Shown here in pieces: positions 1 to 64,000 of a stretch of 64,000 nt of DNA. Source of the DNA: Amphiscolops sp. MND2022 (lineage: Eukaryota); NCBI GenBank assembly GCA_964187785.1, contig OZ076411.1:31124001-31188000 (forward strand). Reading direction: 5' to 3'. Made by a program: the position numbers and the translations under genes. How positions within the stretch are numbered: position 1 is the first letter of the stretch; the number at the start of each line of letters is the position of its first letter. The notes beneath the pieces were generated by a model. The model had not been told where the DNA came from. It searched no databases and saw only the letters and a list, made by a program, of their open reading frames with translations.

Positions 1-320
1 GGGCGGATTTAATCTTTTGGTATGCATTAAGTGAGAGGATAGACACTCCTGAACCGGTGCCTACCATGTCATACAAAGGGATGGGTTCTTGTAGAGTGTT
101 GCCAAAAGCAACCACTAGTGATGCCCTTTCGTCTATTCGAGCTTCCCCCTGTGCGTCTTGCACATCAATATTGTAACATCGCAACTCCTGGTGGCCTAAG
201 TATAATCCGTGTGGGAAGTGTCCTTCTAGGAGTACTATTACGTCAAATTTCATGTCAACGCCATCTATGTTGATAGCAACTGGAACCGGAGAGATTGTTT
301 TTACTTTTTGGATATGCGCT
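1..320 (-). pseudogene. pol: Aspartic protease start of Gypsy pol; the catalytic Asp position reads Gly
   Basis: Manual translation ...PIPLYDMVGTGSGVSILSLNAYQKIKSA matches the retropepsin hhDTGSxhSh motif with D>G. It is frameshifted relative to the 319-1401 ORF. Confidence 0.65.
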
Positions 321-1401
321 AGTTTAGTTTCATCATCTCTAGCGAAGCGTGGTAGCGGTCAAGCGGCAACCGTGTATATGGTATTTCTACACACAGCTCT
401 TCTTTCAATTGAGCTAGCGTCAGTTCAGGGCGCGACTTTTGTTCACCCGAAAGAAGCAAATGTGTAGAAATGAGGGTTTCGGTGCAATTCGGTGCAGGCG
501 CTTCTAACGTGGTGTGCACTTGTTTCTGGCCACAGGTGACAATATTGGGGCGTGAGGGTCCTCCGGCTTCTGCGACCGAAATCACTCGGACTTGATCGTC
601 CTGTGTTACGCTATCGAACTGGTTGGCCTGCGGGGCATACCATGCCGCTCTAACTTGTTCTTCTTGTCTCGGGTGTTCTGGAGCCATACACTCGGACGGT
701 GAATGTTCGGTGCAGCCACAATATACGCAAAAGGCGACGGTTCTCTGAATTGGTAGTGATGCTGGGTAGACTTCGTTATTCAGTCCGTGTGGCTGTGATG
801 GACAAGTCCATCCTCCGGTTGGATTCGTATGACAGGAGTTCACTTGTTGTTGCACTGGCTTTCGTGTGCGATCTTTCAGTGGGCAGTCTATCACGAAATG
901 TGATGGGTCGCTGCAATTGAAACATGCTCTTTGAGGTTGCTGTCGGTAAGGTGCCGGCTGTTGAGGTGGGGGCTGTTGAGCATGTTGTGCTGGTGGGGGA
1001 ATTGCCGGAGGCAATTTCGGTTGTATATTGGGTTGTGGAGGTTGTTGTTGCTGTGCAGCAGCCATTTGGTAATTGTCCGGGCGAGATGAACCACGCATAC
1101 GAAGATATTGCTGGACAATGAAGCGAAGCGCTTCCACTGTCGGAGGTGCCTCTACGTATTGTTCTGGAGCGTACATTAGCGCGAGATTTCGTTTTAGCTC
1201 GAAGTTGCGTACTCCCTCTATGAATCTCTGCATGATTTCGTATCGTCGAACGGTTACTTCTTTGTTGGGGTAGCCCTGGCTACGCAAACCTTCAAGGGCA
1301 TCAAGGTACTGCATATAATCTTCTTCGTTGTTTTGGTTGCGGGTTCGAAATTGTTGTTGGATGTGGATTTTGCTTGATCCAGTTCCAAATCGACGTGCCA
1401 A
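319..1401 (-). pseudogene. gag: gag C-terminal part with a Gln/Pro-rich linker and two zinc knuckles
   Basis: CFNCSDPSHFVIDC and CVYCGCTEHSPSEC (both Cx2Cx4Hx4C); the ORF starts at a non-ATG codon after an upstream break. Confidence 0.8.
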
Positions 1402-1725
1402 TAATGCGAAGACTCTACCGTCAGTGTCCCTTTCTGCCTCGGACTTGTTGGTGATATAATCTCTTGCTTCGTGTTCTAAGTACTCGATTATTGTCCAGGT
1501 TTTGTCGAGAGGGGTGGCCCTGGCGTGCGCTTTCTCTAGATCATCAATCCGTCAGCATTGCCGTCTTTCGTTCCTCGATACTTTATGGGCTTGTTTTTTG
1601 ATTCTTTGGCCGCTAGTAGCGGTTCCAGGACCTTCGACATGGCGGTCGATATGGCTTCTGCCAGCGCTTGCCGTTGGCTTGTTCTTGGAGTGTCGGGGTT
1701 GCGTTCGAAGCTTCGGGAGTTTCCT

Positions 1726-3293
1726 CTATTTCGCCGTGATCTTGCTCCAAATTTCGTTTGGTCGTGAGTTTCGTTGCGTGCTGGTGGCCATTGGCCGCGG
1801 GATAAAGTCTGTATACGTTTGCTTGTGCGGGTTGACGCTCGTATTGGTTCGAGCGGTGTAGTAATTTGACTCTCTTGTAGTCATTCCGCTCGCAGGTGAA
1901 TAGTAGTCTCCCGTCGTTGATGCACCATGGGCGAAAGGATCAAATGAGACACTAGTTAGGGGGTCAGTACCATTATCGCGTGACACAGCTTGGATTACTC
2001 TTGCCATTTTGTTGGTTTTTGGTAGGTCTCTTTTGTATGTTGCAAGTGGTATTAGTTTCAAAGGCTTGGTTTGTTCGAAACTGGGTTGTGCTTGTGTTGG
2101 TAACGGAGCTGCATTGATAGAAGGCAAATCGTTTAGGTGGGGTATCATAGGCTCCGCTGGCGTTGTTTTTGCTTGCGTAGCTGCCGTTTGAGACGCCAAG
2201 GCTATCACTCCTAACGTCAGATCCTTCATTGTAGTCATTAGGTCTATCATACGGGCATTTGCCTCGGTTTCTTTGCGCTGCATTAGATCGGACATTAGTT
2301 TCATGCGTTCGTCGGCTTGACAATCTCTTTCTTTCATCACGGCTGACATCTCAGCCATGCGAGTATCGACCATGTTTCCTCGCTGCTTAAATAAATCGTT
2401 CAGGGGAGCCATGGATGCTTCGAGTCTTCCTTGGTTTTGGCGTCCTTACGCTTGTATTTCCAAGAGACCCTTTCTCATTTCATCCATATCTTTCATGATA
2501 ACGTCGGCTCGCATTGTGTGTTTGTTATTTTCCCGCGCCAACCGTGAGTGTATTCGTGAGAGTTGAGCTAGACTACTTCGAAAGTCCTCCCTGACTGTTT
2601 GCGATTCTTTTCTAATTTTAGTGATAGCTGAATCTGGGGCCGTTTCCGCGCTCGCTCTGGAGTTAGGCGTGTAAGTTGATCGCTCGGTGTTTCCTGGACC
2701 GAAGCTTAGGTTTCGTGATGGAGGCGTCCTGAAGACATACCGCAGTGGTTTATCATCGATTTGGGTTCGTTGGTTTTCGTTCGGTTTGTTCGGTGCCTTA
2801 GATGTGTCTCCTGGTTGTGTGTATCCGCTCAGAAAAGGATTTCGGCCTACGCCTTTGGTTAGCGTATGGGAACCCGATGGGTTCCTGTGGATCGATGGAG
2901 TGCGTGGAGCCGCCACCGGAGTTGCGACATTACTGTCTTGCGATGCAGCTTCTTCGGTGGTGTTTATTTCGCACAATGGTTTTTTGTTTGAGTTTGGCCA
3001 TCCCTCTAAACTATAGTCGGTGACTTCTATAGGGGGTTATTTTCAGCACCATCCACTGGATTAATACTGTCGAGGGAAGCTTGCGACGAACCGGGCTGCT
3101 GGGTAGCGGCTGTCATTTCCACGTTTTGTTCCGAATTGGGGATGTAGTTGGACATGAGTTCTGAAAACATATCTACTATGGTGGATTCGAGGAGATTTTC
3201 AGTGAGGGTTTCCCAGTTGATCATGGTTCCCGTTGCGCTGCCGAATGGATTCGTAGCATGGAAATTTCCGAGTTCGTTCCAGTCCGTTTTCAC
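1726..3293 (-). pseudogene. gag: Fragmented gag N-terminal region (coiled-coil and low-complexity pieces)
   Basis: Three consecutive minus ORFs (3027-3293, 2446-2976, 1726-2412) collinear with the knuckle ORF and broken by stops or frameshifts. Confidence 0.55.
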
Positions 3294-5820
3294 AAATTTT
3301 GCTGTATAGGAAACGATTGTGGTTCGAGTTCTTGCTTTCGTTTGTGGTTGGGTTACCTATCCTACCCTTCCCCCTTCGAAATGGAAGCCGGTGGATGTAG
3401 CGGGGAATTTACCGCCTCTGTGGTTAACCCAATTTCAGAGGTGACTAAGCCTGTGTGGTGATAATTCACTTTGGCAGGTGTAGTTTCTCGGATTAATGAT
3501 CAACCAAAGAAAGTATAAATTTTTTGCTAGCTCTGTTAACTAAACTAAAATTATACTACCTACTAAGATTAACTGAAAGTTTTGATTTCTTCCACTGAGT
3601 GGAATGGGTTGGAATTCAATTAAAATTCTTTTTTGATTACTAGGACAAGAAGGTACAGATTATTGTGCACCGATTCTTCCTTGAAACAGTCGTGGGTGAT
3701 ACAACTGATAATTGACAGAAGTTTCGGGTGGCTGTTGTTTAGGTTTGATAGTGGTTGTCGGGATGGTCTTAGCACAATGCGCTTTTTGAACAGTTATTTA
3801 CGATACTCGCTACGCTTTTCTAGTTGATTAATTATGGTACCGTAGGCTAATTGGGTATGGAGGTGGATTTCGCGAGTTGGTATGGATAAAAGCACTGAGC
3901 TTGAACGGATTGTTCGGACCGTGAGGCGATACTATTCAGCTATGCGTTCACTTTTCCAGCTAGCTTGATTCTTGACTTTCCATTTTCTTGTCTCTCAGAG
4001 TGTATCTTTGGGAGTCCCTGGTTTTGAAAATGCTGAGGTGGTAGTTTTATTGGTTCTGCGGGACGCGTTGGGATGCCCCACATGCACAAGAGGTGTTTCA
4101 AGGTATTTGGAAGCTAGTTTTGGGATCGAAAGTGCTCGATTCTTCGTTCAAAAGCGTAAAATCAATGATTTTTTCGTCAAATCGTGTGTCTGGAGAGGAT
4201 GAAAATTAATTCCAGCGCTAATAGCGACCTGAAAAGTTCACACCATTTATTAAACTAGTTGAATCGTAGAAAATTGATCACCGATTGCGCAGAAAATGAC
4301 TCTGTGAGTTTTACGGTCACTTAACAATGTCTACTGATAAATTGACTATGTCGTGAAATTCAAAAAAGTCAGTCAAACTCGCCTTCTAGGCGCACTAGGT
4401 ACCTGAAAATTTGTATGCGAGCGTAAATTATGCGCACGTAACAGAAAAACACACGGCGGCGAGGTGCCTGGATGAACAGTTGACGATTCGAAGTGACAAA
4501 TCTATGATGTACCTGAGGTACCACTTTTTCGGGTCAAAATTCACAAAAAAGTCAATTTCTCAGCTTTGGCTAGCCGGTGGCTGCTCAAAATGCACAAATC
4601 GTCGGGATCTAGTGCCGTATGTACAAAAATGCAAAAATTTTAGAACTGGGAAACCTGTAAAGTATTGCACTATTCTCAACTAAAAATGAAATATTTCTAC
4701 AAAATCGTACACGTTTTGAGCAAAACTGCGGCTAAACTTTCTCGATCACTAGTAATGCAAGCGCAATGAAAATTACACCGCGAACGTAACTTTTTGTGGT
4801 CTACACGATGGTGCATTCCGTTTTGAGTTGCTCCTACTAGGAGAGATTTCGACCTGCTCTGGGAGCACTACACCAATGTTCCAAAATTGTCACTAAAATC
4901 ACACGTTTTTGGCTATTTCTCGGCAACCACTGGTTGGAATCACTCGGGGTTTTCTGCGTTTGTAACGTTTTACCCTATACTAACAGAAAACAGGCAAGCG
5001 AGACCTGGTAAGTTCCAAACAAGGTCTTCAAAACTTTTATTTAAGTTGTACTTTTTACACTCTCGGAACAGTGCAGAAAATGCTCGTTTTACAAGAACTT
5101 TATATCTCTTGGTGTTTTAATGTTCCAAATGGTTTTATCAGTAGTGTATGGACGTGTGACAACTTTATTTAGAGGTCTGGGGTTGTTTCGATAATTAATT
5201 TGGTTTCAAAAACACTCAGGTCTTTTCACTGGGGTTCCTCTACTCAGGCCTGTATGTAATAAAAGAAAGGGACTGATAAAATTTTAATTTATATTGGGGA
5301 AAGCGAAAAACCGTCTTGGCAGCAGTGGTATTTGCTGCCAAGCTCAACAACAAAACTTTTGGGCCTTTCAAAAGGCTTGGGAGCTAATGCCCAAGGCTTT
5401 GGCCGTGTCAAATTGGGTCAAAATGGCCAAATTTGACAATTTTCTAATAGATTTTGCTAATTTTTCGTTGTTTTCGACAAACTGGTTCTGCAAAAATTTT
5501 TGTTCCTGACCCGGTGGGTCTGTTGCAACGTTTTTCTAGTGTTCCCACTGGTCGTACTCTGTTTAAGAAAATTTTGGTCTACGAAAAATTTCGGTGTTTG
5601 AGCTATAAATAGCACTATTTTCGAGGTTTTTGAGCTGAAGTTTTTTAACAACTGGTCTGAACACCCTCTGGGTATTTTTCCAGTTAGCTATTATAGGAAT
5701 AGGCCTGGGAATACTCTTTTTGGGCCGTAAAAAGCAATCGGAACGAAATAACCCAGCTGGTTTCGTAGATTCGGCAGTAGCAGGTGGTGAGGAGGTCACA
5801 ACGTGAAGTACCTGACGCCT

Positions 5821-6635
5821 TGTAGTCAGCTGGTTGGGGTGTTCACGAATCGTCCTCTCGGTCCCTGTACATTGTTAATTTGCTGAAAATAAGCTGGAAA
5901 ATCCGTTAAGACACGTTCCGGATAGACCGGAATTGCTTTTCTATTAGGTAAAAGTAGAGTTTAAGGGGGTACACCGTTAGAAAGTGCTAACTTCTCATTG
6001 TAGACCTCAGAAACATGCAGGAAACGCAGGAACAACACTAGTAGAAAACCCAGAGGGCTAGAAAACAATTCAAGGGAGGAACCTAGATTATAAAAACAAT
6101 CTAGGTTCCTCCCTTGAACTTTTCCTAGATCAGGACCTAACAGGGCCGGAAAGCAGAAGTTGCTCCTACTTGTACGCAAAATGAAAAATAACCCTCTGTG
6201 GTCGCCATTAAAACTATTCCAGATGTAACGACCAGCTAGCAACGCACATCTAGGAAGAAGGACAATGCCTAGGGTGCTTAAACAGCAGGAGACCGCTGTC
6301 TTACTACATCCCTAGACACTAGTTTTTGATCCCAAAATGGTCTCCTAGGGGAAGTTTTCTATCGTCTAAGGAGGCTTCTCTAATTAGAGCTCCGAAACAA
6401 CGTGCCGGCACTCTCAACGTCCGGACACGCCCCCACAAGCCTGTAAAAACGTTACCTAATGCTTCTAGTGCGTTTCTACGACTTCCTACAAACTTCCGAG
6501 GTCCAAAAAGGTGTTCAACTGAAATACATTACATTGAGTGAATAAGGACTAAAATGGAGACCTACTAGGTCAAACATCATCCAAATACTCGGAAAATAGT
6601 AATAAAGCACGGGGATAAGCCCCAATTACATTACA
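5821..6635 (-). repeat. Candidate 5' LTR (about 815 bp) of the left Gypsy element
   Basis: Minus strand begins TGTAATGTAATTGG at 6635 and ends GCTGACTACA at 5821 (TGTA...TACA). It is followed by the PBS-like AGGCGTCAGG. The partner LTR is outside the window. Confidence 0.5.
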
Positions 6636-7094
6636 GTTTATCGTCGACCATCAATTTCTTGCCTCTGGCATCATTCCGTCTTTTCGGGTATTCTTCCAAG
6701 AGAGGCACAACACTCTGCTCGTCTCGTTTTTTCGAATATCGTCTGGTTCTTCTCCATATTCGTGTATTTTCTCAATCTTTCTCCCACGTGCTCTCTTCTT
6801 TGCTCTGCCTTCGCGTGTTCTCCTTTTTTGTTCATGCTTTCGTACCTGCTAGGTTGGCTCTTTTTATTGTTCTATTTCGATATCGCACATTTCGAATTTT
6901 TCATCGAAATGTTGTCATGCCGGTGGCTGACGTTACAAAAAATTACTCGGCGAAATTTAGCTTCGAGAAATTGAGGTAAGAAGTATAGCAACCCACTAAA
7001 GTATCTAGACACTAAAGCAACAATTTAGAGCAAACAGGATTCGAACCTATTCTTCCAAGTCGCGAACTGACGAATTAGGTGCCTTTTGTAGATC

Positions 7095-7535
7095 ACCAGT
7101 TTGTAGAATTCTAACAAGTGGTCCTAGCTGCTCCAGTTTGTAGAATTTCTTTCTACAAACTGGATCGTTAAATTCTACAAACTGGATCATTAAATTCTAC
7201 AAACTGGATCATTAAATTTTACAAACAGGACATCATTCAAACAAGATCCTGAGTGCTTCACCGCCTGAAATCTAGAGGAAGAAGATCCAAAAACTGAAAT
7301 GTGGGGCATATACGGGGTATGCAAGCTGCCCCTCACCGTCGTAAAGACGAGCTCCCACTACGATTGCTTCGCGATCTCCGTTCCCGCTAGGTCTTCGCTC
7401 CTGTTTCTTCTCTCCTAACCAGTTTCTAGAAAACCAGTTTGTAGAATTCAGTATGTAGAAAAAAATCTTCAACTGGACCTCACTTTTCTACAAACTGGAT
7501 TCTACAAACTGGTTTTCTACAAATTGGTTCCATTC
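7095..7535. repeat. Arrays of the CTACAAACTGG motif in both orientations, including 21-bp tandem units
   Basis: CCAGTTTGTAG and CTACAAACTGG recur about 10 times in two clusters (7095-7230 and 7420-7535). Confidence 0.8.
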
Positions 7536-7743
7536 AGTGCTGACCTTTCCAGTACAGCTTCGATATTTGAGCAATCTGTCTAGACTTATAAACCAAATTA
7601 GTGGTTGTTATGATACTCCCCCTCAGAAGAGTTCCTATCTCGCAGTCACCAAGCTCAAGGACAACATTCGATAAGAGCAACCCTTGTCAACTATACCACA
7701 ATAGCAACCCTCTAAACTATCTAGACACTGAAGCAAAGATTTA

Positions 7744-7811
7744 GAGCTGACAGGGTTCGAACCAATTCCTCCAAGTCGCGACCAAGCGTGTTCTCCATTA
7801 CACTAGAGCTC
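7744..7811 (-). repeat. tRNA-derived SINE-like head; a diverged split copy lies at about 6980-7065 and 7550-7615
   Basis: Minus strand has an A-box (TAGTGTAATGG), a B-box (GGTTCGAACCC) and GAGCT...AGCTC ends. The anticodon arm is not canonical. Flanking sequence is shared with the 6980-7065 copy. Confidence 0.55.
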
Positions 7812-8559
7812 GACATTTGAGCAATCCGTCTAGACATATGAACAAGTTAGTGGTTGTTATAGAAGTATTAACTTACAAAATTAGAAATAGTAACTACTAG
7901 TAAAAAAAATTCAAACGCACCTCTGTCGCTCACAGTTCCAAGAACAAAGGCCGCATTGCCCATCTGGAGATTCTTTGAGATCCGTTGCATCGGAAAGCGA
8001 CCAACTCTTTGGTCATCGTGCGAAAGACAGAGCATTTTACAGCGACGCGTAAAAAAAATTTCAATGCTTCCGCCTACGAAACCATGTTGGCCATCGAGTG
8101 AAAAATGTATCCAATATTTATCAATTTGCAATACTTTTCGTTTTCACGAGGTTCAACTTCGATTGCGGTGGTAACCGGGGTTGCAAAAGGAGAGTTTATA
8201 CAGTCAACTGGGTGCAAGAGCAACCTCAACCGTGACAATCGCACCAGCTGTTTACCACTTTCTCAGGGAATCATGATATCACCGTCTGTCTGTTTACCAT
8301 CAGTTCGGTACTGTCCACGCGGATCGAGCATTGAAATGAAGTCGAGAGTTCCCTACGTCTGCTTTATGAGAGAATGGAAAGTATCATGACGTGAGAAGCG
8401 ACTAGCGCCATTGTGTCGTATTTCCTCCGAATCAAAACACTTTTCAAGAAAAGTTAGTATTCACTAGAATGCACATACCAAAGGGACATCGACATCTGAA
8501 ATAAAGCAAACAACGGTTAAAGCAATGCTTGATAAAGACAAAGAATGCAGTTAAAACAT

Positions 8560-11500
8560 TATCCCCTTTCCAAGAGTTCTCATTGCTACTTGCAAATTTA
8601 GTCGCTGAATTCCGGGATCGGCTTCCTCACACATGCAGACGTCCTACTGGGGAACTCGGGAGTAGTAGAAGACTGTACAACTAAAGTTGTGTCTATGCTA
8701 GAAACGCAGGTCGAAATTGTTCCGCCACTCCCGTGGTCGTTGCAACATCTGTGGTAGATCACTAGATCGAGTCAACGGTAGTGGGACTTGGGAAAGAGAA
8801 CCAATTTGGCTAGTACTTGCTAGAATTGTTCTCGCAGACCCATCTGAGATTTCCAGAGTGAGGCATGCTGCAATATTGCCCTTTTCAACGACATGAATCA
8901 CAGGAAAAGGCGCAGTGTGAGGTCAGCACGAAAGACCACACGCTCTCCGATGGGATAAATGATGACAGCAGGGACGCGCATTTTCCGTTCAAGTAGAATT
9001 TCCGGGGGACTCTTCTCTCTCTCAGAAAAAGTATTACGGTGTATGAACAGAACTCGTTGCAGAAATGCATTGAAAGTGACGAGTTCCATGCACTCATTGC
9101 TTCCTTTACAAACTGCACAGCCCGTTTATCAAGTCCATCACTCCTTGGTTTGTGGATTGGACTCTCTGATGTGGTGCAACCTTGTGCCTGTAACTACGTG
9201 ACATTTTTGTCGTTGATAAATTCCTTAGGATTGTCGGAAACTATTTTGTGCGGAACCCAAATCTCCCAAAAATGGCGGACAGACAATGCATGACTTTTTC
9301 CGTGGTGCGGTCACCGCATACAAACTCTTCTATCCAACCAGAACCAGCGGCAATACTAAAAATGTTGCTGTTGCCTACTTCTTGGATATAAGCTTAATCC
9401 ATGTGTAGTGTCTCCCATGGCTGTCATCTGGCCAAGTGTCGACTGATTTCTCAGTTTGTGGTCGGATTTTGGCACATTCAGAGCAGGTACTTACGAATTG
9501 TCAAACTTCTGTTCCGGCTCAAACACCAAGAGATTGGTTTCATCGTGGTCTTAGTTGTCTGTACACCAGGATGCGTATCATGAGCTTGTTCAATGACGAT
9601 GTTACGCATTCATGGCGGAATGTACGGTTTGGTTGCGTTGTATAGCAGCCCGTTCTCGACAGTGAGAATGTGCAGATAATTTCTTGAAAATATATATTGC
9701 TTGAGTACATGTTTTTAAATCGCCATGGATTACACGGCTGTTAATTCGCTTCGCCAATTAATCATGTTCACATCCATTCCTCAGCTCTTCGAATGGAAAG
9801 AGTTTATGCTACGCAAAGTGAACACAGAATTCATCAAGATTGGGACATGAGTAGTCGACTAGATTCCACTCATTGTCATCTTGATCGAAATTCCGTCTAG
9901 ACATGGCTTCGGCATAAAGAATTGAAGAATCTTCTTTGTATCTAATCTCATTGTCAAAGGCCATAAGCGAAATAGCCAATCTTGTGATTCTTGCTGATAC
10001 GGTTTTTGCGAGTTCCTTGTTTGAAGCAATTATGAAATCCAGGGGACGTTGATCAGTTTCGAACTTGAATTTCCGGCCAAGTAAAAACTTCTTCAGGCGT
10101 TTGACCACAAAAACGATCCCTAGGGCTTCACGCTCAATGTTAGGGTACCTTTGGTCAGCTTGAGACAATTTCTTTGATACACAAAGTACAAGCTGCCTTT
10201 CCTGAGAAAGGACTCTTTCCGCCAATTGCTGTGATCTTTACTTCCTATTCAGAGAATACGGCTGAAAAAACATGTTTCGATGCTAACTCAAACTTCAGCC
10301 CTTCGAATGCACGTTGACATTTTTCGGTCCACCGGAACTGAGCCTCGGACATCTTCGGCAGATCAGAGATTGGGGCAATTGGGTGTGAAGTTCAGGAAGA
10401 ACCGACCGTAGAAGTTGGCCAATCCGCAAAACTTTGAAACTAACTTAACACTTTGATTTTCTTGTTTTTTTAGAAGGCGATCATCGGAAACAAACCGGAT
10501 TTTTGAACATGTAAAATCGAGCAAAGTGATTTTCTCCATGATATTTCCACACTTGATTTCATTACTGGTGAACGCCTTGTCTTTCAGGCGATTCTGACCC
10601 GCCCTCCAACGCTTCTCACATCAATTGTTTGTACTTCCGTATACCAGTACGTCGTCTTGAAAACAGATTGTTTCAACCAATCAACTGAGAGTGTTCTCGA
10701 TTATTCGCAGGAACATTCCGGACGCCTTTTTCACTCCTTGAGGTAGTCTGAGTTACTGGAAGAGACCGATTGTTGTGTTAATGACACAAATACCTTGCGC
10801 AGCATCATCCAACCCTATTTGGTAAGGAGCAGAGGATAAGTCATACTGTACATGAAACTTAGATCCTTCCAGTTCGTGAAATAAAGTTTCCATGTCGGGA
10901 AGCTGATAGTCTCCAGTCATGACTTTATCGTTTACATGAACTTTGAAGTGTGCACAAAGCCTTAAAGATACGACGTTCTATCTTTGCCACACGACTGGCG
11001 ATGCGTTCGTAACACCACTTGAATTGACTGTCGAATGGTTCCCTGTGCGTGCGGTTTCGCTAGTTCAATCTTGACCTGGGCATCCATGGCAAGTGTAATT
11101 ATTTGAACGCGACAAAAACAAGTTTTGCGGCAGGCCTCAACTTAATCGTGGCATCAACTCCTTCAATGGCAGGCAAGACTTTTACAACAGGTAAAGACGC
11201 GTTGTGAATGTGATGAATTCTGATCACGTCTCTGCCGATTGATTCCAATTCTTTTTCGGTTTCGATAACTGCAACGTCAACGCTATGAATTTTTTTTACC
11301 AAAGGGATCTCATTGATTAGATACCCAAGATGCAGCATTCTGTGTCCACCATACGCTTCAACCCAATGGGGGTTAGTGCTCAAGGCTGGAGACCAAATTC
11401 TCCGCCAAATTTTCGTTTGGAAAAAGTCACTGAAGAACCAGGATCGTTCTGCATTCGAACGTCATGTCCATTTAGCTTGATACTATTCAATTCAGCTTTG

Positions 11501-12480
11501 CTTCCAATGTGATGGACTTCATCCACATGCGCGATTTGTTCTGCATTATACAAGGTTTGTTTGGAGGAGGAGAGATCTTCGAATTCTTGTTCTTTACAAG
11601 TATGTTACACAGTTGCATTTGATTTTCGGTAGGTTTTCCTCTCAGTTCTCGAGGCTTCTTGGTTTTTTAGCTATGCACATTCTGGAGTAGTGTCCTCGCT
11701 TCGGACAATTGCGACACTATTCATCCTTAGCAGGGCACTCAAAAAGTGGGTGGAATGACTTTCGTCCACATCGTCCACATTGCTCTGGCTTCTGATGGCG
11801 ACTCAATTTTTTTTATATTATGGGACCACGTTTGCCGCATATTCAACTACACTTGAAGTTGACTGATGAACTGAACTCTCAGCAAATCTCTTGGACTGGG
11901 TTTTTCCTTGAATCAGCTGAAGCAGTTTTTCCACAGTCAAATTGACGTTTGCTCTGAGTGCTTCAAGCAACTTGAGTTTTGATTCGCTGTCTCGTAGTCC
12001 GGCGATGAATTGTAATCGGATCATTTCAGCTTCAGGATCCGGAGAAGCTTTGAGATCGACAAACTTACAATAAAGCGGAGCCTCTCGGAGCCTAGCAAGG
12101 TAGTCGGTTTCTGCTTCTTCCTCCCCTTGAGACATCTGAAGGAAGCCAGTGCGATCTGCAACCACCAGTCTCTCTTGTGGTCTCAAGTAATTTATGAGAT
12201 CCTTACGAATGTCTATGAATTTCATGTGTTCCAAGTTTCAGGGCGTGACGACCCTACTGATCTTCATCTTTGCTTCGAGGCCGCATTGGCTCATGTAAAA
12301 ATCATTCACCTGATAATCTTTTGCTATGGCAGCGACAGCTGGCGGTCCAATAGTTCCAGGTGTTGCACCGATGTCCTAATCTTTTCAACACGCGCTCGCG
12401 CCTCGAATGCTTTGAGCTACCTACATAAGTGCTTCATCGGGTTCCTTTGGGTTCAATTCCGGTTTACCCATTAATTTTAG
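8560..12480 (-). mobile_element. Degenerate Mag-like Ty3/Gypsy internal region (gag, RT, RNase H, integrase remnants)
   Basis: gag 11818-12234 (DYLARLRE...MIRLQFIAGLRD). RT at about 10640-10975 (YDLSSAPYQI, RLPQG, FQDDVLVYG). RNase H 9809-10225 (SKKLSQADQRYPNIEREALGIVFVV, ETDQRPL). PPT-like GGAAAGGGGA at about 8562-8571. Many stops. Confidence 0.8.
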
Positions 12481-13629
12481 TGATGACTATTCAAAAAAAC
12501 GATTCGAACAGTTTGCGTCTTAATGGCTAAGAACTACTAACAGAGATTTGAGTCCAAGACTCTGAAAGCTCACATTCAAATGTCTTCTCTCGCTCGCTTA
12601 GCCTCTCTGCGCTGCTCGTGAGTTCTTCGCTTGGTGCCTCTTGTTATAGAGATCTTCCTCAAGTTCGGGGATAAATGGAGTACTACACTCACAGATCTGA
12701 GTTTGAGATTGCTGGATTGATGGGCAACGTTTCGTATTTTTCAACGAGAACGTCACTGCGCTGCTCTGTCTTGCTCAAAATATCTGTCGTGACTTGGATG
12801 ATTGGGCAGTCCAATGTTAGCAGGTCTTCAAAGATATTCAGTGACACTGTACATTGACAGTATACTATGCTGCAAAAGTTTGTGAGACTTCGCAATGAAG
12901 CCAACAGCTGAGTTGTACTGTGATGCTGATAGCTGTTACTTCTGTGGGGTGTGATAGTATCGTTATTCAGATCTTGCCATAGGATCATTTTCGAATTTTT
13001 CAGTTCTTCAGTTTTTAGATAGTTGTAAACGTCTTTCGACTTGTTCACGGACTCTGGCTTAAAGCTGAAGCTGGGACCGGCGTGGAAGAGTTCTCGTAGT
13101 TGTTAACGAAACCTGATTTGAAGATCCTTAATAGAATTGTACCGTACAATTCTGTGACAGTGTACTGGCAGCAAAGATCTTGAGCATGCTAACCTTGAAA
13201 TCTCTTCTGGTTTGGACACCATATGTCGTTTTGCCAGCGGATCAAAACACTTTTCAATAAACAGTAATATTCACTAGAAGGCACATACCAAAGGGACATC
13301 GACTTCTAAAATAGAGCAAACATCGATTACAGCGAAATGTGAGGAAGACAAAGAAATCATTATACACATCACCTTGAAGTAGGAAAGACGGTGTGAACCG
13401 AACCGTCCCGCTCAGTTCTTGTATCACAGTGGATCGAATGCGCAACACAGATGTTCGCTCCAATTCAAACGAAGCACAAAAGGGGCAACTTCGTAGGTAT
13501 TCCATACTGAAATCCCAGCAAGATGTATGGGAAAAGCAGGTTATTGAACAGGAAAAGGTTATGGAAATGTTGAAACACTGGATGCGCATTAAGTTTTTTT
13601 GCGTTGAAAAATGGCTTTAGTCTGCCAAA

Positions 13630-14525
13630 GTTGTTTTACGTCTTGAGAACCAGTTTGTTATCCATCTCTCTTGGAAAAATTCGACAAAAATGTACCGGAC
13701 GGGGTTTCCAAAGTGTGTAACGTGAACTTCGACAAAATTTCGAGTATTCAGCTGGCTCTGCCCGCTGAAATATGTGGCCTTGGGGTTTCATCCGTATCAT
13801 TATTAGCACTTCCCGCCTTTTTAATGGCAACTTTTGGTGCGAGTGACTTTCTAACGACAATTTTTTCCAAAACCTTCGAAGATGTTCCCTTTTTAAAAGC
13901 TCTTGGGAAATGGTTGAGTTTGACCAAAAGATAATTCTCTCGATGGATCCTAGAGAAAGTGGACCCAAGCTGTCTACGTTGAAACGACTCAAGATTTAGG
14001 TTATAGAATGGATGACAAACGTTCGAAAGTTTTCAACGATTATCAAAACAGCTTCTTGTCTCAGTAACTGAACGTTGTTCCCTGCAGGAACCTATGCCCG
14101 AAACTGATGATCAGCGGCTTCGGATTTTGGTTGGCTTAGGTCTCGGAGCCAACATCTGTGTTGCGCATACGTACCACTGTGATACAAAAATTGATCAAGA
14201 CGGTTTACACGATCTTTCTGGCACTAAGAGTGTTGGTCGCTTCGCACGACTCGCTACTCTCAATTCTCTATTATAAAAAACATTGGGATCTCTCGACTTG
14301 ATTTCAATGCTCGAGTAGCGTGGATTTTACAGGACTGATGGCAAACGCTCAGACAATGTGTTACCGTGATTCCTTGACAATTGGGTAATCAATTGGTGTG
14401 GGATGTCACAGTTGTGGATGCTCTTTCACCCAGTCGCCCGAATCAAAGATCCTTAAGCAACCCGGAAACCACGTGCAGTTGAGGCCGAAGCACGTAAAAT
14501 AAACAACTAACGCAAAATAATAAAT
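13630..14525 (+). mobile_element. 3' fragment of a CRE-like non-LTR retrotransposon (restriction-like endonuclease), decayed
   Basis: QLALPAEICGLGV...LALPAFL, GLHDLS.TKSVGRFAR, then RTDGKRSDNV and QLVWDVTVVDALSPSR across stops and frameshifts. A-rich tail at about 14495-14527. Confidence 0.65.
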
Positions 14526-15350
14526 AATGGATACATTCTTCAATCGATGGCCATGGACGTACAGGGTTCTTACATGCGGCAGCAATAAAATTTTCCTTAT
14601 GCGTCGCTGTGAAACGATCTGTTGTTCACAGAACAGTCAACGAGCTGGTCGCTTTTCGATGGACCGGATCTCACTGGATCTTCAGATGGCAATGAGGCCT
14701 GTGTTCTAGGAACTGTGAGCTACAGAGATGAGTTTGAAAAATTACAGATATTTACCATTTTTAAGTTTGTATATCGTCGCAGCTCTTTGAAAAAACTGTT
14801 CCACCAGTCGACTGTGATAGTTTGTTGGTTGTTTTTTTTGTTGCTACTCGTCTACTGGGATATTGGTTGGTATGGGGTTTGCTCCTTTCGTTGCAGATCA
14901 CGGGTGTGCTCACACACATGACACTCGATTGATGAGGAATATCATGATATCTCATAGAGGAATGAAAAAAACAACTGGTTTAAAAGTACAATTTTGTTTT
15001 GTAGATGCTTGACTGTTGACATGTAGATATTTAAGTTGTTGACGCTTCGAGCAGACGCTTCGAGCGAAGTTGTCCTGGTAGAGAATGTCAATTCTTGACA
15101 ACCGCCGCGCAAGGAGGGACGGATCGAACGACGGGCCTTGACCCCCAAAGTTCAAGTACCTGCCAGATTGCGTCCCACACACAACTTTTGATGTCGGACA
15201 TTTTTGTTGATTTGCTGACCAGTCGCGTTGCTAAATATACCCAATGCTGAACCACTTCTATCAATTGCAAATGTTAATACACAAACCAGGTCTGATCATA
15301 CACATTCAGTCTCAATTCAGGTCTTCATACCAACCCAATCTGTTTTAAGA

Positions 15351-18172
15351 AGTTATGGGCTCAGCAGCTTCCTAGACGACGCCATCTACTTAGCTGATCC
15401 CAGCCTCGCCAGTTCACGATGACGGCACCACGACACCCTGGACGAGTGCTCCTGTTTTGCGGACAAGAGGATGGTTTCCTCACTTTTTGGATCTGGGTCT
15501 TTCTGACAGAATCAAAACAACACATCAAATAGACGAACGTGTCAAGCGAGAGGGAGAACTTGCAGATCCAGCCATATTCTAGTACATGATGGGAGCTGGT
15601 TCTGGGCCTTGACAATGCTAGAATCAGTTTTATTAGAGGGAACAAGCCCAATGGGACTGCAGTCTGGACAGCTTTGACGAAGCTCCACAAGTCAACTGAG
15701 CGGTATCGTGTTGAGTCACTGATGACACAGCCCACTTGTCTCAAGATGATATCAAGGGAGAACGTGACTGACTACCTCACCAAAGCAGAAGGGCTCAGAC
15801 GGGATCTGGCTGAAGTGATGGAAACGGTCCTAGATGCTCTCTTCAAAGAAGATTCTCATGGGTGCTCAAGGTGACTTCGACAGTGTGGTGGCAGTCCTCA
15901 CCTTCGGCAGAGCAAACAAGTACTACGGAATGAAGCAGGATTCGGTCAACTTCATGGCAATCAGGGGTCTCTGTGTTTCCAGTTAGGCATCGATGACAGC
16001 CTCTCACTCAGTCGGAAGAAAGCCTCCAAAATGTTTCAAGGGTGGAAAGATGGGACACCGCGCCAAGTCTTCCACAATCTGGAGACGATGACTTGCTGGA
16101 AGGGACAACAGAGGAGCTCAAGTGGAGGTAGTGTCTCGGGTGAGTCAAGCGACCATTCATCGGAGGAATTCTTCAGCTTCGGGGATATCAGGGCAGGATG
16201 CTACAAAAACGGGAGCATTGAAACGTCCCATTGACTCCAGGTGTAACGGCTTCGTGATCAAGAACACAAGAGATCAAGGAAAACGGCAAAAACGGCATAG
16301 GGCACTGTGATTGGAATGACGAGACGCATGATAGAAACTGCAGGGTTCCCTAGGTAGTTCTTGCATTCTGCTCTTCCAACTGCCGCCTACCTGGAGAGTC
16401 GAGCATTGAAACGTCCCATTGACTCCAGGTGTAACGGCTTCGTGATCAAGAACACAAGAGATCAAGGAAAACGGCAAAAACGGCATAGGGCACTGTGATT
16501 GGAATGACGAGACGCATGATAGAAACTGCAGGGTTCCCTAGGTAGTTCTTGCATTCTGCTCTTCCAACTGCCGCCTACCTGGAGAGTCGATCAATCCTTC
16601 CGACGCATGGCAAGACTCCTTTTGAGGCGCTTCACGGGAGCGAGCTTGACCTTTGACATCTTCACGTGTTTGAGTGCAAGTAGTTTGGGCTCAACAAAGT
16701 CAGGAAGAAGCTGAGCCACAGAGTCACGGGAAGTACTTCTACTGGGATATTCGGAACACTCCAAGGCATATGTGGTCGCCTCAACGGACGGGTCACAGAA
16801 AGAGGCACCAATGGTCTGATGTCACGAAACGTCAACATCAACGATGAGGAATTTCCGTATCGACGTGGTTCTGCAGTCACCAATGAGGAAAGCGGACACG
16901 ATGAGGCATCTCAATCGGATGTTGATGGTCTGAAGTCGAGGTTAGGTGATCAATGAGAGGGCACATCTACGAAGACCAATGCAATCCAGGTCGAATAAGA
17001 AGAGATCATCGATCCAGATGAAGGGACACACAACGGACAGTACAACAGTAGTGGACAATTTGATCCAGCAGACATCAACCAGATGTCCGGGATGGACTCC
17101 AAAGGCCCCTGAACACTTCGGTGACTAAATGACAGGGAAAAAATTGGAACACCTGGACTTTCACTGAGATGCTTTGATTTCAAGTGGCTATCCAGGCAGT
17201 ACAACAGATGTCCCGGTGGATCCCAACTGGAATGCAGCAGTGGACAGAGAGTTCAAATCACTCGAAAAAAATGATTTCTGGGTGTTGGTCAAGCCGCCAT
17301 CAGGACAGGACATCATCAGCGGAAAGTGGCATTTTGCTCGCTCACAATTTAGTTGACGGAGGAAACAACGTGGTGAACTTCAAGGCACTATTCGTAGCAC
17401 TCAGGTTTACTCAGAATTCGGGCATTGATTTTCACTACACCTACTCGCCCTACAGCGAAGCTGTCCACACTCAGAATTGTCTTGGCATGTGAGGGGAAGT
17501 TGGGTATGTATTTCAATCAGATGGACTTGAAAACAGCACATCTGAATGCACCAATCAAAGAAGACATCTACATGGGGCAGCCAGAGGGGTACCAAAATGG
17601 CTAGCAGGTGGTGTGCAAGCTTAAGCGCACACTTTTTGGACTGAGTCAATCGCGACTCAATTGTTTCAAGTGTCTCTCTTTTCATTTGTTTGAGCCCAAT
17701 TTCAATGCATCAGTTTACGACCCTTGCTTGCTGACAATGACGACGAATGGTTGCAATTGCTTTTATAGTTGTCCGGGTGGATGATAATCTTTACGGGTCA
17801 ACTGACAGTCCATTTACTACGTGGTTCAGTGACATGATGAGTGAGCTGTTCATATTGACGAAAAGTGAACAATCTGACGTGGTTCTTGGTAGATGGATAC
17901 TGACTGCTAAACAGTGATGAGCAAGGAGTTCAAATCAATCGAAGAAAGTGGTGTCTGGGAGTCAAGCTGTCATCACGAAAAGTCTTCATCAGTGGAAAGT
18001 GGCATTTTGCTCACAACCTAGATGACGAAGGAAACGCGGTGAAGTACAAGCCACGATTCATGGCACAAGGGTTCACTCAGATGCCGGGCATTGATTTTCA
18101 CGACGCCTACTCACCTACTGTGAAGCTGTCCACACTCAGAATTGTCTTGGCATGTGAGGTGAAGTTGGGTAT
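15351..18172 (+). mobile_element. Degenerate Ty1/Copia element (PBS, gag, integrase and RT remnants)
   Basis: AGTTATGGGCTCAG at 15351-15364 resembles the Copia PBS GGTTATGGGCCCAG. gag UBN2-like VTDYLTKAEGL. RT remnants KLSTLRIVL and NAPIKEDIYMGQPEG. The RT 5' segment is present twice (about 17228-17510 and 17925-18172). Confidence 0.75.
16213..16588. repeat. Perfect 188-bp tandem duplication
   Basis: 16213-16400 equals 16401-16588 by eye. Confidence 0.9.
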
Positions 18173-18984
18173 GGAAAACAAGCCTAAAAACAAGACCTAA
18201 TGCAATTCTTCTTGAGAGAGATCACAAACCAACAGATCACAATGCAATGAGTTACAAGAGTATAGTGTGAAACCTCCATTATTTGGAAAAGCATCATAAA
18301 ACGTGAATCAATAACACTGCAAAAGGGGCCTACCCTGCTTTGTTGAGCAACCATGCAACATACAGAGTGTCAAAAAACTACCTATCTTGCTGATGAAAAC
18401 GTTGCTAGTATGATTTTCAGCTGTAATTCACGACGGAAATAATTTTAGATATTCTGCACAATGAAAAGAAACGTTCAAGGTGAGCACTCACTAGGCGGAA
18501 ACGTTTGGAATAATTCCTTAATGTGAAAGTCTTCTTCGACTTGGCGTGAAAATCTTTGAACGAAACGTCCTTTTTCTTTCACGGATCTCCATCAAGCTGC
18601 TTGTCCACAAGATTTTCCTTGACGAATCATAAATGTCGCTACTCTTCTTCAGAACAGCTTCCCGCATGTTGTTCTTTTTTTAGCACATTGAAAATACATC
18701 TTTGACGTCTTGTGGCACTTTTTGTTTTTCGATTGAAGGACTAGAATGACAATTTTACTAGGCGCAATATCAGCTACTTTTGATTTAAGTTTAAGTGTAC
18801 AAATTTTAAAGAGCTCCGACAACTTTCAGGATTAGTTTCAAGACTGTCCCAATCAATTTTGCCGAGCTCAGGCATAAGTTTTAGGTAGTTTTTGATTTAA
18901 CAAACCGTTCGACGCAAACGAACTGTGAAATCCAACTCGCTTCGATGCGAAGTACAAGCTTCAGGGGATCATTGCCAGAGTGAC

Positions 18985-20443
18985 TGTCGCGACATTGTTT
19001 GCCTGTGTAAGAGTCTACTGAACTCTCTCTAGACATTCGTCTACGATTTTCCTGTGTAAAACACGTTTTGGGGGCAGTATTGCCACGATTGATGAGTATT
19101 TTCAACTTCGGGGTTCCGTTGTAGCCCACCGAACTTTCGGTCCACCATTGTGTAATTAGCTCTCCCCTGCGTATCTAGCGTATTTTGGATAGAAGGAAGT
19201 ACTTTCTCAGCTATCGCTGTAATAAATGCGTCTTGTACCTCACAATTGAAGCTAGATTTGATCTCAATGAGTTTCCTGGAAATTTGATTAGCAATTTCAT
19301 CCCCAATCATTCGAGTAGTCTCTATGGTCATTTCACTATTCTCTCTACTTTTAGTAGTTAGTAGTGATCTGAAATCCTCTCCTGTAAGATTAGTTATGTT
19401 TGTTGTGGCCTATTGGATCCCAAATTTAGTTCGTTTTCACTCTGACCATTCCTCGCACCATCCCTCGAATAACTGCCTAACATTATGTCAACGTGTTCCA
19501 CGTCGGACAACATGTCCAACTGCCTAAAACGTCTTTTCTTAGCTCGTTGCTTTCTGGTAGACGGCATATGGAAACTTGAAGTTTTCAAGATTCAGTTAAC
19601 AGAAAAATGTAGGGTAACAAAGAGAGAAGGTTTTGAGGAAGTTTATCACGAATCAGTATCGCAAATTGTATGTTCCAACATTCAGTTCAATTGTGTCCCT
19701 CCGGACTGAAAATCACTGCTATTAATACTTAATACTGCTTGACCAGCTAACATTAGGGTGTTATGTTACTATAAATAGGTATTGCTTGTTCCCGTTTGCC
19801 TGACATTGCCTGACATTTAAATACTGTGATGAACAATTTGTCAGTTAAAACACTTTTACGGACTTAAAGTCCACTTGGCTACAGCACAGAATACATAAGC
19901 ATTGGAGTGAATTTAAATAATACCACGGCGGACTTCCCGCTTGCCTACAGTAAATGTATATTTGTACTGCGCTGTGATTGGCTGTTACTACATTGGACCG
20001 CGTGTACTGCTAGCTACAGGAAACGATCATTTGAACTCGTTTCCTGCTATGTGTTTACTTGTACGTTTTAGTTTAAACATTGAATCGCATTAAAGTCCAG
20101 CAATTATACAATCCTGAATAATACTGCTTTATCTTAACAATCTCCCAAACACAAACAGGTATTTCAAACACAGATGGGTGAATACATGAAGTAATATTTT
20201 TAAAGCAGTTCACAAGCCGAACGACTCATGAATTAGATACAAAAGTTTGTTGTAGCTAAATCCAAAAAGGGTCTCTTATGGTTGAAATGAGTTTTACTTC
20301 AGTAGTGAGTTGAACTGTTTGTAGCCGGTTGTCCTCAGTGTCTAGTACAGTTCATATGGGTAATACTCTATGTGGTGGGATAGGTGCGTGGTTCCCTGCC
20401 GGTATTTGATCGAAATCACCGTCGTAGGCGGCAGCCTGCGACA
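18985..20443 (-). repeat. 3' LTR (1459 bp)
   Basis: Collinear with 33023-34536, preceded on the minus strand by the PPT, and bounded by the TSD. Confidence 0.92.
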
Positions 20444-23400
20444 CTCCCCCTGGGACGAGAATGACAAAACCAGCTCTGATTCCAGCTTGAAAGGCTTTTC
20501 TTCTTCTGAACCTCTGAGCGTATTTTTCATCAGGCTCGTGAGTTTTCGCCAAAGAGCCCAATGTAGTTTCTTCTTGAAACATAGCAAATGATTTACACAT
20601 ACGGTGCAATCACCATGTTTTACCTAGTTTGCTTCGTCACACACTCTGTTGGCGCTCATCGCCAAACCTGTTATATGCGAATTTGTTGTCCATGTTTCTT
20701 CGTCTTCTGGCTCTGTTGACTATTGGGCGTATCTTGCACTAGCCGAAGGCCCTTGATCAATTAAAGGGGGTGATATAGGTGAGTACGGAACGGGTTCTAC
20801 TCTGCTACACTTAGCCAAGGGGTGATTTGGGTCATCTTCTACTTATGTCCCTAAGGTGGGACTCCCTATGAACCAATCGACAAAGCTGTCCGTAGGGTCG
20901 AAAGTAGAGTCAACTGATCCTGACAGTCCACATAGTGACTGAACCTGTTCCTCTCCCTTGTCATCGCTGGTCCCGCTACTAATTGAGGGGGCGTAAACAG
21001 GTGTCTCTCTGTAGCAAGCTATTACTTCTATGTCGCGATCCCCTTCTTGGCTGTCGTCGATTACAGTTGTTGATTCTGTGTCGATCACCATATCTTCATA
21101 CGACAGATTCACACATTGCACTGAATAGAGGGCGGATAAATTCTTCTACGTCAAATTGCAATGACATTTCGCTTTGGTAGCGTGATAAGAGAAGTTTCTT
21201 CGCAATTGTGGTTGGGTAAATACCCGATAGTGTAGGTAAAAATGGGCAGAATGATTTGCTCCCGCCAGATAGACCCTGAGTCTTCCTCGGTTTCGCGGGA
21301 ATCATTTATGTGGGAAAACATGGTTATAAGTTTCCAAAATACCCTAAACGTTTCTTTTCTAAGTAAGTGTTACTATTAGATAAACTTCGTCAATCAGTTG
21401 TTAGGCTAATTAATATGTCCTTAAATGCCTCTTAATTTATTTGGTTAACAGCAAGTGAGTTGTTAATTATCAATGAAAGTGTTGACTTGCGTTATATATC
21501 AGTTAATAAAATTACCATCAAAGACCACCGGTCCAAGCGGCTACAGTTGAGGCGTCGTCCAATAAGATGGCTGTAAAAAATAGTACGATCAAAGACCACC
21601 GGTCCAAGTGTCTCCAGCCAATGCGTCATCCAATAAGATAGCTGTGATGAATAAATGAATAATTTCATCAACATAATGAGTAAAGATGGATGGAGGAAAA
21701 AGCAAAATTACTGGTGAAATAAATATGATGAAACGCCTAAATAGCGAAATAAAGTAAAGTTACATGAATGCTACTGACAGGTTGCAAACATGAAAGGTTG
21801 GCACTAAGTAGTAATCATATTAGTTGATACTAAGTAAGTAAGATTTCAGCCACGACGTCCAGATTAGGTAATTTTCATGCAAACATCTTGAAGTGTCGAG
21901 TTAGTTAGCTGTCTAGTGTAGTTTAGTCTAATTGAATTACCTTTCGGGAAATAGTAGTTTGAACAATATGCTAAAGTCTGTGTTTGTTCTACAGCTTCGA
22001 CCTATCGTCCTTGTGACTAATCAGTCTTTATTGCAATTCATTCTTTAAATATCATTTTCCGATTCTTTAATAATAATTGACTTCTATCACAGACTCAAGT
22101 TCTATCCAATTATCAACGTTGGTCCTTTGGTCTTATCCCCTACAATCCCAATCATCAACAACTCTCCAAACCTGCGTCAGTTCAGTCAGGATATCCCCTT
22201 GGTATTCAAAGTCAGACTCCACGTTGTGTTTCAAATTCTGCTTGTTCGATATGGAAACAGCATCAATTTGGTTCTTTTTAAATTGTGTCTTAGCACAAAC
22301 TTGACCAGGGTTTAGCTTCGACACATGTTACTTCCTCCATCGCGGAATGTGTTCATATTGAATCGTAAAATGTAGATTATTTCCGGAAGTTTTGAAAGTG
22401 CGGCAAGTTGTACTGATATTCAGGAAGCGAACCGCGTAAATTTATTTCTTTCCATTTAGGCAAAGAAATTAATGACCAACCACAACAGACGCCCATTGAG
22501 ACTGAAATGTTAACTATCCCGGGGCCGAAAGAGATAGGCGAGACTCACGAGCTATTTAGAACCAGCCAAATGACTTAGCAAACTGAACAAATAGACCAGG
22601 GGTCCCCTCGGCCACAAACTTCACCCAATTTGTCTTTGATATCCCGACTTTTCGCTACGGACAGCAGTGGCTCAAATGAGAGTTGCGGCACGTATATCAC
22701 GTGCAAGATGGGTCAGCTGGAGGAAGCAGCTGTCAAGGTGTTTGCTGAAGTGACCAAGTTGGCCCAACGGGATGTCATCAGCGAACCTTTTGGATCACCC
22801 CAGCATTCAGCAATACAATTACAATCGTTTTTCAGAGACAAATCATCCAGCAGTAGTTTTCCTAGATTCACCGAAGGAAGTCATAGATAACCCTGAACTC
22901 GAATGTCCAGAATCTGCCGCCAAACGTCCACCGTCCGTCTCCGCATCTGAAAGTTTGACCACAGACACTGCAGTCACAAAACGGAGACAGACGGAGCCTG
23001 ACATAGCTGAAAAGCACGTTACAATGCAGCCACCATTCGCTAACTTAAGCGATTCAGAGATTGGGCAAAAATCTGACTCTGAGTCTAGACGTTGTGCTGG
23101 CTCTGCCTTGGCGGAAGCGTTGCATCCTGCTGCTGGAGAGTCTCTTCCAGAAACTAGTGACCTGGTCAGTAATGTTACTCCAGACCATCTTCCAGCTGAG
23201 CCTAGGATTCTTCCCTCAGGAGGCCGAATTCGTGCTCTTATCAGGGAGTACTTTACCGAAAATGAGTCCTTCAGACTGTCTCCCGGACACCCGACCATCG
23301 TCTTCACAGAAGGCCAAATTAGTAACGTTTTGCGAGTTGTGGCAGATGAAACAGCCCGGGTATCATATGACATGCTCGAGAATCTCATCCATCGAGCCAA

Positions 23401-24390
23401 TCGTTTATCTCTGACTTCCGTGCCAATTGGTAGCGGAAATAACAAGAAGGGCTCAACGAGGAGAGAATCTTTTGTTGTCACAAGTGAGGGCCGATACCAG
23501 GATTCTTCCTCAGGGGGTTGCAGTGACACCAGCGGCGCGCTGCAAAATGATGATGACTTCGCTAGCATAGGTTACTCCTAAGAACACTCTGAACCGGATG
23601 TGATAATTGGACCACCTCGAGCCACAATCAATTCAACCTGGTTGTAGCCGAATGGACCCAAGTTCACCCTTCGGTTCTTTCAATGCTGATAGCCCGGAAC
23701 ACAAACTTTGGCCGCTCTGAAGCAAGAAGCCATCCAGGATCGCCAACATCGAACACGAAATCAGAAAGGACGTTTCACTTCCGCTCCGCTTAGAGGCTCT
23801 GGAGCACGCAGGAAGGTTTCGAGGACATGCAATGTGATGAAAGAAGCTTACTCCATTGGCATGGAGTGAACTCGCACTTTTGTATCTGATCCAGTTGGTC
23901 CTAAATGGAGTCAATATAAAAATTGTTTGCTAGATCTGTGAGGCAATTATCTCCATCTACTCCAAAGGTACCTGCGAGATTTTGAGAGATCATGCCAGCG
24001 AAGAACATCTGCGAAAAACCCAACGCTGGAGGTATGAGTACTTATACAAGGTAGACCCGTATACAAAGGCTGGTGTCCCACAAGTCCGAGGCAGAGATGG
24101 CAAACTCCTCACTCCATACCAGTTGGCGCTTGAATTACCAAAGTTCGAGGACGCCAAATTAGTGGACATTGAGGAAAAACTCCCATTTTACGTCGAATAT
24201 ATGGCTCGAGCTGATCATATGTCGTATTCATCAGAAAATCAGCACAGAATACAAATTTCAGTGCTAGGACAGTTTCTTCCTTAATACGGCAACATTGACA
24301 TAATCGCAAGTTTCTGGCGAGATGTAAGGGGTCATTGTGAACCACCAGTCCTTGTTCACTGACTTCAATTGGACAAAAGAACGCCTCACA

Positions 24391-24539
24391 GTATGTAGTT
24401 ACTTTTGGTCAAAGATATTTATCTGAACATATAAAAAATATAAACCGTAGTCGATTAGCTGCATGGACATTTTCACATCCAGTGACGTAAGGTCAACTTA
24501 TCATCTCAAGCATTGACTAACATTCGATTTGCATTTCAG
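24391..24539 (+). other. Predicted spliceosomal intron (149 nt, phase 0)
   Basis: Donor GTATGT, branch TGACTAAC at 24514-24521, acceptor TTTGCATTTCAG. Joins DFNWTKERLT to VLFHHMFL. Confidence 0.7.
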
Positions 24540-25232
24540 GTGCTGTTCCACCACATGTTCCTTGACATATTTAGTGACAATGGGGATAATATCATTTCAA
24601 GCAATGAATATGCCTTGAAATTCGCCAATGACGGAATCTTCTCGCTAGTATTTATTGGTTCTGGCAAGTTCGGACCGACTGTGCAGAGTCTTCCTCAAGA
24701 GGACTGGAAGGACCTAGTGCCAGTGTCAAGCCGAGATCACACTCATATCCCACGTGATAGGCGCTGTCTCTAACGGGCCTGATTCATTAGCATAACCTGC
24801 TGTACTTCCCACACTGTTGAACTGTTGGACTTGAGCCCTTTCGGCCAGTATGCAGCGCAAAGTCCTCCCAGCTTTGAAAAATTGCAACTAAGAACCCTGA
24901 CTAAATAAAAAGGCTTCTAGTGTTTTTGGGCGCATAGACTTCTTTGCAGTTCTCCACTATCTAGTCGTCTCCCTTGGGTCTAGCCTCGAAGTAGAGTGGG
25001 TGATGCTGTCGCCAGGTTTATCTAAGGTAACTTTCATTGAGCTAGACTACAAGTTTTCCTTAGGTGCTCCTCTTCGAGATATTCCTCAATATTGTAGGCC
25101 ATCAGGACTTGCCAGCTAGAGCTAAATGGTCTGCCAGTTTTGCGCCAAGAGCTGCTAAAGAACTGGTCCGAGGTCACAGATTACCTGATGCAACACTCAG
25201 CTTCCCAACAACTGCAAGGAATCCGTAAACAG

Positions 25233-25410
25233 GTAATGCCCACAATTAATCACTTGTGATCTAAGAGAATCTTTAGAAGTACATACATGTAGACAATGGG
25301 ACTAGCATAGTATTCATTTCTCCTAACCTCATAAGCTGCACGCTCTACATGTATTCGTTGATCTAGTCTCTCATACTCAAGGTATTATATGGATTTCGTT
25401 GTTGTTATAG
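25233..25410 (+). other. Predicted spliceosomal intron (178 nt, phase 0)
   Basis: CAG|GTAATG donor and TTGTTGTTATAG acceptor. Joins LQGIRKQ to VQSLDWF. Confidence 0.6.
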
Positions 25411-26758
25411 GTACAAAGTTTGGACTGGTTCATGGTTTACGACGAGTACTTCCCAACTCGCCTAGAGATCTTTCACCGCTTGGTCCAAGATTACACCACT
25501 AGTTTTACTTTAAACTTGAAACAGCGCCGCGACCGAGGGTTCAATGTGTTCCGGGAGCTAAACCAGTTCCTCTTCAAAGTGGGATGCACCTCTTCAAAGG
25601 GAGGAGATGTATTCGCCCAAGCTGTCTTCTTGCAGAAAACGACAATCGGAGAATCCTTAATCTTTCTGTCCCTGATGTCAAAGCCTTAGGAGTGAGTAAC
25701 CTCCTGTCTCCTTCTAAGCTGGACACGACTTGACTTGGCTTGTAAGGCTACAGCAGAGGCGGAAAAGAGTGAGAGGAAAAACGAAGGTCTCACTTTGGAG
25801 GAGGTCTCTAAGAAGTACAAAAAACAATTTGCCAGAACCGCCCACAGCTATGTCATTTTCCTGTTCAAAGGGACGCAGGGGCCAAGTCGCTTCACGTCAG
25901 ATATTGTTAAAGGGCTTGGCTCATTTGATCTGGATGTCATGCTTGTATATCCTTTAAAAAATGCAGCGAATTGTTTTAAACAACTGGACTCCACACCGAG
26001 GACTATATGTCATTCCTTGACGTCCTTCGGCAAGCACACCCAGGGGTAAAACAGCCGAAACTTCTAACTGCAGACTCTATCGAATTCGTTTCTAGCCAAG
26101 AGGCCCTCGGGGTTAGACCACATCTAAACCGGAAATTCCGCTGGAGTTGTCTTTGTCTCGACGAGCCTCGGTTGTCTTTTTCCTCTGTTAAATTCGGATC
26201 CCATCGGACTGTCGATCCCCTTAGCCCGTTACTCGTGGACTAGATGTGCTCACTTCGGAACTTTCTGTAGCTCAATTCCTGTCCTTAGAACAGTCGTTTG
26301 GAGATGCTGGCCTCACTGACGTCTACAGCGCCTGGGACAGCGTCAACCAATTTGGCAGAGAGAAGATTAGAGAAGCCTTAGATCATAGCGGATCAAACAG
26401 CAAACAACGATGCTGTCCCCGAGTCCAATGTGCCTGAAGGGAGTACTGCCTTGAACTCTTTTCTTGTGCCTAAGCCAAACAAACGCCGGAGTTATTTATT
26501 GTCTGAGGATGAATTGACTGCATCTGCCACACGACTAATTGCCGGAAGCAGCAAAGACTAATTGTACTATATGTACAATTGTAATCCAAACATCAATTCG
26601 TAAATACTGTTTTTGTCTATTTGTTGTTTGCTATTATTTTCAGATAAAATCAAGAGACAGAGAGGTTCCTCATAAAAGACATAACTGAGAGTTGGGACCA
26701 TAAATAACATCTCTGACTAGTATCTGGGTTCATCAGTGACGTTGGGGTTGGGGTTAGG

Positions 26759-29700
26759 TCAAAGGTTATATTTCCTTTCCCTAGGACTTTCATTATCTAC
26801 AATTATATCATCATTTTCATTGTCATTCGTGCGTTCAGAGCGTTTTTTTTCAGTCAGATCAAAGTTTTCATTTTCATGTGGCCCGGTGGACTGAAAGTCC
26901 ACGTCGGTGAATTTTTCACCTGAAGGGCTAGCGTCGTCCTCGAGACTCTTAGAAATGTTTGCGGCATCTAGACGTGTAGTAAGCGTGACTTCTTCGTTGG
27001 AATTGACAAATTCTCCAAATTTAGCTTCCCACGTGATGACGTAAAAGTCATCCTGCGGAATGACAATTCTATCATCCGGTGGCAAATTGCCTTCCAGTCT
27101 AATGTCTTGTAGGACGGTATTCGGTTCGTTCTTACGCACTCTAATACGATGTAGGATTTGCGTTTTGTTGGAATTGAGTTTTCTGACTATGTAGTTTTCA
27201 TCCGGGAGTACTTTTTCCACTATATAGGGTCCGATCGATCTGTATTCTCGAAACAGAATTTTCGAACATTGATGGTCTGCTAGAGGTTGTAAAATGAAAC
27301 AATAGTGGTTTTGCTTCGCATGGGCCGCTTTAGTCTTTCGGTCGTAATGTTCTTTATATATCAAATAGAAGTGCATGATGTTTTTCTTCGTCGAATCTAT
27401 TAAAATTTGCGCGCGTTGGTGAAATTCATCTGCAAAATCCCTAGTCGGAACGACTTTTAGGTTTGGATTAAGGCCCAATTTGTGATCTAGTATATTGTAT
27501 GGAATTCGTCCACAAAAAATTCGAGGTGGTTCGCAGCCCAGAGTGGCGTGATAAGTCGTATTGTAATTTATTATTGCTAGTGGCAGATATTTATGCTTTG
27601 ACGCCTGTAGTCCACAGAGGCCATTTTGAGATTTGCCTTAAGACTAGCATGGGTGCGTTCTAGTTTGCCAATTGTTTGCCGATGTTTGGTAGTTGAACAT
27701 TTGGTTTGAATTCCCAGAATCTGAGCATTTTCGGCTACCAACTTTGACGTAAAGGTTTTTTCTTTGTCAGCTATCAAAGAAGCGGGCAAATAGGTGTATT
27801 TTTCCATTTTGTCAATGATGAATTTTGCCGTATTTGTGGCAGATGCGTCGGTTACTGGGTAGACAAAAAGATATCGCGGGAACACATCCATTGCGGTTAT
27901 GAAGTTTTCATATCCCCCGCTTGGGGTTAAATTCGGTAAGATGTCAATTTGCATTGCGTCTTCGGGACCTAAGTCCCATTTCGGTAAGTCAAGTAATTCC
28001 GGGGTGATATACGAATGAAGAATCCCTTTGTCTTTTATGCAGATTTCGCAACCTTGAACCCATTTTTGCTATACCGCGGTAATAGTATTTTTGTCGAAAT
28101 TCGATGAGAATCTTGAAGATTCCCGGATGTTTACTTGCCTCCCCGTGGAGGGAATCAAGTAGTTCCGTGACTAGATGTTTCGGCAGTAGCACCTGATTTT
28201 ATTTTACAGAACCGGTTTCGTCATAATACTGCCTGGTGGTAATTTCGTCCGTGTCGGACAGTCGGTCGAATTGGCGACAGTAATAATGATATCAGTTATT
28301 CTGCCAGCGAATGGTCTCTGAGTAGTCGTTTTTCGATTTTTTAGTCGCAGCTGTTGTAGTGTGACGTCATTGTTCTGCTCTATTGCCAGAGAATTGGTAT
28401 TTGATTGTTTTTGTGGAAAGTTTCTGATAACAGCTTTTATGTGTAGCAAATTTTTCAAAGCAAATATCGAGTATTTGGTTCATTGAGTGTGCTCTTGTTT
28501 TTACGTTCCCAAATCTGTTCAGTCTCGTCATCGTACTCAATATAGAAGATTTGCTCTTGCTCAGACACTCCCGCCGATTGGACGTGTAATTCGATCAGTG
28601 TTGTGTCTTCTCGAATTTTGAGGATAAGTTCCTATTTTGGAGAAATTTCTAGACGAGATAAATAATCAGCTGTCATGTTGTTTTTGCCAGGAATATGAGC
28701 AATGGTGAAATTGAACTGGATAACATGGCATTCCACTGGCATTCCAGAGTGTTGATGGAATGTTTTTCGTTTGAAAGAATCTCGTGACTGATTTATTGTC
28801 TGGCAGTATTATCACCGGTTTCGGGGTTCCAGAAAGTTTATGTCCAAATTTTTTAAAGCCAAGAATATTGCTAAAAACTCTTTGGCGTATATGGACATTT
28901 TCAATTGGGTAGGACTAAAGGTCTTGGATCCATAACCCACTGGTGCGAGGCTTTTCTCGTAGACCTATTTTTCTCGAGTGGATCGGCTTCGATGAGAACG
29001 GCGTACCCTGTGGCTGAAAGGCTAGCATCAGTCATAAGAGCTATTTGCTTATTCGGTAGGAGTTGTTTGAGTGCCAGTTCGCAAAATCGGTCAAGAGCCT
29101 TATTTATCTCGGCGAATTGTTCCAACAGCTCCGGTATTACCAGGACTTTTTAGTCTTTTGTCAACGTTTCGAAAAATGGAGCGAGTTTCTCCAAAATTCT
29201 TGTGATGTAGTTCCAGTAATAGTTTAGGAATCCCAAGTAGCGAGTCAAAGCTTTCTTAGAATTCGGGAATTTCGTATTTTCCAAGAATTTTCGGACCCGT
29301 GGTCCCTGCGGCTTCACCACGACGGGAGTGATGGTTCGTCCTAGAAACTCGATCTCTGTTGCTCCAAAATGACATTTGTCCATCGTTAGCTTCAAGCTAG
29401 CTTTCTGGATACACTGGAAAGTGGCCCGAAGGTTGTTGATGAGTTGTTCGGCATCATGAGCGGCTATACCGATGTCATCAACTCGCACATTGGTCCGCTT
29501 TTATGACCTTATCTAAATATTCGCGTATGAAGCAAGAAAAAACTGAAAGGGCACGACTGAGACCTTGTGCCAATTGGCGATAGGCGAACGTTCTGCTGGC
29601 GAATTTAAATGCAAGCAATTCAATAGACCGTCTGTCGGCCATTTGCAAACAGTGTGGTAGGCTTGCGAACAGTCCAATTTGCAAAAGAATTTTTTGCCTG

Positions 29701-31193
29701 CCATGTTTTCGGCGGCGTCAGTCAAGGTACTGACCGAATGATTGTTGTGAATGTAGTCGTCGGAGATCAAGTTGTTAAATTTCTGCAAATCGACTAAGAG
29801 TCGCAATTTACCGTTTGGTTTCTTTCGGGCAAACATTGGGCTTCCATACTTGGATAACGGGATTGTTGTTATAATCCCATACCGATGGAGAAAGGCCAAT
29901 TCTACAAGGAAGTCCTCTTTGAGAATGATCGACGTCGGTAGGTTTTGACTGTAGGCCGAAGAATTGTCATTTAGCGGTAATATCACTTTGAGTTCTTCGT
30001 TCATGCCAATGTCGAAGCGATGCTTGGCAAAGGTGTCATGAAATTCGACAAGTAGGTCTTCGATGCGAGTAATTTCGTCTTGTTGGAGCATAGAGTCCGT
30101 TCAGTCGAAGTTGCCTAAGAATTCTTGTCAAGACTCATAGTTGTTCTGTGGATTAGGTTTTTCAAGTTCTTAAAGGTTGCGCATTTCGGACAAAATTCGT
30201 TTTTGAATTGGTGTGTGATGCTGAGGATCCCCAAGGTCTTCAGGTGTTTTTCTTGAAGTCTTCAGGTTTCGTGGATTTGATTAAGCTACTTCAGGTCTTC
30301 AGTAGTTTTTCTTGAAGTCTTCAGGTTTCGTGGATTTGATTAAGCTACTTGCGTAATGAGCAGCATTCTCAGGATTATCTTGCAATAGGTGCCACGTGGT
30401 CACCGGATCAATAAGTTTAACATATTGCATCTGTTCCGCGGTCAAGACAGTGAAATTTGCAACTTGCGTACCTCTTTTGAGAGTGTATGGGGTGTCGGTG
30501 AAATTGTTCAGATGAACATCGCCTTGACCTTTGATCAAAGTGACTAGAGCAGCACAAAAAACTATACAAAAAACAACATCGCCATCATCGGTGAGTGTGT
30601 TGCTCGGTTGAAGTATGCCAGTAACTGCAGTGTCTTCATACAGTTGTGAGGCCATAAGGACTAGATGTCGATCATTAGGTGGGATGGTGACATCCTCCCT
30701 AATGCAGATGGGTTCCAAGACGTTGGTGTACTTGTGATCCGCTGTTTGCAACTGCATAGAGACAAACGGAGAAATTTAGAACACCTTGCCGCATGTCCAG
30801 AATGGTGCTATTCCATTGGAGGAATGAAAGGCCAATCAATGGACTAGTGAGTTTTTCCATAACTATGAATTTTTCATGGAAATCTATGTCTCCGACTTCA
30901 AACTTCAGCTCGACTGTGCTCTTCGGAGTTTCCAGCTGCCCATTAGCAACCATGATTTCGAAGTTGGGTGCCGGGACCTCTTTGACAAATGTCTGAGGAG
31001 CTAGTAATCGGATTGTACGTAGATCGGCTTCTGGGATTGCGCTGGAAAAAGCTCCCGTGTCTACAAGTCCATCTAAAGTTAGTTCGCCGAAACCCATTGG
31101 AAAATAGAGCATGCGTCGCTTATATTTGAGGCCAAGATTGGTCGTCATTGGTACATAGTCTGTTTCCTCTGTTCTAGTGACTAGGGTGTTCAC
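26759..31193 (-). pseudogene. pol: Gypsy pol (protease, RT, RNase H, integrase), heavily disrupted
   Basis: LVDTGAFSSAI; KLDCSQAYH; RVDDI; LMTDASLSATGYAVL; HGEASKHPG...CEIC; MQIDILPNL. Split into more than 8 ORF pieces. Confidence 0.92.
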
Positions 31194-31449
31194 AAAACCT
31201 GCTGCAACGGCTGTTGCCAGGGAGACCTGTGATCCCCAACGGTGAAACTCGTTGTCATCGTTACGATGAGTCCGTTGATGAGTAAGTTGTTGGCTGTGTT
31301 GTCATTGGTCAACTTGAGCGTTTGCAAAGACGGTATTCAGAGCTTGGTATATTTCGTAAGAATCCGGCTCTATGTCCTGATCTGGTTTGGTATAGTTGTT
31401 GTAAAAGTGTAGATGATATTGATTATAGGTATTAGCGTCCCAGTAGGGG

Positions 31450-33023
31450 TCAAAACCATAGCCAGTTTCGGGGTAATAGTTGATTGAGTTCTTCAAGGAA
31501 ATCAGGCAGTTTCATGGTGTTTGGATCAAACACCAGTCTGTGACTTTTGTGTTTGGCGGTCGCTTGGGACTCCGGTTTGACGCATTTCCTGCGAAATACG
31601 GCCAAGATGACCTCCAATGTCTGCCTGTTTGCCGTATTGATATTACGGAAAGTTTGTATATCATTTTTCCGTAACAATGAGTGAAAATGGTTTGTCGTCA
31701 ATTAGAGCTATAAATCGTATACTGATAGCATCGGTTTGTAGTCTCTTGGACGTAGGGTCCAAAGTAGTGGAAAAAGTCGGTGGAAATGACATCTGCTGCT
31801 GCCAGTCAGCTGATGGTGTTTCTTTAAGTGATGTGTAATGTTCAGCGTAGTATATGTTGGAAAGGTCAGAAATTATACACTGTCTAACTCGAAGTAATTC
31901 AATGATTTGGAGTCGTGGCAAATCTAGTTTTTTGGGTTTTTCAGAATGGAAGTTGTTTGTTTATTAGTGGCGTCGTTGTGACTTGTGGACGCTTCATCAG
32001 TTTTAGAAACCTCTAGTTTGAGGTTTTTAGGTTTGAGGTGGGCTCCAGCGCCTTTCCAACAAAGTTCCACCGGTTGGTTTCTTCTTTTTTACAAGTCGGA
32101 CACTTTGGATACTCTTTTTTGGTATTCTGGCCGTCATTGCGTTTCTGTTCTTCTTTCCGTTTGAGTTTACGACATTCGTCTTTTGTATAACCCGGTTTTT
32201 TGCAATTAGTTGCAAGTTATTCCTGGGTCGACGCCCTTGAAAAGAAGTCCTGTTTTTGATCGTGTTGCTGACGGTGCCGTTGACATTGTTGGTACAGGAA
32301 TGTCGTCACCCTCCTCAATCTGTTCAATTCTAATTCTCTTTCTAAATGAGCAACTATTTCTTCAAAGGTTTCGTTTCCGAGTCTAGCAATATTGACTGAG
32401 CGTTTCAGTTTTGGCGGCAGTTTGGCATAGAGGAGGCTGTTAACCATTGTCTGGGCGTTTTTCCCAAACGCTTTTTCAGCTCCTTGATTGAGTTCTTCGA
32501 GGAAATCAAGCAGTTTCATGGTATTTGGATCAAACACCAGTCTGTGACTTTTGTGTTTGGCGGTCACTTGGGACTCGGGTTTGACGCATTTCCAATGTCT
32601 GCATGTTTGCCGTGTTGATATTAGGAAAGTTTGTAGATCATTTTTCCGTAACAATGAGTGAAAATGGTTTATTTTCATTGCTTCGGTCATATCAGGCTGC
32701 ATTTTGATCATTGTGTGAGAGAGATATTCAAAAAATTCAAATTTCACCGATTTGCCGTCAAACGTCAGTGTAGTCGTGCTGACTGGGCGTACCATTAGGG
32801 TTTGCGCTGATGGACGGTTTGTCATGCCGACCAATACTGCAGCAAGACGGTTAATCGGGTCTGGCGGGGTAGTATGGTTTGTAGTCTCAAGGACTGGAGG
32901 GACAGTGTCCTGAGACTCGTCATTGACGGAATCTTGGCGTTGCAGGGGTTCACGGGATTGCATGGGCCGTCCAGTGAGGAACTCAGGAACCGTATGTGGT
33001 GTAGGCTTGGCTCCTGTCACCAT
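31450..33023 (-). pseudogene. gag: gag (MVTGAKPTPH...), disrupted, with an internally duplicated segment
   Basis: ORF 32217-33023. The NHFHSLLRKND...DFLEELNQ block recurs at about 31490-31700. Confidence 0.8.
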
Positions 33024-34536
33024 GTCGCGATTTTTTCGCCTGTGTAAGTGTCTATTGAACTCTTTCTACACATTCGTCTACGTTTTTCTTGTGTGAAACA
33101 CGTTTTGGGCAATTTTCCCACGTTTGATGAATATTTTCAACTTCGGGGTTCCGTTGTAGCCCACCGGCCTTTCGGTCCATCATGGTTAAATTAGTCGCTC
33201 TTGGGCTCTCTTGTAGCCCAGAGGACCCCCGGTCCACCATGGTGTAATTAGCTCTCCCCTGCGTTTCTACCGTATTTTGGATAGAAGGGAGTACTTTCTC
33301 AGCTATCGCTGTGGTAATTTCGTCTTGTATCTGAGAATTGAAACTAGATTTGATCTCATTGAGTTCCCTGGAAATTTGATTAGCAATTTCATTCCCAGTC
33401 ATTCTAGTAGTCTCTATGATCATTTCTCTTATCTCTCTACTGTTTGTATTTAGTAGTGATCTGATATCCTCTCCTGTTAGATCAGAGTTTTGTTGTGGCC
33501 TATTGGAGACCAAATTTAGTTCATTTTCACACTAATCATTCCTCTCCTCTCATCCCTCGAATGACTGCCTAACATTATATCAACGTTTTTCACATCGGAC
33601 AACAGGTTCAACTGACTAGAACGTCTTTTGTTAGCTCGTTGCTTTCTGGTGGACGGCATATGGAAACTTGAAGTTTTCAAGAGTCAATTAACAGAACAAC
33701 GTAGGGTAACAAAGAGAGAAGGTATTGAGCAAGTTTATCACGAATCAGTATCTCAAATTGTATGTTTCAACATTGAATTCACTTATCTCCCTTCGGACTG
33801 AAAGTCACTGCTATTTATACTTAATACTGCCTGACTAGCTAAAATTAGGGTGTCATGTTATTATAAATAAGTATTGCTTGTTCCCGTTTGCCTGACATTG
33901 CCTGACATTTAAATGCTGTCATGAACGATTTGTCAGTTAAAATACTATTACGGACTTAAAGTCCACATGGCTACAGCACAGTATACATAAGCATTAGAGT
34001 GAAATTAAATAATACCACGGCGGACTCACGGTCCGCGTGGCTACAGTAAATGTATATTAGTACTGCGCTGTGATTGGCTGTTACTACGTTGGACCGCGTG
34101 TACAGCTAGCTACAGGAAACGATCATTTGAACTCGTTTCCTGCTTTGTGCTTACTTGTACGTTTTAGTTTAAACATTGAATCGCATTAAAGTCCAGCAAT
34201 TATACAATCCTGATTAATACTGCTTTATCTTAATAATCTACCAAATACAAAGAGGTTTTTCAAACCATGATGGGTAAACACATAAAATAATATTTTGAAA
34301 GCAATTTGCAAGCCGAATGACTCATGAATTAGATATAAAAGTTTGTTGTAGCTAAATCCACTAATGGTCTCTTATGGTTAAATGAACTTTAATTTAGTAG
34401 TGAGTTGAACTGGTTGTAGACTGTTGTCCTCAGGGTCTATTACGGTTCATATGGGTCATACTTCATGCGGTGGGTTAGGTGCGTTGTTTCCTGCCGGTAT
34501 TTGGTAGAAAACCGTCACAGGCGGCAGCCTGCGACA
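33023..34536 (-). repeat. 5' LTR (1514 bp)
   Basis: Collinear with 18985-20443 plus an extra internal repeat unit of about 55 bp; followed directly by the PBS. Confidence 0.92.
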
Positions 34537-36663
34537 GTGACCTTGATTTTTTTTCAAATGAATCATCTATCTTCGGGGTACCGTCAAAGGTAATTGCTAT
34601 CTATCGAGCGACATCAATTGCATCTCGAAATCTACACGGAATTTTCTGGAAATCGGCCTTACTATCCTCTATTCTAGTGTGATTCCTAGTGTGATCTCAT
34701 TCGTATTCGTGTTATCCCTCAAAAAAATACGGATCAATGATTTGATACTTCGGAAAATGTGGATATTACTTTAAATGACAGGGCAAACTTCAGGTCGTAA
34801 TATCATGTTTCTCGCAGCTCTGTGACGGTTATGGCAGAAGAAGATGAGATACTTTTTTATTGACAAAAACTTTTCGAGCTGAACAAGTGTCAAAATGATG
34901 AAATGTGATTTTCATCACAGTGTTTGACTTATTTCGTACAATGTTTGATTGCCTCTGTCGGTATGATTATCCAGAGAGTTTAACGACAAAATTTTCTTCA
35001 TATTTTTTTCATCAGAGTGCTTAAATAGAGTGGAAAAAATCATGTCAAAACTTGAATAGTTCCGTAGGATTTGTTCATTAGCAACACTCGGGATTCTAAA
35101 AACACTGTTGATAAATTCCAGGAGGGATATAGGCCGGTGCTCAGCGGGTGTCATTTGATTGGCAGTTCGAAAGACAAAAGCGAGAAAGTGTCAACCGTCA
35201 TTGAATGTAATATTCTAAGCCTCTCAAAACCGTCCATTTTCGCCGATACATGTAAAGCAACAATCCGTTCAGTGATGAGCACAGATGTTGCGATACATCA
35301 ATAGGCAACACAATTTTGTTTTGAGATTGTAAAGAATTATTGGAGAAGCAGTGGCAAATGATCTACGAACGTCTTGAAATTGGTAAAACGTCCAAAAAAA
35401 ATTGCATGATTGTCTGATGGAACTTGATAGATCGCAAGGGTTCAACCTACATTGATGTCACGGGTGCTATCCATGTTCAGCATGTTACTTGGCTTGAGGA
35501 ACATTTAAAAAACGATAGATTCCACATGAGTTACAATTCACTTGATTGCAATTTTCAAATGTTTTGTTTCCTTTGGAAAGCGTTCAATCAAAATCAATAA
35601 AATCTGCAATAATTTGTTTAAATGGTTCCAAAGCAAACTACCTCAGAAATTGGGAAACGTTTGAGCATCTGGATGTTTTCCAGAAAAGAAATACCAAACA
35701 CTTTCTAGAAAATATATCGCTGACCAGTTCCAGTGATGAAGGAACTTTCTATCATTGGAATTGTGCTGCAAGTCATTGCTTACTATCCATGTTCGCTTTT
35801 TATTTTTGCGCCTTTTCATTACAGGTTCAAATCAGTGTGGTTCAAATATGGCCAGGTATGAAAACTTGTTGTCATTTTCAGTCTTACTTTCTGAAAGAAA
35901 AACTACTATAGTTGTGGTATTTGTGAGACATACACCAACTGACAGATTCGTAAGTTTTCATTATAAAGATTTGAAGTATTCGCAACTTTGGTCCAGTGGG
36001 CTATTGTCACAGAATATCACATATAAGGTCGTGGGTTCGACGTTCGTCATAAACCGGAAGCTTTGATTGTTACTTTGGCTATAAAAAGGGGGTTGGTTTG
36101 ACTACACTATTCAATGGAATCGTTCACTTTTGGAGAAAGTAGTCTAACTTTTATTCGACGCTTTGTGAAAAAAACTACTAATATACTGGATTTTCGTCGT
36201 CTTGTTTTCGATTCGGTCGAAGTGACCAAAAAAGTTATACGATAACCTCGATGACTAAAGAGGGTCAAAAGTATTCATTTTTCAAAAGAGTCCTTCCTTT
36301 CATTTTCTCAAAAATTTTTTGTTGGAACTACAAAGCTCTATGTGAGTTTTTTGCCCCTCTGTGGTACTGTGAGATTCCAAGATGGTAAAGAAAACGTTCG
36401 TGTGCAAACAAAAGCGCCTCATGCGGATGGAAGTTTCTCTTCAGTTGTTTTGAACAGTAATTCACTCGCTTGAACTTCTAAATGAGCAGAACATTTCACT
36501 TTCAGTACATATCTCCACAGCGGATTTTAAAAATGCTTTGTTGGGCTCACAAAAAGCGTCATTATTCGAAATGCGCATTTAGAATCTTTCAACTGGTTAC
36601 ATTTTGAAATCAATTCTGAAATCAGTTGGTTTTATTGAGTTCTTGGTTGCGTTGACATACCAG

Positions 36664-36766
36664 GTTGTCTCCTACTGGGGAGTATGGAGTGTGTGTTACG
36701 AGCTCATCGGCAACCTCAACGAAGAAATCGTTTGTCCTGATAACTCCGATGACATCGAGAAACCAG
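36664..36766 (+). CDS. Host claudin/PMP22/EMP-like gene, internal exon encoding the first extracellular loop
   Basis: CATACCAG acceptor and CCAG|GTGAGT donor. Encodes VVSYWGVWSVCYELIGNLNEEIVCPDNSDDIEKP (W-G-x-W-x2-C...C signature). Ends in phase 1, compatible with 44682. Confidence 0.75.
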
Positions 36767-38259
36767 GTGAGTCATATCAATTTTTCGCATTCGCAAGTCA
36801 ACTAGATAACCAGTTACGAAAAACAATTTTTAAAAAAACCAGTACTTGAATTATATGTTGAACTAATGAAAGTTGAACAAAACGCCCGCTAGCACCGAGA
36901 CGGAAGTTTTTTAGTGATGAATTATTCTCAAGTCTAAATGGAATACGAACATACAAAAAACACAAAATTGTTTTGCTGTTGAAACCCAGCCCGACAAAAA
37001 CATTCAAAATCGTCCAAAAACTACAGTAAACAAATTGTTAAAATTTTAACACTTTTGGGTACATCAAATCCCTGATTCTGAGAGAAAAGCATCGAATTGT
37101 CTCAACTCAACAAAATGCTGAGTAGCCCACGGAAACATTCAAAGGTGTACAAAAGTTGAAATATTCGAAAAAAGGAAATTACTTTTTGGTCCTTTTTAAG
37201 CATTTTGAGAAGCAAAAGCTCAGTAATTCATGTAAGGACTTAGGTCCCCAGTGTCCCTATCAAATGCAGACCTAGAGTCCTTCTTTGTCAGTTTTGTTTT
37301 TAACCCGTTTGTTTTCTCACTGCTATCTTGATTATTAACAGACGATCCAGACTCAGCGTCTCTGTCCTGAAGACAGCGAATCACTAATATTTTGTATCTC
37401 AGGAATAACTCTATCACTCACTGATGGCAGAGCCATAGCCTTAATGATCTGAGAGTGCATCACGGACATCAGGGAACCATTTCCTGATTTATTTCAGGAA
37501 ACAAGTCATTTTCTCTAGACCTTCTCGCCTTTGCTTCCTGTCTTCTAGTCGAAGGCATAAAAATCGCGTGAAACTTTACAGTAACAAAGCTGTAACAATT
37601 GTGTCTTAGCCTCCAGGGGCGCACTATAAATACCCAAGGAAGGATGACATCCCAAGTTCTGAGAATCATGGTTCTAATTATAGCCACGGTGTAGCTAAAA
37701 ATAGTATCATTACAATACAAATGCCGCAAAAGTGGAATTTATCATCAAGTGTAAACTGTATTTTCCGTAAAACGAGAGCGAACCGTATTCTAGTCAAACA
37801 GTGAATCGTGTTCATTGCGGATTGTGATGTGTAATCAGAAATTGCGTATTTTGATCAATGAGCGTAATTAGAGAAAAGTGGAAACCAGTAGAGACTTTTG
37901 GTACACACCGTGAATAAAAATAACTCCAAACGATGCTTCCACTCGTATGTGAAGTGGAAGCCAGTCAAAATACGTAATTGTAGAGAGTGTAAAGTAGTCA
38001 TTTACTGTATTCTGATCACTACGCGTAACGCCGAATCACACAGTGTAACGAGCAAAACTCGTAACGAGTATCGGAAATGAGAACGCGTTCTTATTGGCTG
38101 TTAATCGAACTAGCAAGATCTTGCTAGTTCGTTGCAGCATATGTATCGTAATGATCGTGACGAAGTGAACAATCTATAAATACACTTCAAAGCTGGTCGG
38201 CTTTGCATTTACACATGTGGCCGACTTAGGCCGTATCAATAATACGTCAAACAACAAAC

Positions 38260-38970
38260 ATGTGTTCATTTTATTACCTGAAAGATTTTTAGTCGGCGCT
38301 TCATGAAGTGAAACGCGACTATTATAGTGACTTTTCTTTTTTTTTTTTCAATCCACACGAACTGACCAAAATAGTTCTTAAAAGTTCTACAAAATATTAT
38401 TGGTCCAAAATGCACTATTTGGTCTAGCGAACTGAACCAAAAAGGTTTTTCCTGTTTTTCCGCGTAACAAACCATACCGGGCGAGACCAAAGACTCCCCC
38501 CTTTCATTTTTTTCGGCACTGCGAGACTTTTTTTCCGAAAAAAAATTTTTTCCCCAAAGGGTCCCCCTGCATTTTTTTGATGTTTTGCGACAGAATGGAT
38601 GTTGAAAAATCCCAAAGGGTCCCCCCTTTCAGTTTTTTTCGGCATTGTGAGATTTTTTCCCGAAAATGAAAATTTTTGTTTTCTTCAATTTTTTCATGTT
38701 TTGCGACAGAATGGATGTTGAAAAACCTCAAAGGGTCCTCCCTTTCAGTTTTTCGGCATTGTGAGACTTTAGCGCGCCAGGGGCTCGCGCTAGCGAGCCC
38801 CGGCGCGCCACTCGGTCCATTTTTTTTGAGTATGTAATTTTTTCGAAAAATTTTTTTTCAAAAAATTTCGATTTTCGAGTACTGTAAAAGAGTACTTGAC
38901 ACTTGGAAGTCGTTTTGCTATTTTTGAGCCTTGGATATGGCGCCGACTTGGGCCGGTCCCGGCTTGTTTT
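38260..38970. repeat. Non-autonomous dispersed repeat with about 116-bp internal tandem units, a GC-rich hairpin and a hairpin-like terminus
   Basis: TGTTTTGCGACAGAATGGATGTTGAAAAA recurs at 38581 and 38697. Hairpin at 38772-38808. The 38880-38970 segment is repeated in inverse at 63853-63930. Confidence 0.65.
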
Positions 38971-40326
38971 AAATTATATGTATACAGATGTGTGTGTGTA
39001 CATGCGCATGAATTTGTTGAGAAAAGGATAGTGTCCTACAGGTCGAAGTATACTTGGACTAGCATCAGAAATGGGGGCGGGGTTCCTCTTTACCAAGCAA
39101 CGAAATGTGAAATCTGGTTTTTTTAACTGCTAATAAAGCAATCAATGCATTTCATGGTAAAAACGTGTGCAATGGTTTTTTTTCTAAATTCAAAATAGTC
39201 CTTAACTGGCAAAATGTCCAAATTGTTAGTCTTACTGAGAAAATTGACCGTACTTGGCCTTTAGTTCAGCGCTCTTGTAAATACATCACCAAAAAAGTGC
39301 ATCACTAAATAACTAAATGCATCACTAAATAAGCGCCTCTGACTAACTCATGTAGTTTAGACGGTTTGTCCGTTACGCCAAGCGAGAAGGCATTTGAACA
39401 CGTTTCCTTCCCGCATGTGCGTTTGGTGTCCGATATGAGCACTGTATATAAATAAAAGATGACAACTTGAACAGCAATTTACAAGTAGAATTGTAATACA
39501 ATAACTTCAAATCTAGTTTTAATGGGGGAAAAAGTTTACAGCTTGTTTTATGGCGTTTCTTGCCAGTCCAGGGGATGGTCGCCGGGAAGGCCCTGTGGTA
39601 ATTGTAGGAGATAGAGTACCAGTTATCATCGCATGCGGTAGCCTACGACACTTCATTGCACAAAAATTCACCAAGCAGGCAGTTATTCTTTTTCAACCTT
39701 CGGGATCTTCGTACACTAGAGTAACAAAAAGCTAAAAGCAATCGGTTTGGCTATCAACATTTTTCAAAGCGCGAAATCTTTTGTTATATTCATTTCACGA
39801 AAAAGTTTCAGGTGCAAACGTCACTTACATTTTGATCAAAACTACCACTATATTTTTGTTTCGCAATCGAATCAAAATTCAAAAAGTTATATCACATTGT
39901 ATTTCGAGGAATTTTCAATCTAAAAAACCACCAGTCTGAAGACAAACCTCCTTTGATCATTTTGTAGCTATGATACCGTTCTTTAACTTTCATAATTAAC
40001 AATTTGTCTGAAAAAGCGTTCTTAAAAATGAATACCCAAAAACACTTGTAATTTCGTAACAGTATTTTACGCAGCAAAAACTAAAGATTTCGCATTTTGT
40101 GATCATTTTGCATTGTATATTGTTACGGATTGTCTGGCGGAGATTGTGCAAAAAGTGGATCATTAAATGTGAGATCATCATCTGACAAAAAAGTTGCCAC
40201 TGTATTAGTCGAGCGCAGTTTACGCTAAAATGCGCCGACTAAAAACATCCATCGTGAACTCAACGTTCCTGAAAAGCACTGATAGATTGATTGGTTGATT
40301 GATTGATTATTTGATTCTATCCCACT

Positions 40327-42670
40327 TACTCCTAAGAGTAGTTTACATAGGGGTTTATTCATATTACTCCCTAAATTGACCACAAACAACTCTTTATATG
40401 ACGAGGCTTGAATTGTTCAGATATTTAAATAAATTTCAATTGTCAATCTTATACGGCTCTGAACTATGTAATTTGCAGTATATGATCGTGGAAAAATGTC
40501 ATTATGAAGTTACCGTTCGACAATTGACCATTTTGAACTTCGAATAATTTGGTGAGCAGTGACGGGCAACTTTTTACTTCATTTCGAGCAAATATTCATT
40601 TCGTTGATTTATTTTCTTATTGTTTTTTTCTGACATTAGGTTAACAATTGCTTAGTTTTTTAGGAACTTCTATTTTGGCCGATAATGAGCGGTTTTTATT
40701 GAGGTCTAGTTTAATAAAGCAAATTAATATTCAAGCAAATTAATAGTACGGGACTATTTGTTGAAGAGCTCAAATTTTCAAACTTTTACTTGAGATTATT
40801 TTTCTGTGACTGATATGATCGCTATTCAAACTCAACTCTAAAAATTGTTTCCACGAAGTCGTTTTTCTGGTATCAATTTTGCGTTATCAAATACTGGATT
40901 GCAATAGGCCAGCACAACGTCATGAATCTGACTTCGGCCTGAAACAGCTTTCAAAACATGTTCCTGAAACTCTTTTTAGTGAGCGCTTTTCAAAATGTTT
41001 TCACGGTATGTATTGAATAAATTTAGGTGTTCGATTTGGAAATCAGCTAAACCTAGCTACCGCTTCTCTTCATCAGCGGCAACGATGGCTGAATTAACTT
41101 TCAGACTGAACCGACAAGATAACGGAAACTTTTTCATTGAAAAATTCCTGTTTCTAAAAAGTATGCAACCTGTTTTATGTTTTCGCTGGTGTCGATGAGT
41201 ATTCATACACAAGAAAACGATAAAAGCATAGAACAGCAAAAAATGGGAAAACTATGCAAAGTCGCGGTAATTTTCCCCGGAAAAAATCAGTTTGCAGTAT
41301 TATAAAAATAGGTCCCTGCGGAGCACAGTAGTATTTCTGCTTTTAGGCTTTCATGTTCAATAATATAAGCATATCTTAATCATTTATACAGCGCACAATT
41401 AATCACTACCAGTTTACACTGCCTTTAATTCTTATCGGACTAAAGAAAATATAACTACTAAGCGTAGGCGAAGTTTCGCATTCGCATTTGAACGCAACTA
41501 CTCCTAAGAGTAGTTTACATAGGGGTTTATTCATATTACTCCCTAAATTGACCACAAACAACTCTTTATTTGACGAGGCTTGAATTGTTCAGATATTTAA
41601 ATAAATTTCAATTGTCAATCTTATACGGCTCTGAACTATGTAATTTGCAGTATACGATCGTGGAAAAATGTCATTATGAAGTTACCGTTCGACAATTGAC
41701 CATTTTGAACTTCGAATAATTTGGTGAGCAGTGACGGGCAACTTTTTTCTTCATTTCGAGCAAATATTCATTTCGTTGATTTATATTCTTATTGTTTTTT
41801 TTCTGACATTAGGTTAACAATTGCTTAGTTTTTTAGGAACTTCTATTTTGGCCGATAATGAGCGGTTTTTATTGAGGTCTAGTTTAATAAAGCAAATTAA
41901 TATTAAAGCAAATTAATAGTACGGGACTATTTGTTGAAGAGCTCAAATTTTCAAACTTTTACTTGAGATTATTTTTCTGTGACTGATATGATCGCTATTC
42001 AAACTCAACTCTAAAAATTGTTTCCACGAAGTCGTTTTTTTGGTATCAATTTTGCGTTATCAAATACTGGATTGCAATAGGCCAGCACAACGTCATGAAT
42101 CTGACTTCGGCCTGAAACAGCTTTCAAAACATGTTCCTGAAACTCTTTTTAGTGAGCGCTTTTCAAAATGTTTTCACGGTATGTATTGAATAAATTTAGG
42201 TGTTCGATTTGGAAATCAGCTAAACCTAGCTACCGCTTCTCTTCATCAGCGGCAACGATGGCTGAATTAACTTTCAGACTGAACCGACAAGATAACGGAA
42301 ACTTTTTCATTGAAAAATTCCTGTTTCTAAAAAGTATGCAACCTGTTTTATGTTTTCGCTGGTGTCGATGAGTATTCATACACAAGAAAACGATAAAAGC
42401 ATAGAACAGCAAAAAATGGGAAAACTATGCAAAGTCGCGGTAATTTTCCTCGGAAAAAATCAGTTTGCAGTATTATAAAAATAGGTCCCTGCGGAGCACA
42501 GTAGTATTTCTGCTTTTAGGCTTTCATGTTCAATAATATAAGCATATCTTAATCATTTATACAGCGCACAATTAATCACTACCAGTTTACACTGCCTTTA
42601 ATTCTTATCGGACTAAAGAAAATATAACTACTAAGCGTAGGCGAAGTTTCGCATTCGCATTTGAACGCAA
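40327..42670. repeat. Near-identical tandem duplication of about 1.17 kb
   Basis: 40327-41497 versus 41499-42670 shows only a handful of substitutions and indels; the ORF track shows identical ORFs offset by 1173. Confidence 0.95.
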
Positions 42671-44125
42671 GCGAAGCTCTCGGCGAACAAATAATTAACA
42701 CTCGTTCGCGTCATCTCAATAACTTTGCGTACGAAAGCATAATTACAAACATTTGCTCGCTTCATCTCAATGAATTCGGGGTACGAATGCATAATTACCA
42801 CTCGCTCGTTCCATCGCACGAAAAACGAATTGTTGTCGGCAGCTTGGGAAATTTAATTTTCACTTCTATACTTCTGTGGTAATCTACACCTAACATGAAA
42901 ACATTCATAAAATAAAATTGTGTATTGTTGTCAAAGTTAAAATTATTTTTTCCTTCTGGGGCTTTTTTATCTAAGACATTTCTTCTCCAAAAAATGTTTC
43001 TGTGGCTAATTTTTGTGCAATAACTTCGAGTATAAAAATGAAAGATAATGTTCACAAACAATGCGGTTGAGAGAACATTTTCTTTCCCATATGATTAAGA
43101 GCGGATAACACTTTTTTCTCATGATAAAGAGAGGATAAAAAAGTTGCTGGGCCATAAGTTGGAAGCTGATTTTCTGTGACCTAATTTTGTATCAAATAAA
43201 AAATCCACCATGGAACACAATATCTCTAACGCAGTTCCATTCGATGAGCCTTAAATTTCGTATCTTCGTTAGTGCACATCGAAACTTGAACAAAAAACTC
43301 CGGGAGCATTTTTCTCCGAGACATTTGATAGCTCACATTGACTGCATGCCATACACCCCTCCTCTCCACGACACCTGTTGCGCCGGACATATCACTCGCT
43401 AAAACTTTGAGTGGAAGCTCTCATGAAAGTTTCTTTTCAACATAACTTCGTTTGACTTGGATTCAAAGAGAGCAAGACACCCGCTGAGCAACATGATTAA
43501 TTCCGCCCCGCGACAAGATATTTCGGGCTCGTACTTAACTGATGCGCCTTGGCAGAAAGTTGAAAAAAATCTAAAATCGCATAGAACAGTCAAAAATCGG
43601 AAAATTTCATGATGCGCACTTTTCTAAAAAAAACTTCCGGTTTTAAATAAAATCTGCTAAGCCGCTAATTTTCTCATTCAGCGGACCTGTTTTCAGCCAC
43701 AAAAATTTTCACGAAATGAAAAATAGGGCCAATGAGTGACCCTTTTATTGACCCCAGGTTGCGCCAGGCGTGATAACGCCAGAAATAAAATTGAAAGCTT
43801 TTATCAAGGTTCATCGATTGATGCCTAATATAGTTAAATTATTCTGGGCTTACCTTCCGACACCTATATGAAGTTTTATTCAATTTCCAACAAGTTTTTT
43901 TTTGCTGCTGGGGACATTTTTTACTTAGGAATTTCTTCAATATTAAAACTTTGATGTTTGCACCTCAAGACAGCTAGCTGAGACTTGTTCTCTAACTGCC
44001 TTTGCGCCATCCTGATGTCCTTTTTTTGCTGATGAATCTCCTTTACACTGTATCAAATACGCTTGACCTGAATTGAGAGCGAAATCAACGTTGTGGATAT
44101 GTGATATAACAAGTATTTAACTATA

Positions 44126-44299
44126 CACTCAACTCCGCTTCTAACGATTGCCTGGGGACCGGCGTTTTTTAATCGTTATATCCGAATATCGTTATAGGTG
44201 AAAATCGTTATATACTAGCATCGTGGCCGGGACCGTGAAACTCTATCGTTATAACCGGAATATCGTTATAAACGTAATCGTTATAAACGGAGTTGAGTG
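44126..44299. mobile_element. Tc1/pogo-type MITE (174 bp)
   Basis: Terminal inverted repeats (TIRs) CACTCAACTCCG / CGGAGTTGAGTG, each flanked by TA. Internal ATCGTTATA is repeated about 6 times. Confidence 0.8.
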
Positions 44300-44496
44300 T
44301 ATCACATTAAGTATTTAACTTAACTGGCAGAGATGACAAAAGCAACGAACACGACAGTGAAAGATGAGCCATCGCCGAATAAAATCCGAACTTCGATGAA
44401 TCTCAATTAGTACCCAGTCTTCTCAAACAGTTTAGGTAACTTGTGCCAAAGGTAACTTGAAGACAGATCCAGCAAACTCTAAAAAACAGAAAAAAT

Positions 44497-44600
44497 ACAT
44501 TTAATTTTTTGTTTCATTTGGTTTTACTGACATTGATGAAATGCATTTTTTCTTAATTTTTCAATGTCAGTAAAACCAAATGAAACAAAAAATTAAATGT
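44497..44600. repeat. Perfect 40-bp inverted repeat with a 24-nt spacer
   Basis: 44497-44536 is the exact reverse complement of 44561-44600. Confidence 0.95.
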
Positions 44601-44681
44601 TGACATTTGGTTTTGGAATGAAACGGTTTACTTCGCAGAGTATGACGTTTTCAAGGATTTAACATGGAACAATGTTTTCAG

Positions 44682-45163
44682 CGTACATTATATCAGCCCA
44701 GTCGTTCTCTATCATTGGCATCCTGTTGTCTATTGCCTACATGGTATTGACTATCATGTATGTGGGGGATGTGCTGAGAAACAAACACATCGGGCGTATT
44801 CTTGCAATTGTGGGCGCGGGCTGTCAACTAGGACACGGAGGAGTTCTCATGATCAGCGTGCCCCCTATGCTCAGTGGGGCCATAGCCGACGCCCCAGCAG
44901 GAGAACCTGTGACGGTTCAGTGGAGTTACTACATGGGGTATGCAGATGCATTTCTTTGTCTGGCTTCAGGAGGACTTTCTCTGGTCGCAGGTTTGATCGG
45001 TGACAGATTTGGTATCAAAAAAGACAAAGCAGTGGAAGAGGAAAAGAAGAAAGCGGCCAAGAAACAGCAGAAGAAAGAAAAAGTTGCCAAGCAGCAGAAA
45101 AAAGTTCCGGGCAAAGAGCATCAAACCAAATATGAAGAACCCACCGAAATTGTTGACATGTAG
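44682..45163 (+). CDS. Host claudin/PMP22/EMP-like gene, last exon (TM2-TM4 and a Lys-rich tail)
   Basis: TTTTCAG acceptor at 44675-44681. Three hydrophobic segments, WSYYMG before TM4, KKEK-rich tail, stop at 45161-45163. Confidence 0.75.
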
Positions 45164-45373
45164 TTAAACAATACTTGTTGTACATCACTAATGCTCTCAA
45201 CTGCTGCTATTGGCATTAACATAACAAAAATGAATTAAGCTATCGTAATTTTAATTGAATATTTCAACTCTCGAGTAACCCTTTAAATAAACTGTTACAC
45301 TGATGTTACACTGAGCCTCAGTGACTGAGGTATACATTTTATGAGTTGTGAAGATAGCTAATGCTACTGGAGG

Positions 45374-45585
45374 CTATACTGCACGGCCGTCGCCCGCATT
45401 ATTTATATTGGGGATCGGGGTGTTCTCTTGATCTTGGGGAAACTCATCGTCATCGTCTTCCTCTTCATCCGACTCGCACAGTCCGTCCAGTTCTGGCATG
45501 GGAAAGCGGAGAAGAGCGGCTACTCCCGTTAGGCGATCCAAATATTGGCCTGTCTCGTGTAGACTTGAGAGCATACGAACTTCGC
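45374..45585 (-). CDS. PELO: Pelota (Dom34) last coding exon
   Basis: GEVRMLSSLHETGQYLDRLTGVAALLRFPMPEL plus an acidic tail matches the pelota C-terminus ([31 protein letters not shown], from memory). GTTTTCCAG acceptor on the minus strand. Confidence 0.85.
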
Positions 45586-46166
45586 CTGGAAAACAGCATC
45601 GCTGTATAATGTCATAGGGAACATTTTGAACACGGAAACTCTGAGACAAAAGCATTTTTTGGTGATACACCTTGAGTGTCAACATTTTTTAATACCTAGT
45701 AGTGACAAAATACGCTGTATACAAAAAAACTAATTCCCAAAAATCTGGAAATTCATCACAAAACCCAACTTAACCTCTCCGTTCTCGCAAAAACAGCTTC
45801 AACGAACTTAAGATGCTTCCTAAACCACTGATTCAAAGAGCTGAATATTTGTGAGAAACTCCAAAAACATTTCACTGCTGACAAACCCATCTGGCCAAAA
45901 CTCCAGAGAAAAATTCAGACTGGAAGGTAACCCACGGTGTTTGATAAGCCACCAGCAACACGAGTTCACAAATAGTAATGTTAAAATACAAATGAGAAAA
46001 CTTGATTTAAATACTGATGAAAAACCGAACTTATAGAAAAATTTTGTTGAAACTACGTCGTCGAAGTTTAACCACAAGTAACTTACACCAAATAGCTCCC
46101 TTTATACCTGGGGAGCTACTACGAACAATAAAAAAGAGGCTCTCTGTTGAGAAAAATAAGCCCCTG

Positions 46167-46450
46167 CAGGGCACAGTATTATTTCTGCTTTTAGGCTTTC
46201 ATGTTCAATAATAGAAGCATATCTTAATAATTTATACAGCGCACAATTAATCACTACCAGTTTACACCGCCTTTAATTCTTCTCAGACTAACGAAAATAT
46301 AACTACTAAGCGTAGACGAAGTTTGGCATTCGCATTTGAATGCAGGCGAAGCTCTCGGCGAACGAATAACACTCGTTCGTTCCATCGCACGAGAAACGAA
46401 TTGTTGTCGGCAGCTTGAGAAATTTAAATCTCACGCTTATACTAACTGCC
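46167..46450. repeat. Diverged copy of the repeat at about 41310-41497 and 42485-42880
   Basis: Shares CACAGTA(T/G)TATTTCTGCTTTTAGGCTTTCATGTTCAATAATA... through GTTGTCGGCAGCTTG. Confidence 0.85.
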
Positions 46451-46635
46451 GAACAAAATATCTGAATTTTCCAGTAGGCACTCGTAATCACGACGCAAAT
46501 TGAAATGAAAAAATGGTCAATAATTCAGATTTCAATAATATTCCTGCTATCGCAGAAATGATAAAAACTTACAGTAATGACCAGGGAGCGGATAAAATTG
46601 CGTTAAAATGTGGTTTTTTCTTCTTAAAAAATCTC

Positions 46636-47708
46636 TCACAGATTTGAATTCACGAATTCGGTATTCCATAAAACCATTAAATGCATTTTAAATGATTCAA
46701 AGTTCAAATTTAGTCTTTGGGGCGAGAGCAGAGCCGTCATTCTTGAAAACGAACGTTCGACTTCGGCTGATACGATGGGTGCAAATTGAAATTGAAGAGC
46801 AATTTGAGGCAAGTCATCAAGTGTATAAATAGAGCCGGACAAAACCTGGAAATACTCTAGCATTTTTTATAGTCCGGGAATTTTTCCAAGAATGAGGTCC
46901 AATCTTCCTTTATACGGCTGAACTGTACTTTCTCAAAAAACATTGTCAAAGAGTTTCATAGAATCAATCAATCGATTTCGTCCTTGCAGTTTTACAATTG
47001 ATTCCGGTAAAAAACCAAATTGCGCTGATATAAAGGCAAGTTCAGCTCGTAATTCTTGTTTCTTTGACTTGATCAAATCATTGAGTTGCAATACGGCAAC
47101 CGTCTCATCTTCCAAAACGATAAGTTCTTCAAAAAAATACAAAGTAATTGGAAATTTTTAGCGTAAAAACTGATGCACTCGATCCAAGTTCCCCATCTTG
47201 TTGTCACTGGCTGAGGTAACAACGGAAGGCCAGTAGAAGTTTTGAAAATACCTTTTAGTAAAAATGGCTTGTCTTTAGAATCTGAAATAGCTTGTTTCCA
47301 ATTTCTTGAAAACGGCTGGAAGATAGTTTTTCAGTGCTGCTGATTCACTTGGCAACGACTTACCAGTGTATTTTTCGAGAAAAGCCCTAACTTGAGCGTT
47401 TTCAAATTTTTGAGTGGTATATTGGCTTGTAAAAAAGCTGTGGTAACATCTTCAAAGAATTGATTTGTTTGGCTGACAGGAACCGAAGTAATCCGTTGTT
47501 GTTTCATGGAGAATTGTGCGTTTTTCTGGTGCTTGGGAGTGTTTATATGACTATTTAGTCTGTATTTGAAGTTTTCGTTTGAATAGTTCAAACTGAAAGA
47601 ACACGATTTGCAAAAAATAGTGTCATCGGATGAATCATAGCGCCAGTTTATTGTTCCACAAGGTCGAGTTTTGACAAAAGAATTGCCGTTCTGCTTCGTC
47701 TTTGGCAT
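46636..47708 (-). pseudogene. CGGBP1-like hAT transposase remnants
   Basis: IFCKSC...SHINTPKH zinc finger, AFLQANIPL, LAFISAQFGFLPESIVKL, and APIVSAEVERSFS (hAT C-terminal motif). Broken and internally deleted. Confidence 0.8.
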
Positions 47709-48039
47709 GATTTACCTCAAAGGAATGACGCAGCGAATATTATACTTAACGTAAGCAGTATAGTGAGAAAGTGAGGATAGAACGAACTCATGTCGCTTTG
47801 TGCAAACAATACATGTATACATGTAGTAATTCAGTCAACAAAAGAAGAAATCGATTGATTTTAATTTGATCCTTTCGTAAAATTAGCCAAACTTGCGTTA
47901 AAATCTACACAGAGGCGAAGCCGCGCTTCGCAAACACTTGCGAACTTTTGAAGAAAACCAAATAGGCAATATCATACGGAAAACCAAGGGTAAAAGGAGA
48001 TTAAAATTTCATCAATTTTACAGCGCCAAAAAATAACCG

Positions 48040-48895
48040 AAGGGATACGCGTAAGCCTCGAAAACCATTCTTCCCCAACTGAAAACAGCAAAAAACCCAT
48101 TCTTTTTCAACGGAAAACCTTAAACAGAAAATAGAAGAAAAAAAATTTCAAACTTTTTCGAAAACATTTTTGATGGTCTCCGGTAAGTCGCAAAGCCTTG
48201 AGGAGTCCTCTCGCAAAACGTTTCGTTTCATGTAAAAATTGAGCAGGGGCTTCGGTGAAAACAAAGTTTAAAAAAGTCGCATAGAAAAAAGATCGGTCTT
48301 TTAAAAAACGGTCTTTAAAAACTAAAAATTGAGAAAAAAATTTCCCGAATTTTTTTGAAGTTTCCGCTAAGTCGCATAGTGGCGAAAAGTGTGAAAAAGG
48401 GACCCTTTAGGATTTTATAACATTCGTTCTGTTGCAAGATATCAAAAAATTGAAAGGAGGACGCTTTGGGGACATTAAAAAATTTTTGAAAAAAAATAAG
48501 GGAGTCTAAAAAATTTTTGAAAAAAAATTAGAATTTTGAACAGTCTCATAGTGCCGAAAATTCTGAAAAAAAGGGACCATTTGGGATTTTTTAACATTCG
48601 TTCTCTTGCAAAATATCAAAAAAAATTGAAAGGAGGACTCTTTGGGGACATTTAAAAAATTTCGAAAAAAAAGTCTCACAAAGCCGAAAAGTCTCATAGT
48701 GCCGAAAAAAGTCAGAACCTTCTGCTTCGGAATACTTGTAAAAAAATTAGCGCATACCCACGGGTTCGAACACGAAACCTCTGGGTTGAAAAGCAAGCAT
48801 CTTACCACTAGACCACGAACGCGTGAAACGTGCGAGTTGCCGCGTGAAATCAGAGAGTTGTCGCGCGGAAAAAAAAGCACCCGCACTTTACAATA
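48040..48895 (-). repeat. tRNA-derived SINE-like repeat with internal tandem units, nested in the hAT element
   Basis: 48823-48751 on the minus strand reads GTTCGTGGTCTAGTGGTAAG...TTTTCAA...GTGTTCGAACCC (A-box and B-box, Glu-like loop, imperfect stems). The body has GTCTCATAGTGCCGAAAA units related to 38490-38770. Boundaries are approximate. Confidence 0.6.
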
Positions 48896-49736
48896 ACACT
48901 TGCTTATCGCAAGTGTAATAAACTTGCGTAAAAACTACAAGTAAGCCAAAATGGCATTAAAAATTGGGTTATGGTAAACGCAATTTCATCCGCTCCCTGG
49001 TAATGACCCGAGAAATATCGGCTTCAAATGTTTTTTCAATGCTTTTAGCCATAAAAGCTATTTACTCGAAACGCTTTGATCCTTACAGGTACTAAAAGGA
49101 CTTGTTCATACGCTATGAATATAAGGTCATCAAAACAAGGCTGTTGGAGAGCCTCACCTAGTCAAGACACAGGGATGACCAAAAAAAACGAACGTTTCGT
49201 ACTCACAATCAGCATTGTTCCGGCGAAAAAACATAACTTTTTCGAATCAAAAACTAGGCAAGAATGTAGCTCAGAGTCTTTCCAAATTTTCTACGCAAAA
49301 CCAAACCGCGACCTGAAATAGGCCTTCATAGAAAAAATTTTGCCAGATGTCACGAAAAAATTTCTCAAAGCTTCCTCCAATGTGAACATCTAAAAGTCGC
49401 GATTACTAAAAGTTACTGTCTGGTAGTCGATGGAACTAAACGATTGAGCTGCTTATTGTTACAATTTATAGAAATCACTCCGAAGACACTTCGTCGACCG
49501 AAAAATGGCACCTTCAGGGCTCAGTAAAATTTCTGTCAATACAAAACAAATTTCAAAAACTATCATATTCACACAAGTTGCACCGGATAAAAACTCCGTC
49601 TAGATGTACAGCTTTCAATCCAGGCAGATTTCTCAGAACAATTATAATTTCTGAATAGTGCATAATGTGCAAACCTAATGTTTCACTAATAGTGCATAAT
49701 GTTTCACTAAAAGCATAGAAAAATTTGGAGCATATG

Positions 49737-50068
49737 AGTCCTGTATTGTCTTTTAGAGACTTAGTGATGACTTCTCAGCTGTTTAGCAGTCTTGACAGAG
49801 CGGATCATCGGATGCTGTGAGCAACAATCCTGGTGAGTTTCCTTAGTCTTCAAAACCAAGCTGATTTATACTTCAATTATAGTTCTTATGATTTTGTTAT
49901 TCAGTAATTCCAATCATTATGTATGAAGGTTATTTAAATGTCAAATTCCGATTTGAAGAATAAACATTGAATGTCATTTAAAAGTTAAGTATTTGAAAGG
50001 TTGAAAGAATCAGTCCAAGTATGTGAAAGTTCGTCCTCTCTCAACTGGAGTTGTTTCAGTATGGTACA
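49737..50068 (-). repeat. 3' LTR (332 bp)
   Basis: No difference from 62880-63211 found by eye; directly preceded by the PPT. Confidence 0.95.
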
Positions 50069-50376
50069 CTACCTCCCTTCGAAACACTTCCGGTCCTGTG
50101 AAGAACCATCATACGGATGGAGATAGTGACAACTTCAAGTGAAGATTCCAATTGAGAATAAAAGAATATCCAAAGAAATTGTCCAGTGAGAAGAGAATAT
50201 CCAAATGAAATAGGAGGAAGAAAGCCAGCACAAGTATCCAAAAGCCCAGAGGAATATATGTCGATAATCCATTTTTTGTTTTTAAGGCAAGCCCAAAAAT
50301 ACTGCATTGAATGTTTACAGAAATTATAAATGAAGTCCAGTTTTATGATTAGAAAGAAAACATGAAAAACGGGAAG

Positions 50377-52737
50377 TCAAGCTGATGTGGATGATTCCAT
50401 TTGAGTTTGGGTGACCAAGTTGCCAAAGCCGTTAGCGCGTTGCAGCGGTGAACTGCCGGGATAATTCCCGGGAAAATGGTTTGCCTCATTAGGACCGAAG
50501 GAACTGAACATTTTTGGATTCGGTTTTGTATGAAAAGATATATCCACGGCATCAGATGTTTTGCTTGAAGATGCACACTGAAAATGATAACGGTCACCAT
50601 GTTTGGATTGAAGTGACGGTATTTTGTTTTCGTGTTCTGTAGGGACATCTACCATTTGACGAAGCGGCAGTTTTCGTTTCAAATCATCGAAGATCTTGGG
50701 AACACGAGTTGCCAAATTGTAGCGGTGATAAATGTACATGAATAACAGGTGAAGAGCCGTTGAAAAGACGAAGACAGTCAGTGTGAGCATGAACGATACC
50801 TTGAAGGGTACATACTGATTGAATTCTTTAACAAGGGACGGCTTTAACAATTTCATATTTGATGCGAAAGGTCGCGCAATTTCCACAAGATGCTTGACTT
50901 CTCGTGGCTTCGGGCCTCTAGCAAGTTCCGTTTAAACTTGTTTCAACAACTTCACTCCTGCTTCGGTTCGGCTATTGAAAAGAGGGAGATCGTCCAATGG
51001 CGGCACTTCCATAATCAATGACTGTAGGGGATTCGGAAGAGAGACTTCCAATTTGATCGCTGGTACCTGTGTACAGCTCGATAAATCTGAACGAATTTTG
51101 ATATTTGGTGTGATAATTTGCATCCCGCATTCTAACGTAATCAGGCAGATGTGACAGCCTGGAAAAGATGTTGTTTTTGTAGAGGCTGATGATGCCATTG
51201 ATTCCCGAAAATTGAACTTGTTGCTTGCTGACGTGATAAGCCAAATGCCGAAGCCAAGATTCGTAGCTTGTTCGATTGTCGGTAAGTTAATAATTTTAGT
51301 GTCACATACTGAAAGAGCTTCCATGGGCGATTCGAAATATAAGGTGGCCAGACAAGACGAATGTCCTATCTCTGTCGGAATAGTCTCGGAACAGATTCGG
51401 TATCGTGAAGAGCCGAGGCATCGATCAACTTGACTAGCCGACAGTGGCGAAGATTCCATAAGATTTTCCGAGATTGCTAAGAAGGGAACTTCAATATCCC
51501 ACATTAAAGCAGACTCTGAATCATCTGGGAAAGGCATCGGAATAAGTTTTGCTTCAAAGAGGCTGAATACTGTTTGCCGTGACGCGAGAGGAATGTTGAG
51601 GGTTAACAGTAAACCTTCAGAGACAGTAACCGCATCGGCAAGCAGACGCGAATCGTAATAAGATAAGAGATCAGACATCGGGATGGCCAACGAAAGGCGA
51701 TCGCCGGCATTAGCCCTATCTCTAACTACACTCTCCAATATCACCAGTAGCGAATCGAGCGGTACTAAGGACATCGGGACGTGTCCCCGCAAAAGGACAG
51801 GTATAGAGTTTAAAACATTTATGCGAAAGGCAAATAGAGCTGCGCGGAAACTTTTGACACTTGCATGGATCATCGAAAGTAAGGACGACAAAGTGTCGAA
51901 GTTGAAATTTAATTGCTGGTTAGAGAAAAGCATTTGATCGCAATCGCGCAAAGCATGGAAATTTTTTTCAAAAACTGCAAATTGTTGTTCGATCAGCGCC
52001 CAATTTTTATTCTGAGTGGCAATCATGTCGGCTTGTATGTCGTTGATAGCAGCAAGTTCATTTTCGATTAGAAAAAATTTGTTTTCGGTACTACTCGAGA
52101 ATTCGGTGACGTATTGAGATAGGATATCTTGGAAATCGGAGAGGCGTCGAATATTCTCGGCATTCGCTTTGGACTGGTCCTGGCAAGTTCCGAAAATTCC
52201 TTGTAGACCGCACGAGCCAGAACTTCCCAAAGCAACGCCACCACCGAAAAGTCCTACAGCGGCAAGTGCTACCGCACCAGCACTAGCACCACGTTTTTGG
52301 CGGGATGGTCGCTGAGGAGATGGCGGAGAAAGAAAGGCCGAAGTTTCATTTCGTAAAAGTATCACATCGTTCGCGGCCTCGTTGATTTCATGATTTATTT
52401 GTACAAGAATCCAATTAACGTTGAATGAAGTCGAATTGGAATCGAAGTTGGTAGAAAAATTAAGAGGACAAAAGAGCGAAGGCAAGTCCCACATCGAGCC
52501 AAGACGGTCGATCGTTCGTTCGATGTCATGTTTCAAAGCAAAATCGTAAGTCGGAAAAGGAATCATAAATTCCACTGGAACGATCTTTTCGGCCAACAAG
52601 ATTTTGCCACGCTCGTGAAATAGGATGCCTTTTTCTAATAATTCATCATGATTGTTTGACGGTTGCAAATTGGAATCCCATTCAAGTCGAACTGAAGCCG
52701 GAGTGAAGAGTAAAAGAAAGACAAGTTGTAGAAGCAT
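50377..52737 (-). pseudogene. env: env-like class I fusion glycoprotein (about 786 aa), interrupted by one in-frame TAA
   Basis: ATG at 52737 with signal peptide MLLQLVFLLLFTPAS. Furin site RQKR at 52302-52291, followed by the Gly/Ala-rich fusion peptide GASAGAVALAAVGLFGGGVALG. Heptad-like helix, Cys-rich region, TM SFMLTLTVFVFSTALHLLFMYIY. ORFs 50932-52974 and 50377-50886 share a frame across TAA 50934-50932. Confidence 0.88.
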
Positions 52738-53071
52738 TACTGTGCGAGCATCCGGAAAGACGAAATGTGACGAGAGTAATTTTCTTTTTGGCGACGACAA
52801 CGACAGTAGCCCAATGGGCGTCGTTTCGGACAAAGCGAAAGATGTCAAATATGGTATTTTGGACCGGAATGTTAACAAAAGCCTCTGATGGAATTTTTCG
52901 GCAAACAAAGTGAAAGAAACGTAAACAGTGTGATGAAACGACGAGCGAAAAGTAGGCCTTGGAATGTTGGCCAACGAAAGTATTTAAGGTGGTATTTGCC
53001 CTTGTTTGACAATTGGCGGTGTGTTTGAGCTCGTACTTCCGATAGCATCTGCGGAATGTTTCGACTAGGCG

Positions 53072-53156
53072 GTAAGCCTTAGTAAGGTCAAGTTTTTGCG
53101 TAGATCAGAAAACATGGACCGATGACCTCAAACAGAAATTGGCTTTTTTTTCTCAG
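53072..53156 (+). other. Predicted 5'-UTR intron of the antisense transcript (85 nt)
   Basis: GCG|GTAAGC donor and TTTTTTTTCTCAG acceptor, 25 nt upstream of ATG 53182. Confidence 0.5.
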
Positions 53157-53181
53157 TTGTAATCGAGCATTTCAGCAAAAA

Positions 53182-53514
53182 ATGAAGATTTTGTTAATTT
53201 GTTGTGCCCTGTGGATCATAAATGGCAATGTGAAAGCATGCGAAGTGCGGCTGTGGAGGGGCCAAGAAATTTTCTGTTATCCGAATGGGACAGCTTTTGG
53301 AACTGGAGCCAGCCGAATTTGGGTGAGCCAGAAGCCCCTGCTCTGCTCAGTAAAGAAAGAGCATGGACAAAAGCAAGGCCGAAATGGTTGGATGATAGCA
53401 GGCATCATTATTTCTGTCGCCGGCTTTATGTTTTGTATGTGTCAGTGTTGCTATGCATACTTGGGCAAGAGGTTGCTGTGCAGTAACCAAGAAAATGACC
53501 AACCACAAAACTAA
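53182..53514 (+). CDS. Antisense small type-I membrane protein (110 aa)
   Basis: AAAAATG start, signal peptide MKILLICCALWIINGNVKA, Cys-containing ectodomain of about 50 aa with an NGT sequon, TM WMIAGIIISVAGFMF, juxtamembrane CMCQCC. AATAAA at 53721. Confidence 0.7.
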   Translation: MKILLICCALWIINGNVKACEVRLWRGQEIFCYPNGTAFGTGASRIWVSQKPLLCSVKKEHGQKQGRNGWMIAGIIISVAGFMFCMCQCCYAYLGKRLLCSNQENDQPQN

Positions 53515-53748
53515 GTTACGACAATTGTGAAACTGTTGGTGCCTTAGCAAAGGCACATTCGTCGCTTTTGTTTTTGTGTTAGGTACTGCTGTGTACTAAA
53601 AGTTTACTGTACTGTAGTTGTGGACTGAAAAGCGCAGATACTTTTAGATAATTTAACTCTTCTTGGCGTTGTGGTTAAACACAGTACTGTTGACATAGAA
53701 AACTAGTGAGAACAAAAGAGAATAAACGTCGTTGTATTCCAGAGAACT

Positions 53749-54901
53749 ATGGAACCTTGCATATATACTGCTCTCTGTAATGATAGATCAACCAATGTGA
53801 CTAAAAATCTAGGACTGAGTAAAAGAGAAAAAGAAAAATGGGACAAAAGGCTCAAGCAGTTTGGAAGCGCTGATGGACAACTGTTCTGGCAGGGCAAAAA
53901 GGTACCCACGGTGCAGCAATTAGATGAGGTCTTGCGGCCGATACATCAGTCTGCAGGTGGGAAGCACTGCAAAAGCGTAAACATTCTGTGTAAAGCTGTT
54001 AGTGGTACAAACTTCGCGCTACCGCCGTTCCTGGGCGGTATAGAACGGGCATGTACATTGTAAGTAGAAATACAACACCATATACATTCAGAAAATAGTC
54101 CGCTTTTTTTGGGAAAGTATCGGAAGTGCTTTTTTTGTGAAGGTTTCTGCGTGATTGTCCCGAATGCTTTTGGACCTTTCAAGCGGGCAGTCATTGGGAA
54201 CAAGCGACGGCTGTATCAGAGGCAGCGAGAAAGGCGTTATGTGACTCCCTCCAATTGGAACACGTAAAAATTCCCGACAAGTATTTCTCAATTGGGTTAT
54301 TAGGCTTGGGTATGCCAGGCATTATGGGCTGCTCGAGTAAATTGGCCGAGGGCGGCGGCAAATGTTGGTTTTCAACAATTTTCTACTTGCTAGTGGGAAA
54401 GAAGAGCGGTAAGTGGCGAACAAAATCAAAATTATATAGATTTGGAGGAAAGTGCAGTGGAAAATGCGTTTCAGACAAAAAAAGGAACGCCTCCGATTTA
54501 AATCGGATCCGAGACGCTATTGCCAATCGAATGAAGCAAGAGGATTTTGAATCGTTATGCCTCGGAGTTCTCAAATACACAACAAACCCATGGGAAATTG
54601 AAAGCGTAAGGACCTCGAAACAGGCCGTTTCAGAGCCATGGGTGAGTAGAAGAAAAAAGGAAATACCGTCAGTATTGGGATACATGTTTTGTTGTGTTGA
54701 CAGATGTTAGGAACTGCCATGCTACTAGGCTGTGATATTCTGGTCTTCTGGCAGTATGAAAGGAGAGGTGGTTGGATTAGGTACCCCGCAGCCAACAGAG
54801 GGGCGGCAACACGGGAAGCCTTTCTGATTCACTGTGTCCATTCCGAGAAATACCACATGTTCCACTGTGAACCGATAATTGACTGGCCTATTGAGGAGTA
54901 A
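53749..54901 (+). CDS. Antisense three-exon gene (53749-54059, 54143-54641, 54704-54901; 335 aa): HHCC zinc-finger-like domain plus OTU-like cysteine protease
   Basis: Introns 54060-54142 (GTAAGT...TTTTTTTGTGAAG) and 54642-54703 (GTGAGT...TGTTGACAG) give a stop-free 1008-nt CDS. Splicing completes H-x6-H...CPEC. OTU-like motifs GGGKCWFSTIFYLLVG, IRDAIANRM, W-MLGTAMLLGCDILVF and FHCEP. AATAAA at 55058. Confidence 0.8.
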
Positions 54902-55504
54902 GTAGGAAAGTCAAAAATGAGATTTTTTTGGAAAATAGGGGTCAATGTAACTGAAAGACATGCTTATAGGAAGGAAAAGGCTTATAAGAGGCCGTACGAG
55001 TCGCAGAGTAAGGCGGCCAAGAATGCCCGACCGAGATGGGTGTAAAATCTGCAAAGAAATAAATGAACAATCATCAATATCACCTCAAATTTCATGCAAT
55101 AAGCTGGAATCAGTCTCAGAGAATTTGAATCAGTGGAAAGGGACGTTCATAATAGGAGGCGCAAAAGCGCAAAACTAGGCAGAAGCGTCAAAGCCATCGC
55201 AAAAAGAAGCTTTCGGCGGAGATGCATGAAAAATGAGCCAATCGCACAAGGGCGCCGTAGGGCCACAAAAAATAATTTTTTGTCTTGTATTTGCAAATGG
55301 GGGGCCCCAAACGGGCGAGCGCAAAATTTTAGGAGGCGACACTACAAAACTAGGGGCAATTTGACCTTTTGACCTTGAATTTTTGACAGTAAAAGGTTGA
55401 ATCAGGAAGAGTGAAAAGTACGTGGAAGAAAGAAGCCGAACTCATAAAAAATTAGAGTAGGAAAGAGTTTTCTGAGGGCGAACTAGGCTGCACAAGAGCG
55501 CTCC

Positions 55505-55950
55505 TCATCGAGAGGTTTGAATAATGTTGATAGTAATAATTATATCAGAAAAAACTTGATATAAAAGTGCTAAAACTGTAGGCCAATGTAATCGATCATA
55601 GCCAGAGCCAAGTCTTGGAATGCTAATTTCGTTGATATTGTTGTTGAGAATGTGCTGTTTTAGTGCAAGCAAGCTCAATTGAAGCGTGTCGTACGTAGGC
55701 TTGTGGAAAAAACGTCTTTTTGTAACTAAGTTATAGACAAATCGATTGCGCGATGCGTCATAGTAAGCGACCAGTGTTCCAGGAGGAACGCATTTGGATG
55801 AGTAAAATCTCATCTGTTGAAGGGCTGGATAACAGCATGCAATGATAGATGCAAGCCCTTTCCGCATAGCAAAATCGGAGGAGACGCAATGTGCTATAGA
55901 GTTGGGAGAATCTAAAATGTTGCCGGAAGAAAACCGAAAAATAGGTGTAA
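55505..55950 (-). CDS. TARG1/OARD1-like macrodomain at the C-terminus of pol
   Basis: GNIL...SIAHCVSSDFAMRKGLA, RFVYNLVTKRRFFHKPTYDTLQLSL and ISIPRLGSGYDRLHW align with the OARD1 motifs [42 protein letters not shown] and LSMPRIGCGLDRLQW (recalled). Confidence 0.9.
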
Positions 55951-58900
55951 CTGTTGAATCAATAAGCGAGTTTACGTTATTAGGATTAGACTGCGAGGAA
56001 AGTCGCTTTTTTAAATGGCGAAAGCCGTAACGAGAACGGATTTCACGTTGGTCTGCTAAAATTTGCTGCGGACTACGAGATGGTTGTTCCTTAGGTTGCG
56101 CGGAAATACCCGAACTCTGGGTTGGAGTCGAAACAAGTTGCCTACTTCTTTCACACGATTCAAGAATGTTTTGTCGTTTAGTAATTTGATTTGGCTGAGG
56201 GCGGCTGGACGAAGAACTGCCAGCGTCTGGTTGTGGCGAAGATCGGAGAAACCCAAAATTCAGTTGGTTCGAACGCTCTTGTGAACGTATAGCTCGCTCT
56301 GTCTGTCGAAGAATAAATTCATTTGGAGCAGGACGCGGTGGAACTTCATGTTGATTCGATTGTGGGGGACCCGCGTCCTCGTGAGAGGAATCATCCGAGG
56401 TGTCAGGAGTCATGCGAGGGCTAGTAAGAGGTACCGGTCCCTCAGGTATGACGGGATCCGGAGGTACCACATGTCCACCAACCGGAGGAAGTGGCGCAAC
56501 CGGTATGACCGGAGCGGGTGCCATCGGTAGGGGAAACGTCAAGCCGACCGTTACAGGAGGGATATCCTGCTCCTCAGATAGTCCTGGCATCTCCTGCGGG
56601 GGAGGATCAAGTAAGCTCGGAATTGCTTCGTCAAAGAGTTGCGGTTCGCCTCGAAATCGCCCTAAATGCGGGTCTCGACGGAAGTCATCAGGGTTAATAT
56701 CACTCAAATCATCAACTGATATTGAGGCGAAACTGTGCGCAAACGTATTCGATGAACACATTGGGTAAAATTCGTGCCAACTTTACGGATGATATAATTT
56801 GAATTCGTTAGAACTGACTCAACACGATATAACGGTAGCCAAATTGGTAAAAATTTACTCGAAAAGTCTGATTGCGTCATCAATTTAGGATTTAAAAGTA
56901 AGCAATAAGAGAATTTAGGCAACGGTTGAGCGTCAGCCTTGTAATCGTAGTACGCGCGATATTTATTGTACATGATAGTAAGTCGTTGTTTCGTGTCGTC
57001 GAACTTTTTCAGCATAGCATCTTGCAATGTTTGAACATATTCATTGGTAGGTTCAAGGCGTTCTAAGGTCGTGTTGCCAAAGCGGACGTCCAATGGTTTG
57101 ATTGGCTGACGTCCATGAAAGATGACAGTCGGGCTACAGCCTATAGCGAAATGATACGAAGTATTGTGGATGAATGTAGCCAAAGATACATACTTGTGCC
57201 AATCATTCCATTGCTCGTTCGTGTTCAATTTCAAAATACGCTTTAAGGCACTATGTGACCGTTCCACTACACCAACTGTCTGCGGGTGTTTTAGACTAGC
57301 ATGTTCAAGACAAATTTCGAGCATTTTTGTAAGTTCGTGCATCAGTTCCGAAACAAAGGCTGTTCCAAGATCAGAGAGAATTTTTGACGGCATATAGCTA
57401 TGTTGGAAAAATATGGTCGTGAGTGCACGAGCGACATTATCAGCGCGACCATTTGTCAGCGGTATCGCAAAGAGATATTTACTGAAAACATCTACTGCTG
57501 TGAGAACGTACGTGTACATTGGTGATTTCAAAGGACCCACCAAATCAATTTGTAGCATATCACCGGGATAGGATTGCAAAGACGAAACCGGTTGTAACGG
57601 CATTTTGATTTGTTTCGTAGGTGCACGTTTCAATTGTAAGCATTGTAAACAATTTCGAACCGTAGATACCAAAAATTCTGTGAAATTAGGAAAATAAAAC
57701 CGTTTTCTAAATTCCTCTATCGTTTTGACAATTCCCAAATGACCTGCGGTGCGGGAATGATGCAGGCGGTAGACAACTTCCCGCCATAAAGATTTTGGTA
57801 CGCAATACTGTTTATGTTTGATTTTTCAACAATCATCGAAAAATAGCCTGTACAAAACATTGTCTTCCACAACAAGACGGTCAAATTGTTTTCGGTATTT
57901 TCGAAGAGCAATTGGTAGATTAGGCGAGGCGTCGACGTGGCCTCGGGATTTCCATAAGAGCACTTCTTGGATAGTTTCGTCAAGAGATTGTTCGTTTGCT
58001 AGATCTAAAGGTTGTGTTCGATTCGGTAAGTCATCAAGAACATCATGAAATTCATTAGTGGCGATTAGGTTGATTTGCCTAATCGGCAAGAAGGACATCA
58101 GTCCAGTAACCACTAGTTCATTAGGATCATTTGCTAAAGTGGCGTTTGCTAAGTATTGTTCATATAGGCCATGTGCTTGGAGTTGAGAAATGAAATTTGC
58201 GTCTACTGTTAGCTGAGAAGTACTTGAAAAAGGAATCATTTCGTCAATATTTGAAAGCGAAACGTTAGGAGTTTTTGCTTCAGTTTCTACTTCGATTTCT
58301 CGAATAGGTACCCGATCAGTCAGTTTGATTGATAAGCAAAGACTAGGGTCAGTTTGCATGCGGGACAAAAAGTCCGCAGCTGAATTAGCTTTGCCAGGAA
58401 TGTGCGCAATTAGAATATTAAAGGACAGAACACGGTCGAGACAGTTCCATAATGACGGATGTATACTTTTTGATTGAAAAAACTGAGTTAAACTACGATT
58501 ATCCGTTAGGACTAAGGCAAGAAATTCCTTATAATAGACTGAAAATTTCAATTGCGTATCATTGAAGAGTCGAGAACCAAAGGAGACGGGCGCGTATGAT
58601 TTCTTTTGTTGTCCTGTTTGGTCTATTAAGTAGTCCTCAATCATCAGAACGAAACCTGTACCGTGATAACTTGCGTCACAAAGCAAAACATATTGTAAAC
58701 CTGGTTTTGGAAGGCGGAGTGTTAAGTTAGTCGCATTTATCAAATCCATTTTCAAAGCTTCGAGCGCGTCCGTGTGAGCATTACTAATGATAAATTCAGT
58801 GTCTTTGCGGAGAAGTTTATAGAAAGGTAAAAGTTTTTGATTCAAGTCAGGGATAAAATTTCTGAAAAATTGAACAAAACCAATGAGACGTTTAACTTGA

Positions 58901-60885
58901 CGTACAGTATCAGGCATTCGAATTTTGTCCAAAAATTTCTTGATTTTGTCGGACTCTGGAGTGATCCCTGCAGGCGTGATTGTATTGCCTAGGTAGTCGA
59001 TTTTTGTAGTTCCAAACTCACATTTGTGAGCAGAAAGTTTAAGACCTGATGCTCTAAGACAGTCAAAGATTTTTGTCAAAGTAGGAATAAGTTCATCAAA
59101 ACATGTTACTCCTGCGGCAATGTCGTCCATAAATTGGGTACAAACATTGGCCGCTAAGCATTTATCCAAATAGTGTTTGATGAAAGAACTAAACCCCGTG
59201 ACGGATTTATTAAGACCTTGTGCTAGGCAATTATAGGCAAATGTTCGCGAACCAAAATTAAATGCTAGCAATTGAACCGAAAGGTCATCAGCCATTTGAA
59301 CGCAATGATAGGCCTGCGAACAATCTAGCTTACAAAAGAGTTGTTTGCCCGCGAAATGGTTGGTAGCATCAGTCATATTGGAAATTGGAAAATTGCTGTT
59401 CAAATAATCATGCCTCAAAAGATGATTAACGCGACGAAGATCTATGAGTAGGCGTAATTGTCCTGATGGTTTGCGGTGAGCAAATATTGGACTACTGTAC
59501 TTTGAATGCGAGAGTGTTGTTATTATATTGTAATATTGAAGTAATGCTAGCTCAATCAAAATTTCATCACGCAGATGAATTGGCGCCGGCGGACCTTGTA
59601 CATAAACAGGAAGTGGATTTGATGGCGTTAACTTGACCTTAAGTTCAGTATTATAACCAACATCGAAACGATGTTTAGCAAATACATCATGGTATTCGAT
59701 CAGAAATTCTTCTAATTTTTGTTTTTGGTCAGCGGTCAACACACAAGAATCCCATGTGAACTTTTTCAAAAATGCGTCCCTGTCATCAGGATTAACTTTC
59801 GGATTCATCTTTTCTAAGCGTTGGAACTGCAAAATTTGGTCATAGATATCTCGTTGCAATGATGTTAAGTCTGACAAATCGGAGCACGTTTCTGGCGTGG
59901 GAAACCATAGTTTTTCATAATTCGGCGGAGGTCTGCCAGTGAGAGTGTCATGCTTTTTAAAATGAACATCATGAATAAGTTGATTTAATTCATTTTCAAA
60001 ATTGTCAGGATTGCGTAGTTTTGCAAGCGAAATAAGTTGAGGATCAATTTCCGCAAGATGTTCCGCTTGAGATTCTGTCAAAATTTCAAAATATCCCACA
60101 ATTGTTTTATTACTAAGAGTAATTTGGTGGTCGCACAGATTGAGCGCTGACACGTAAAGTTTGTTATTGTCCAATTTACTCAGAGAAGATGTTAAAGCAA
60201 GATGGGGTTTGTCCTCAATATTCTCATTGGGAACTACAATACCCGTACAATTCTTCAGGTAAGCATATTGGTCATCCAATTGACATTCAAGGAGTTTTTG
60301 CGATTGCGGGCTAAGATGAACTTTATTCGTTAACAAAATCGGTATTCGCTTGATTTTTGTTGTCAGTGTGCGTTTTTTGCCTCGTTTAGCGGAAATTTCG
60401 TTCAATTGAACTGTGAGATCAGGCAATTTCAACAAATTGTTTGTGGGGTCAATAGTTATATGAAATTTCTTGAAAAAAGTATTTCCCAAGATGACACTAT
60501 TCATCGTAGGAAGAATCAGAAAGCTATCAGTAAAAAAATGCGGACCAATAGAAAACGAAATTTTTGCCTGTTTATCGATCACAATTTTCTGGCCAGATGC
60601 CATCCGGACCGATGTAAAGCTAGGCGTTTCCAGTATGATCCCGTTAGGATTCTGTTTTTCTAACTCGTCAAACAGGTTTTGTGGCAAAGCGTTTGCGCAT
60701 GATCCTGTATCTATAAGAGCTCTACGTTTAGTTAATGACGAAAATTTAAGTCTGACGTAACTAAGATTTTCACCTTCCAAAGGTAAAATGGCGCACAATG
60801 CATCTAGTTTTTCATGAGATTGTAAGTCGTTATTACATGTGTCGGGCTTGTTTATGGGCTCTGGTTGCTTGTGCGGCGTATTTAG
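55505..60885 (-). pseudogene. pol: pol: protease, RT, RNase H, integrase, Pro-rich linker, macrodomain; three lesions
   Basis: LIDTGSCANAL; LDCSQAYH; FMDD; LCDASY; HHSRTAGH...CLQC; QIDLVGP; SDLG; VVERSH. In-frame TGA at 57828-57826, a 1-nt deletion near 56715, and an apparent in-frame RNase H deletion near 58513. Confidence 0.93.
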
Positions 60886-62167
60886 TTTTTTTGATACTGA
60901 TTAAAGGGCATCTGGGCACCTCGTCGCGGTGCGGGACCCACCACTGTACAATTAGGTGCCAGATGGTTCGGATAGCCGCACTTATGACACGTAACACTAC
61001 TTTGCTGAGTGTACGGCATATAGTTAGGATCCGGCGTAAACACTTCAAATGTGGGCTGTTGTGTATCCACATTAGGTGTAGGGAACGAAGGTTGTCCCTG
61101 ATTAGCGACAGTATTTTGCCAGGATTGATTATTGAAATTTTGGTAATTTGGTTATATGATTGGTAACGTGGTCGCTGACCCCATGGTTGACGTTGAAAAT
61201 TTGAGCGATTGCCGCGGTAACCTCTGCCATTGTTTCCGCGGTAGCGTCCACGATAACCGCCGCGGTAACCACGATTTTGAGAATTTTGACCGCGTGAGTT
61301 ACCAAAAGAGCCGCGTTGAGATTGTGAATTTTGATTATGGGAAACATTCTCTGTTTGTAGTTTCTGAACATTTTCAAGTTGATTAGAGAGTGCATTATTA
61401 CGCTCTTCAAACTTTTTCGACATTTCGTTCAGACGGTTGTCAAGAGCTTCTTGACTTGTACTAAGTTTAGTGAGCGCGGTTACCAAGGTATCTGTTACTG
61501 TCGGTCCGATTTTACTAAAGGCGTCCATCGGAGAATCGTCAATTTTGCATAAATTATGAATCGTTAATTGTTTCCTCGCAAAAATACAAAGATCCTCCAC
61601 AGATGTGGTTTCCGGTTGTTCAAGTAGTTTCGCCCTTAGCCAACCTGGCATATTTTTTATAAATTGTCGTCGTATCTGTATAGAACGTGCTTCTTGAGCA
61701 GATCGAAGCTGCTCTGCATTACGGGCAGTTTCTTGGTCAAAACGTGTTTGTTCAACCGCTGCATCCGGTGCAGCTCCGTCTATTGGTGCGACCGGAACTA
61801 AAGTTGGATCAGGATACGCCTTCAAAGCTTTAGTTTGCAAAGTGACCAAAAAATTCTCAGGAGTATCCGTTTTCGAATCGAACTTTAAATTTTCTAAGTT
61901 AAGTACATGTAGCTCTTGTAAGTGCGGATTACAGAACCTATCGCGTAAAGCAGTCAAAGATAGATCGAGGTCAGCCCGTGTGGCATCCGGTAGAGTTTGA
62001 AAAAATCGAAGCGCAGCATCTCGAAGATGTAATTGTAAAAAATTTGCTTGTTGGGCGTTTGCAATACCAGCCACTGCCAAATAGCTTCTCAAAAGATGTT
62101 CAAATTCACGGAAACTTTCTTTCTCTCGCCCGGAGTAAGGTTTCAGTTGTATTTGTGCTTGAGCCAT
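60882..62167 (-). pseudogene. gag: gag (capsid, Arg/Gly/Asn-rich region, CCHC knuckle), with one 1-nt deletion near 61150
   Basis: MAQAQIQLKPYSG...LQLHLRDAALRFF. The knuckle CHKCGYPNHLAPNC lies in the -1 frame (60882-61070); adding one A in AACCAAATTACC restores NQNYQNFNNQSW. Confidence 0.9.
60885..60891 (-). promoter_or_regulatory. -1 ribosomal frameshift slippery heptamer A AAA AAC at the gag/pol junction
   Basis: CAA AAA AAC TAA ends the knuckle-containing gag frame. The -1 frame is open from here (LNTPHKQPEP...) into the protease without stops. Confidence 0.8.
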
Positions 62168-62879
62168 ATCTATTCAGTGACGGAGCGAGCACGAGTACGG
62201 AAACTTTGAAGACGAATTTGAAAGAAAACAGTGTGTGTTCGAAAGAGCCGAATAAGTTACTGAAAATATAGGCAAAAAGCGATTGTTTAATAGGTCAAAG
62301 AAAACGAAAGTTAAGACAGAAAGACGCAGAGAAAAATTTCCGAAAACTCGTTGATTGAAAGAATGAAACAACCCATAGAAAAGGGTCTAAAATAAGCTGA
62401 GAGAATAAAGAGCCTAGAAGAATTAAGAAGCGTTAGGGTTGAGCAATGAAAATGAACATGAATGAATTCGACAGTTATGAAACATCGTATCAATTTACTG
62501 CATCAAATTGGCTTGCACTTACCATTTTCACGTCTGTTATCCAAACGAATAGTTGTATTCAGAAAATCCAGTCTTGTCTCGTTACATCTAAGTCATCAAG
62601 TCTGCTTGAAAGTCATACCCATCCAAGTTGTTGATGTGATGAAATCTCCAGTAGTTGTGCGAAATCCACTTTTTGGAAGAAAAATTTATAGTGTAAGATG
62701 AAGTTTTTTTGAAGTTCTGTTAGTCTTCAGAGATACTGCCGTCGAGTATACTGTTTCAGGGATGCAGTCCTGTGGAGTTGCAGTGGTCGTCTGGGCGTGG
62801 CCTGTGCTATGTTTCCTCACGAAAAAGATAAGTAGTTCGAGGAAAGATTGCAATTGGATCGTTTTCCTTCCTGTCACCA

Positions 62880-63211
62880 AGTCCTGTATTGTCTTTTAGA
62901 GACTTAGTGATGACTTCTCAGCTGTTTAGCAGTCTTGACAGAGCGGATCATCGGATGCTGTGAGCAACAATCCTGGTGAGTTTCCTTAGTCTTCAAAACC
63001 AAGCTGATTTATACTTCAATTATAGTTCTTATGATTTTGTTATTCAGTAATTCCAATCATTATGTATGAAGGTTATTTAAATGTCAAATTCCGATTTGAA
63101 GAATAAACATTGAATGTCATTTAAAAGTTAAGTATTTGAAAGGTTGAAAGAATCAGTCCAAGTATGTGAAAGTTCGTCCTCTCTCAACTGGAGTTGTTTC
63201 AGTATGGTACA
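62880..63211 (-). repeat. 5' LTR (332 bp), with a TATAAAT candidate at 63013-63007
   Basis: Identical to the 3' LTR and directly followed by the PBS. Confidence 0.95.
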
Positions 63212-63852
63212 ATATGCTTTGTTGCTTGAATAAAAAAGAAAGATTTGCCTTTGAATGAAAAAAGCGATAATGGTCTTTTAACTGCATGTACCACTCTGGT
63301 TCGAAATAATTGGAAGCGAACGATACAATTTTCAATTTTATATAAAAGTCTTGAAAGTATCAATGTTTTATATTTCAATCACAAAAGATTGGGAGCTGAA
63401 ACGTTATAAACCAAAAATGTTTTGAACTACGACATCATTCAACAAGTCGTCGGCGTCCCGCTTCAGGCTCAGAAAGGGGAAGCCTTTTGAATATTCTCAA
63501 GTACAATTATTGAAAAAACCGTCATCAATTTCCAAAACCAAAAATACGCAAATGCAAAAAATGCCCCCTATTTTTGAGGGTCGAAAACGCTGTTATCCAA
63601 CTGAAAACATCGAAAACCTCTAAGAAGCTTTGTGTGAGATGAAAAAAATGTTCGAAAAAAGTAACATAATGCCAAAAATTCAAAGATCGTTTTGAAAACA
63701 CAAAAAAACGGATCTACGTTCTGCTTGCGTATAGCACGCACCCTTAGGCGAAGTAGCGGGACAAAAATGAAGAAACGACGAAGTTTAGAGAATTTATGGT
63801 ATTTATTAGTCCGTGGTCTTCAAAAAAGTCACTAAAAAGAGTGCAGAGTAAA

Positions 63853-64000
63853 AAACAAGCCGGACCGGCCCAAGTCGGTGCCATATCTAAGGCTCAAAAA
63901 CAGCAAAAAGACTTCAAAATGTCAACGTATTGGTGAATTGGGGACCCTTTTATGAATTTTTTTTTGCAAAAAAAGTCTCACAATACCGGAAAAAACTGAA
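63853..64000. repeat. Start of an inverted copy of the 38260-38970 repeat family
   Basis: AAAACAAGCCGGACCGGCCCAAGTCGGTGCCATATCTAAGGCTCAAAAA is the reverse-complement counterpart of about 38925-38970. GTCTCACAAT units follow. Confidence 0.75.

Follow-up and report, generated by a model that had tools for sequence, protein, structure and literature searches.

A complete Gypsy LTR retrotransposon of 15.55 kb on the minus strand of the window (the whole 64,000-nucleotide stretch analysed) carries between pol and its polypurine tract (PPT) an antisense gene, here called the cargo, that is likely to be derived from a hAT transposase. In the boldest reading, to which we assign a probability of about 0.45, a lineage of LTR retrotransposons took over a class II (hAT) transposase together with its introns, made it a sequence-specific transcription or anti-silencing factor of its own, and later distributed the site that the transposase recognizes over its LTRs and coding regions; this would amount to a VANC-like pairing of protein and motif in a retroelement.

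The host element and its antisense gene

Gypsy membership of the host element is indicated by an LTR pair with TG...CA ends, comprising the 3′ LTR at 18985..20443 (−) and the 5′ LTR at 33023..34536 (−), a PPT at 20444..20454 (−), a primer binding site (PBS) at 33009..33022 (−) that adjoins the 5′ LTR, and a 5-bp target site duplication (TSD), GTGAC, flanking both ends (18980..18984 and 34537..34541, no strand). The two LTRs share 89.7% identity over 1451 columns (~11% divergence). The order protease-RT-RNase H-integrase was found in the decayed pol (26759..31301, −), which also contains a dUTPase-like segment, by Pfam and by tblastn against the pol of another element described in the initial annotation, the env element; the Pfam matches are to protease, RT, and integrase, with the RT fragment under its cut-off. 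The decayed gag-like region (31302..33065, −), which has a partial internal duplication, is labeled by position because it has no Pfam match. The host element may resemble acoel LTR families. A gene such as the cargo is not mentioned in the accessible part of the acoel genome paper (PMC9911081). The host and the env element do have in common, as earlier reported, the diagnostic motifs in pol and the 11 initial bases of the PBS, and with pol proteins that are only ~33-47% identical the two hosts are distant relatives. Homology of the cargo with the pol-env gap of the env element was considered and rejected: the plus-strand pieces are unrelated, blastn and tblastx giving no match below E 0.1.

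The cargo gene consists of three exons (22408-26561, +), with a coding length of ~3.8 kb (~1270 codons) and a stop codon at 26559-26561, separated by only 197 bp from the stop codon of pol. The initial annotation had placed here a plus-strand gene of ~3.7 kb at 22500..26640; its strand and its position between pol and the PPT hold, and its limits are revised. Exon 1 (22408..24390, +) encodes a ~440-aa Ser/Thr/Pro-rich acidic N-terminus, a basic stretch, a BED-like zinc finger (23867..24008, +), and a helical region, and both the exon and its finger are broken in this copy. Exon 2 (24540..25232, +) appears to encode a shortened RNase H-like strand-strand-strand-helix-strand pattern and the beginning of a helical insertion domain, and exon 3 (25411..26561, +) encodes a helical region aligning to Hermes 347-609 and a variable tail. 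The non-coding region 5′ of the cargo (20455..22407, +) is without a long ORF, and we infer it to be the antisense promoter or 5′ UTR.

Both introns are in phase 0. Intron 1 (24391..24539, +) is 149 nt long, with GTATGT, TGACTAAC at 24514, and TTTCAG, and intron 2 (25233..25410, +) is 178 nt long; the two phase-0 introns first annotated, one with a textbook GTATGT/TTTCAG set, are both confirmed from relatives of the gene. At the intron 1 donor, Val (a GT codon) comes next and divergence follows in 40 of the 41 exon-1 relatives that match the end-of-exon pattern; the other 26 of the 67 are truncated, shifted, or variant and were left out of this count. The read-through tail of relative P0031 matches the intron 1 acceptor region of the window in a shifted frame, and relative P0151 joins exon-2-like to exon-3-like sequence without a gap (blastp E 2.6e-4). 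The introns have a GC content of 34-36% and the exons of 47%. The start near 22408 is marked by a conserved MD.YSGSEPR-type start in 21/67 relatives, with the alignment beginning at 22417. In this copy the gene has decayed to a pseudogene: the 3.6 kb aligned contain ~6 stops and 14 frameshifts, a density of breaks similar to that of pol (4.4-10.5 vs 1.9-4.6 per kb), and a second copy is absent from the 64-kb window. These results suggest that the cargo is almost certainly a real spliced gene, broken in this copy.

The cargo protein family is large and old, comprising 602 clusters at 50% identity (its tree is a quick version, used solely to show depth), with no Pfam family above cut-off and no relative in the prokaryotic genomes scanned. 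Relatives of exon 1 make up 67 clusters, or 564 member sequences, many of which are intact ORFs of 650-740 aa. Relatives of exon 3 show 15-96% identity, with a median of 34% (64 of 87 rows), and exon 2 has only one relative. Among the 23 full-start relatives of exon 1, the finger and helical part have a median identity of 74%, compared with 34% for the N-terminus. The finger follows the family pattern W-x3-F...C-x2-C-x16-H-x5-H, and its four ligands are conserved in 65/67 (C), 64/67 (C), 67/67 (H), and 64/67 (H) relatives; the C-x2-C of the originally described C-x2-C...H-x4-H finger therefore stands, and its H-x4-H is replaced by H-x5-H across the 67 relatives. This conservation suggests that the cargo protein is under selection.

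A motif distributed through the host element

All 11 window matches of GAC-N5-GTC-N5-GGC, a spaced quasi-palindrome with sites in both orientations, are located within the host element, in its LTRs, cargo, and pol (0.17 expected), the pattern having been derived post hoc from this element and the comparison being of one element copy with the rest of the window. In de novo discovery no word scores higher (log10 p −18.1); the best word from 25 shuffles reaches −7.5, three other segments reach −7.0 to −7.4, and the env element shows nothing comparable (best log10 p −7.0). Training a matrix on 5 non-coding sites yields, at 12 bits or more, 11 hits in host coding DNA and 0 in the 47.7 kb outside. 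Motif sites are found in the non-coding region 5′ of the cargo (21264, 21523, 21594, and 21999), where a 71-bp tandem duplication (21513..21645, +) has one site per unit, in pol (26881, 28257, 29294, and 30651), in the gag-like region (31759), and in the 5′ LTR (33216, 33953, and 34023). Since the motif is confined to the host element, in LTRs, cargo, and pol alike, it ties cargo and host together, and its element-wide distribution favors an accessory gene that has long been resident and co-adapted over a payload that was swapped in. The interchangeable antisense cargo slot of one lineage, as proposed in the initial annotation, is not supported.

Spaced quasi-palindromes are the type of site bound by BED finger pairs (PMC10368747). 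The motif is a candidate target site of the cargo protein, and we give even odds to the protein binding it as a regulator. The motif could be a host-factor site instead, in which case the resident hAT-derived antisense gene would serve in bringing the integration complex into the nucleus or to its target, in chromatin tethering, or through antisense RNA. The evidence for residence and selection fits this explanation equally, and nuclear import and dsRNA are among the roles that a plant review gives for antisense aORFs (PMC7264820). We nevertheless regard it as rather unlikely, given that the motif is specific to the host element and missing from the other LTR elements of the window, that it has the form expected for a BED finger pair, and that the zinc ligands of the finger are nearly invariant.

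We consider it very probable that the cargo is a resident part of the Gypsy element. It might otherwise be a hAT DNA transposon nested in this one Gypsy copy, with eroded short terminal inverted repeats (TIRs) and TSD, whose relatives form an independent DNA-transposon family. hAT anatomy and introns are ordinary in DNA transposons, and both agree with nesting, as do the high copy number and the motif sites on either side of the gene (21264-22594 and 26881), placed as subterminal repeats would be; moreover, the ~11% LTR divergence could blur a short TIR. However, a comparison of 20455-22420 with 26560-26800 revealed no TIR or TSD beyond shuffles, although decay could mask very short ends: candidate TIR pairs of at least 11 bp number 55, vs 50-66 in 5 shuffles, and the longest is 14 bp, vs 13-16. 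The earlier report of no TIRs or TSD around the gene is thereby borne out, and a right end would have to fit into just 197 bp. Motif sites also occur in both LTRs, pol, and gag, all older than any nested insertion, and the ORFs are constrained across deep subfamilies even though the second catalytic Asp is apparently missing, so a carrier other than cut-and-paste is needed. Nesting is, in our view, improbable. A Helitron 3′ end was likewise rejected: the CTAG at 26718 has no stable hairpin (z +0.72), and there is no Rep/helicase Pfam match.

Relation of the cargo protein to hAT transposases

The structural matches of the cargo protein all fall under the tools' own thresholds. For the finger model (mean pLDDT 50), Foldseek places the BED domain of ZBED1 (2ct5) second (E 1.9), and the Hermes BED (8eb5) is the top VIA row over the finger region (Z 3.1, rmsd 3.7, 51 aligned), with U1/matrin-type fingers scoring near BED. 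For the exon-3 model (pLDDT 83.6), Hermes transposase heads the list of 48,161 chains (Z 6.0, rmsd 6.0, 183 aligned, 1-300 onto 347-609), a Z score that ties with Fel d 1, an unrelated helical protein. The Hermes alignment is the longest among the best 50 rows and covers the insertion domain to the C-terminus. Hermes is not listed in the VIA re-ranking of the PDB, and Foldseek searches of the PDB and viral libraries gave no significant match for either model. Sequence searches of the PDB with three alignments and relative P0104 found nothing related, and the ESM Atlas gave no match for exon 2 or exon 3. Among 64 cargo-family Pfam queries (4 window pieces, 11 close relatives, and 49 of at least 150 distant relatives), no hAT, BED (zf-BED), Dimer_Tnp_hAT, or TRP28 family was detected; apart from a ZN292-like C2H2 match that stays below threshold in 5/5 exon-1 relatives (E 3e-4 to 3e-3), there is no signal.

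The strand and helix order of exon 2 was read by eye in 2 sequences, and its putative RNase H-like fold is assigned by sequence pattern. The C-x-x-H is present in the window copy (24801-24812), and its His is missing in relative P0104. No Asp lies at the Hermes D248-to-H268 spacing in 2/2 exon-2 sequences, with positions mapped by spacing rather than structure and residues numbered after PMC2533014 and PMC4763223. Of the hAT/RNase H-like core and DDE residues to which the initial annotation had pointed, a possible strand pattern can be read and the second Asp is not found in these 2 sequences. On this reading, exon 2 would encode an RNase H-like core that is shortened and lacks the second catalytic aspartate. 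One Asp just past the first strand is common to both exon-2 sequences, and exon 3 has a D/E column (D 52, E 12 of 74); these could still be catalytic, so that the first and third positions of the triad are ambiguous. We think it likely that the cargo protein is catalytically dead.

The BED finger and possible hAT origin first suggested are supported by these collinear, individually weak matches of finger and exon 3, which make the hAT link stronger than before and still sub-threshold. It is very unlikely that the resident gene instead encodes a zinc-finger/helical protein captured from a host or virus and resembling Hermes by chance, as the missing significant matches, the ZN292-like signal, and the U1/matrin-type scores would allow, because two separately modeled regions give Hermes/BED in the correct order, the 183-residue exon-3 alignment outruns the others in its list, and the intervening exon 2 shows a C-x-x-H and the pattern of strands to be expected there.

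Comparison with known systems

In the explanation we prefer, a hAT transposase would have been left without ends of its own, and most likely without the ability to cut, and become a resident accessory gene of a Gypsy family. Its introns would outlast reverse transcription, since the strand packaged as genomic RNA is the opposite one. The protein, presumably nuclear given its basic stretch, would bind GAC-N5-GTC-N5-GGC in the LTRs, the 3′ region, and coding DNA through a BED finger that is probably dimeric via the retained transposase body, and its long acidic Ser/Pro-rich N-terminus would activate or de-silence cognate copies, comparable to VANC/TnpA in DNA transposons. Co-option as a VANC-like, sequence-specific accessory regulator of the Gypsy family is the best explanation in our view, and about as likely as not.

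VANC of VANDAL and TnpA of Spm (PMC5735166; bioRxiv 10.64898/2026.08.24.746577) likewise combine an accessory protein with a short family-specific motif that has accumulated through the element, partly via tandem duplication, and such regulators are derived from transposases with lost catalysis (bioRxiv 10.64898/2026.08.24.746577). Enrichment of a family-specific short motif through the element is also found here, for one copy vs the rest of the window. The likeness is at the system level; VANC homology is neither found nor claimed. VANC and TnpA belong to plant DNA transposons and their motifs are mainly non-coding, whereas here an LTR retrotransposon is the host, the protein would derive from a different class of element, and the sites are in coding DNA too.

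Hermes-type hAT transposases (8EDG, 8EB5; PMC10368747) appear to share with the cargo one succession of parts, from a BED-like finger through an RNase H-like middle containing C-x-x-H to a helical insertion and a C-terminal region, as well as a quasi-palindromic repeated site. Unlike them, the cargo has no TIRs or 8-bp TSD, a shortened core, an apparently incomplete catalytic triad, and an extra 440-aa N-terminus, and its putative site is repeated across the retroelement rather than clustered at transposon ends. Host-domesticated hAT proteins of the ZBED family are transposases turned DNA-binding regulators and are single-copy host genes, whereas the domesticator proposed here is another mobile element. 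The LTR elements of rotifers are likewise Gypsy elements of an invertebrate that have a dUTPase segment and carry additional genes past pol, and the ORF3 types given in the abstract of that report are env, esterase, and exonuclease, with no transposase-like type listed there (PMC5408684).

An antisense coding region between pol and the 3′ LTR (aORF-3R) is present in the host element, as in plant Retand/Tat, Grande, and RIRE2 and fungal Boty, which also have tandem repeats and a suspected DNA-binding regulator (PMC7264820, PMC11963269). The region from pol to the 3′ LTR is of similar length (6.3 kb in the host vs 2.9-6.6 kb in Retand). The cargo differs from Retand/Tat-type antisense ORFs in its introns, its ~1270 codons, its apparently whole hAT domain order, and the lack of a TRP28 match. 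In the same reports, antisense ORFs of LTR retrotransposons are without similarity to other TEs and of unknown origin and function, capture of a nested element is unsupported by any transposon similarity, and a search for spliced antisense transcripts is recommended (PMC7264820, PMC11963269). The present case offers a candidate donor for such a gene, a hAT transposase, a reason for its antisense orientation, namely intron protection, and a concrete candidate target site, so that function is directly testable. If the proposal is true, finger and motif should co-evolve across hundreds of subfamilies, and one class of mobile element would have domesticated the enzyme of another as a regulator.

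A spliced antisense gene in a Gypsy element

A plus-strand gene of three exons (22408-24390, 24540-25232 and 25411-26561), lying between pol and the PPT, is enclosed in a minus-strand Gypsy element that spans 15.55 kb and is complete, though decayed. Its LTRs (18985-20443, 3′; 33023-34536, 5′), delimited by self-comparison and alignment, both have TG...CA ends and are 89.7% identical (K2P 0.11). The element is bordered on both sides by a GTGAC target duplication, and the PBS and PPT adjoin the 5′ and 3′ LTRs, respectively. Pfam matches to protease, RT and integrase occur in Gypsy order, and pol ends at 26759, with 6.3 kb remaining until the 3′ LTR. Between protease and RT there is a weak dUTPase-like segment (30299-30775, minus strand; Pfam E 0.0097, below the cut-off), a position described for dUTPase in rotifer, fungal and planarian elements in the available part of PMC6431247. 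A 159-aa ORF lies within the 5′ LTR (33052-33531, minus strand), with a matching ORF retained in the 3′ LTR (19041-19409), and the next ORF (32217-33065, minus strand) crosses the LTR end and PBS; thus gag appears to begin inside the LTR.

As the initial annotation had stated, the first 11 PBS bases are common to this element and a second Gypsy element, the env element (49737-63214). Their pol proteins are about 33-47% identical, and the two belong to one broad clade but are not sister families. The env element is very young, since its 335-bp LTRs are 99.7% identical and its gag, pol and env-like protein (683 aa) are still encoded in long ORFs. At 53710-54710 (plus strand) it carries two ORFs split by a GTAAGT...AG intron-like gap, which, taken together, look like the HHCC zinc-binding domain of an integrase (E 0.47 in a local blastp) and show no relation to the antisense gene. 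Past its integrase, a Pro-rich region (55505-56782, minus strand) ends in a segment that we take to be macrodomain-like (ADP-ribose-binding), with no Pfam match.

Elsewhere in the window, degraded pieces of Gypsy-like pol lie, along with further repeats, between inverted repeats of about 530 bp (73% identical) at 7874-14771. In a degraded, presumably Copia-like element (15000-18200, plus strand), 188 bp are duplicated in tandem and an RT fragment is present twice. A weak CCHC knuckle marks another gag-like region, cut by the window start (1-3356, minus strand). There are also a 1172-bp tandem duplication (40327-42670) and a hydrophobic exon, claudin/amastin-like by weak Pfam matches, that probably belongs to a host gene (44663-45163, plus strand).

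Using a read-through piece as the exon-1 query, we identified 67 relatives out of 138 candidates, all from ENA, 53-75% identical and representing 564 member sequences, many with intact ORFs of 650-740 aa. The gene is confirmed, and these relatives move its start from 22500 to about 22408. The end-of-exon pattern is matched in 41 of the 67, of which 40 continue with Val and diverge beyond it, indicating a GT donor at 24391; the tail of one relative, P0031, corresponds to the acceptor region of the window in a shifted frame. Searches with exons 2 and 3 gave 1 relative (of 168) and 29 relatives (of 147 candidates), and an exon-3 profile retrieved 602 representatives at E ≤ 0.001 among 1.84 billion (150 of the 602 listed). 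The prokaryotic genomes scanned contain no relative. Intron 2 (25233-25410) is confirmed by P0151, which passes directly from exon-2-like to exon-3-like sequence, so that, together with intron 1 (24391-24539), both originally proposed introns are upheld. By eye, P0220, P0234 and P0250 also appear to join these parts without a break. Intron content varies among P0151, P0109, P0141, P0220, P0234 and P0250, some lacking intron 2 and some having an apparent extra intron early in exon 3, which suggests intron gain or loss in the antisense gene. In six exon-3 clusters the longest source sequence is equal in size to that of an exon-1 cluster, as would be expected if the exons sit together in relatives. 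GC content is 34-36% in the introns and 47% in the exons. Acceptor-like and branch-like signals at 21990-22095, before the start, and at 26600-26643, past the stop codon (both plus strand), may mark UTR introns. Some 6 stop codons and 14 frameshifts mark the copy in the window as a pseudogene; its break density is of the same order as that of the host pol, where breaks are undercounted because the guide sequence is more distant.

The encoded protein and its hAT affinity

Exon 1 encodes about 440 residues that are acidic and rich in Ser, Thr and Pro, followed by a basic stretch (K+R 33-38%) and a zinc finger, W-x3-F...C-x2-C-x16-H-x5-H, whose ligands are nearly invariant in the family. The finger and its C-x2-C were correctly recognized at first, whereas the H-x4-H spacing is replaced by H-x5-H in the relatives. 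Between full-start relatives, identity is 74% in the finger and helical part and 34% in the N-terminus, which indicates selection on the protein.

For the finger, modeled with low confidence (pLDDT 50), Foldseek placed the ZBED1 BED finger second (E 1.9), and the BED finger of the Hermes transposase was the best VIA row over the finger (Z 3.1), with U1-type fingers close behind. An exon-3 model of the relative P0081 (87 sequences, pLDDT 83.6) placed Hermes first of 48,161 chains (Z 6.0, rmsd 6.0), with 183 residues aligned (model 1-300 to Hermes 347-609); this Z is tied with that of an unrelated helical protein and lies inside the range of chance arrangements. Foldseek gave nothing significant for either model, and Pfam no hAT or BED family among the relatives queried.

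Exon 2 occupies the place expected for the RNase H core. Under hAT patterns that we assume, it reads as three segments resembling strands, then a helix, one more strand and C-x-x-H, with His in the window copy and Gln in the relative P0104, which has a Tyr 20 residues ahead of that position. The Hermes residues are D180, D248, H268 and E572, according to the available text of PMC2533014 and PMC4763223. No Asp occurs near the D248-to-H268 spacing in either exon-2 sequence, and the core seems shorter by about 25 residues. One Asp after the first strand, common to both sequences, and an exon-3 column occupied by either D or E (64 of 74) may be candidates for the other two catalytic positions. The structural rows, which follow hAT order, strengthen the originally proposed hAT link, each item being weak singly. 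From this order of parts, the protein is probably hAT-derived and, somewhat less surely, has lost catalysis.

A motif confined to the host element

A repeat search found a word common to the LTR and a 71-bp duplication upstream of the gene, which led to the motif GAC-N5-GTC-N5-GGC (19-23 bp, in many cases with TACA after it). The window has 11 exact matches, all of them inside the host element (0.17 expected in the whole window): four in the LTRs, two upstream of the gene, one in the gene and four in pol, sites 19861 and 33953 being one position in the two LTRs. An unsupervised tripartite-word search of the de-duplicated element also put it at the top (10 occurrences against 0.07 expected; log10 p -18.1; best of 25 Markov shuffles -7.5; -7.0 to -7.4 in three other segments). 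With five non-coding sites as training set, a matrix gave, at 12 bits or more, four matches in the gene and seven in pol/gag, some of them the same site read on both strands; the 47.7 kb outside the element had none. Sites occur in both orientations, which makes DNA a likelier target of the putative recognition than RNA.

Origin and possible role

By position the gene is an antisense ORF (aORF) of an LTR retrotransposon. The 3′ slot for interchangeable spliced genes, proposed in the initial annotation, is conjectural. In their available text, PMC7264820 and PMC11963269 describe antisense genes between pol and the 3′ LTR in Grande, RIRE2, Retand and Boty, state that their origin is unknown, with no TE similarity to back a nested origin, and urge a search for spliced antisense transcripts. 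The accessible parts of other sources describe multi-exon antisense transcripts of Arabidopsis Copia as non-coding (10.1101/2024.04.02.587720), and rotifer elements with varied ORF3s and a dUTPase (PMC5408684, PMC6431247). In the literature searched, work on acoel genomes included, we found no LTR element described with an antisense gene that derives from a transposase or has a BED finger; subscription journals, supplements or Repbase may already annotate the arrangement.

We favor, at about even odds, a hAT-derived self-activating or anti-silencing accessory factor, as the anatomy fits the logic of VANC, the anti-silencing protein of VANDAL, and of transposase regulators. In the available text of the sources, VANC proteins lift silencing and bind short family-specific motifs that have built up in their own elements, in part through tandem duplication (PMC5735166); the BED fingers of Hermes cooperate as a pair to bind a quasi-palindromic site (PMC10368747); and transposases activate cognate copies and become regulators on losing catalysis (2026 preprint 10.64898/2026.08.24.746577, whose available text never mentions LTR elements). 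By inference, the product may work like VANC. A different accessory role, the motif being bound by a host factor, is a less likely second choice.

A nested hAT, which the order of parts could also suggest, is unlikely. When all possible end pairs were compared with shuffles, TIRs and a TSD being part of what the initial annotation had named as refuting its reading, 55 inverted-repeat candidates surrounded the gene (50-66 in shuffles), with no convincing TSD among them, so the absence of TIRs and TSD first noted held. By this comparison of ends, the gene is not a hAT transposon. The stop codons of the gene and pol are 197 bp apart, and the private motif in both gene and host suggests that they have probably long been inherited together. 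Capture of a non-hAT gene, compatible with the Pfam and Foldseek results and at odds with the hAT order, is the least likely.

Under the favored accessory-factor reading, a hAT element would have entered the region between pol and the PPT in reverse, where antisense orientation would hide its introns from splicing of the genomic RNA, with which they would be copied along. Its ends and catalysis would then have been lost to decay and its finger and scaffold preserved, and the product may have served the host element as a self-activating or anti-silencing accessory factor.

Follow-up and report, generated by a model that had tools for sequence, protein, structure and literature searches.

Between pol and env, a whole clade of Ty3/Gypsy elements in the genome of Amphiscolops sp. 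MND2022 keeps a cassette of an OTU gene and a small membrane-protein gene as ancient alleles. The most far-reaching interpretation, to which we give a probability of roughly one in three, is that the OTU gene, which would encode a transposase-derived deubiquitinase and is spliced and antisense, serves as an exchangeable anti-silencing module of two LTR-retrotransposon superfamilies, with ancient alleles balanced under host conflict. To this module the Gypsy clade would add a functional fusogen, an ADP-ribose eraser fused to Pol, and a surface glycoprotein of hypervariable sequence, which would make it an invertebrate analogue of a complex retrovirus with accessory genes. That the clade keeps these putative mark-erasing enzymes as a counter-defense against the host is plausible, about as likely as not as far as sequence analysis takes us, and the lineage may also be infectious.

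Structure of the element

The window, a stretch of 64,000 nucleotides, contains one copy of this family, which reads on the minus strand (Table 1). A first-pass annotation had delimited a single element by identical LTRs, TSD, PBS, and polypurine tract, and this was borne out: the LTR pair has 0 mismatches over 332 bp, the 5-bp TSD, ATATG, places the LTR termini as TG...CT, and the PBS, adjoining the 5' LTR, consists of 11 nt complementary to the 3' end of a host tRNA-Leu(CAG), for which ARAGORN calls one of the four loci. The gag, pol, and env genes and the two antisense genes that it had listed are all present. Pfam matches to RT, RNase H, integrase H2C2, and rve were found, in the order PR-RT-RH-IN, with an RNase H and an integrase of the Ty3/Gypsy type. 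The protease matches Pfam only below the cutoff, and gag has no Pfam match. The RT matches Ty3 RT (5e-19) and foamy-virus RT (1e-18) with near-equal scores.

Five breaks were found in the copy at 49737..63211: a gag frameshift near 61.15 kb, an RNase H gap of roughly 56 nt at about 58.5 kb, an in-frame stop upstream of the integrase near 57.83 kb, a frameshift at the integrase/linker junction near 56.7 kb, and an in-frame env stop before the membrane anchor near 50.93 kb. The copy therefore does not have the intact coding of an F-type errantivirus in the broad sense. Some of its single-base indels could be assembly errors, and in some sister copies env and pol stay open over long stretches. 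The copy is a recent insertion, already damaged, of an F-type env-bearing Ty3/Gypsy family.

Table 1. Features of the element and its flanks, in window positions
Feature	Position	Strand	Remarks
TSD ATATG, left	49732..49736	.	
3' LTR	49737..50068	-	332 bp, identical to 5' LTR
Polypurine tract, short	50069..50080	-	Precedes 3' LTR
env, paramyxovirus-F-like class I fusogen	50377..52734	-	Furin site, fusion peptide, TM; in-frame stop
110-aa type I membrane protein gene	53182..53514	+	Signal peptide, one TM helix
OTU gene, exon 1	53749..54059	+	Probable integrase N-terminal region, two invariant His
OTU gene, exon 2	54143..54408	+	CxxC, linker helix, OTU Cys box
OTU gene, exon 3	54475..54641	+	OTU helical lobe
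OTU gene, exon 4	54704..54901	+	OTU beta lobe with His-x-Glu
Noncoding spacer	54902..55504	.	Converging OTU/pol stops
TARG1-like macrodomain, pol C terminus	55505..55951	-	E 2.1e-24 to human TARG1
Pro/Ser-rich linker, integrase to macrodomain	55952..56782	-	
pol: integrase (H2C2, rve)	56704..57825	-	Pfam
pol: protease, RT, RNase H	57826..60900	-	Gap in RNase H; in-frame stop at end
gag, frameshifted	60833..62173	-	Position; 92-99% matches in sister copies
Zinc-knuckle-like motif of gag	60882-61151	-	Overlapping frame
PBS, tRNA-Leu(CAG)-type	62869..62879	-	
5' LTR	62880..63211	-	332 bp, identical to 3' LTR
TSD ATATG, right	63212..63216	.	

The env product has a signal peptide, a furin site (29 of 30 loci), a fusion peptide, a TM anchor (most loci), and an F-like ectodomain. 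It has no Pfam or PDB sequence match, and its top three Atlas clusters are all Fusion_gly (0.96-0.94), at a recognition value below the tool's mark of 2300. By these features it resembles paramyxovirus F, a known kind of env, and the earlier call of a fusogen holds as a predicted F-like one. The call of a small membrane protein likewise stands. Its predicted ectodomain is a four-Cys, beta one with an N-glycosylation sequon; Pfam and PDB sequence searches gave nothing significant and no family, fold searches gave nothing except a helix, and the Atlas matches, at most 0.85, are mutually discordant (US6, DUF2650, CYYR1, and ORF7a) and serve as leads only.

Homology of the Pol C-terminal domain to TARG1, as annotated, is confirmed by its match to the human protein. 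It keeps the Lys and Asp aligned with those of TARG1/OARD1, which we take to be the catalytic pair of that enzyme; of 61 loci, 51 have the TK motif and 57 have GxDxL. Among 16 stretches taken from sister copies, 5 have integrase and macrodomain in a single frame. The annotation had grouped the macrodomain with the OTU protease in one cassette. The domain does end Pol and adjoins the cassette in 68 of the 70 loci of the clade, but it lies on the sense strand, outside the antisense cargo, and two more distant env-bearing relatives (L158 and L159) have the OTU gene with no macrodomain match.

A four-exon antisense OTU gene

The fold assignment of the OTU-like protease was upheld. Its gene is no single ORF: it has four exons, with 313 codons and three conserved GT-AG introns; GT..AG is found at the projected junctions in 60/64, 51/65, and 65/66 loci. 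The catalytic Cys is present in 66 of 67 loci and the His in 62 of 64, and the Cys box has Gly at the position that is Asp in canonical OTUs. Pfam and PDB sequence searches with the cassette OTU and exon 1 found nothing significant, and neither the Gypsy cassette exons nor their read-throughs reach the cutoff of PF02338. The cassette profile, however, matches P0218, an intronless OTU protein (E 3.7e-4; hhalign 96.5%) that itself matches Pfam OTU at 2e-7. When an alignment of the cassette alone was used, OTU-family proteins filled the first 24 of 50 VIA rows (Z 9.5-6.2), the best with an rmsd of 3.0 over 122 residues, and all 33 matches listed by Foldseek against the PDB are OTU-family or deubiquitinase entries, none at E 0.001. 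On these models the product is an OTU fold and is predicted to be a ubiquitin-cutting enzyme.

Exons 1 and 2 have an invariant His, His, and CxxC. VIA Z scores to integrase-like N termini are 5.7 and 5.2, below the tool's noise level of 8, and the hhalign value to Gypsy integrase N termini is 1.2% directly and 59% via the BEL version described below. An integrase N-terminal zinc domain is probable, with moderate support.

Both the OTU and the membrane-protein genes are under purifying selection. Of 20 OTU pairs picked by hand, the 11 with finite dS give a dN/dS of about 0.05-0.25; dS is saturated in the other nine, in many of which macrodomain dS is 0.03-0.6. No pair showed dN above dS in pairwise comparison, which leaves an arms race between proteins without a direct sign. 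The spacer behind the OTU stop keeps a length of 589-647 nt in 35 of 38 alleles despite unalignable sequence, and poly(A) signals 3' of the stop are not enriched (15 of 38 observed versus 20.1 expected).

Ancient cassette alleles on near-identical backbones

The OTU gene has at least 151 matches in the Gypsy superfamily. The possibility that the cargo region (52980-55950) is private to one copy and absent elsewhere was rejected, as its genes were found in other copies. In a bin table of 12 compared copies, 11 lose alignment in the cassette only: their backbones are for the most part 90-99% identical, but their cassettes either cannot be aligned or are 64-76% identical. The breakpoints fall at the same two boundaries, the macrodomain stop (55497-55530) and the env leader (52721-52977), in all 10 copies with both flanks. 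The 17 rows of family A carry 11 cassette lineages and need four changes, at least three of them forced by starred branches, on a quick cassette tree built without bootstrap. L059 does not count as separate evidence for transfer across families, as its macrodomain sits within family A on a long branch. In a few copies env and env-tail variants are swapped as well (L022; L102/L103).

The two cassette genes also reassort separately: L061 and L081 share 97% identity in OTU and at most 50% in the TM protein, so strict TM-OTU pairing was rejected. The Mantel correlation of TM and OTU identities is 0.42, and that of each gene with the macrodomain is 0.59.

A homologue in BEL/Pao elements

BEL/Pao elements of the same genome carry an intronless, full-length homologue of the OTU gene, antisense behind pol and tail-to-tail with the BEL integrase in 20/20 loci, with at least 111 matches. 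It aligns to the Gypsy cassette with an hhalign value of 97.1% over 251 columns, exceeds the PF02338 cutoff (27.2 versus 23.3 bits), and has a visible YP motif. Here too the gene is exchanged: L175/L185 and L187 are 98% identical in integrase and 55% in OTU. These elements have the OTU gene without env or macrodomain, and no TM gene match was found in them. The toolkit is thus not one fixed unit, given L158 and L159, the BEL elements, and the TM-OTU reassortment.

Among 1.84 billion representatives, the cassette profile found 103 matches, nearly all exon-sized fragments; with the BEL protein as query, two homologue searches found 5 and 7. Searches of metagenome contigs with BEL OTU and of viral contigs with env found none. 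All of these searches reach close relatives only.

Origin of the OTU gene

Ginger1 DNA transposons combine YPYY, H2C2, DDE, GPY/F, OTU, and introns (Bao, Kapitonov, and Jurka 2010, PMC2836005). The cassette gene is like them in its C-terminal OTU, its GT-AG introns, and a probable integrase-type N terminus with a putative H2C2 finger, but it is an accessory gene within LTR elements and has no DDE core, GPY/F, terminal inverted repeats, or CCGG-type TSD. No rve match was found, and the 313 codons leave no space for DDE and GPY/F; in the window's cassette there is neither a TSD-plus-terminus motif nor a long inverted repeat. A nested live Ginger1 was rejected. P0218, the nearest outside homologue, looks on our reading of its sequence like the C terminus of a Ginger1-type transposase, and the OTU gene itself looks transposase-derived.

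The cassette had first been read as an RNA-virus-style toolkit. The folds are indeed shared with the OTU deubiquitinases (nairovirus L) and macrodomains of viruses, and structural searches with the cassette OTU rank nairovirus OTUs near the top, but identity is only 9-15%, with no sign of descent, and the macrodomain is of the TARG1 type. The OTU model had no match at E 0.001 among predicted viral structures. Given its transposase-derived appearance and its spliceosomal-type introns, we rejected a viral origin for the OTU gene, and with it the derivation of the toolkit from RNA viruses.

Discussion

The single parts have precedents. F-type env has already been reported as widespread in invertebrate Gypsy elements (Chary and Hayashi 2026, PMC13524379). 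These "ancient errantiviruses," the rotifer TelKA clade (PMC5408684), and Oikopleura Tor (PMC4402516, PMC4977317) likewise have LTRs, a tRNA PBS, genes ordered gag-pol-env, a paramyxovirus-F-like env that includes a furin site and a fusion peptide, and multiple similar copies; here, in contrast, about 2.8 kb with two antisense genes lies between pol and env, and Pol carries a macrodomain. The first filter of the 2026 survey allowed a pol-env gap of at most 1000 nt and a total of 10 kb, and the words "macro," "OTU," and "antisense" are absent from its main text. Fish epsilon-like ERVs (Basta 2009, cited in PMC4977317) show capture of a macrodomain ORF by an LTR retroelement but are vertebrate retroviruses, and the account in the citing article mentions neither an OTU nor an antisense spliced gene. 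In bdelloid LTR retrotransposons (Rodriguez et al. 2017, PMC5408684), unrelated lineages have an accessory ORF type in common, and small TM ORFs occur, but the ORFs are GDSL esterase, DEDDy nuclease, and TM, and the text does not contain "OTU," "macro," or "intron." In a search of mostly open-access literature, we found no description of the whole arrangement.

Several explanations compete with host conflict. OTU and macrodomain could be housekeeping helpers that act on the ubiquitin and ADP-ribose signals of DNA repair at the integration site and so complete insertion, a role proposed for the OTU/Ulp1 domains of Ginger1 (PMC2836005). Both enzymes reverse DNA-damage marks, one is fused to the integrase, the other has an integrase-like N terminus, and purifying selection is strong; we nevertheless think this somewhat unlikely, since it leaves unexplained both the hypervariable membrane protein and the replacement of OTU alone by ancient alleles in Gypsy and BEL backbones. 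Retroelements recombine readily, and the swapped env and env-tail variants and the lack of dN above dS would also suit a neutral mosaic, in which backbones sweep repeatedly and recombine their cassettes from older resident copies, rare alleles having no advantage. Template switching into unalignable sequence is expected to be rare, however, and the constant breakpoints and the swapping of the same gene in the unrelated BEL superfamily make this account unlikely.

The transposase-like architecture and introns might suggest a nested, passively carried DNA-transposon remnant, but this is largely refuted by purifying selection with saturated synonymous sites, the conserved splice sites, the fixed position across the whole clade, and the absence of a Ginger-type TSD/terminus motif from the window's cassette. 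Two linked, highly polymorphic genes for a surface protein and a cysteine protease, correlated in identity, recall the poison-antidote pairs of the cif and wtf systems, and could mediate allele-specific exclusion among elements. Such recognition of element by element seems quite improbable to us, as the TM-OTU correlation is weaker than that of each gene with the macrodomain, L061 and L081 agree closely in OTU but not in TM, and the BEL OTU gene has no TM gene match.

Under the host-conflict reading that we prefer, the OTU gene would derive from a Ginger1-type transposase by loss of the DDE core, with the N-terminal zinc domain and the OTU retained. Its introns would survive reverse transcription because, being antisense to the genomic RNA, they would not be spliced from it. 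Expressed via its own antisense transcript, the gene may yield an active deubiquitinase that the zinc domain would direct to chromatin, DNA, or the integration complex, where it could strip ubiquitin marks used by the host for silencing or degrading the element; the macrodomain would travel with the integrase and remove ADP-ribose. Template switching in co-packaged RNAs may carry cassette alleles from one backbone to another, and the old alleles would persist because rare ones escape host defense, whether by sequence-specific small RNAs or by protein recognition. The swapping of very old OTU alleles, together with a related gene in an unrelated family, suggests a long host conflict.

Few descriptions exist of LTR retrotransposons of animals whose accessory genes encode enzymes against host control. 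As over a hundred copies in each superfamily keep the candidate, it could be assayed directly. The antisense orientation offers a route for keeping an intron-bearing DNA-transposon gene inside a retroelement, and the pattern of old alleles on young backbones provides a natural test of balancing selection on transposons. If the reading is true, it would suggest that ubiquitin and ADP-ribose are active arms of invertebrate transposon defense.

Results

The env-bearing Ty3/Gypsy element is bounded by 332-bp long terminal repeats (LTRs) with 0 mismatches and by the target site duplication (TSD) ATATG. A primer-binding site immediately follows the 5' LTR, and the 3' LTR is preceded by a short run of purines. 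These features bear out the element delimited in the first-pass annotation. The 3' end of host tRNA-Leu(CAG) pairs with the primer-binding site over 11 nt, and Pfam finds reverse transcriptase (RT), RNase H, and integrase arranged in Gypsy order. The element of that annotation is real, and it proves richer than was read there as regards the structure of its genes, the shuffling of alleles, and the sharing between superfamilies. The window copy is broken: gag is frameshifted, RNase H contains a gap, integrase is preceded by a stop and followed by a frameshift, and env is interrupted by a stop upstream of the membrane anchor. It is a recent insertion, defective then or since; its single-base indels may be assembly error.

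Features of the studied element (window positions)
Feature	Position	Strand	Basis or content
Gypsy element	49737-63211	minus	LTR pair and TSD
TM gene	53182-53514	antisense	signal peptide, ectodomain, one TM helix
OTU gene exon 1	53749-54059	antisense to element	313-codon gene model
OTU gene exon 2	54143-54408	antisense to element	313-codon gene model
OTU gene exon 3	54475-54641	antisense to element	313-codon gene model
OTU gene exon 4	54704-54901	antisense to element	313-codon gene model

The antisense OTU gene is predicted to have four exons. It was sampled at 70 loci (the best 30 of at least 151 matches plus 40 hand-chosen from lower ranks, with some near-duplicates). Exact GT..AG occurs at the projected junctions in 60/64, 51/65, and 65/66 scorable loci, and intron interiors are unalignable between loci. 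No enrichment of poly(A) signals was found for the gene. Pfam and PDB sequence searches missed the protein, and a profile search with it led to one intronless canonical OTU outside the cassette (P0218; hhalign, 96.5%). A model built only from cassette sequences, its introns kept as loops (pLDDT 72), gave OTU-family proteins in all of the top 24 VIA rows (Z 9.5 to 6.2) and in 33/33 listed Foldseek rows, none of the latter at E 0.001. The Cys is conserved in 66/67 loci and the His in 62/64.

Residues 2 to 108 match foamy-virus and Ty3 integrase N-termini in VIA with middling scores (Z 5.7 and 5.2), and alignments of this region show no variation in two His and a CxxC. When profiles were compared directly, Gypsy integrase N-termini gave 1.2%, which is not significant; 59% was reached only via the BEL version described below. 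OTU domains are known in Ginger1 and Helitrons (PMC2836005). In layout, our gene resembles a Ginger1 transposase stripped of its DDE core, and we infer descent from a Ginger1-type transposase. A Helitron with OTU occurs in this genome too, as a 2,244-aa Rep/helicase frame with an N-terminal OTU, a known arrangement (L157, G000:C13:25885000-25894900, 217-6948, minus). Another frame with an OTU (L141, G000:C1676, 280-1815, minus) lies on a small contig; it is GC-rich, differs from the host in composition, and is perhaps from another organism.

Scanning the genome with the Pfam OTU profile gave nine matches and led to an intronless ORF with a canonical OTU and the same N-terminus as the Gypsy gene. 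It lies antisense between the integrase and 3' LTR of a 7-kb BEL/Pao element with DUF1759, Peptidase_A17, and DUF5641 domains, LTR pairs of 307 to 311 bp (95 to 98% in 4/4 copies), and 5-bp TSDs (2/2 checked). The Gypsy cassette profile matches this BEL family at 97.1% over 251 columns (22.8 bits versus ≤6.1 for shuffled controls). A related protein has at least 111 genome matches; at the best 20, BEL integrase stands tail-to-tail with the OTU gene in every case, and no env, macrodomain, or TM match was found within 3.7 kb. At L158 and L159, which are env-bearing Gypsy loci of more distant kinship, the OTU gene is present and no macrodomain match was found. Of the proposed toolkit of macrodomain, OTU-like protease, and small membrane protein, the OTU gene is the shared module; the full set of three is not. 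The BEL loci L175 and L187, with integrases 98% and OTU genes 55% identical, are one case of OTU swapping as in the Gypsy copies. A fragment adjoining a BEL element (L145, 39-425, plus) is presumably a CENP-B/Tigger-like transposase.

In the TM gene product, the ectodomain is small and of beta type, and it carries four Cys that are conserved together with an N-glycosylation sequon; 25 alleles align to the window's at 18 to 44%, and searches found no family and no fold for the protein.

The pol region ends in a 148-residue macrodomain that matches human TARG1 (E = 2.1e-24), as first proposed. Of 16 stretches taken from sister copies, 5 have integrase and macrodomain in a single frame; among the 120 public pol homologues listed, 6 have a macrodomain match. 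Env had no Pfam and no PDB sequence match; Atlas ranked paramyxovirus Fusion_gly clusters on top (0.96, 0.94, and 0.94), with a recognition value under the tool's mark. A furin site is present in 29/30 env loci and a TM anchor in most, with frames of ~780 residues. An env mosaic is also seen in some copies near the element by macrodomain; L022 has env at 72 to 79% and macrodomain near 90%, and L102 and L103 have a different type of env cytoplasmic tail.

The cargo, whose absence from other copies would have spoken against the first reading, is present in them: the macrodomain adjoins the OTU gene tail-to-tail in 68/70 loci and TM matches in 56, so that gene content is a clade trait. The alleles are another matter. 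Only one other copy among 48 matches listed has the window's cassette at 99%. When 12 copies were compared in 500-bp bins, 11 were mostly 90 to 99% identical beyond the cassette, with the cassette itself unalignable or at 64 to 76%. In 20 hand-picked locus pairs, OTU-gene dN/dS was ~0.05 to 0.25 in the 11 with finite dS (saturated in 9), macrodomain dS was often 0.03 to 0.6, and dN exceeded dS in none. In a quick tree of 61 cassettes (9/70 left out as incomplete), the 17 rows with a macrodomain ≥78% identical to the window's hold 11 cassette lineages and require 4 label changes, at least 3 of them forced by starred branches; L059 was discounted because its macrodomain sits on a long branch within the same group. 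L061 and L081 share OTU at 97% and TM at ≤50%; OTU and TM alleles reassort separately. Tandem repeats of cassette pieces occur at L161 (macrodomain-OTU-env fragments ~3 times over) and L159 (exon 1-exon 2 three times).

Elsewhere in the window, a second, decayed Gypsy element (18995-34510, minus; LTR-like repeats 85 to 92% alike, ~14 kb apart) has RT and integrase ~33% identical to those studied and no env, macrodomain, or cassette match. Gag and pol frame fragments of other retroelements lie at 319-3036 and 9809-12237 (both minus), and an RT motif that we assume to be Copia-like is repeated near 17367 and near 18033. A 166-aa ORF (44663-45163, plus), hydrophobic in segments and rich in Lys at its tail, is possibly a host claudin-like exon. 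A 43-nt spacer motif with a short palindrome (55250-55293), retained in the nearest cassette allele group, has 91 to 95% matches at many genomic sites, often paired ~8 kb apart as if in LTRs of another element. The tRNA-Leu 3'-end pattern has 887 genome matches, and G000:C8:35587798-35638169 is a dense tandem array of such motifs spaced ~240 to 300 nt.

Discussion

F-type env is widespread in invertebrate Gypsy elements (PMC13524379), with precedents in a rotifer (PMC5408684) and a tunicate (PMC4402516), and the env studied here is less novel than first held. A term search of the accessible PMC13524379 text found no mention of macrodomain, OTU, or antisense genes; its first filter, which admits a pol-env gap of ≤1000 nt and 10 kb in total, is apt to miss our layout. 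Fish endogenous retroviruses with macrodomain ORFs are on record (PMC4977317, citing Basta 2009). The accessible portions of PMC4245714, PMC7729036, and bioRxiv 2021.11.30.470311 contain no account of a retroelement that carries TARG1 or OTU. Full-text literature searches, which do not extend to Repbase, Dfam, GyDB, or most papers behind subscription, turned up no antisense OTU gene in any LTR element.

Several explanations compete for these genes. OTU and macrodomain might assist repair at the integration site, which we consider unlikely but the strongest of the rivals; that the allele mosaic is simply neutral is more doubtful still. Exclusion of one element by another seems improbable, and we give hardly any credence to the cargo being a passive remnant.

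The reading we prefer, at a probability of roughly 0.5, joins ubiquitin stripping, a macrodomain acting with integrase, and allele switching. Antisense orientation would keep the introns in genomic RNA and would let the OTU and TM genes be expressed separately from gag-pol-env. The OTU protein, directed by its zinc domain, would remove ubiquitin marks that the host uses for silencing or destroying the element, and the macrodomain would travel with integrase and undo ADP-ribosylation. Template switching would shift cassette alleles between copies, and rare alleles would be protected by their rarity.

Follow-up and report, generated by a model that had tools for sequence, protein, structure and literature searches.

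The question raised by this locus is what kind of gene lies between pol and env of an LTR retrotransposon, on the strand opposite to both. The first-pass annotation of the window (the whole 64,000-nucleotide stretch of Amphiscolops sp. MND2022 DNA that was analysed) placed there a three-exon gene for a 335-residue protein, an integrase-like zinc module fused to an OTU-like cysteine protease. The element that carries it is young and has the traits of Ty3/Gypsy, namely LTRs, a primer site, and the order protease-RT-RNase H-integrase. Its parts, in window coordinates, are:

49737..63211, minus strand: env-bearing Ty3/Gypsy LTR element of 13,475 bp, flanked by a 5-bp target duplication (ATATG), the 5' LTR being followed by a TGG primer site
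62880..63211, minus strand: 5' LTR, 332 bp, identical to the 3' LTR
60833..62173, minus strand: gag frame, broken near 61150
55505..60900, minus strand: pol, with protease, RT, RNase H, integrase, a linker and a weak terminal macro-domain match, broken near 58513, 57826 and 56716
50377..52740, minus strand: env-like frame with a hydrophobic N-terminus, a membrane segment and an in-frame stop near 50932
49737..50068, minus strand: 3' LTR, 332 bp

The env-like frame has no Pfam match; env is nonetheless a conserved long frame under constraint. The end of pol (55505-55960, minus strand), which follows a long low-complexity linker, is macro-domain-like (Pfam Macro, E 0.14) and varies more among elements than integrase does. 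Over 9.9 kb, 39 substitutions and 9 indels separate the window copy from its closest sibling, which has its own breaks. Elsewhere, long minus-strand frames lie at the start of the window (319-3356, minus strand), and other repeats occupy 18995-34510 and 40314-46443, with a long direct-repeat pair about 14.1 kb apart that encloses broken minus-strand frames, and with 1,173-bp tandem units.

The two introns proposed for the antisense gene, 54060-54142 and 54642-54703, are both GT-AG, and their removal does leave a stop-free frame of 335 codons from the ATG at 53749 to the stop at 54899-54901. The comparison with other copies gave a different structure. In the 1.07-Gb genome, the three proposed exons have at least 113, at least 151 and at least 150 matches, respectively. 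Eighty loci were fetched, picked for distinct scores, a choice that over-represents divergent alleles and includes some near-duplicates; boundaries could be projected in 77 of them, and all four exons were called in 71. In almost all other copies, the proposed middle exon contains a stop or a frame change at one place, which is due to a further GT-AG intron, 54409-54474. In the 63 copies where this intron was called as GT-AG, its length is not a multiple of three in 39, it contains an in-frame stop in 20, and it is open in 4; its frame is thus broken in 59 of 63 copies and open in the window copy by chance. The possibility that it is kept as coding sequence was rejected, since read-through in 4/63 copies is the same rate as that of the other two introns (5/65 and 4/68). 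From the projection of introns across copies, the gene has four exons and a product of 313 amino acids:

53749..54059, plus strand: exon 1, integrase-like N-terminal module with His66 (53944) and His73 (53965), the histidines being present in 61/62 and 62/62 rows
54060..54142, plus strand: intron 1, 83 nt, phase 2, projected GT in 69/77 loci and AG in 72/77
54143..54408, plus strand: exon 2, Cys109 and Cys112 of the HHCC motif, a linker and the predicted catalytic Cys178 (54363-54365), each cysteine in 62-63 of 65 rows
54409..54474, plus strand: intron 2, 66 nt, phase 1, GTAAGT..TTTCAG, GT in 68/77 and AG in 56/62
54475..54641, plus strand: exon 3, helical part of the OTU domain with the conserved Glu246 (Glu in 67/69 rows)
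54642..54703, plus strand: intron 3, 62 nt, phase 0, GT in 61/62 and AG in 71/77
54704..54901, plus strand: exon 4, OTU beta sheet with the predicted catalytic His302 (54863) and Glu304 (54869), and the stop (His in 56/62 rows, Glu in 59/62)

The 196 GT-AG introns called have a median length of 69 nt and a GC content of 33% (versus 47% in exons), and their donors and acceptors are typical in composition. This is a real, conserved, four-exon antisense gene, with an OTU-like product predicted.

Is the protein under constraint? The exon frames contain 46 stops in 16,913 codons, as against 958 and 848 in the alternative frames. Using 32 clean copies, 496 non-independent pairs were compared, of which 475 were saturated and 9 too close to use; the 12 pairs with dS between 0.2 and 2 gave a median dN/dS of 0.08 (0.06-0.11). 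The first-pass annotation had pointed to dN/dS and splice sites across copies as a means of checking the gene, and the low ratio and the conserved intron positions bear it out. The antisense alleles differ at up to 70% of their residues; the zinc ligands, Cys178, Glu246, His302 and Glu304 hardly vary, even between alleles that share only about 30% identity. Positive selection was considered as the source of the divergence and rejected, since silent sites are saturated and amino acids are conserved. Another argument had been that the gene is intact while gag, pol and env carry lesions. The lesions exist, but intactness in a single copy is uninformative, since by our estimate about six lesions in about 9 kb would spare a 0.94-kb frame roughly half the time. 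The evidence for the gene is its conservation across the family and not the intactness of the window copy.

Introns that are antisense to a packaged RNA read CT-AC there and so cannot be spliced out of it. That the introns persist for this reason had been proposed for the locus, and the presence of the same introns in copies on many contigs supports the proposal; the packaged RNA of this element would read them backwards, which would explain why they are retained. Of 60 ten-kilobase loci, 57 have env and/or integrase around the gene on the other strand. Three copies (L039, L066 and L075) have neither an env nor an integrase match in the 10-kb stretch and are possibly deleted or non-autonomous elements. 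Tandem internal duplication has given three loci (L083-L085) two or three copies of the antisense gene, and integrase occurs twice in L035.

The integrase-like H-H-C-C pattern seen at first reading is present and conserved, with the four ligands kept in 61/62, 62/62, 63/65 and 63/65 rows, and further comparisons suggest a likeness to the integrase module. Folded alone, the N-terminal part has the Ty3 integrase (Z 5.1) and the foamy virus integrase (Z 5.0) as top matches, the next, unrelated rows being at 4.6-4.7; in Foldseek, the top three matches of the model are all Ty3 integrase (E 0.17-0.34). Its profile also matches the N-terminus of the elements' own integrase, weakly (53%, E 1.4e-4). 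It is plausible, on these models, that the HHCC part resembles an integrase N-terminus, an assignment weaker than that of the OTU domain.

The usual OTU motif consists of an Asp-Gly-Asn-Cys loop and a His-x-Asp/Asn end. The Gypsy family has GGGxC and His-Cys-Glu, and so is without the usual Asp before the Cys and has Glu as the third triad residue. The GGGKC cysteine and the FHCEP motif picked out earlier are present in the window and conserved among copies, the Cys in 62/65 rows and the His in 56/62 at the predicted catalytic positions. The first motif alignment took the Trp of SEPW for the OTU Trp; on our reading, it is instead the conserved Glu of SEPW that fits, as the Glu of the OTU 'GGE' motif. 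The family does not reach the cut-off of Pfam PF02338, with the window exons searched singly and with two read-through copies, and a PDB sequence search with the family profile gave no OTU match and one unrelated coiled-coil match.

The structural model is of a sister copy (L010), whose three introns, all multiples of three, were read through, and not of the window's spliced protein, to which L010 is 45-71% identical per exon; its alignment comprised 128 exon and read-through rows. The mean pLDDT of this AlphaFold model is 78 and is low mainly over the three read-through introns. In a structure search of 48,161 chains, 24 reached a Z of at least 5 and all 24 are OTU proteins, the best being OTUD3 (Z 8.4, rmsd 3.6, 121 aligned); the range of these matches, 5.5-8.4, is middling taken alone. 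Foldseek gave no match at E <=0.001, and all 36 rows among the matches listed are OTU-type, with a best E of 2.8e-3. The match to OTUD1 runs over residues 155-347 of the model against 301-437, which, from the range end-points and assuming ungapped ends, would place Cys174 of the model on C320 and His341 on H431, the residues named as catalytic in OTUD1 (PMC5995870). The OTU fold with Cys, His and Glu in the triad positions, as first suggested for the window, is thus supported by the predicted L010 model. OTUD1, OTUD3 and the nairovirus OTU proteases have the same fold and the same Cys-His register as predicted here, but with 9-16% identity, and what sets the present protein apart is its Gly-rich loop without Asp, its Glu in third place and its integrase-derived N-terminus. 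Since the fold and the catalytic pair are predicted to be present and the motif and Pfam tests failed, the Gypsy-borne protein is filed as a divergent OTU-like family.

A link to OTUs that does not depend on the model came from a second group of elements. A Pfam OTU search of the genome gave 9 matches, four of which are an intronless frame adjoining a BEL/Pao integrase, on the other strand. The protein encoded by this frame has 107 matches in the genome, and all 10 loci read are BEL/Pao elements with the OTU frame antisense after pol:

L115-L132 (e.g., L127:1263-2147 and L119:5006-6046), plus strand: BEL/Pao antisense homolog, intronless, starting at or near the 3' LTR

These carriers measure 6.3-8.4 kb between LTR copies and have no ORF of env length. 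The BEL/Pao homolog exceeds the Pfam OTU cut-off (27.5 and 27.2 bits versus 23.3) and has a canonical loop (DGNC or xGNC) and a His-Val-Asp end. Its profile matches that of the Gypsy family (97.5%, E 7.6e-12, 253 columns) over a span that begins at the N-terminus, crosses the linker and extends into the OTU domain. By sequence, this match to a canonical, Pfam-passing OTU ties the divergent Gypsy protein to the OTUs independently of the model.

Relatives also turned up in the databases searched. A profile search of 1.84 billion proteins gave 278 matches, and among the 150 listed, they are short (49-242 aa) and exon-like, none of the 22 that were read being a spliced product. Forty-five of the 150 listed are less than 50% identical to the called copies, and for some (P0115, P0114 and similar) this genome offers nothing above 38% identity, or no match at all, which suggests that the family probably occurs in other genomes too. 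A protein atlas gave no usable match for either family, and none of 737 candidates from a word-indexed search proved to be a longer relative of the middle exons. One metagenome record (L141) has the same layout, with a BEL/Pao integrase on one strand and a zinc-module-OTU frame on the other; in two others (L142, L143), the OTU domain precedes the H2C2-DDE integrase, opposite to the order in Ginger1. In this genome, an open frame of 2,244 codons at L113 (G000:C13) contains an OTU domain and may encode a protein of Helitron type. Eight loci on viral contigs gave only a short generic OTU match.

What, then, would such an enzyme cut? A shared OTU fold names no substrate. We consider it probable that the gene encodes a deubiquitinase that protects element proteins or chromatin and is addressed by the integrase-derived module. 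As an unlikely alternative, it would be an active OTU-fold protease that cuts something other than ubiquitin, be it a host restriction factor, a protein of the element or another ubiquitin-like modifier. In favour of this, the third triad residue and the loop that precedes the Cys are unlike those of most OTUs, allele divergence reaches 70% of residues, and several viral OTU structures among the matches are bound to ISG15 and not to ubiquitin. Against this, the close structural neighbours are all ubiquitin or ubiquitin-like isopeptidases, and the BEL/Pao homolog has the canonical DGNC motif and a His-x-Asp end.

Where might such a gene have come from? Ginger1 transposases contain YPYY, H2C2, DDE and OTU domains and have 1-4 introns (PMC2836005); there, a YPYY/H2C2 integrase N-terminus and an OTU domain share one protein, with GT-AG introns (PMC2836005), much as an integrase-like zinc module and an OTU-like domain do here. 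In the BEL/Pao family, a segment that includes YP can be made out. The antisense gene product is, however, not a Ginger1 transposase: it has no DDE core, no GPY/F and no terminal inverted repeats, and it is a stand-alone antisense passenger of LTR elements. The CxxC and the catalytic Cys are only about 65 residues apart, no rve match was found in the gene with Pfam, and there are no terminal inverted repeats of at least 40 nt around it. The domain order and the introns would fit descent from a Ginger1-like transposase by loss of the DDE core. Single-protein queries did not find a DDE-containing donor in the genome and gave eight weak matches (E 0.003-0.025), including C2:28772371, C5:7576377, C13:4490623 and C13:2935522. 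A fragment of a captured Ginger1-like DNA transposon, or of a host gene, might also be carried passively. The Ginger1 domain set and introns fit such an origin (PMC2836005), but this explanation is highly improbable, given a dN/dS of 0.08, splice sites and catalytic residues kept across alleles 30% identical, retention in two superfamilies, and the lack near the gene of a terminal inverted repeat arm or DDE core. The passivity of the carriage is largely refuted.

The history of the gene differs from that of its carriers. Nine elements are close to the window in integrase (dS 0.07-0.21) and in RT (dS 0.07-0.19), but their antisense genes are only 46-57% identical and saturated at silent sites; taken overall, carriers with 95-99% identical integrases bear versions of the gene that are saturated at silent sites. 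In another lineage, integrases are 99.2-99.5% identical and antisense exons 62-73% identical. The same holds for a BEL/Pao pair (L127/L129), with 391/394 identical residues in the integrases and 164/293 in the antisense proteins. Fast protein evolution is ruled out as the cause of this divergence by the low dN/dS. Along the elements, identity drops from more than 90% to about 60% between about 52720-52975 and about 55500, and recovers on both sides. This tract contains a second antisense gene:

52720..55500: exchanged tract, with both antisense genes inside, left edge at about 52720-52975, right edge at about 55500
53182..53514, plus strand: second antisense gene, conserved, whose 110-aa product starts like a signal peptide and continues with a short ectodomain that contains Cys, a single membrane segment and a tail rich in Cys

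The motif of this small membrane protein is found upstream in 51 of 58 long loci; its gene has no Pfam match and has a pN of 0.33-0.43 versus a pS of 0.70-0.83. By these sequence comparisons, the OTU-like gene is exchanged among elements as a cassette with the small membrane-protein gene, with assembly errors possible at single loci. The simple reading is that exchange would occur by recombination in the near-identical flanks; its frequency cannot be inferred from a biased sample of loci.

Such shuffling of old alleles onto young backbones is as expected for a gene in conflict with the host, and cassette swapping suggests a counter-measure against the host. Another possibility, which we rate as quite improbable, is that the cassette acts between elements or cells and not on host defence, through allele-specific recognition, exclusion or a poison-antidote pair in which the membrane protein would be the partner. 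Both genes do move together in one tract, many old alleles sit on near-identical backbones in both superfamilies, and deubiquitinase domains are common in the toxins of reproductive parasites (10.1101/2023.02.08.527603). However, no small membrane gene was seen in BEL/Pao elements among ORFs of at least 150 aa.

A deubiquitinase acting for the element could work as follows. The antisense gene would be transcribed from its own promoter, presumably in the gap where it faces env head-to-head, and the transcript would be spliced by the host. The accessory enzyme so made from the antisense strand would consist of an integrase-type zinc module and an OTU cysteine protease (Cys178, His302 and Glu304); the integrase-derived module may supply its address. 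Ubiquitin would be taken off element proteins, or off proteins on element DNA, and these would be spared degradation or silencing. Old alleles would be moved onto young backbones by recombination in near-identical flanks. Only tentatively, we propose the more specific version of an exchangeable counter-defence cassette common to LTR retrotransposons of two superfamilies in one host, in which the integrase module brings the OTU deubiquitinase to integration complexes or to the DNA of the element, and many ancient alleles are kept that recombine onto active backbones.

How does this compare with known systems? The OTU and VTD deubiquitinase domains of Helitrons belong to the RepHel protein of these rolling-circle DNA transposons (PMC9741609); they too are ubiquitin-protease domains in transposons, but as domains of RepHel and not as a stand-alone gene (PMC9741609). 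Transposon VTDs are active on ubiquitin and NEDD8, and transposon OTUs are described in the available text of the same source as untested (PMC9741609). In plants, Grande gene23, RIRE2 and Retand have a conserved antisense gene that lies between pol and the 3' LTR and is driven by its own promoter (PMC7264820; PMC11963269); the element described here has one in the same region, with a promoter of its own predicted. Unlike the present gene, these ORFs are without known enzyme function in the available texts, which name TRP28 and SMC domains (PMC7264820; PMC11963269), and that of the Retand paper mentions no protease, ubiquitin or intron. In bdelloid rotifers, the same accessory enzyme gene (ORF3) is found in unrelated retroelement lineages, as here (PMC5408684), but these are esterase and exonuclease ORFs, and the main text mentions neither OTU nor introns (PMC5408684). 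The main text of a survey of env-Gypsy elements (PMC13524379) contains no mention of OTU, antisense or macro. Within openly available papers, Repbase aside, the literature search found no LTR retrotransposon described as carrying an OTU gene.

Transposon OTU domains have so far been known only as parts of DNA-transposon proteins, according to the available text of PMC9741609, and the antisense extra genes of LTR elements have so far been without known enzyme function in the reviews covered. Here, the accessory gene is stand-alone, spliced and, by prediction, enzyme-like, and is of a kind overlooked by annotation that is naive to strand and intron. Gypsy and BEL/Pao elements have it in common, and its polymorphism is like that of an arms-race locus. 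Knowing the substrate would show how the host restricts retrotransposons via ubiquitin, and dozens of natural alleles are at hand for testing. If the proposed counter-defence cassette is real, it would be the retrotransposon counterpart of the viral immune-evasion deubiquitinases and would imply an unknown ubiquitin-based host defence against retrotransposons.
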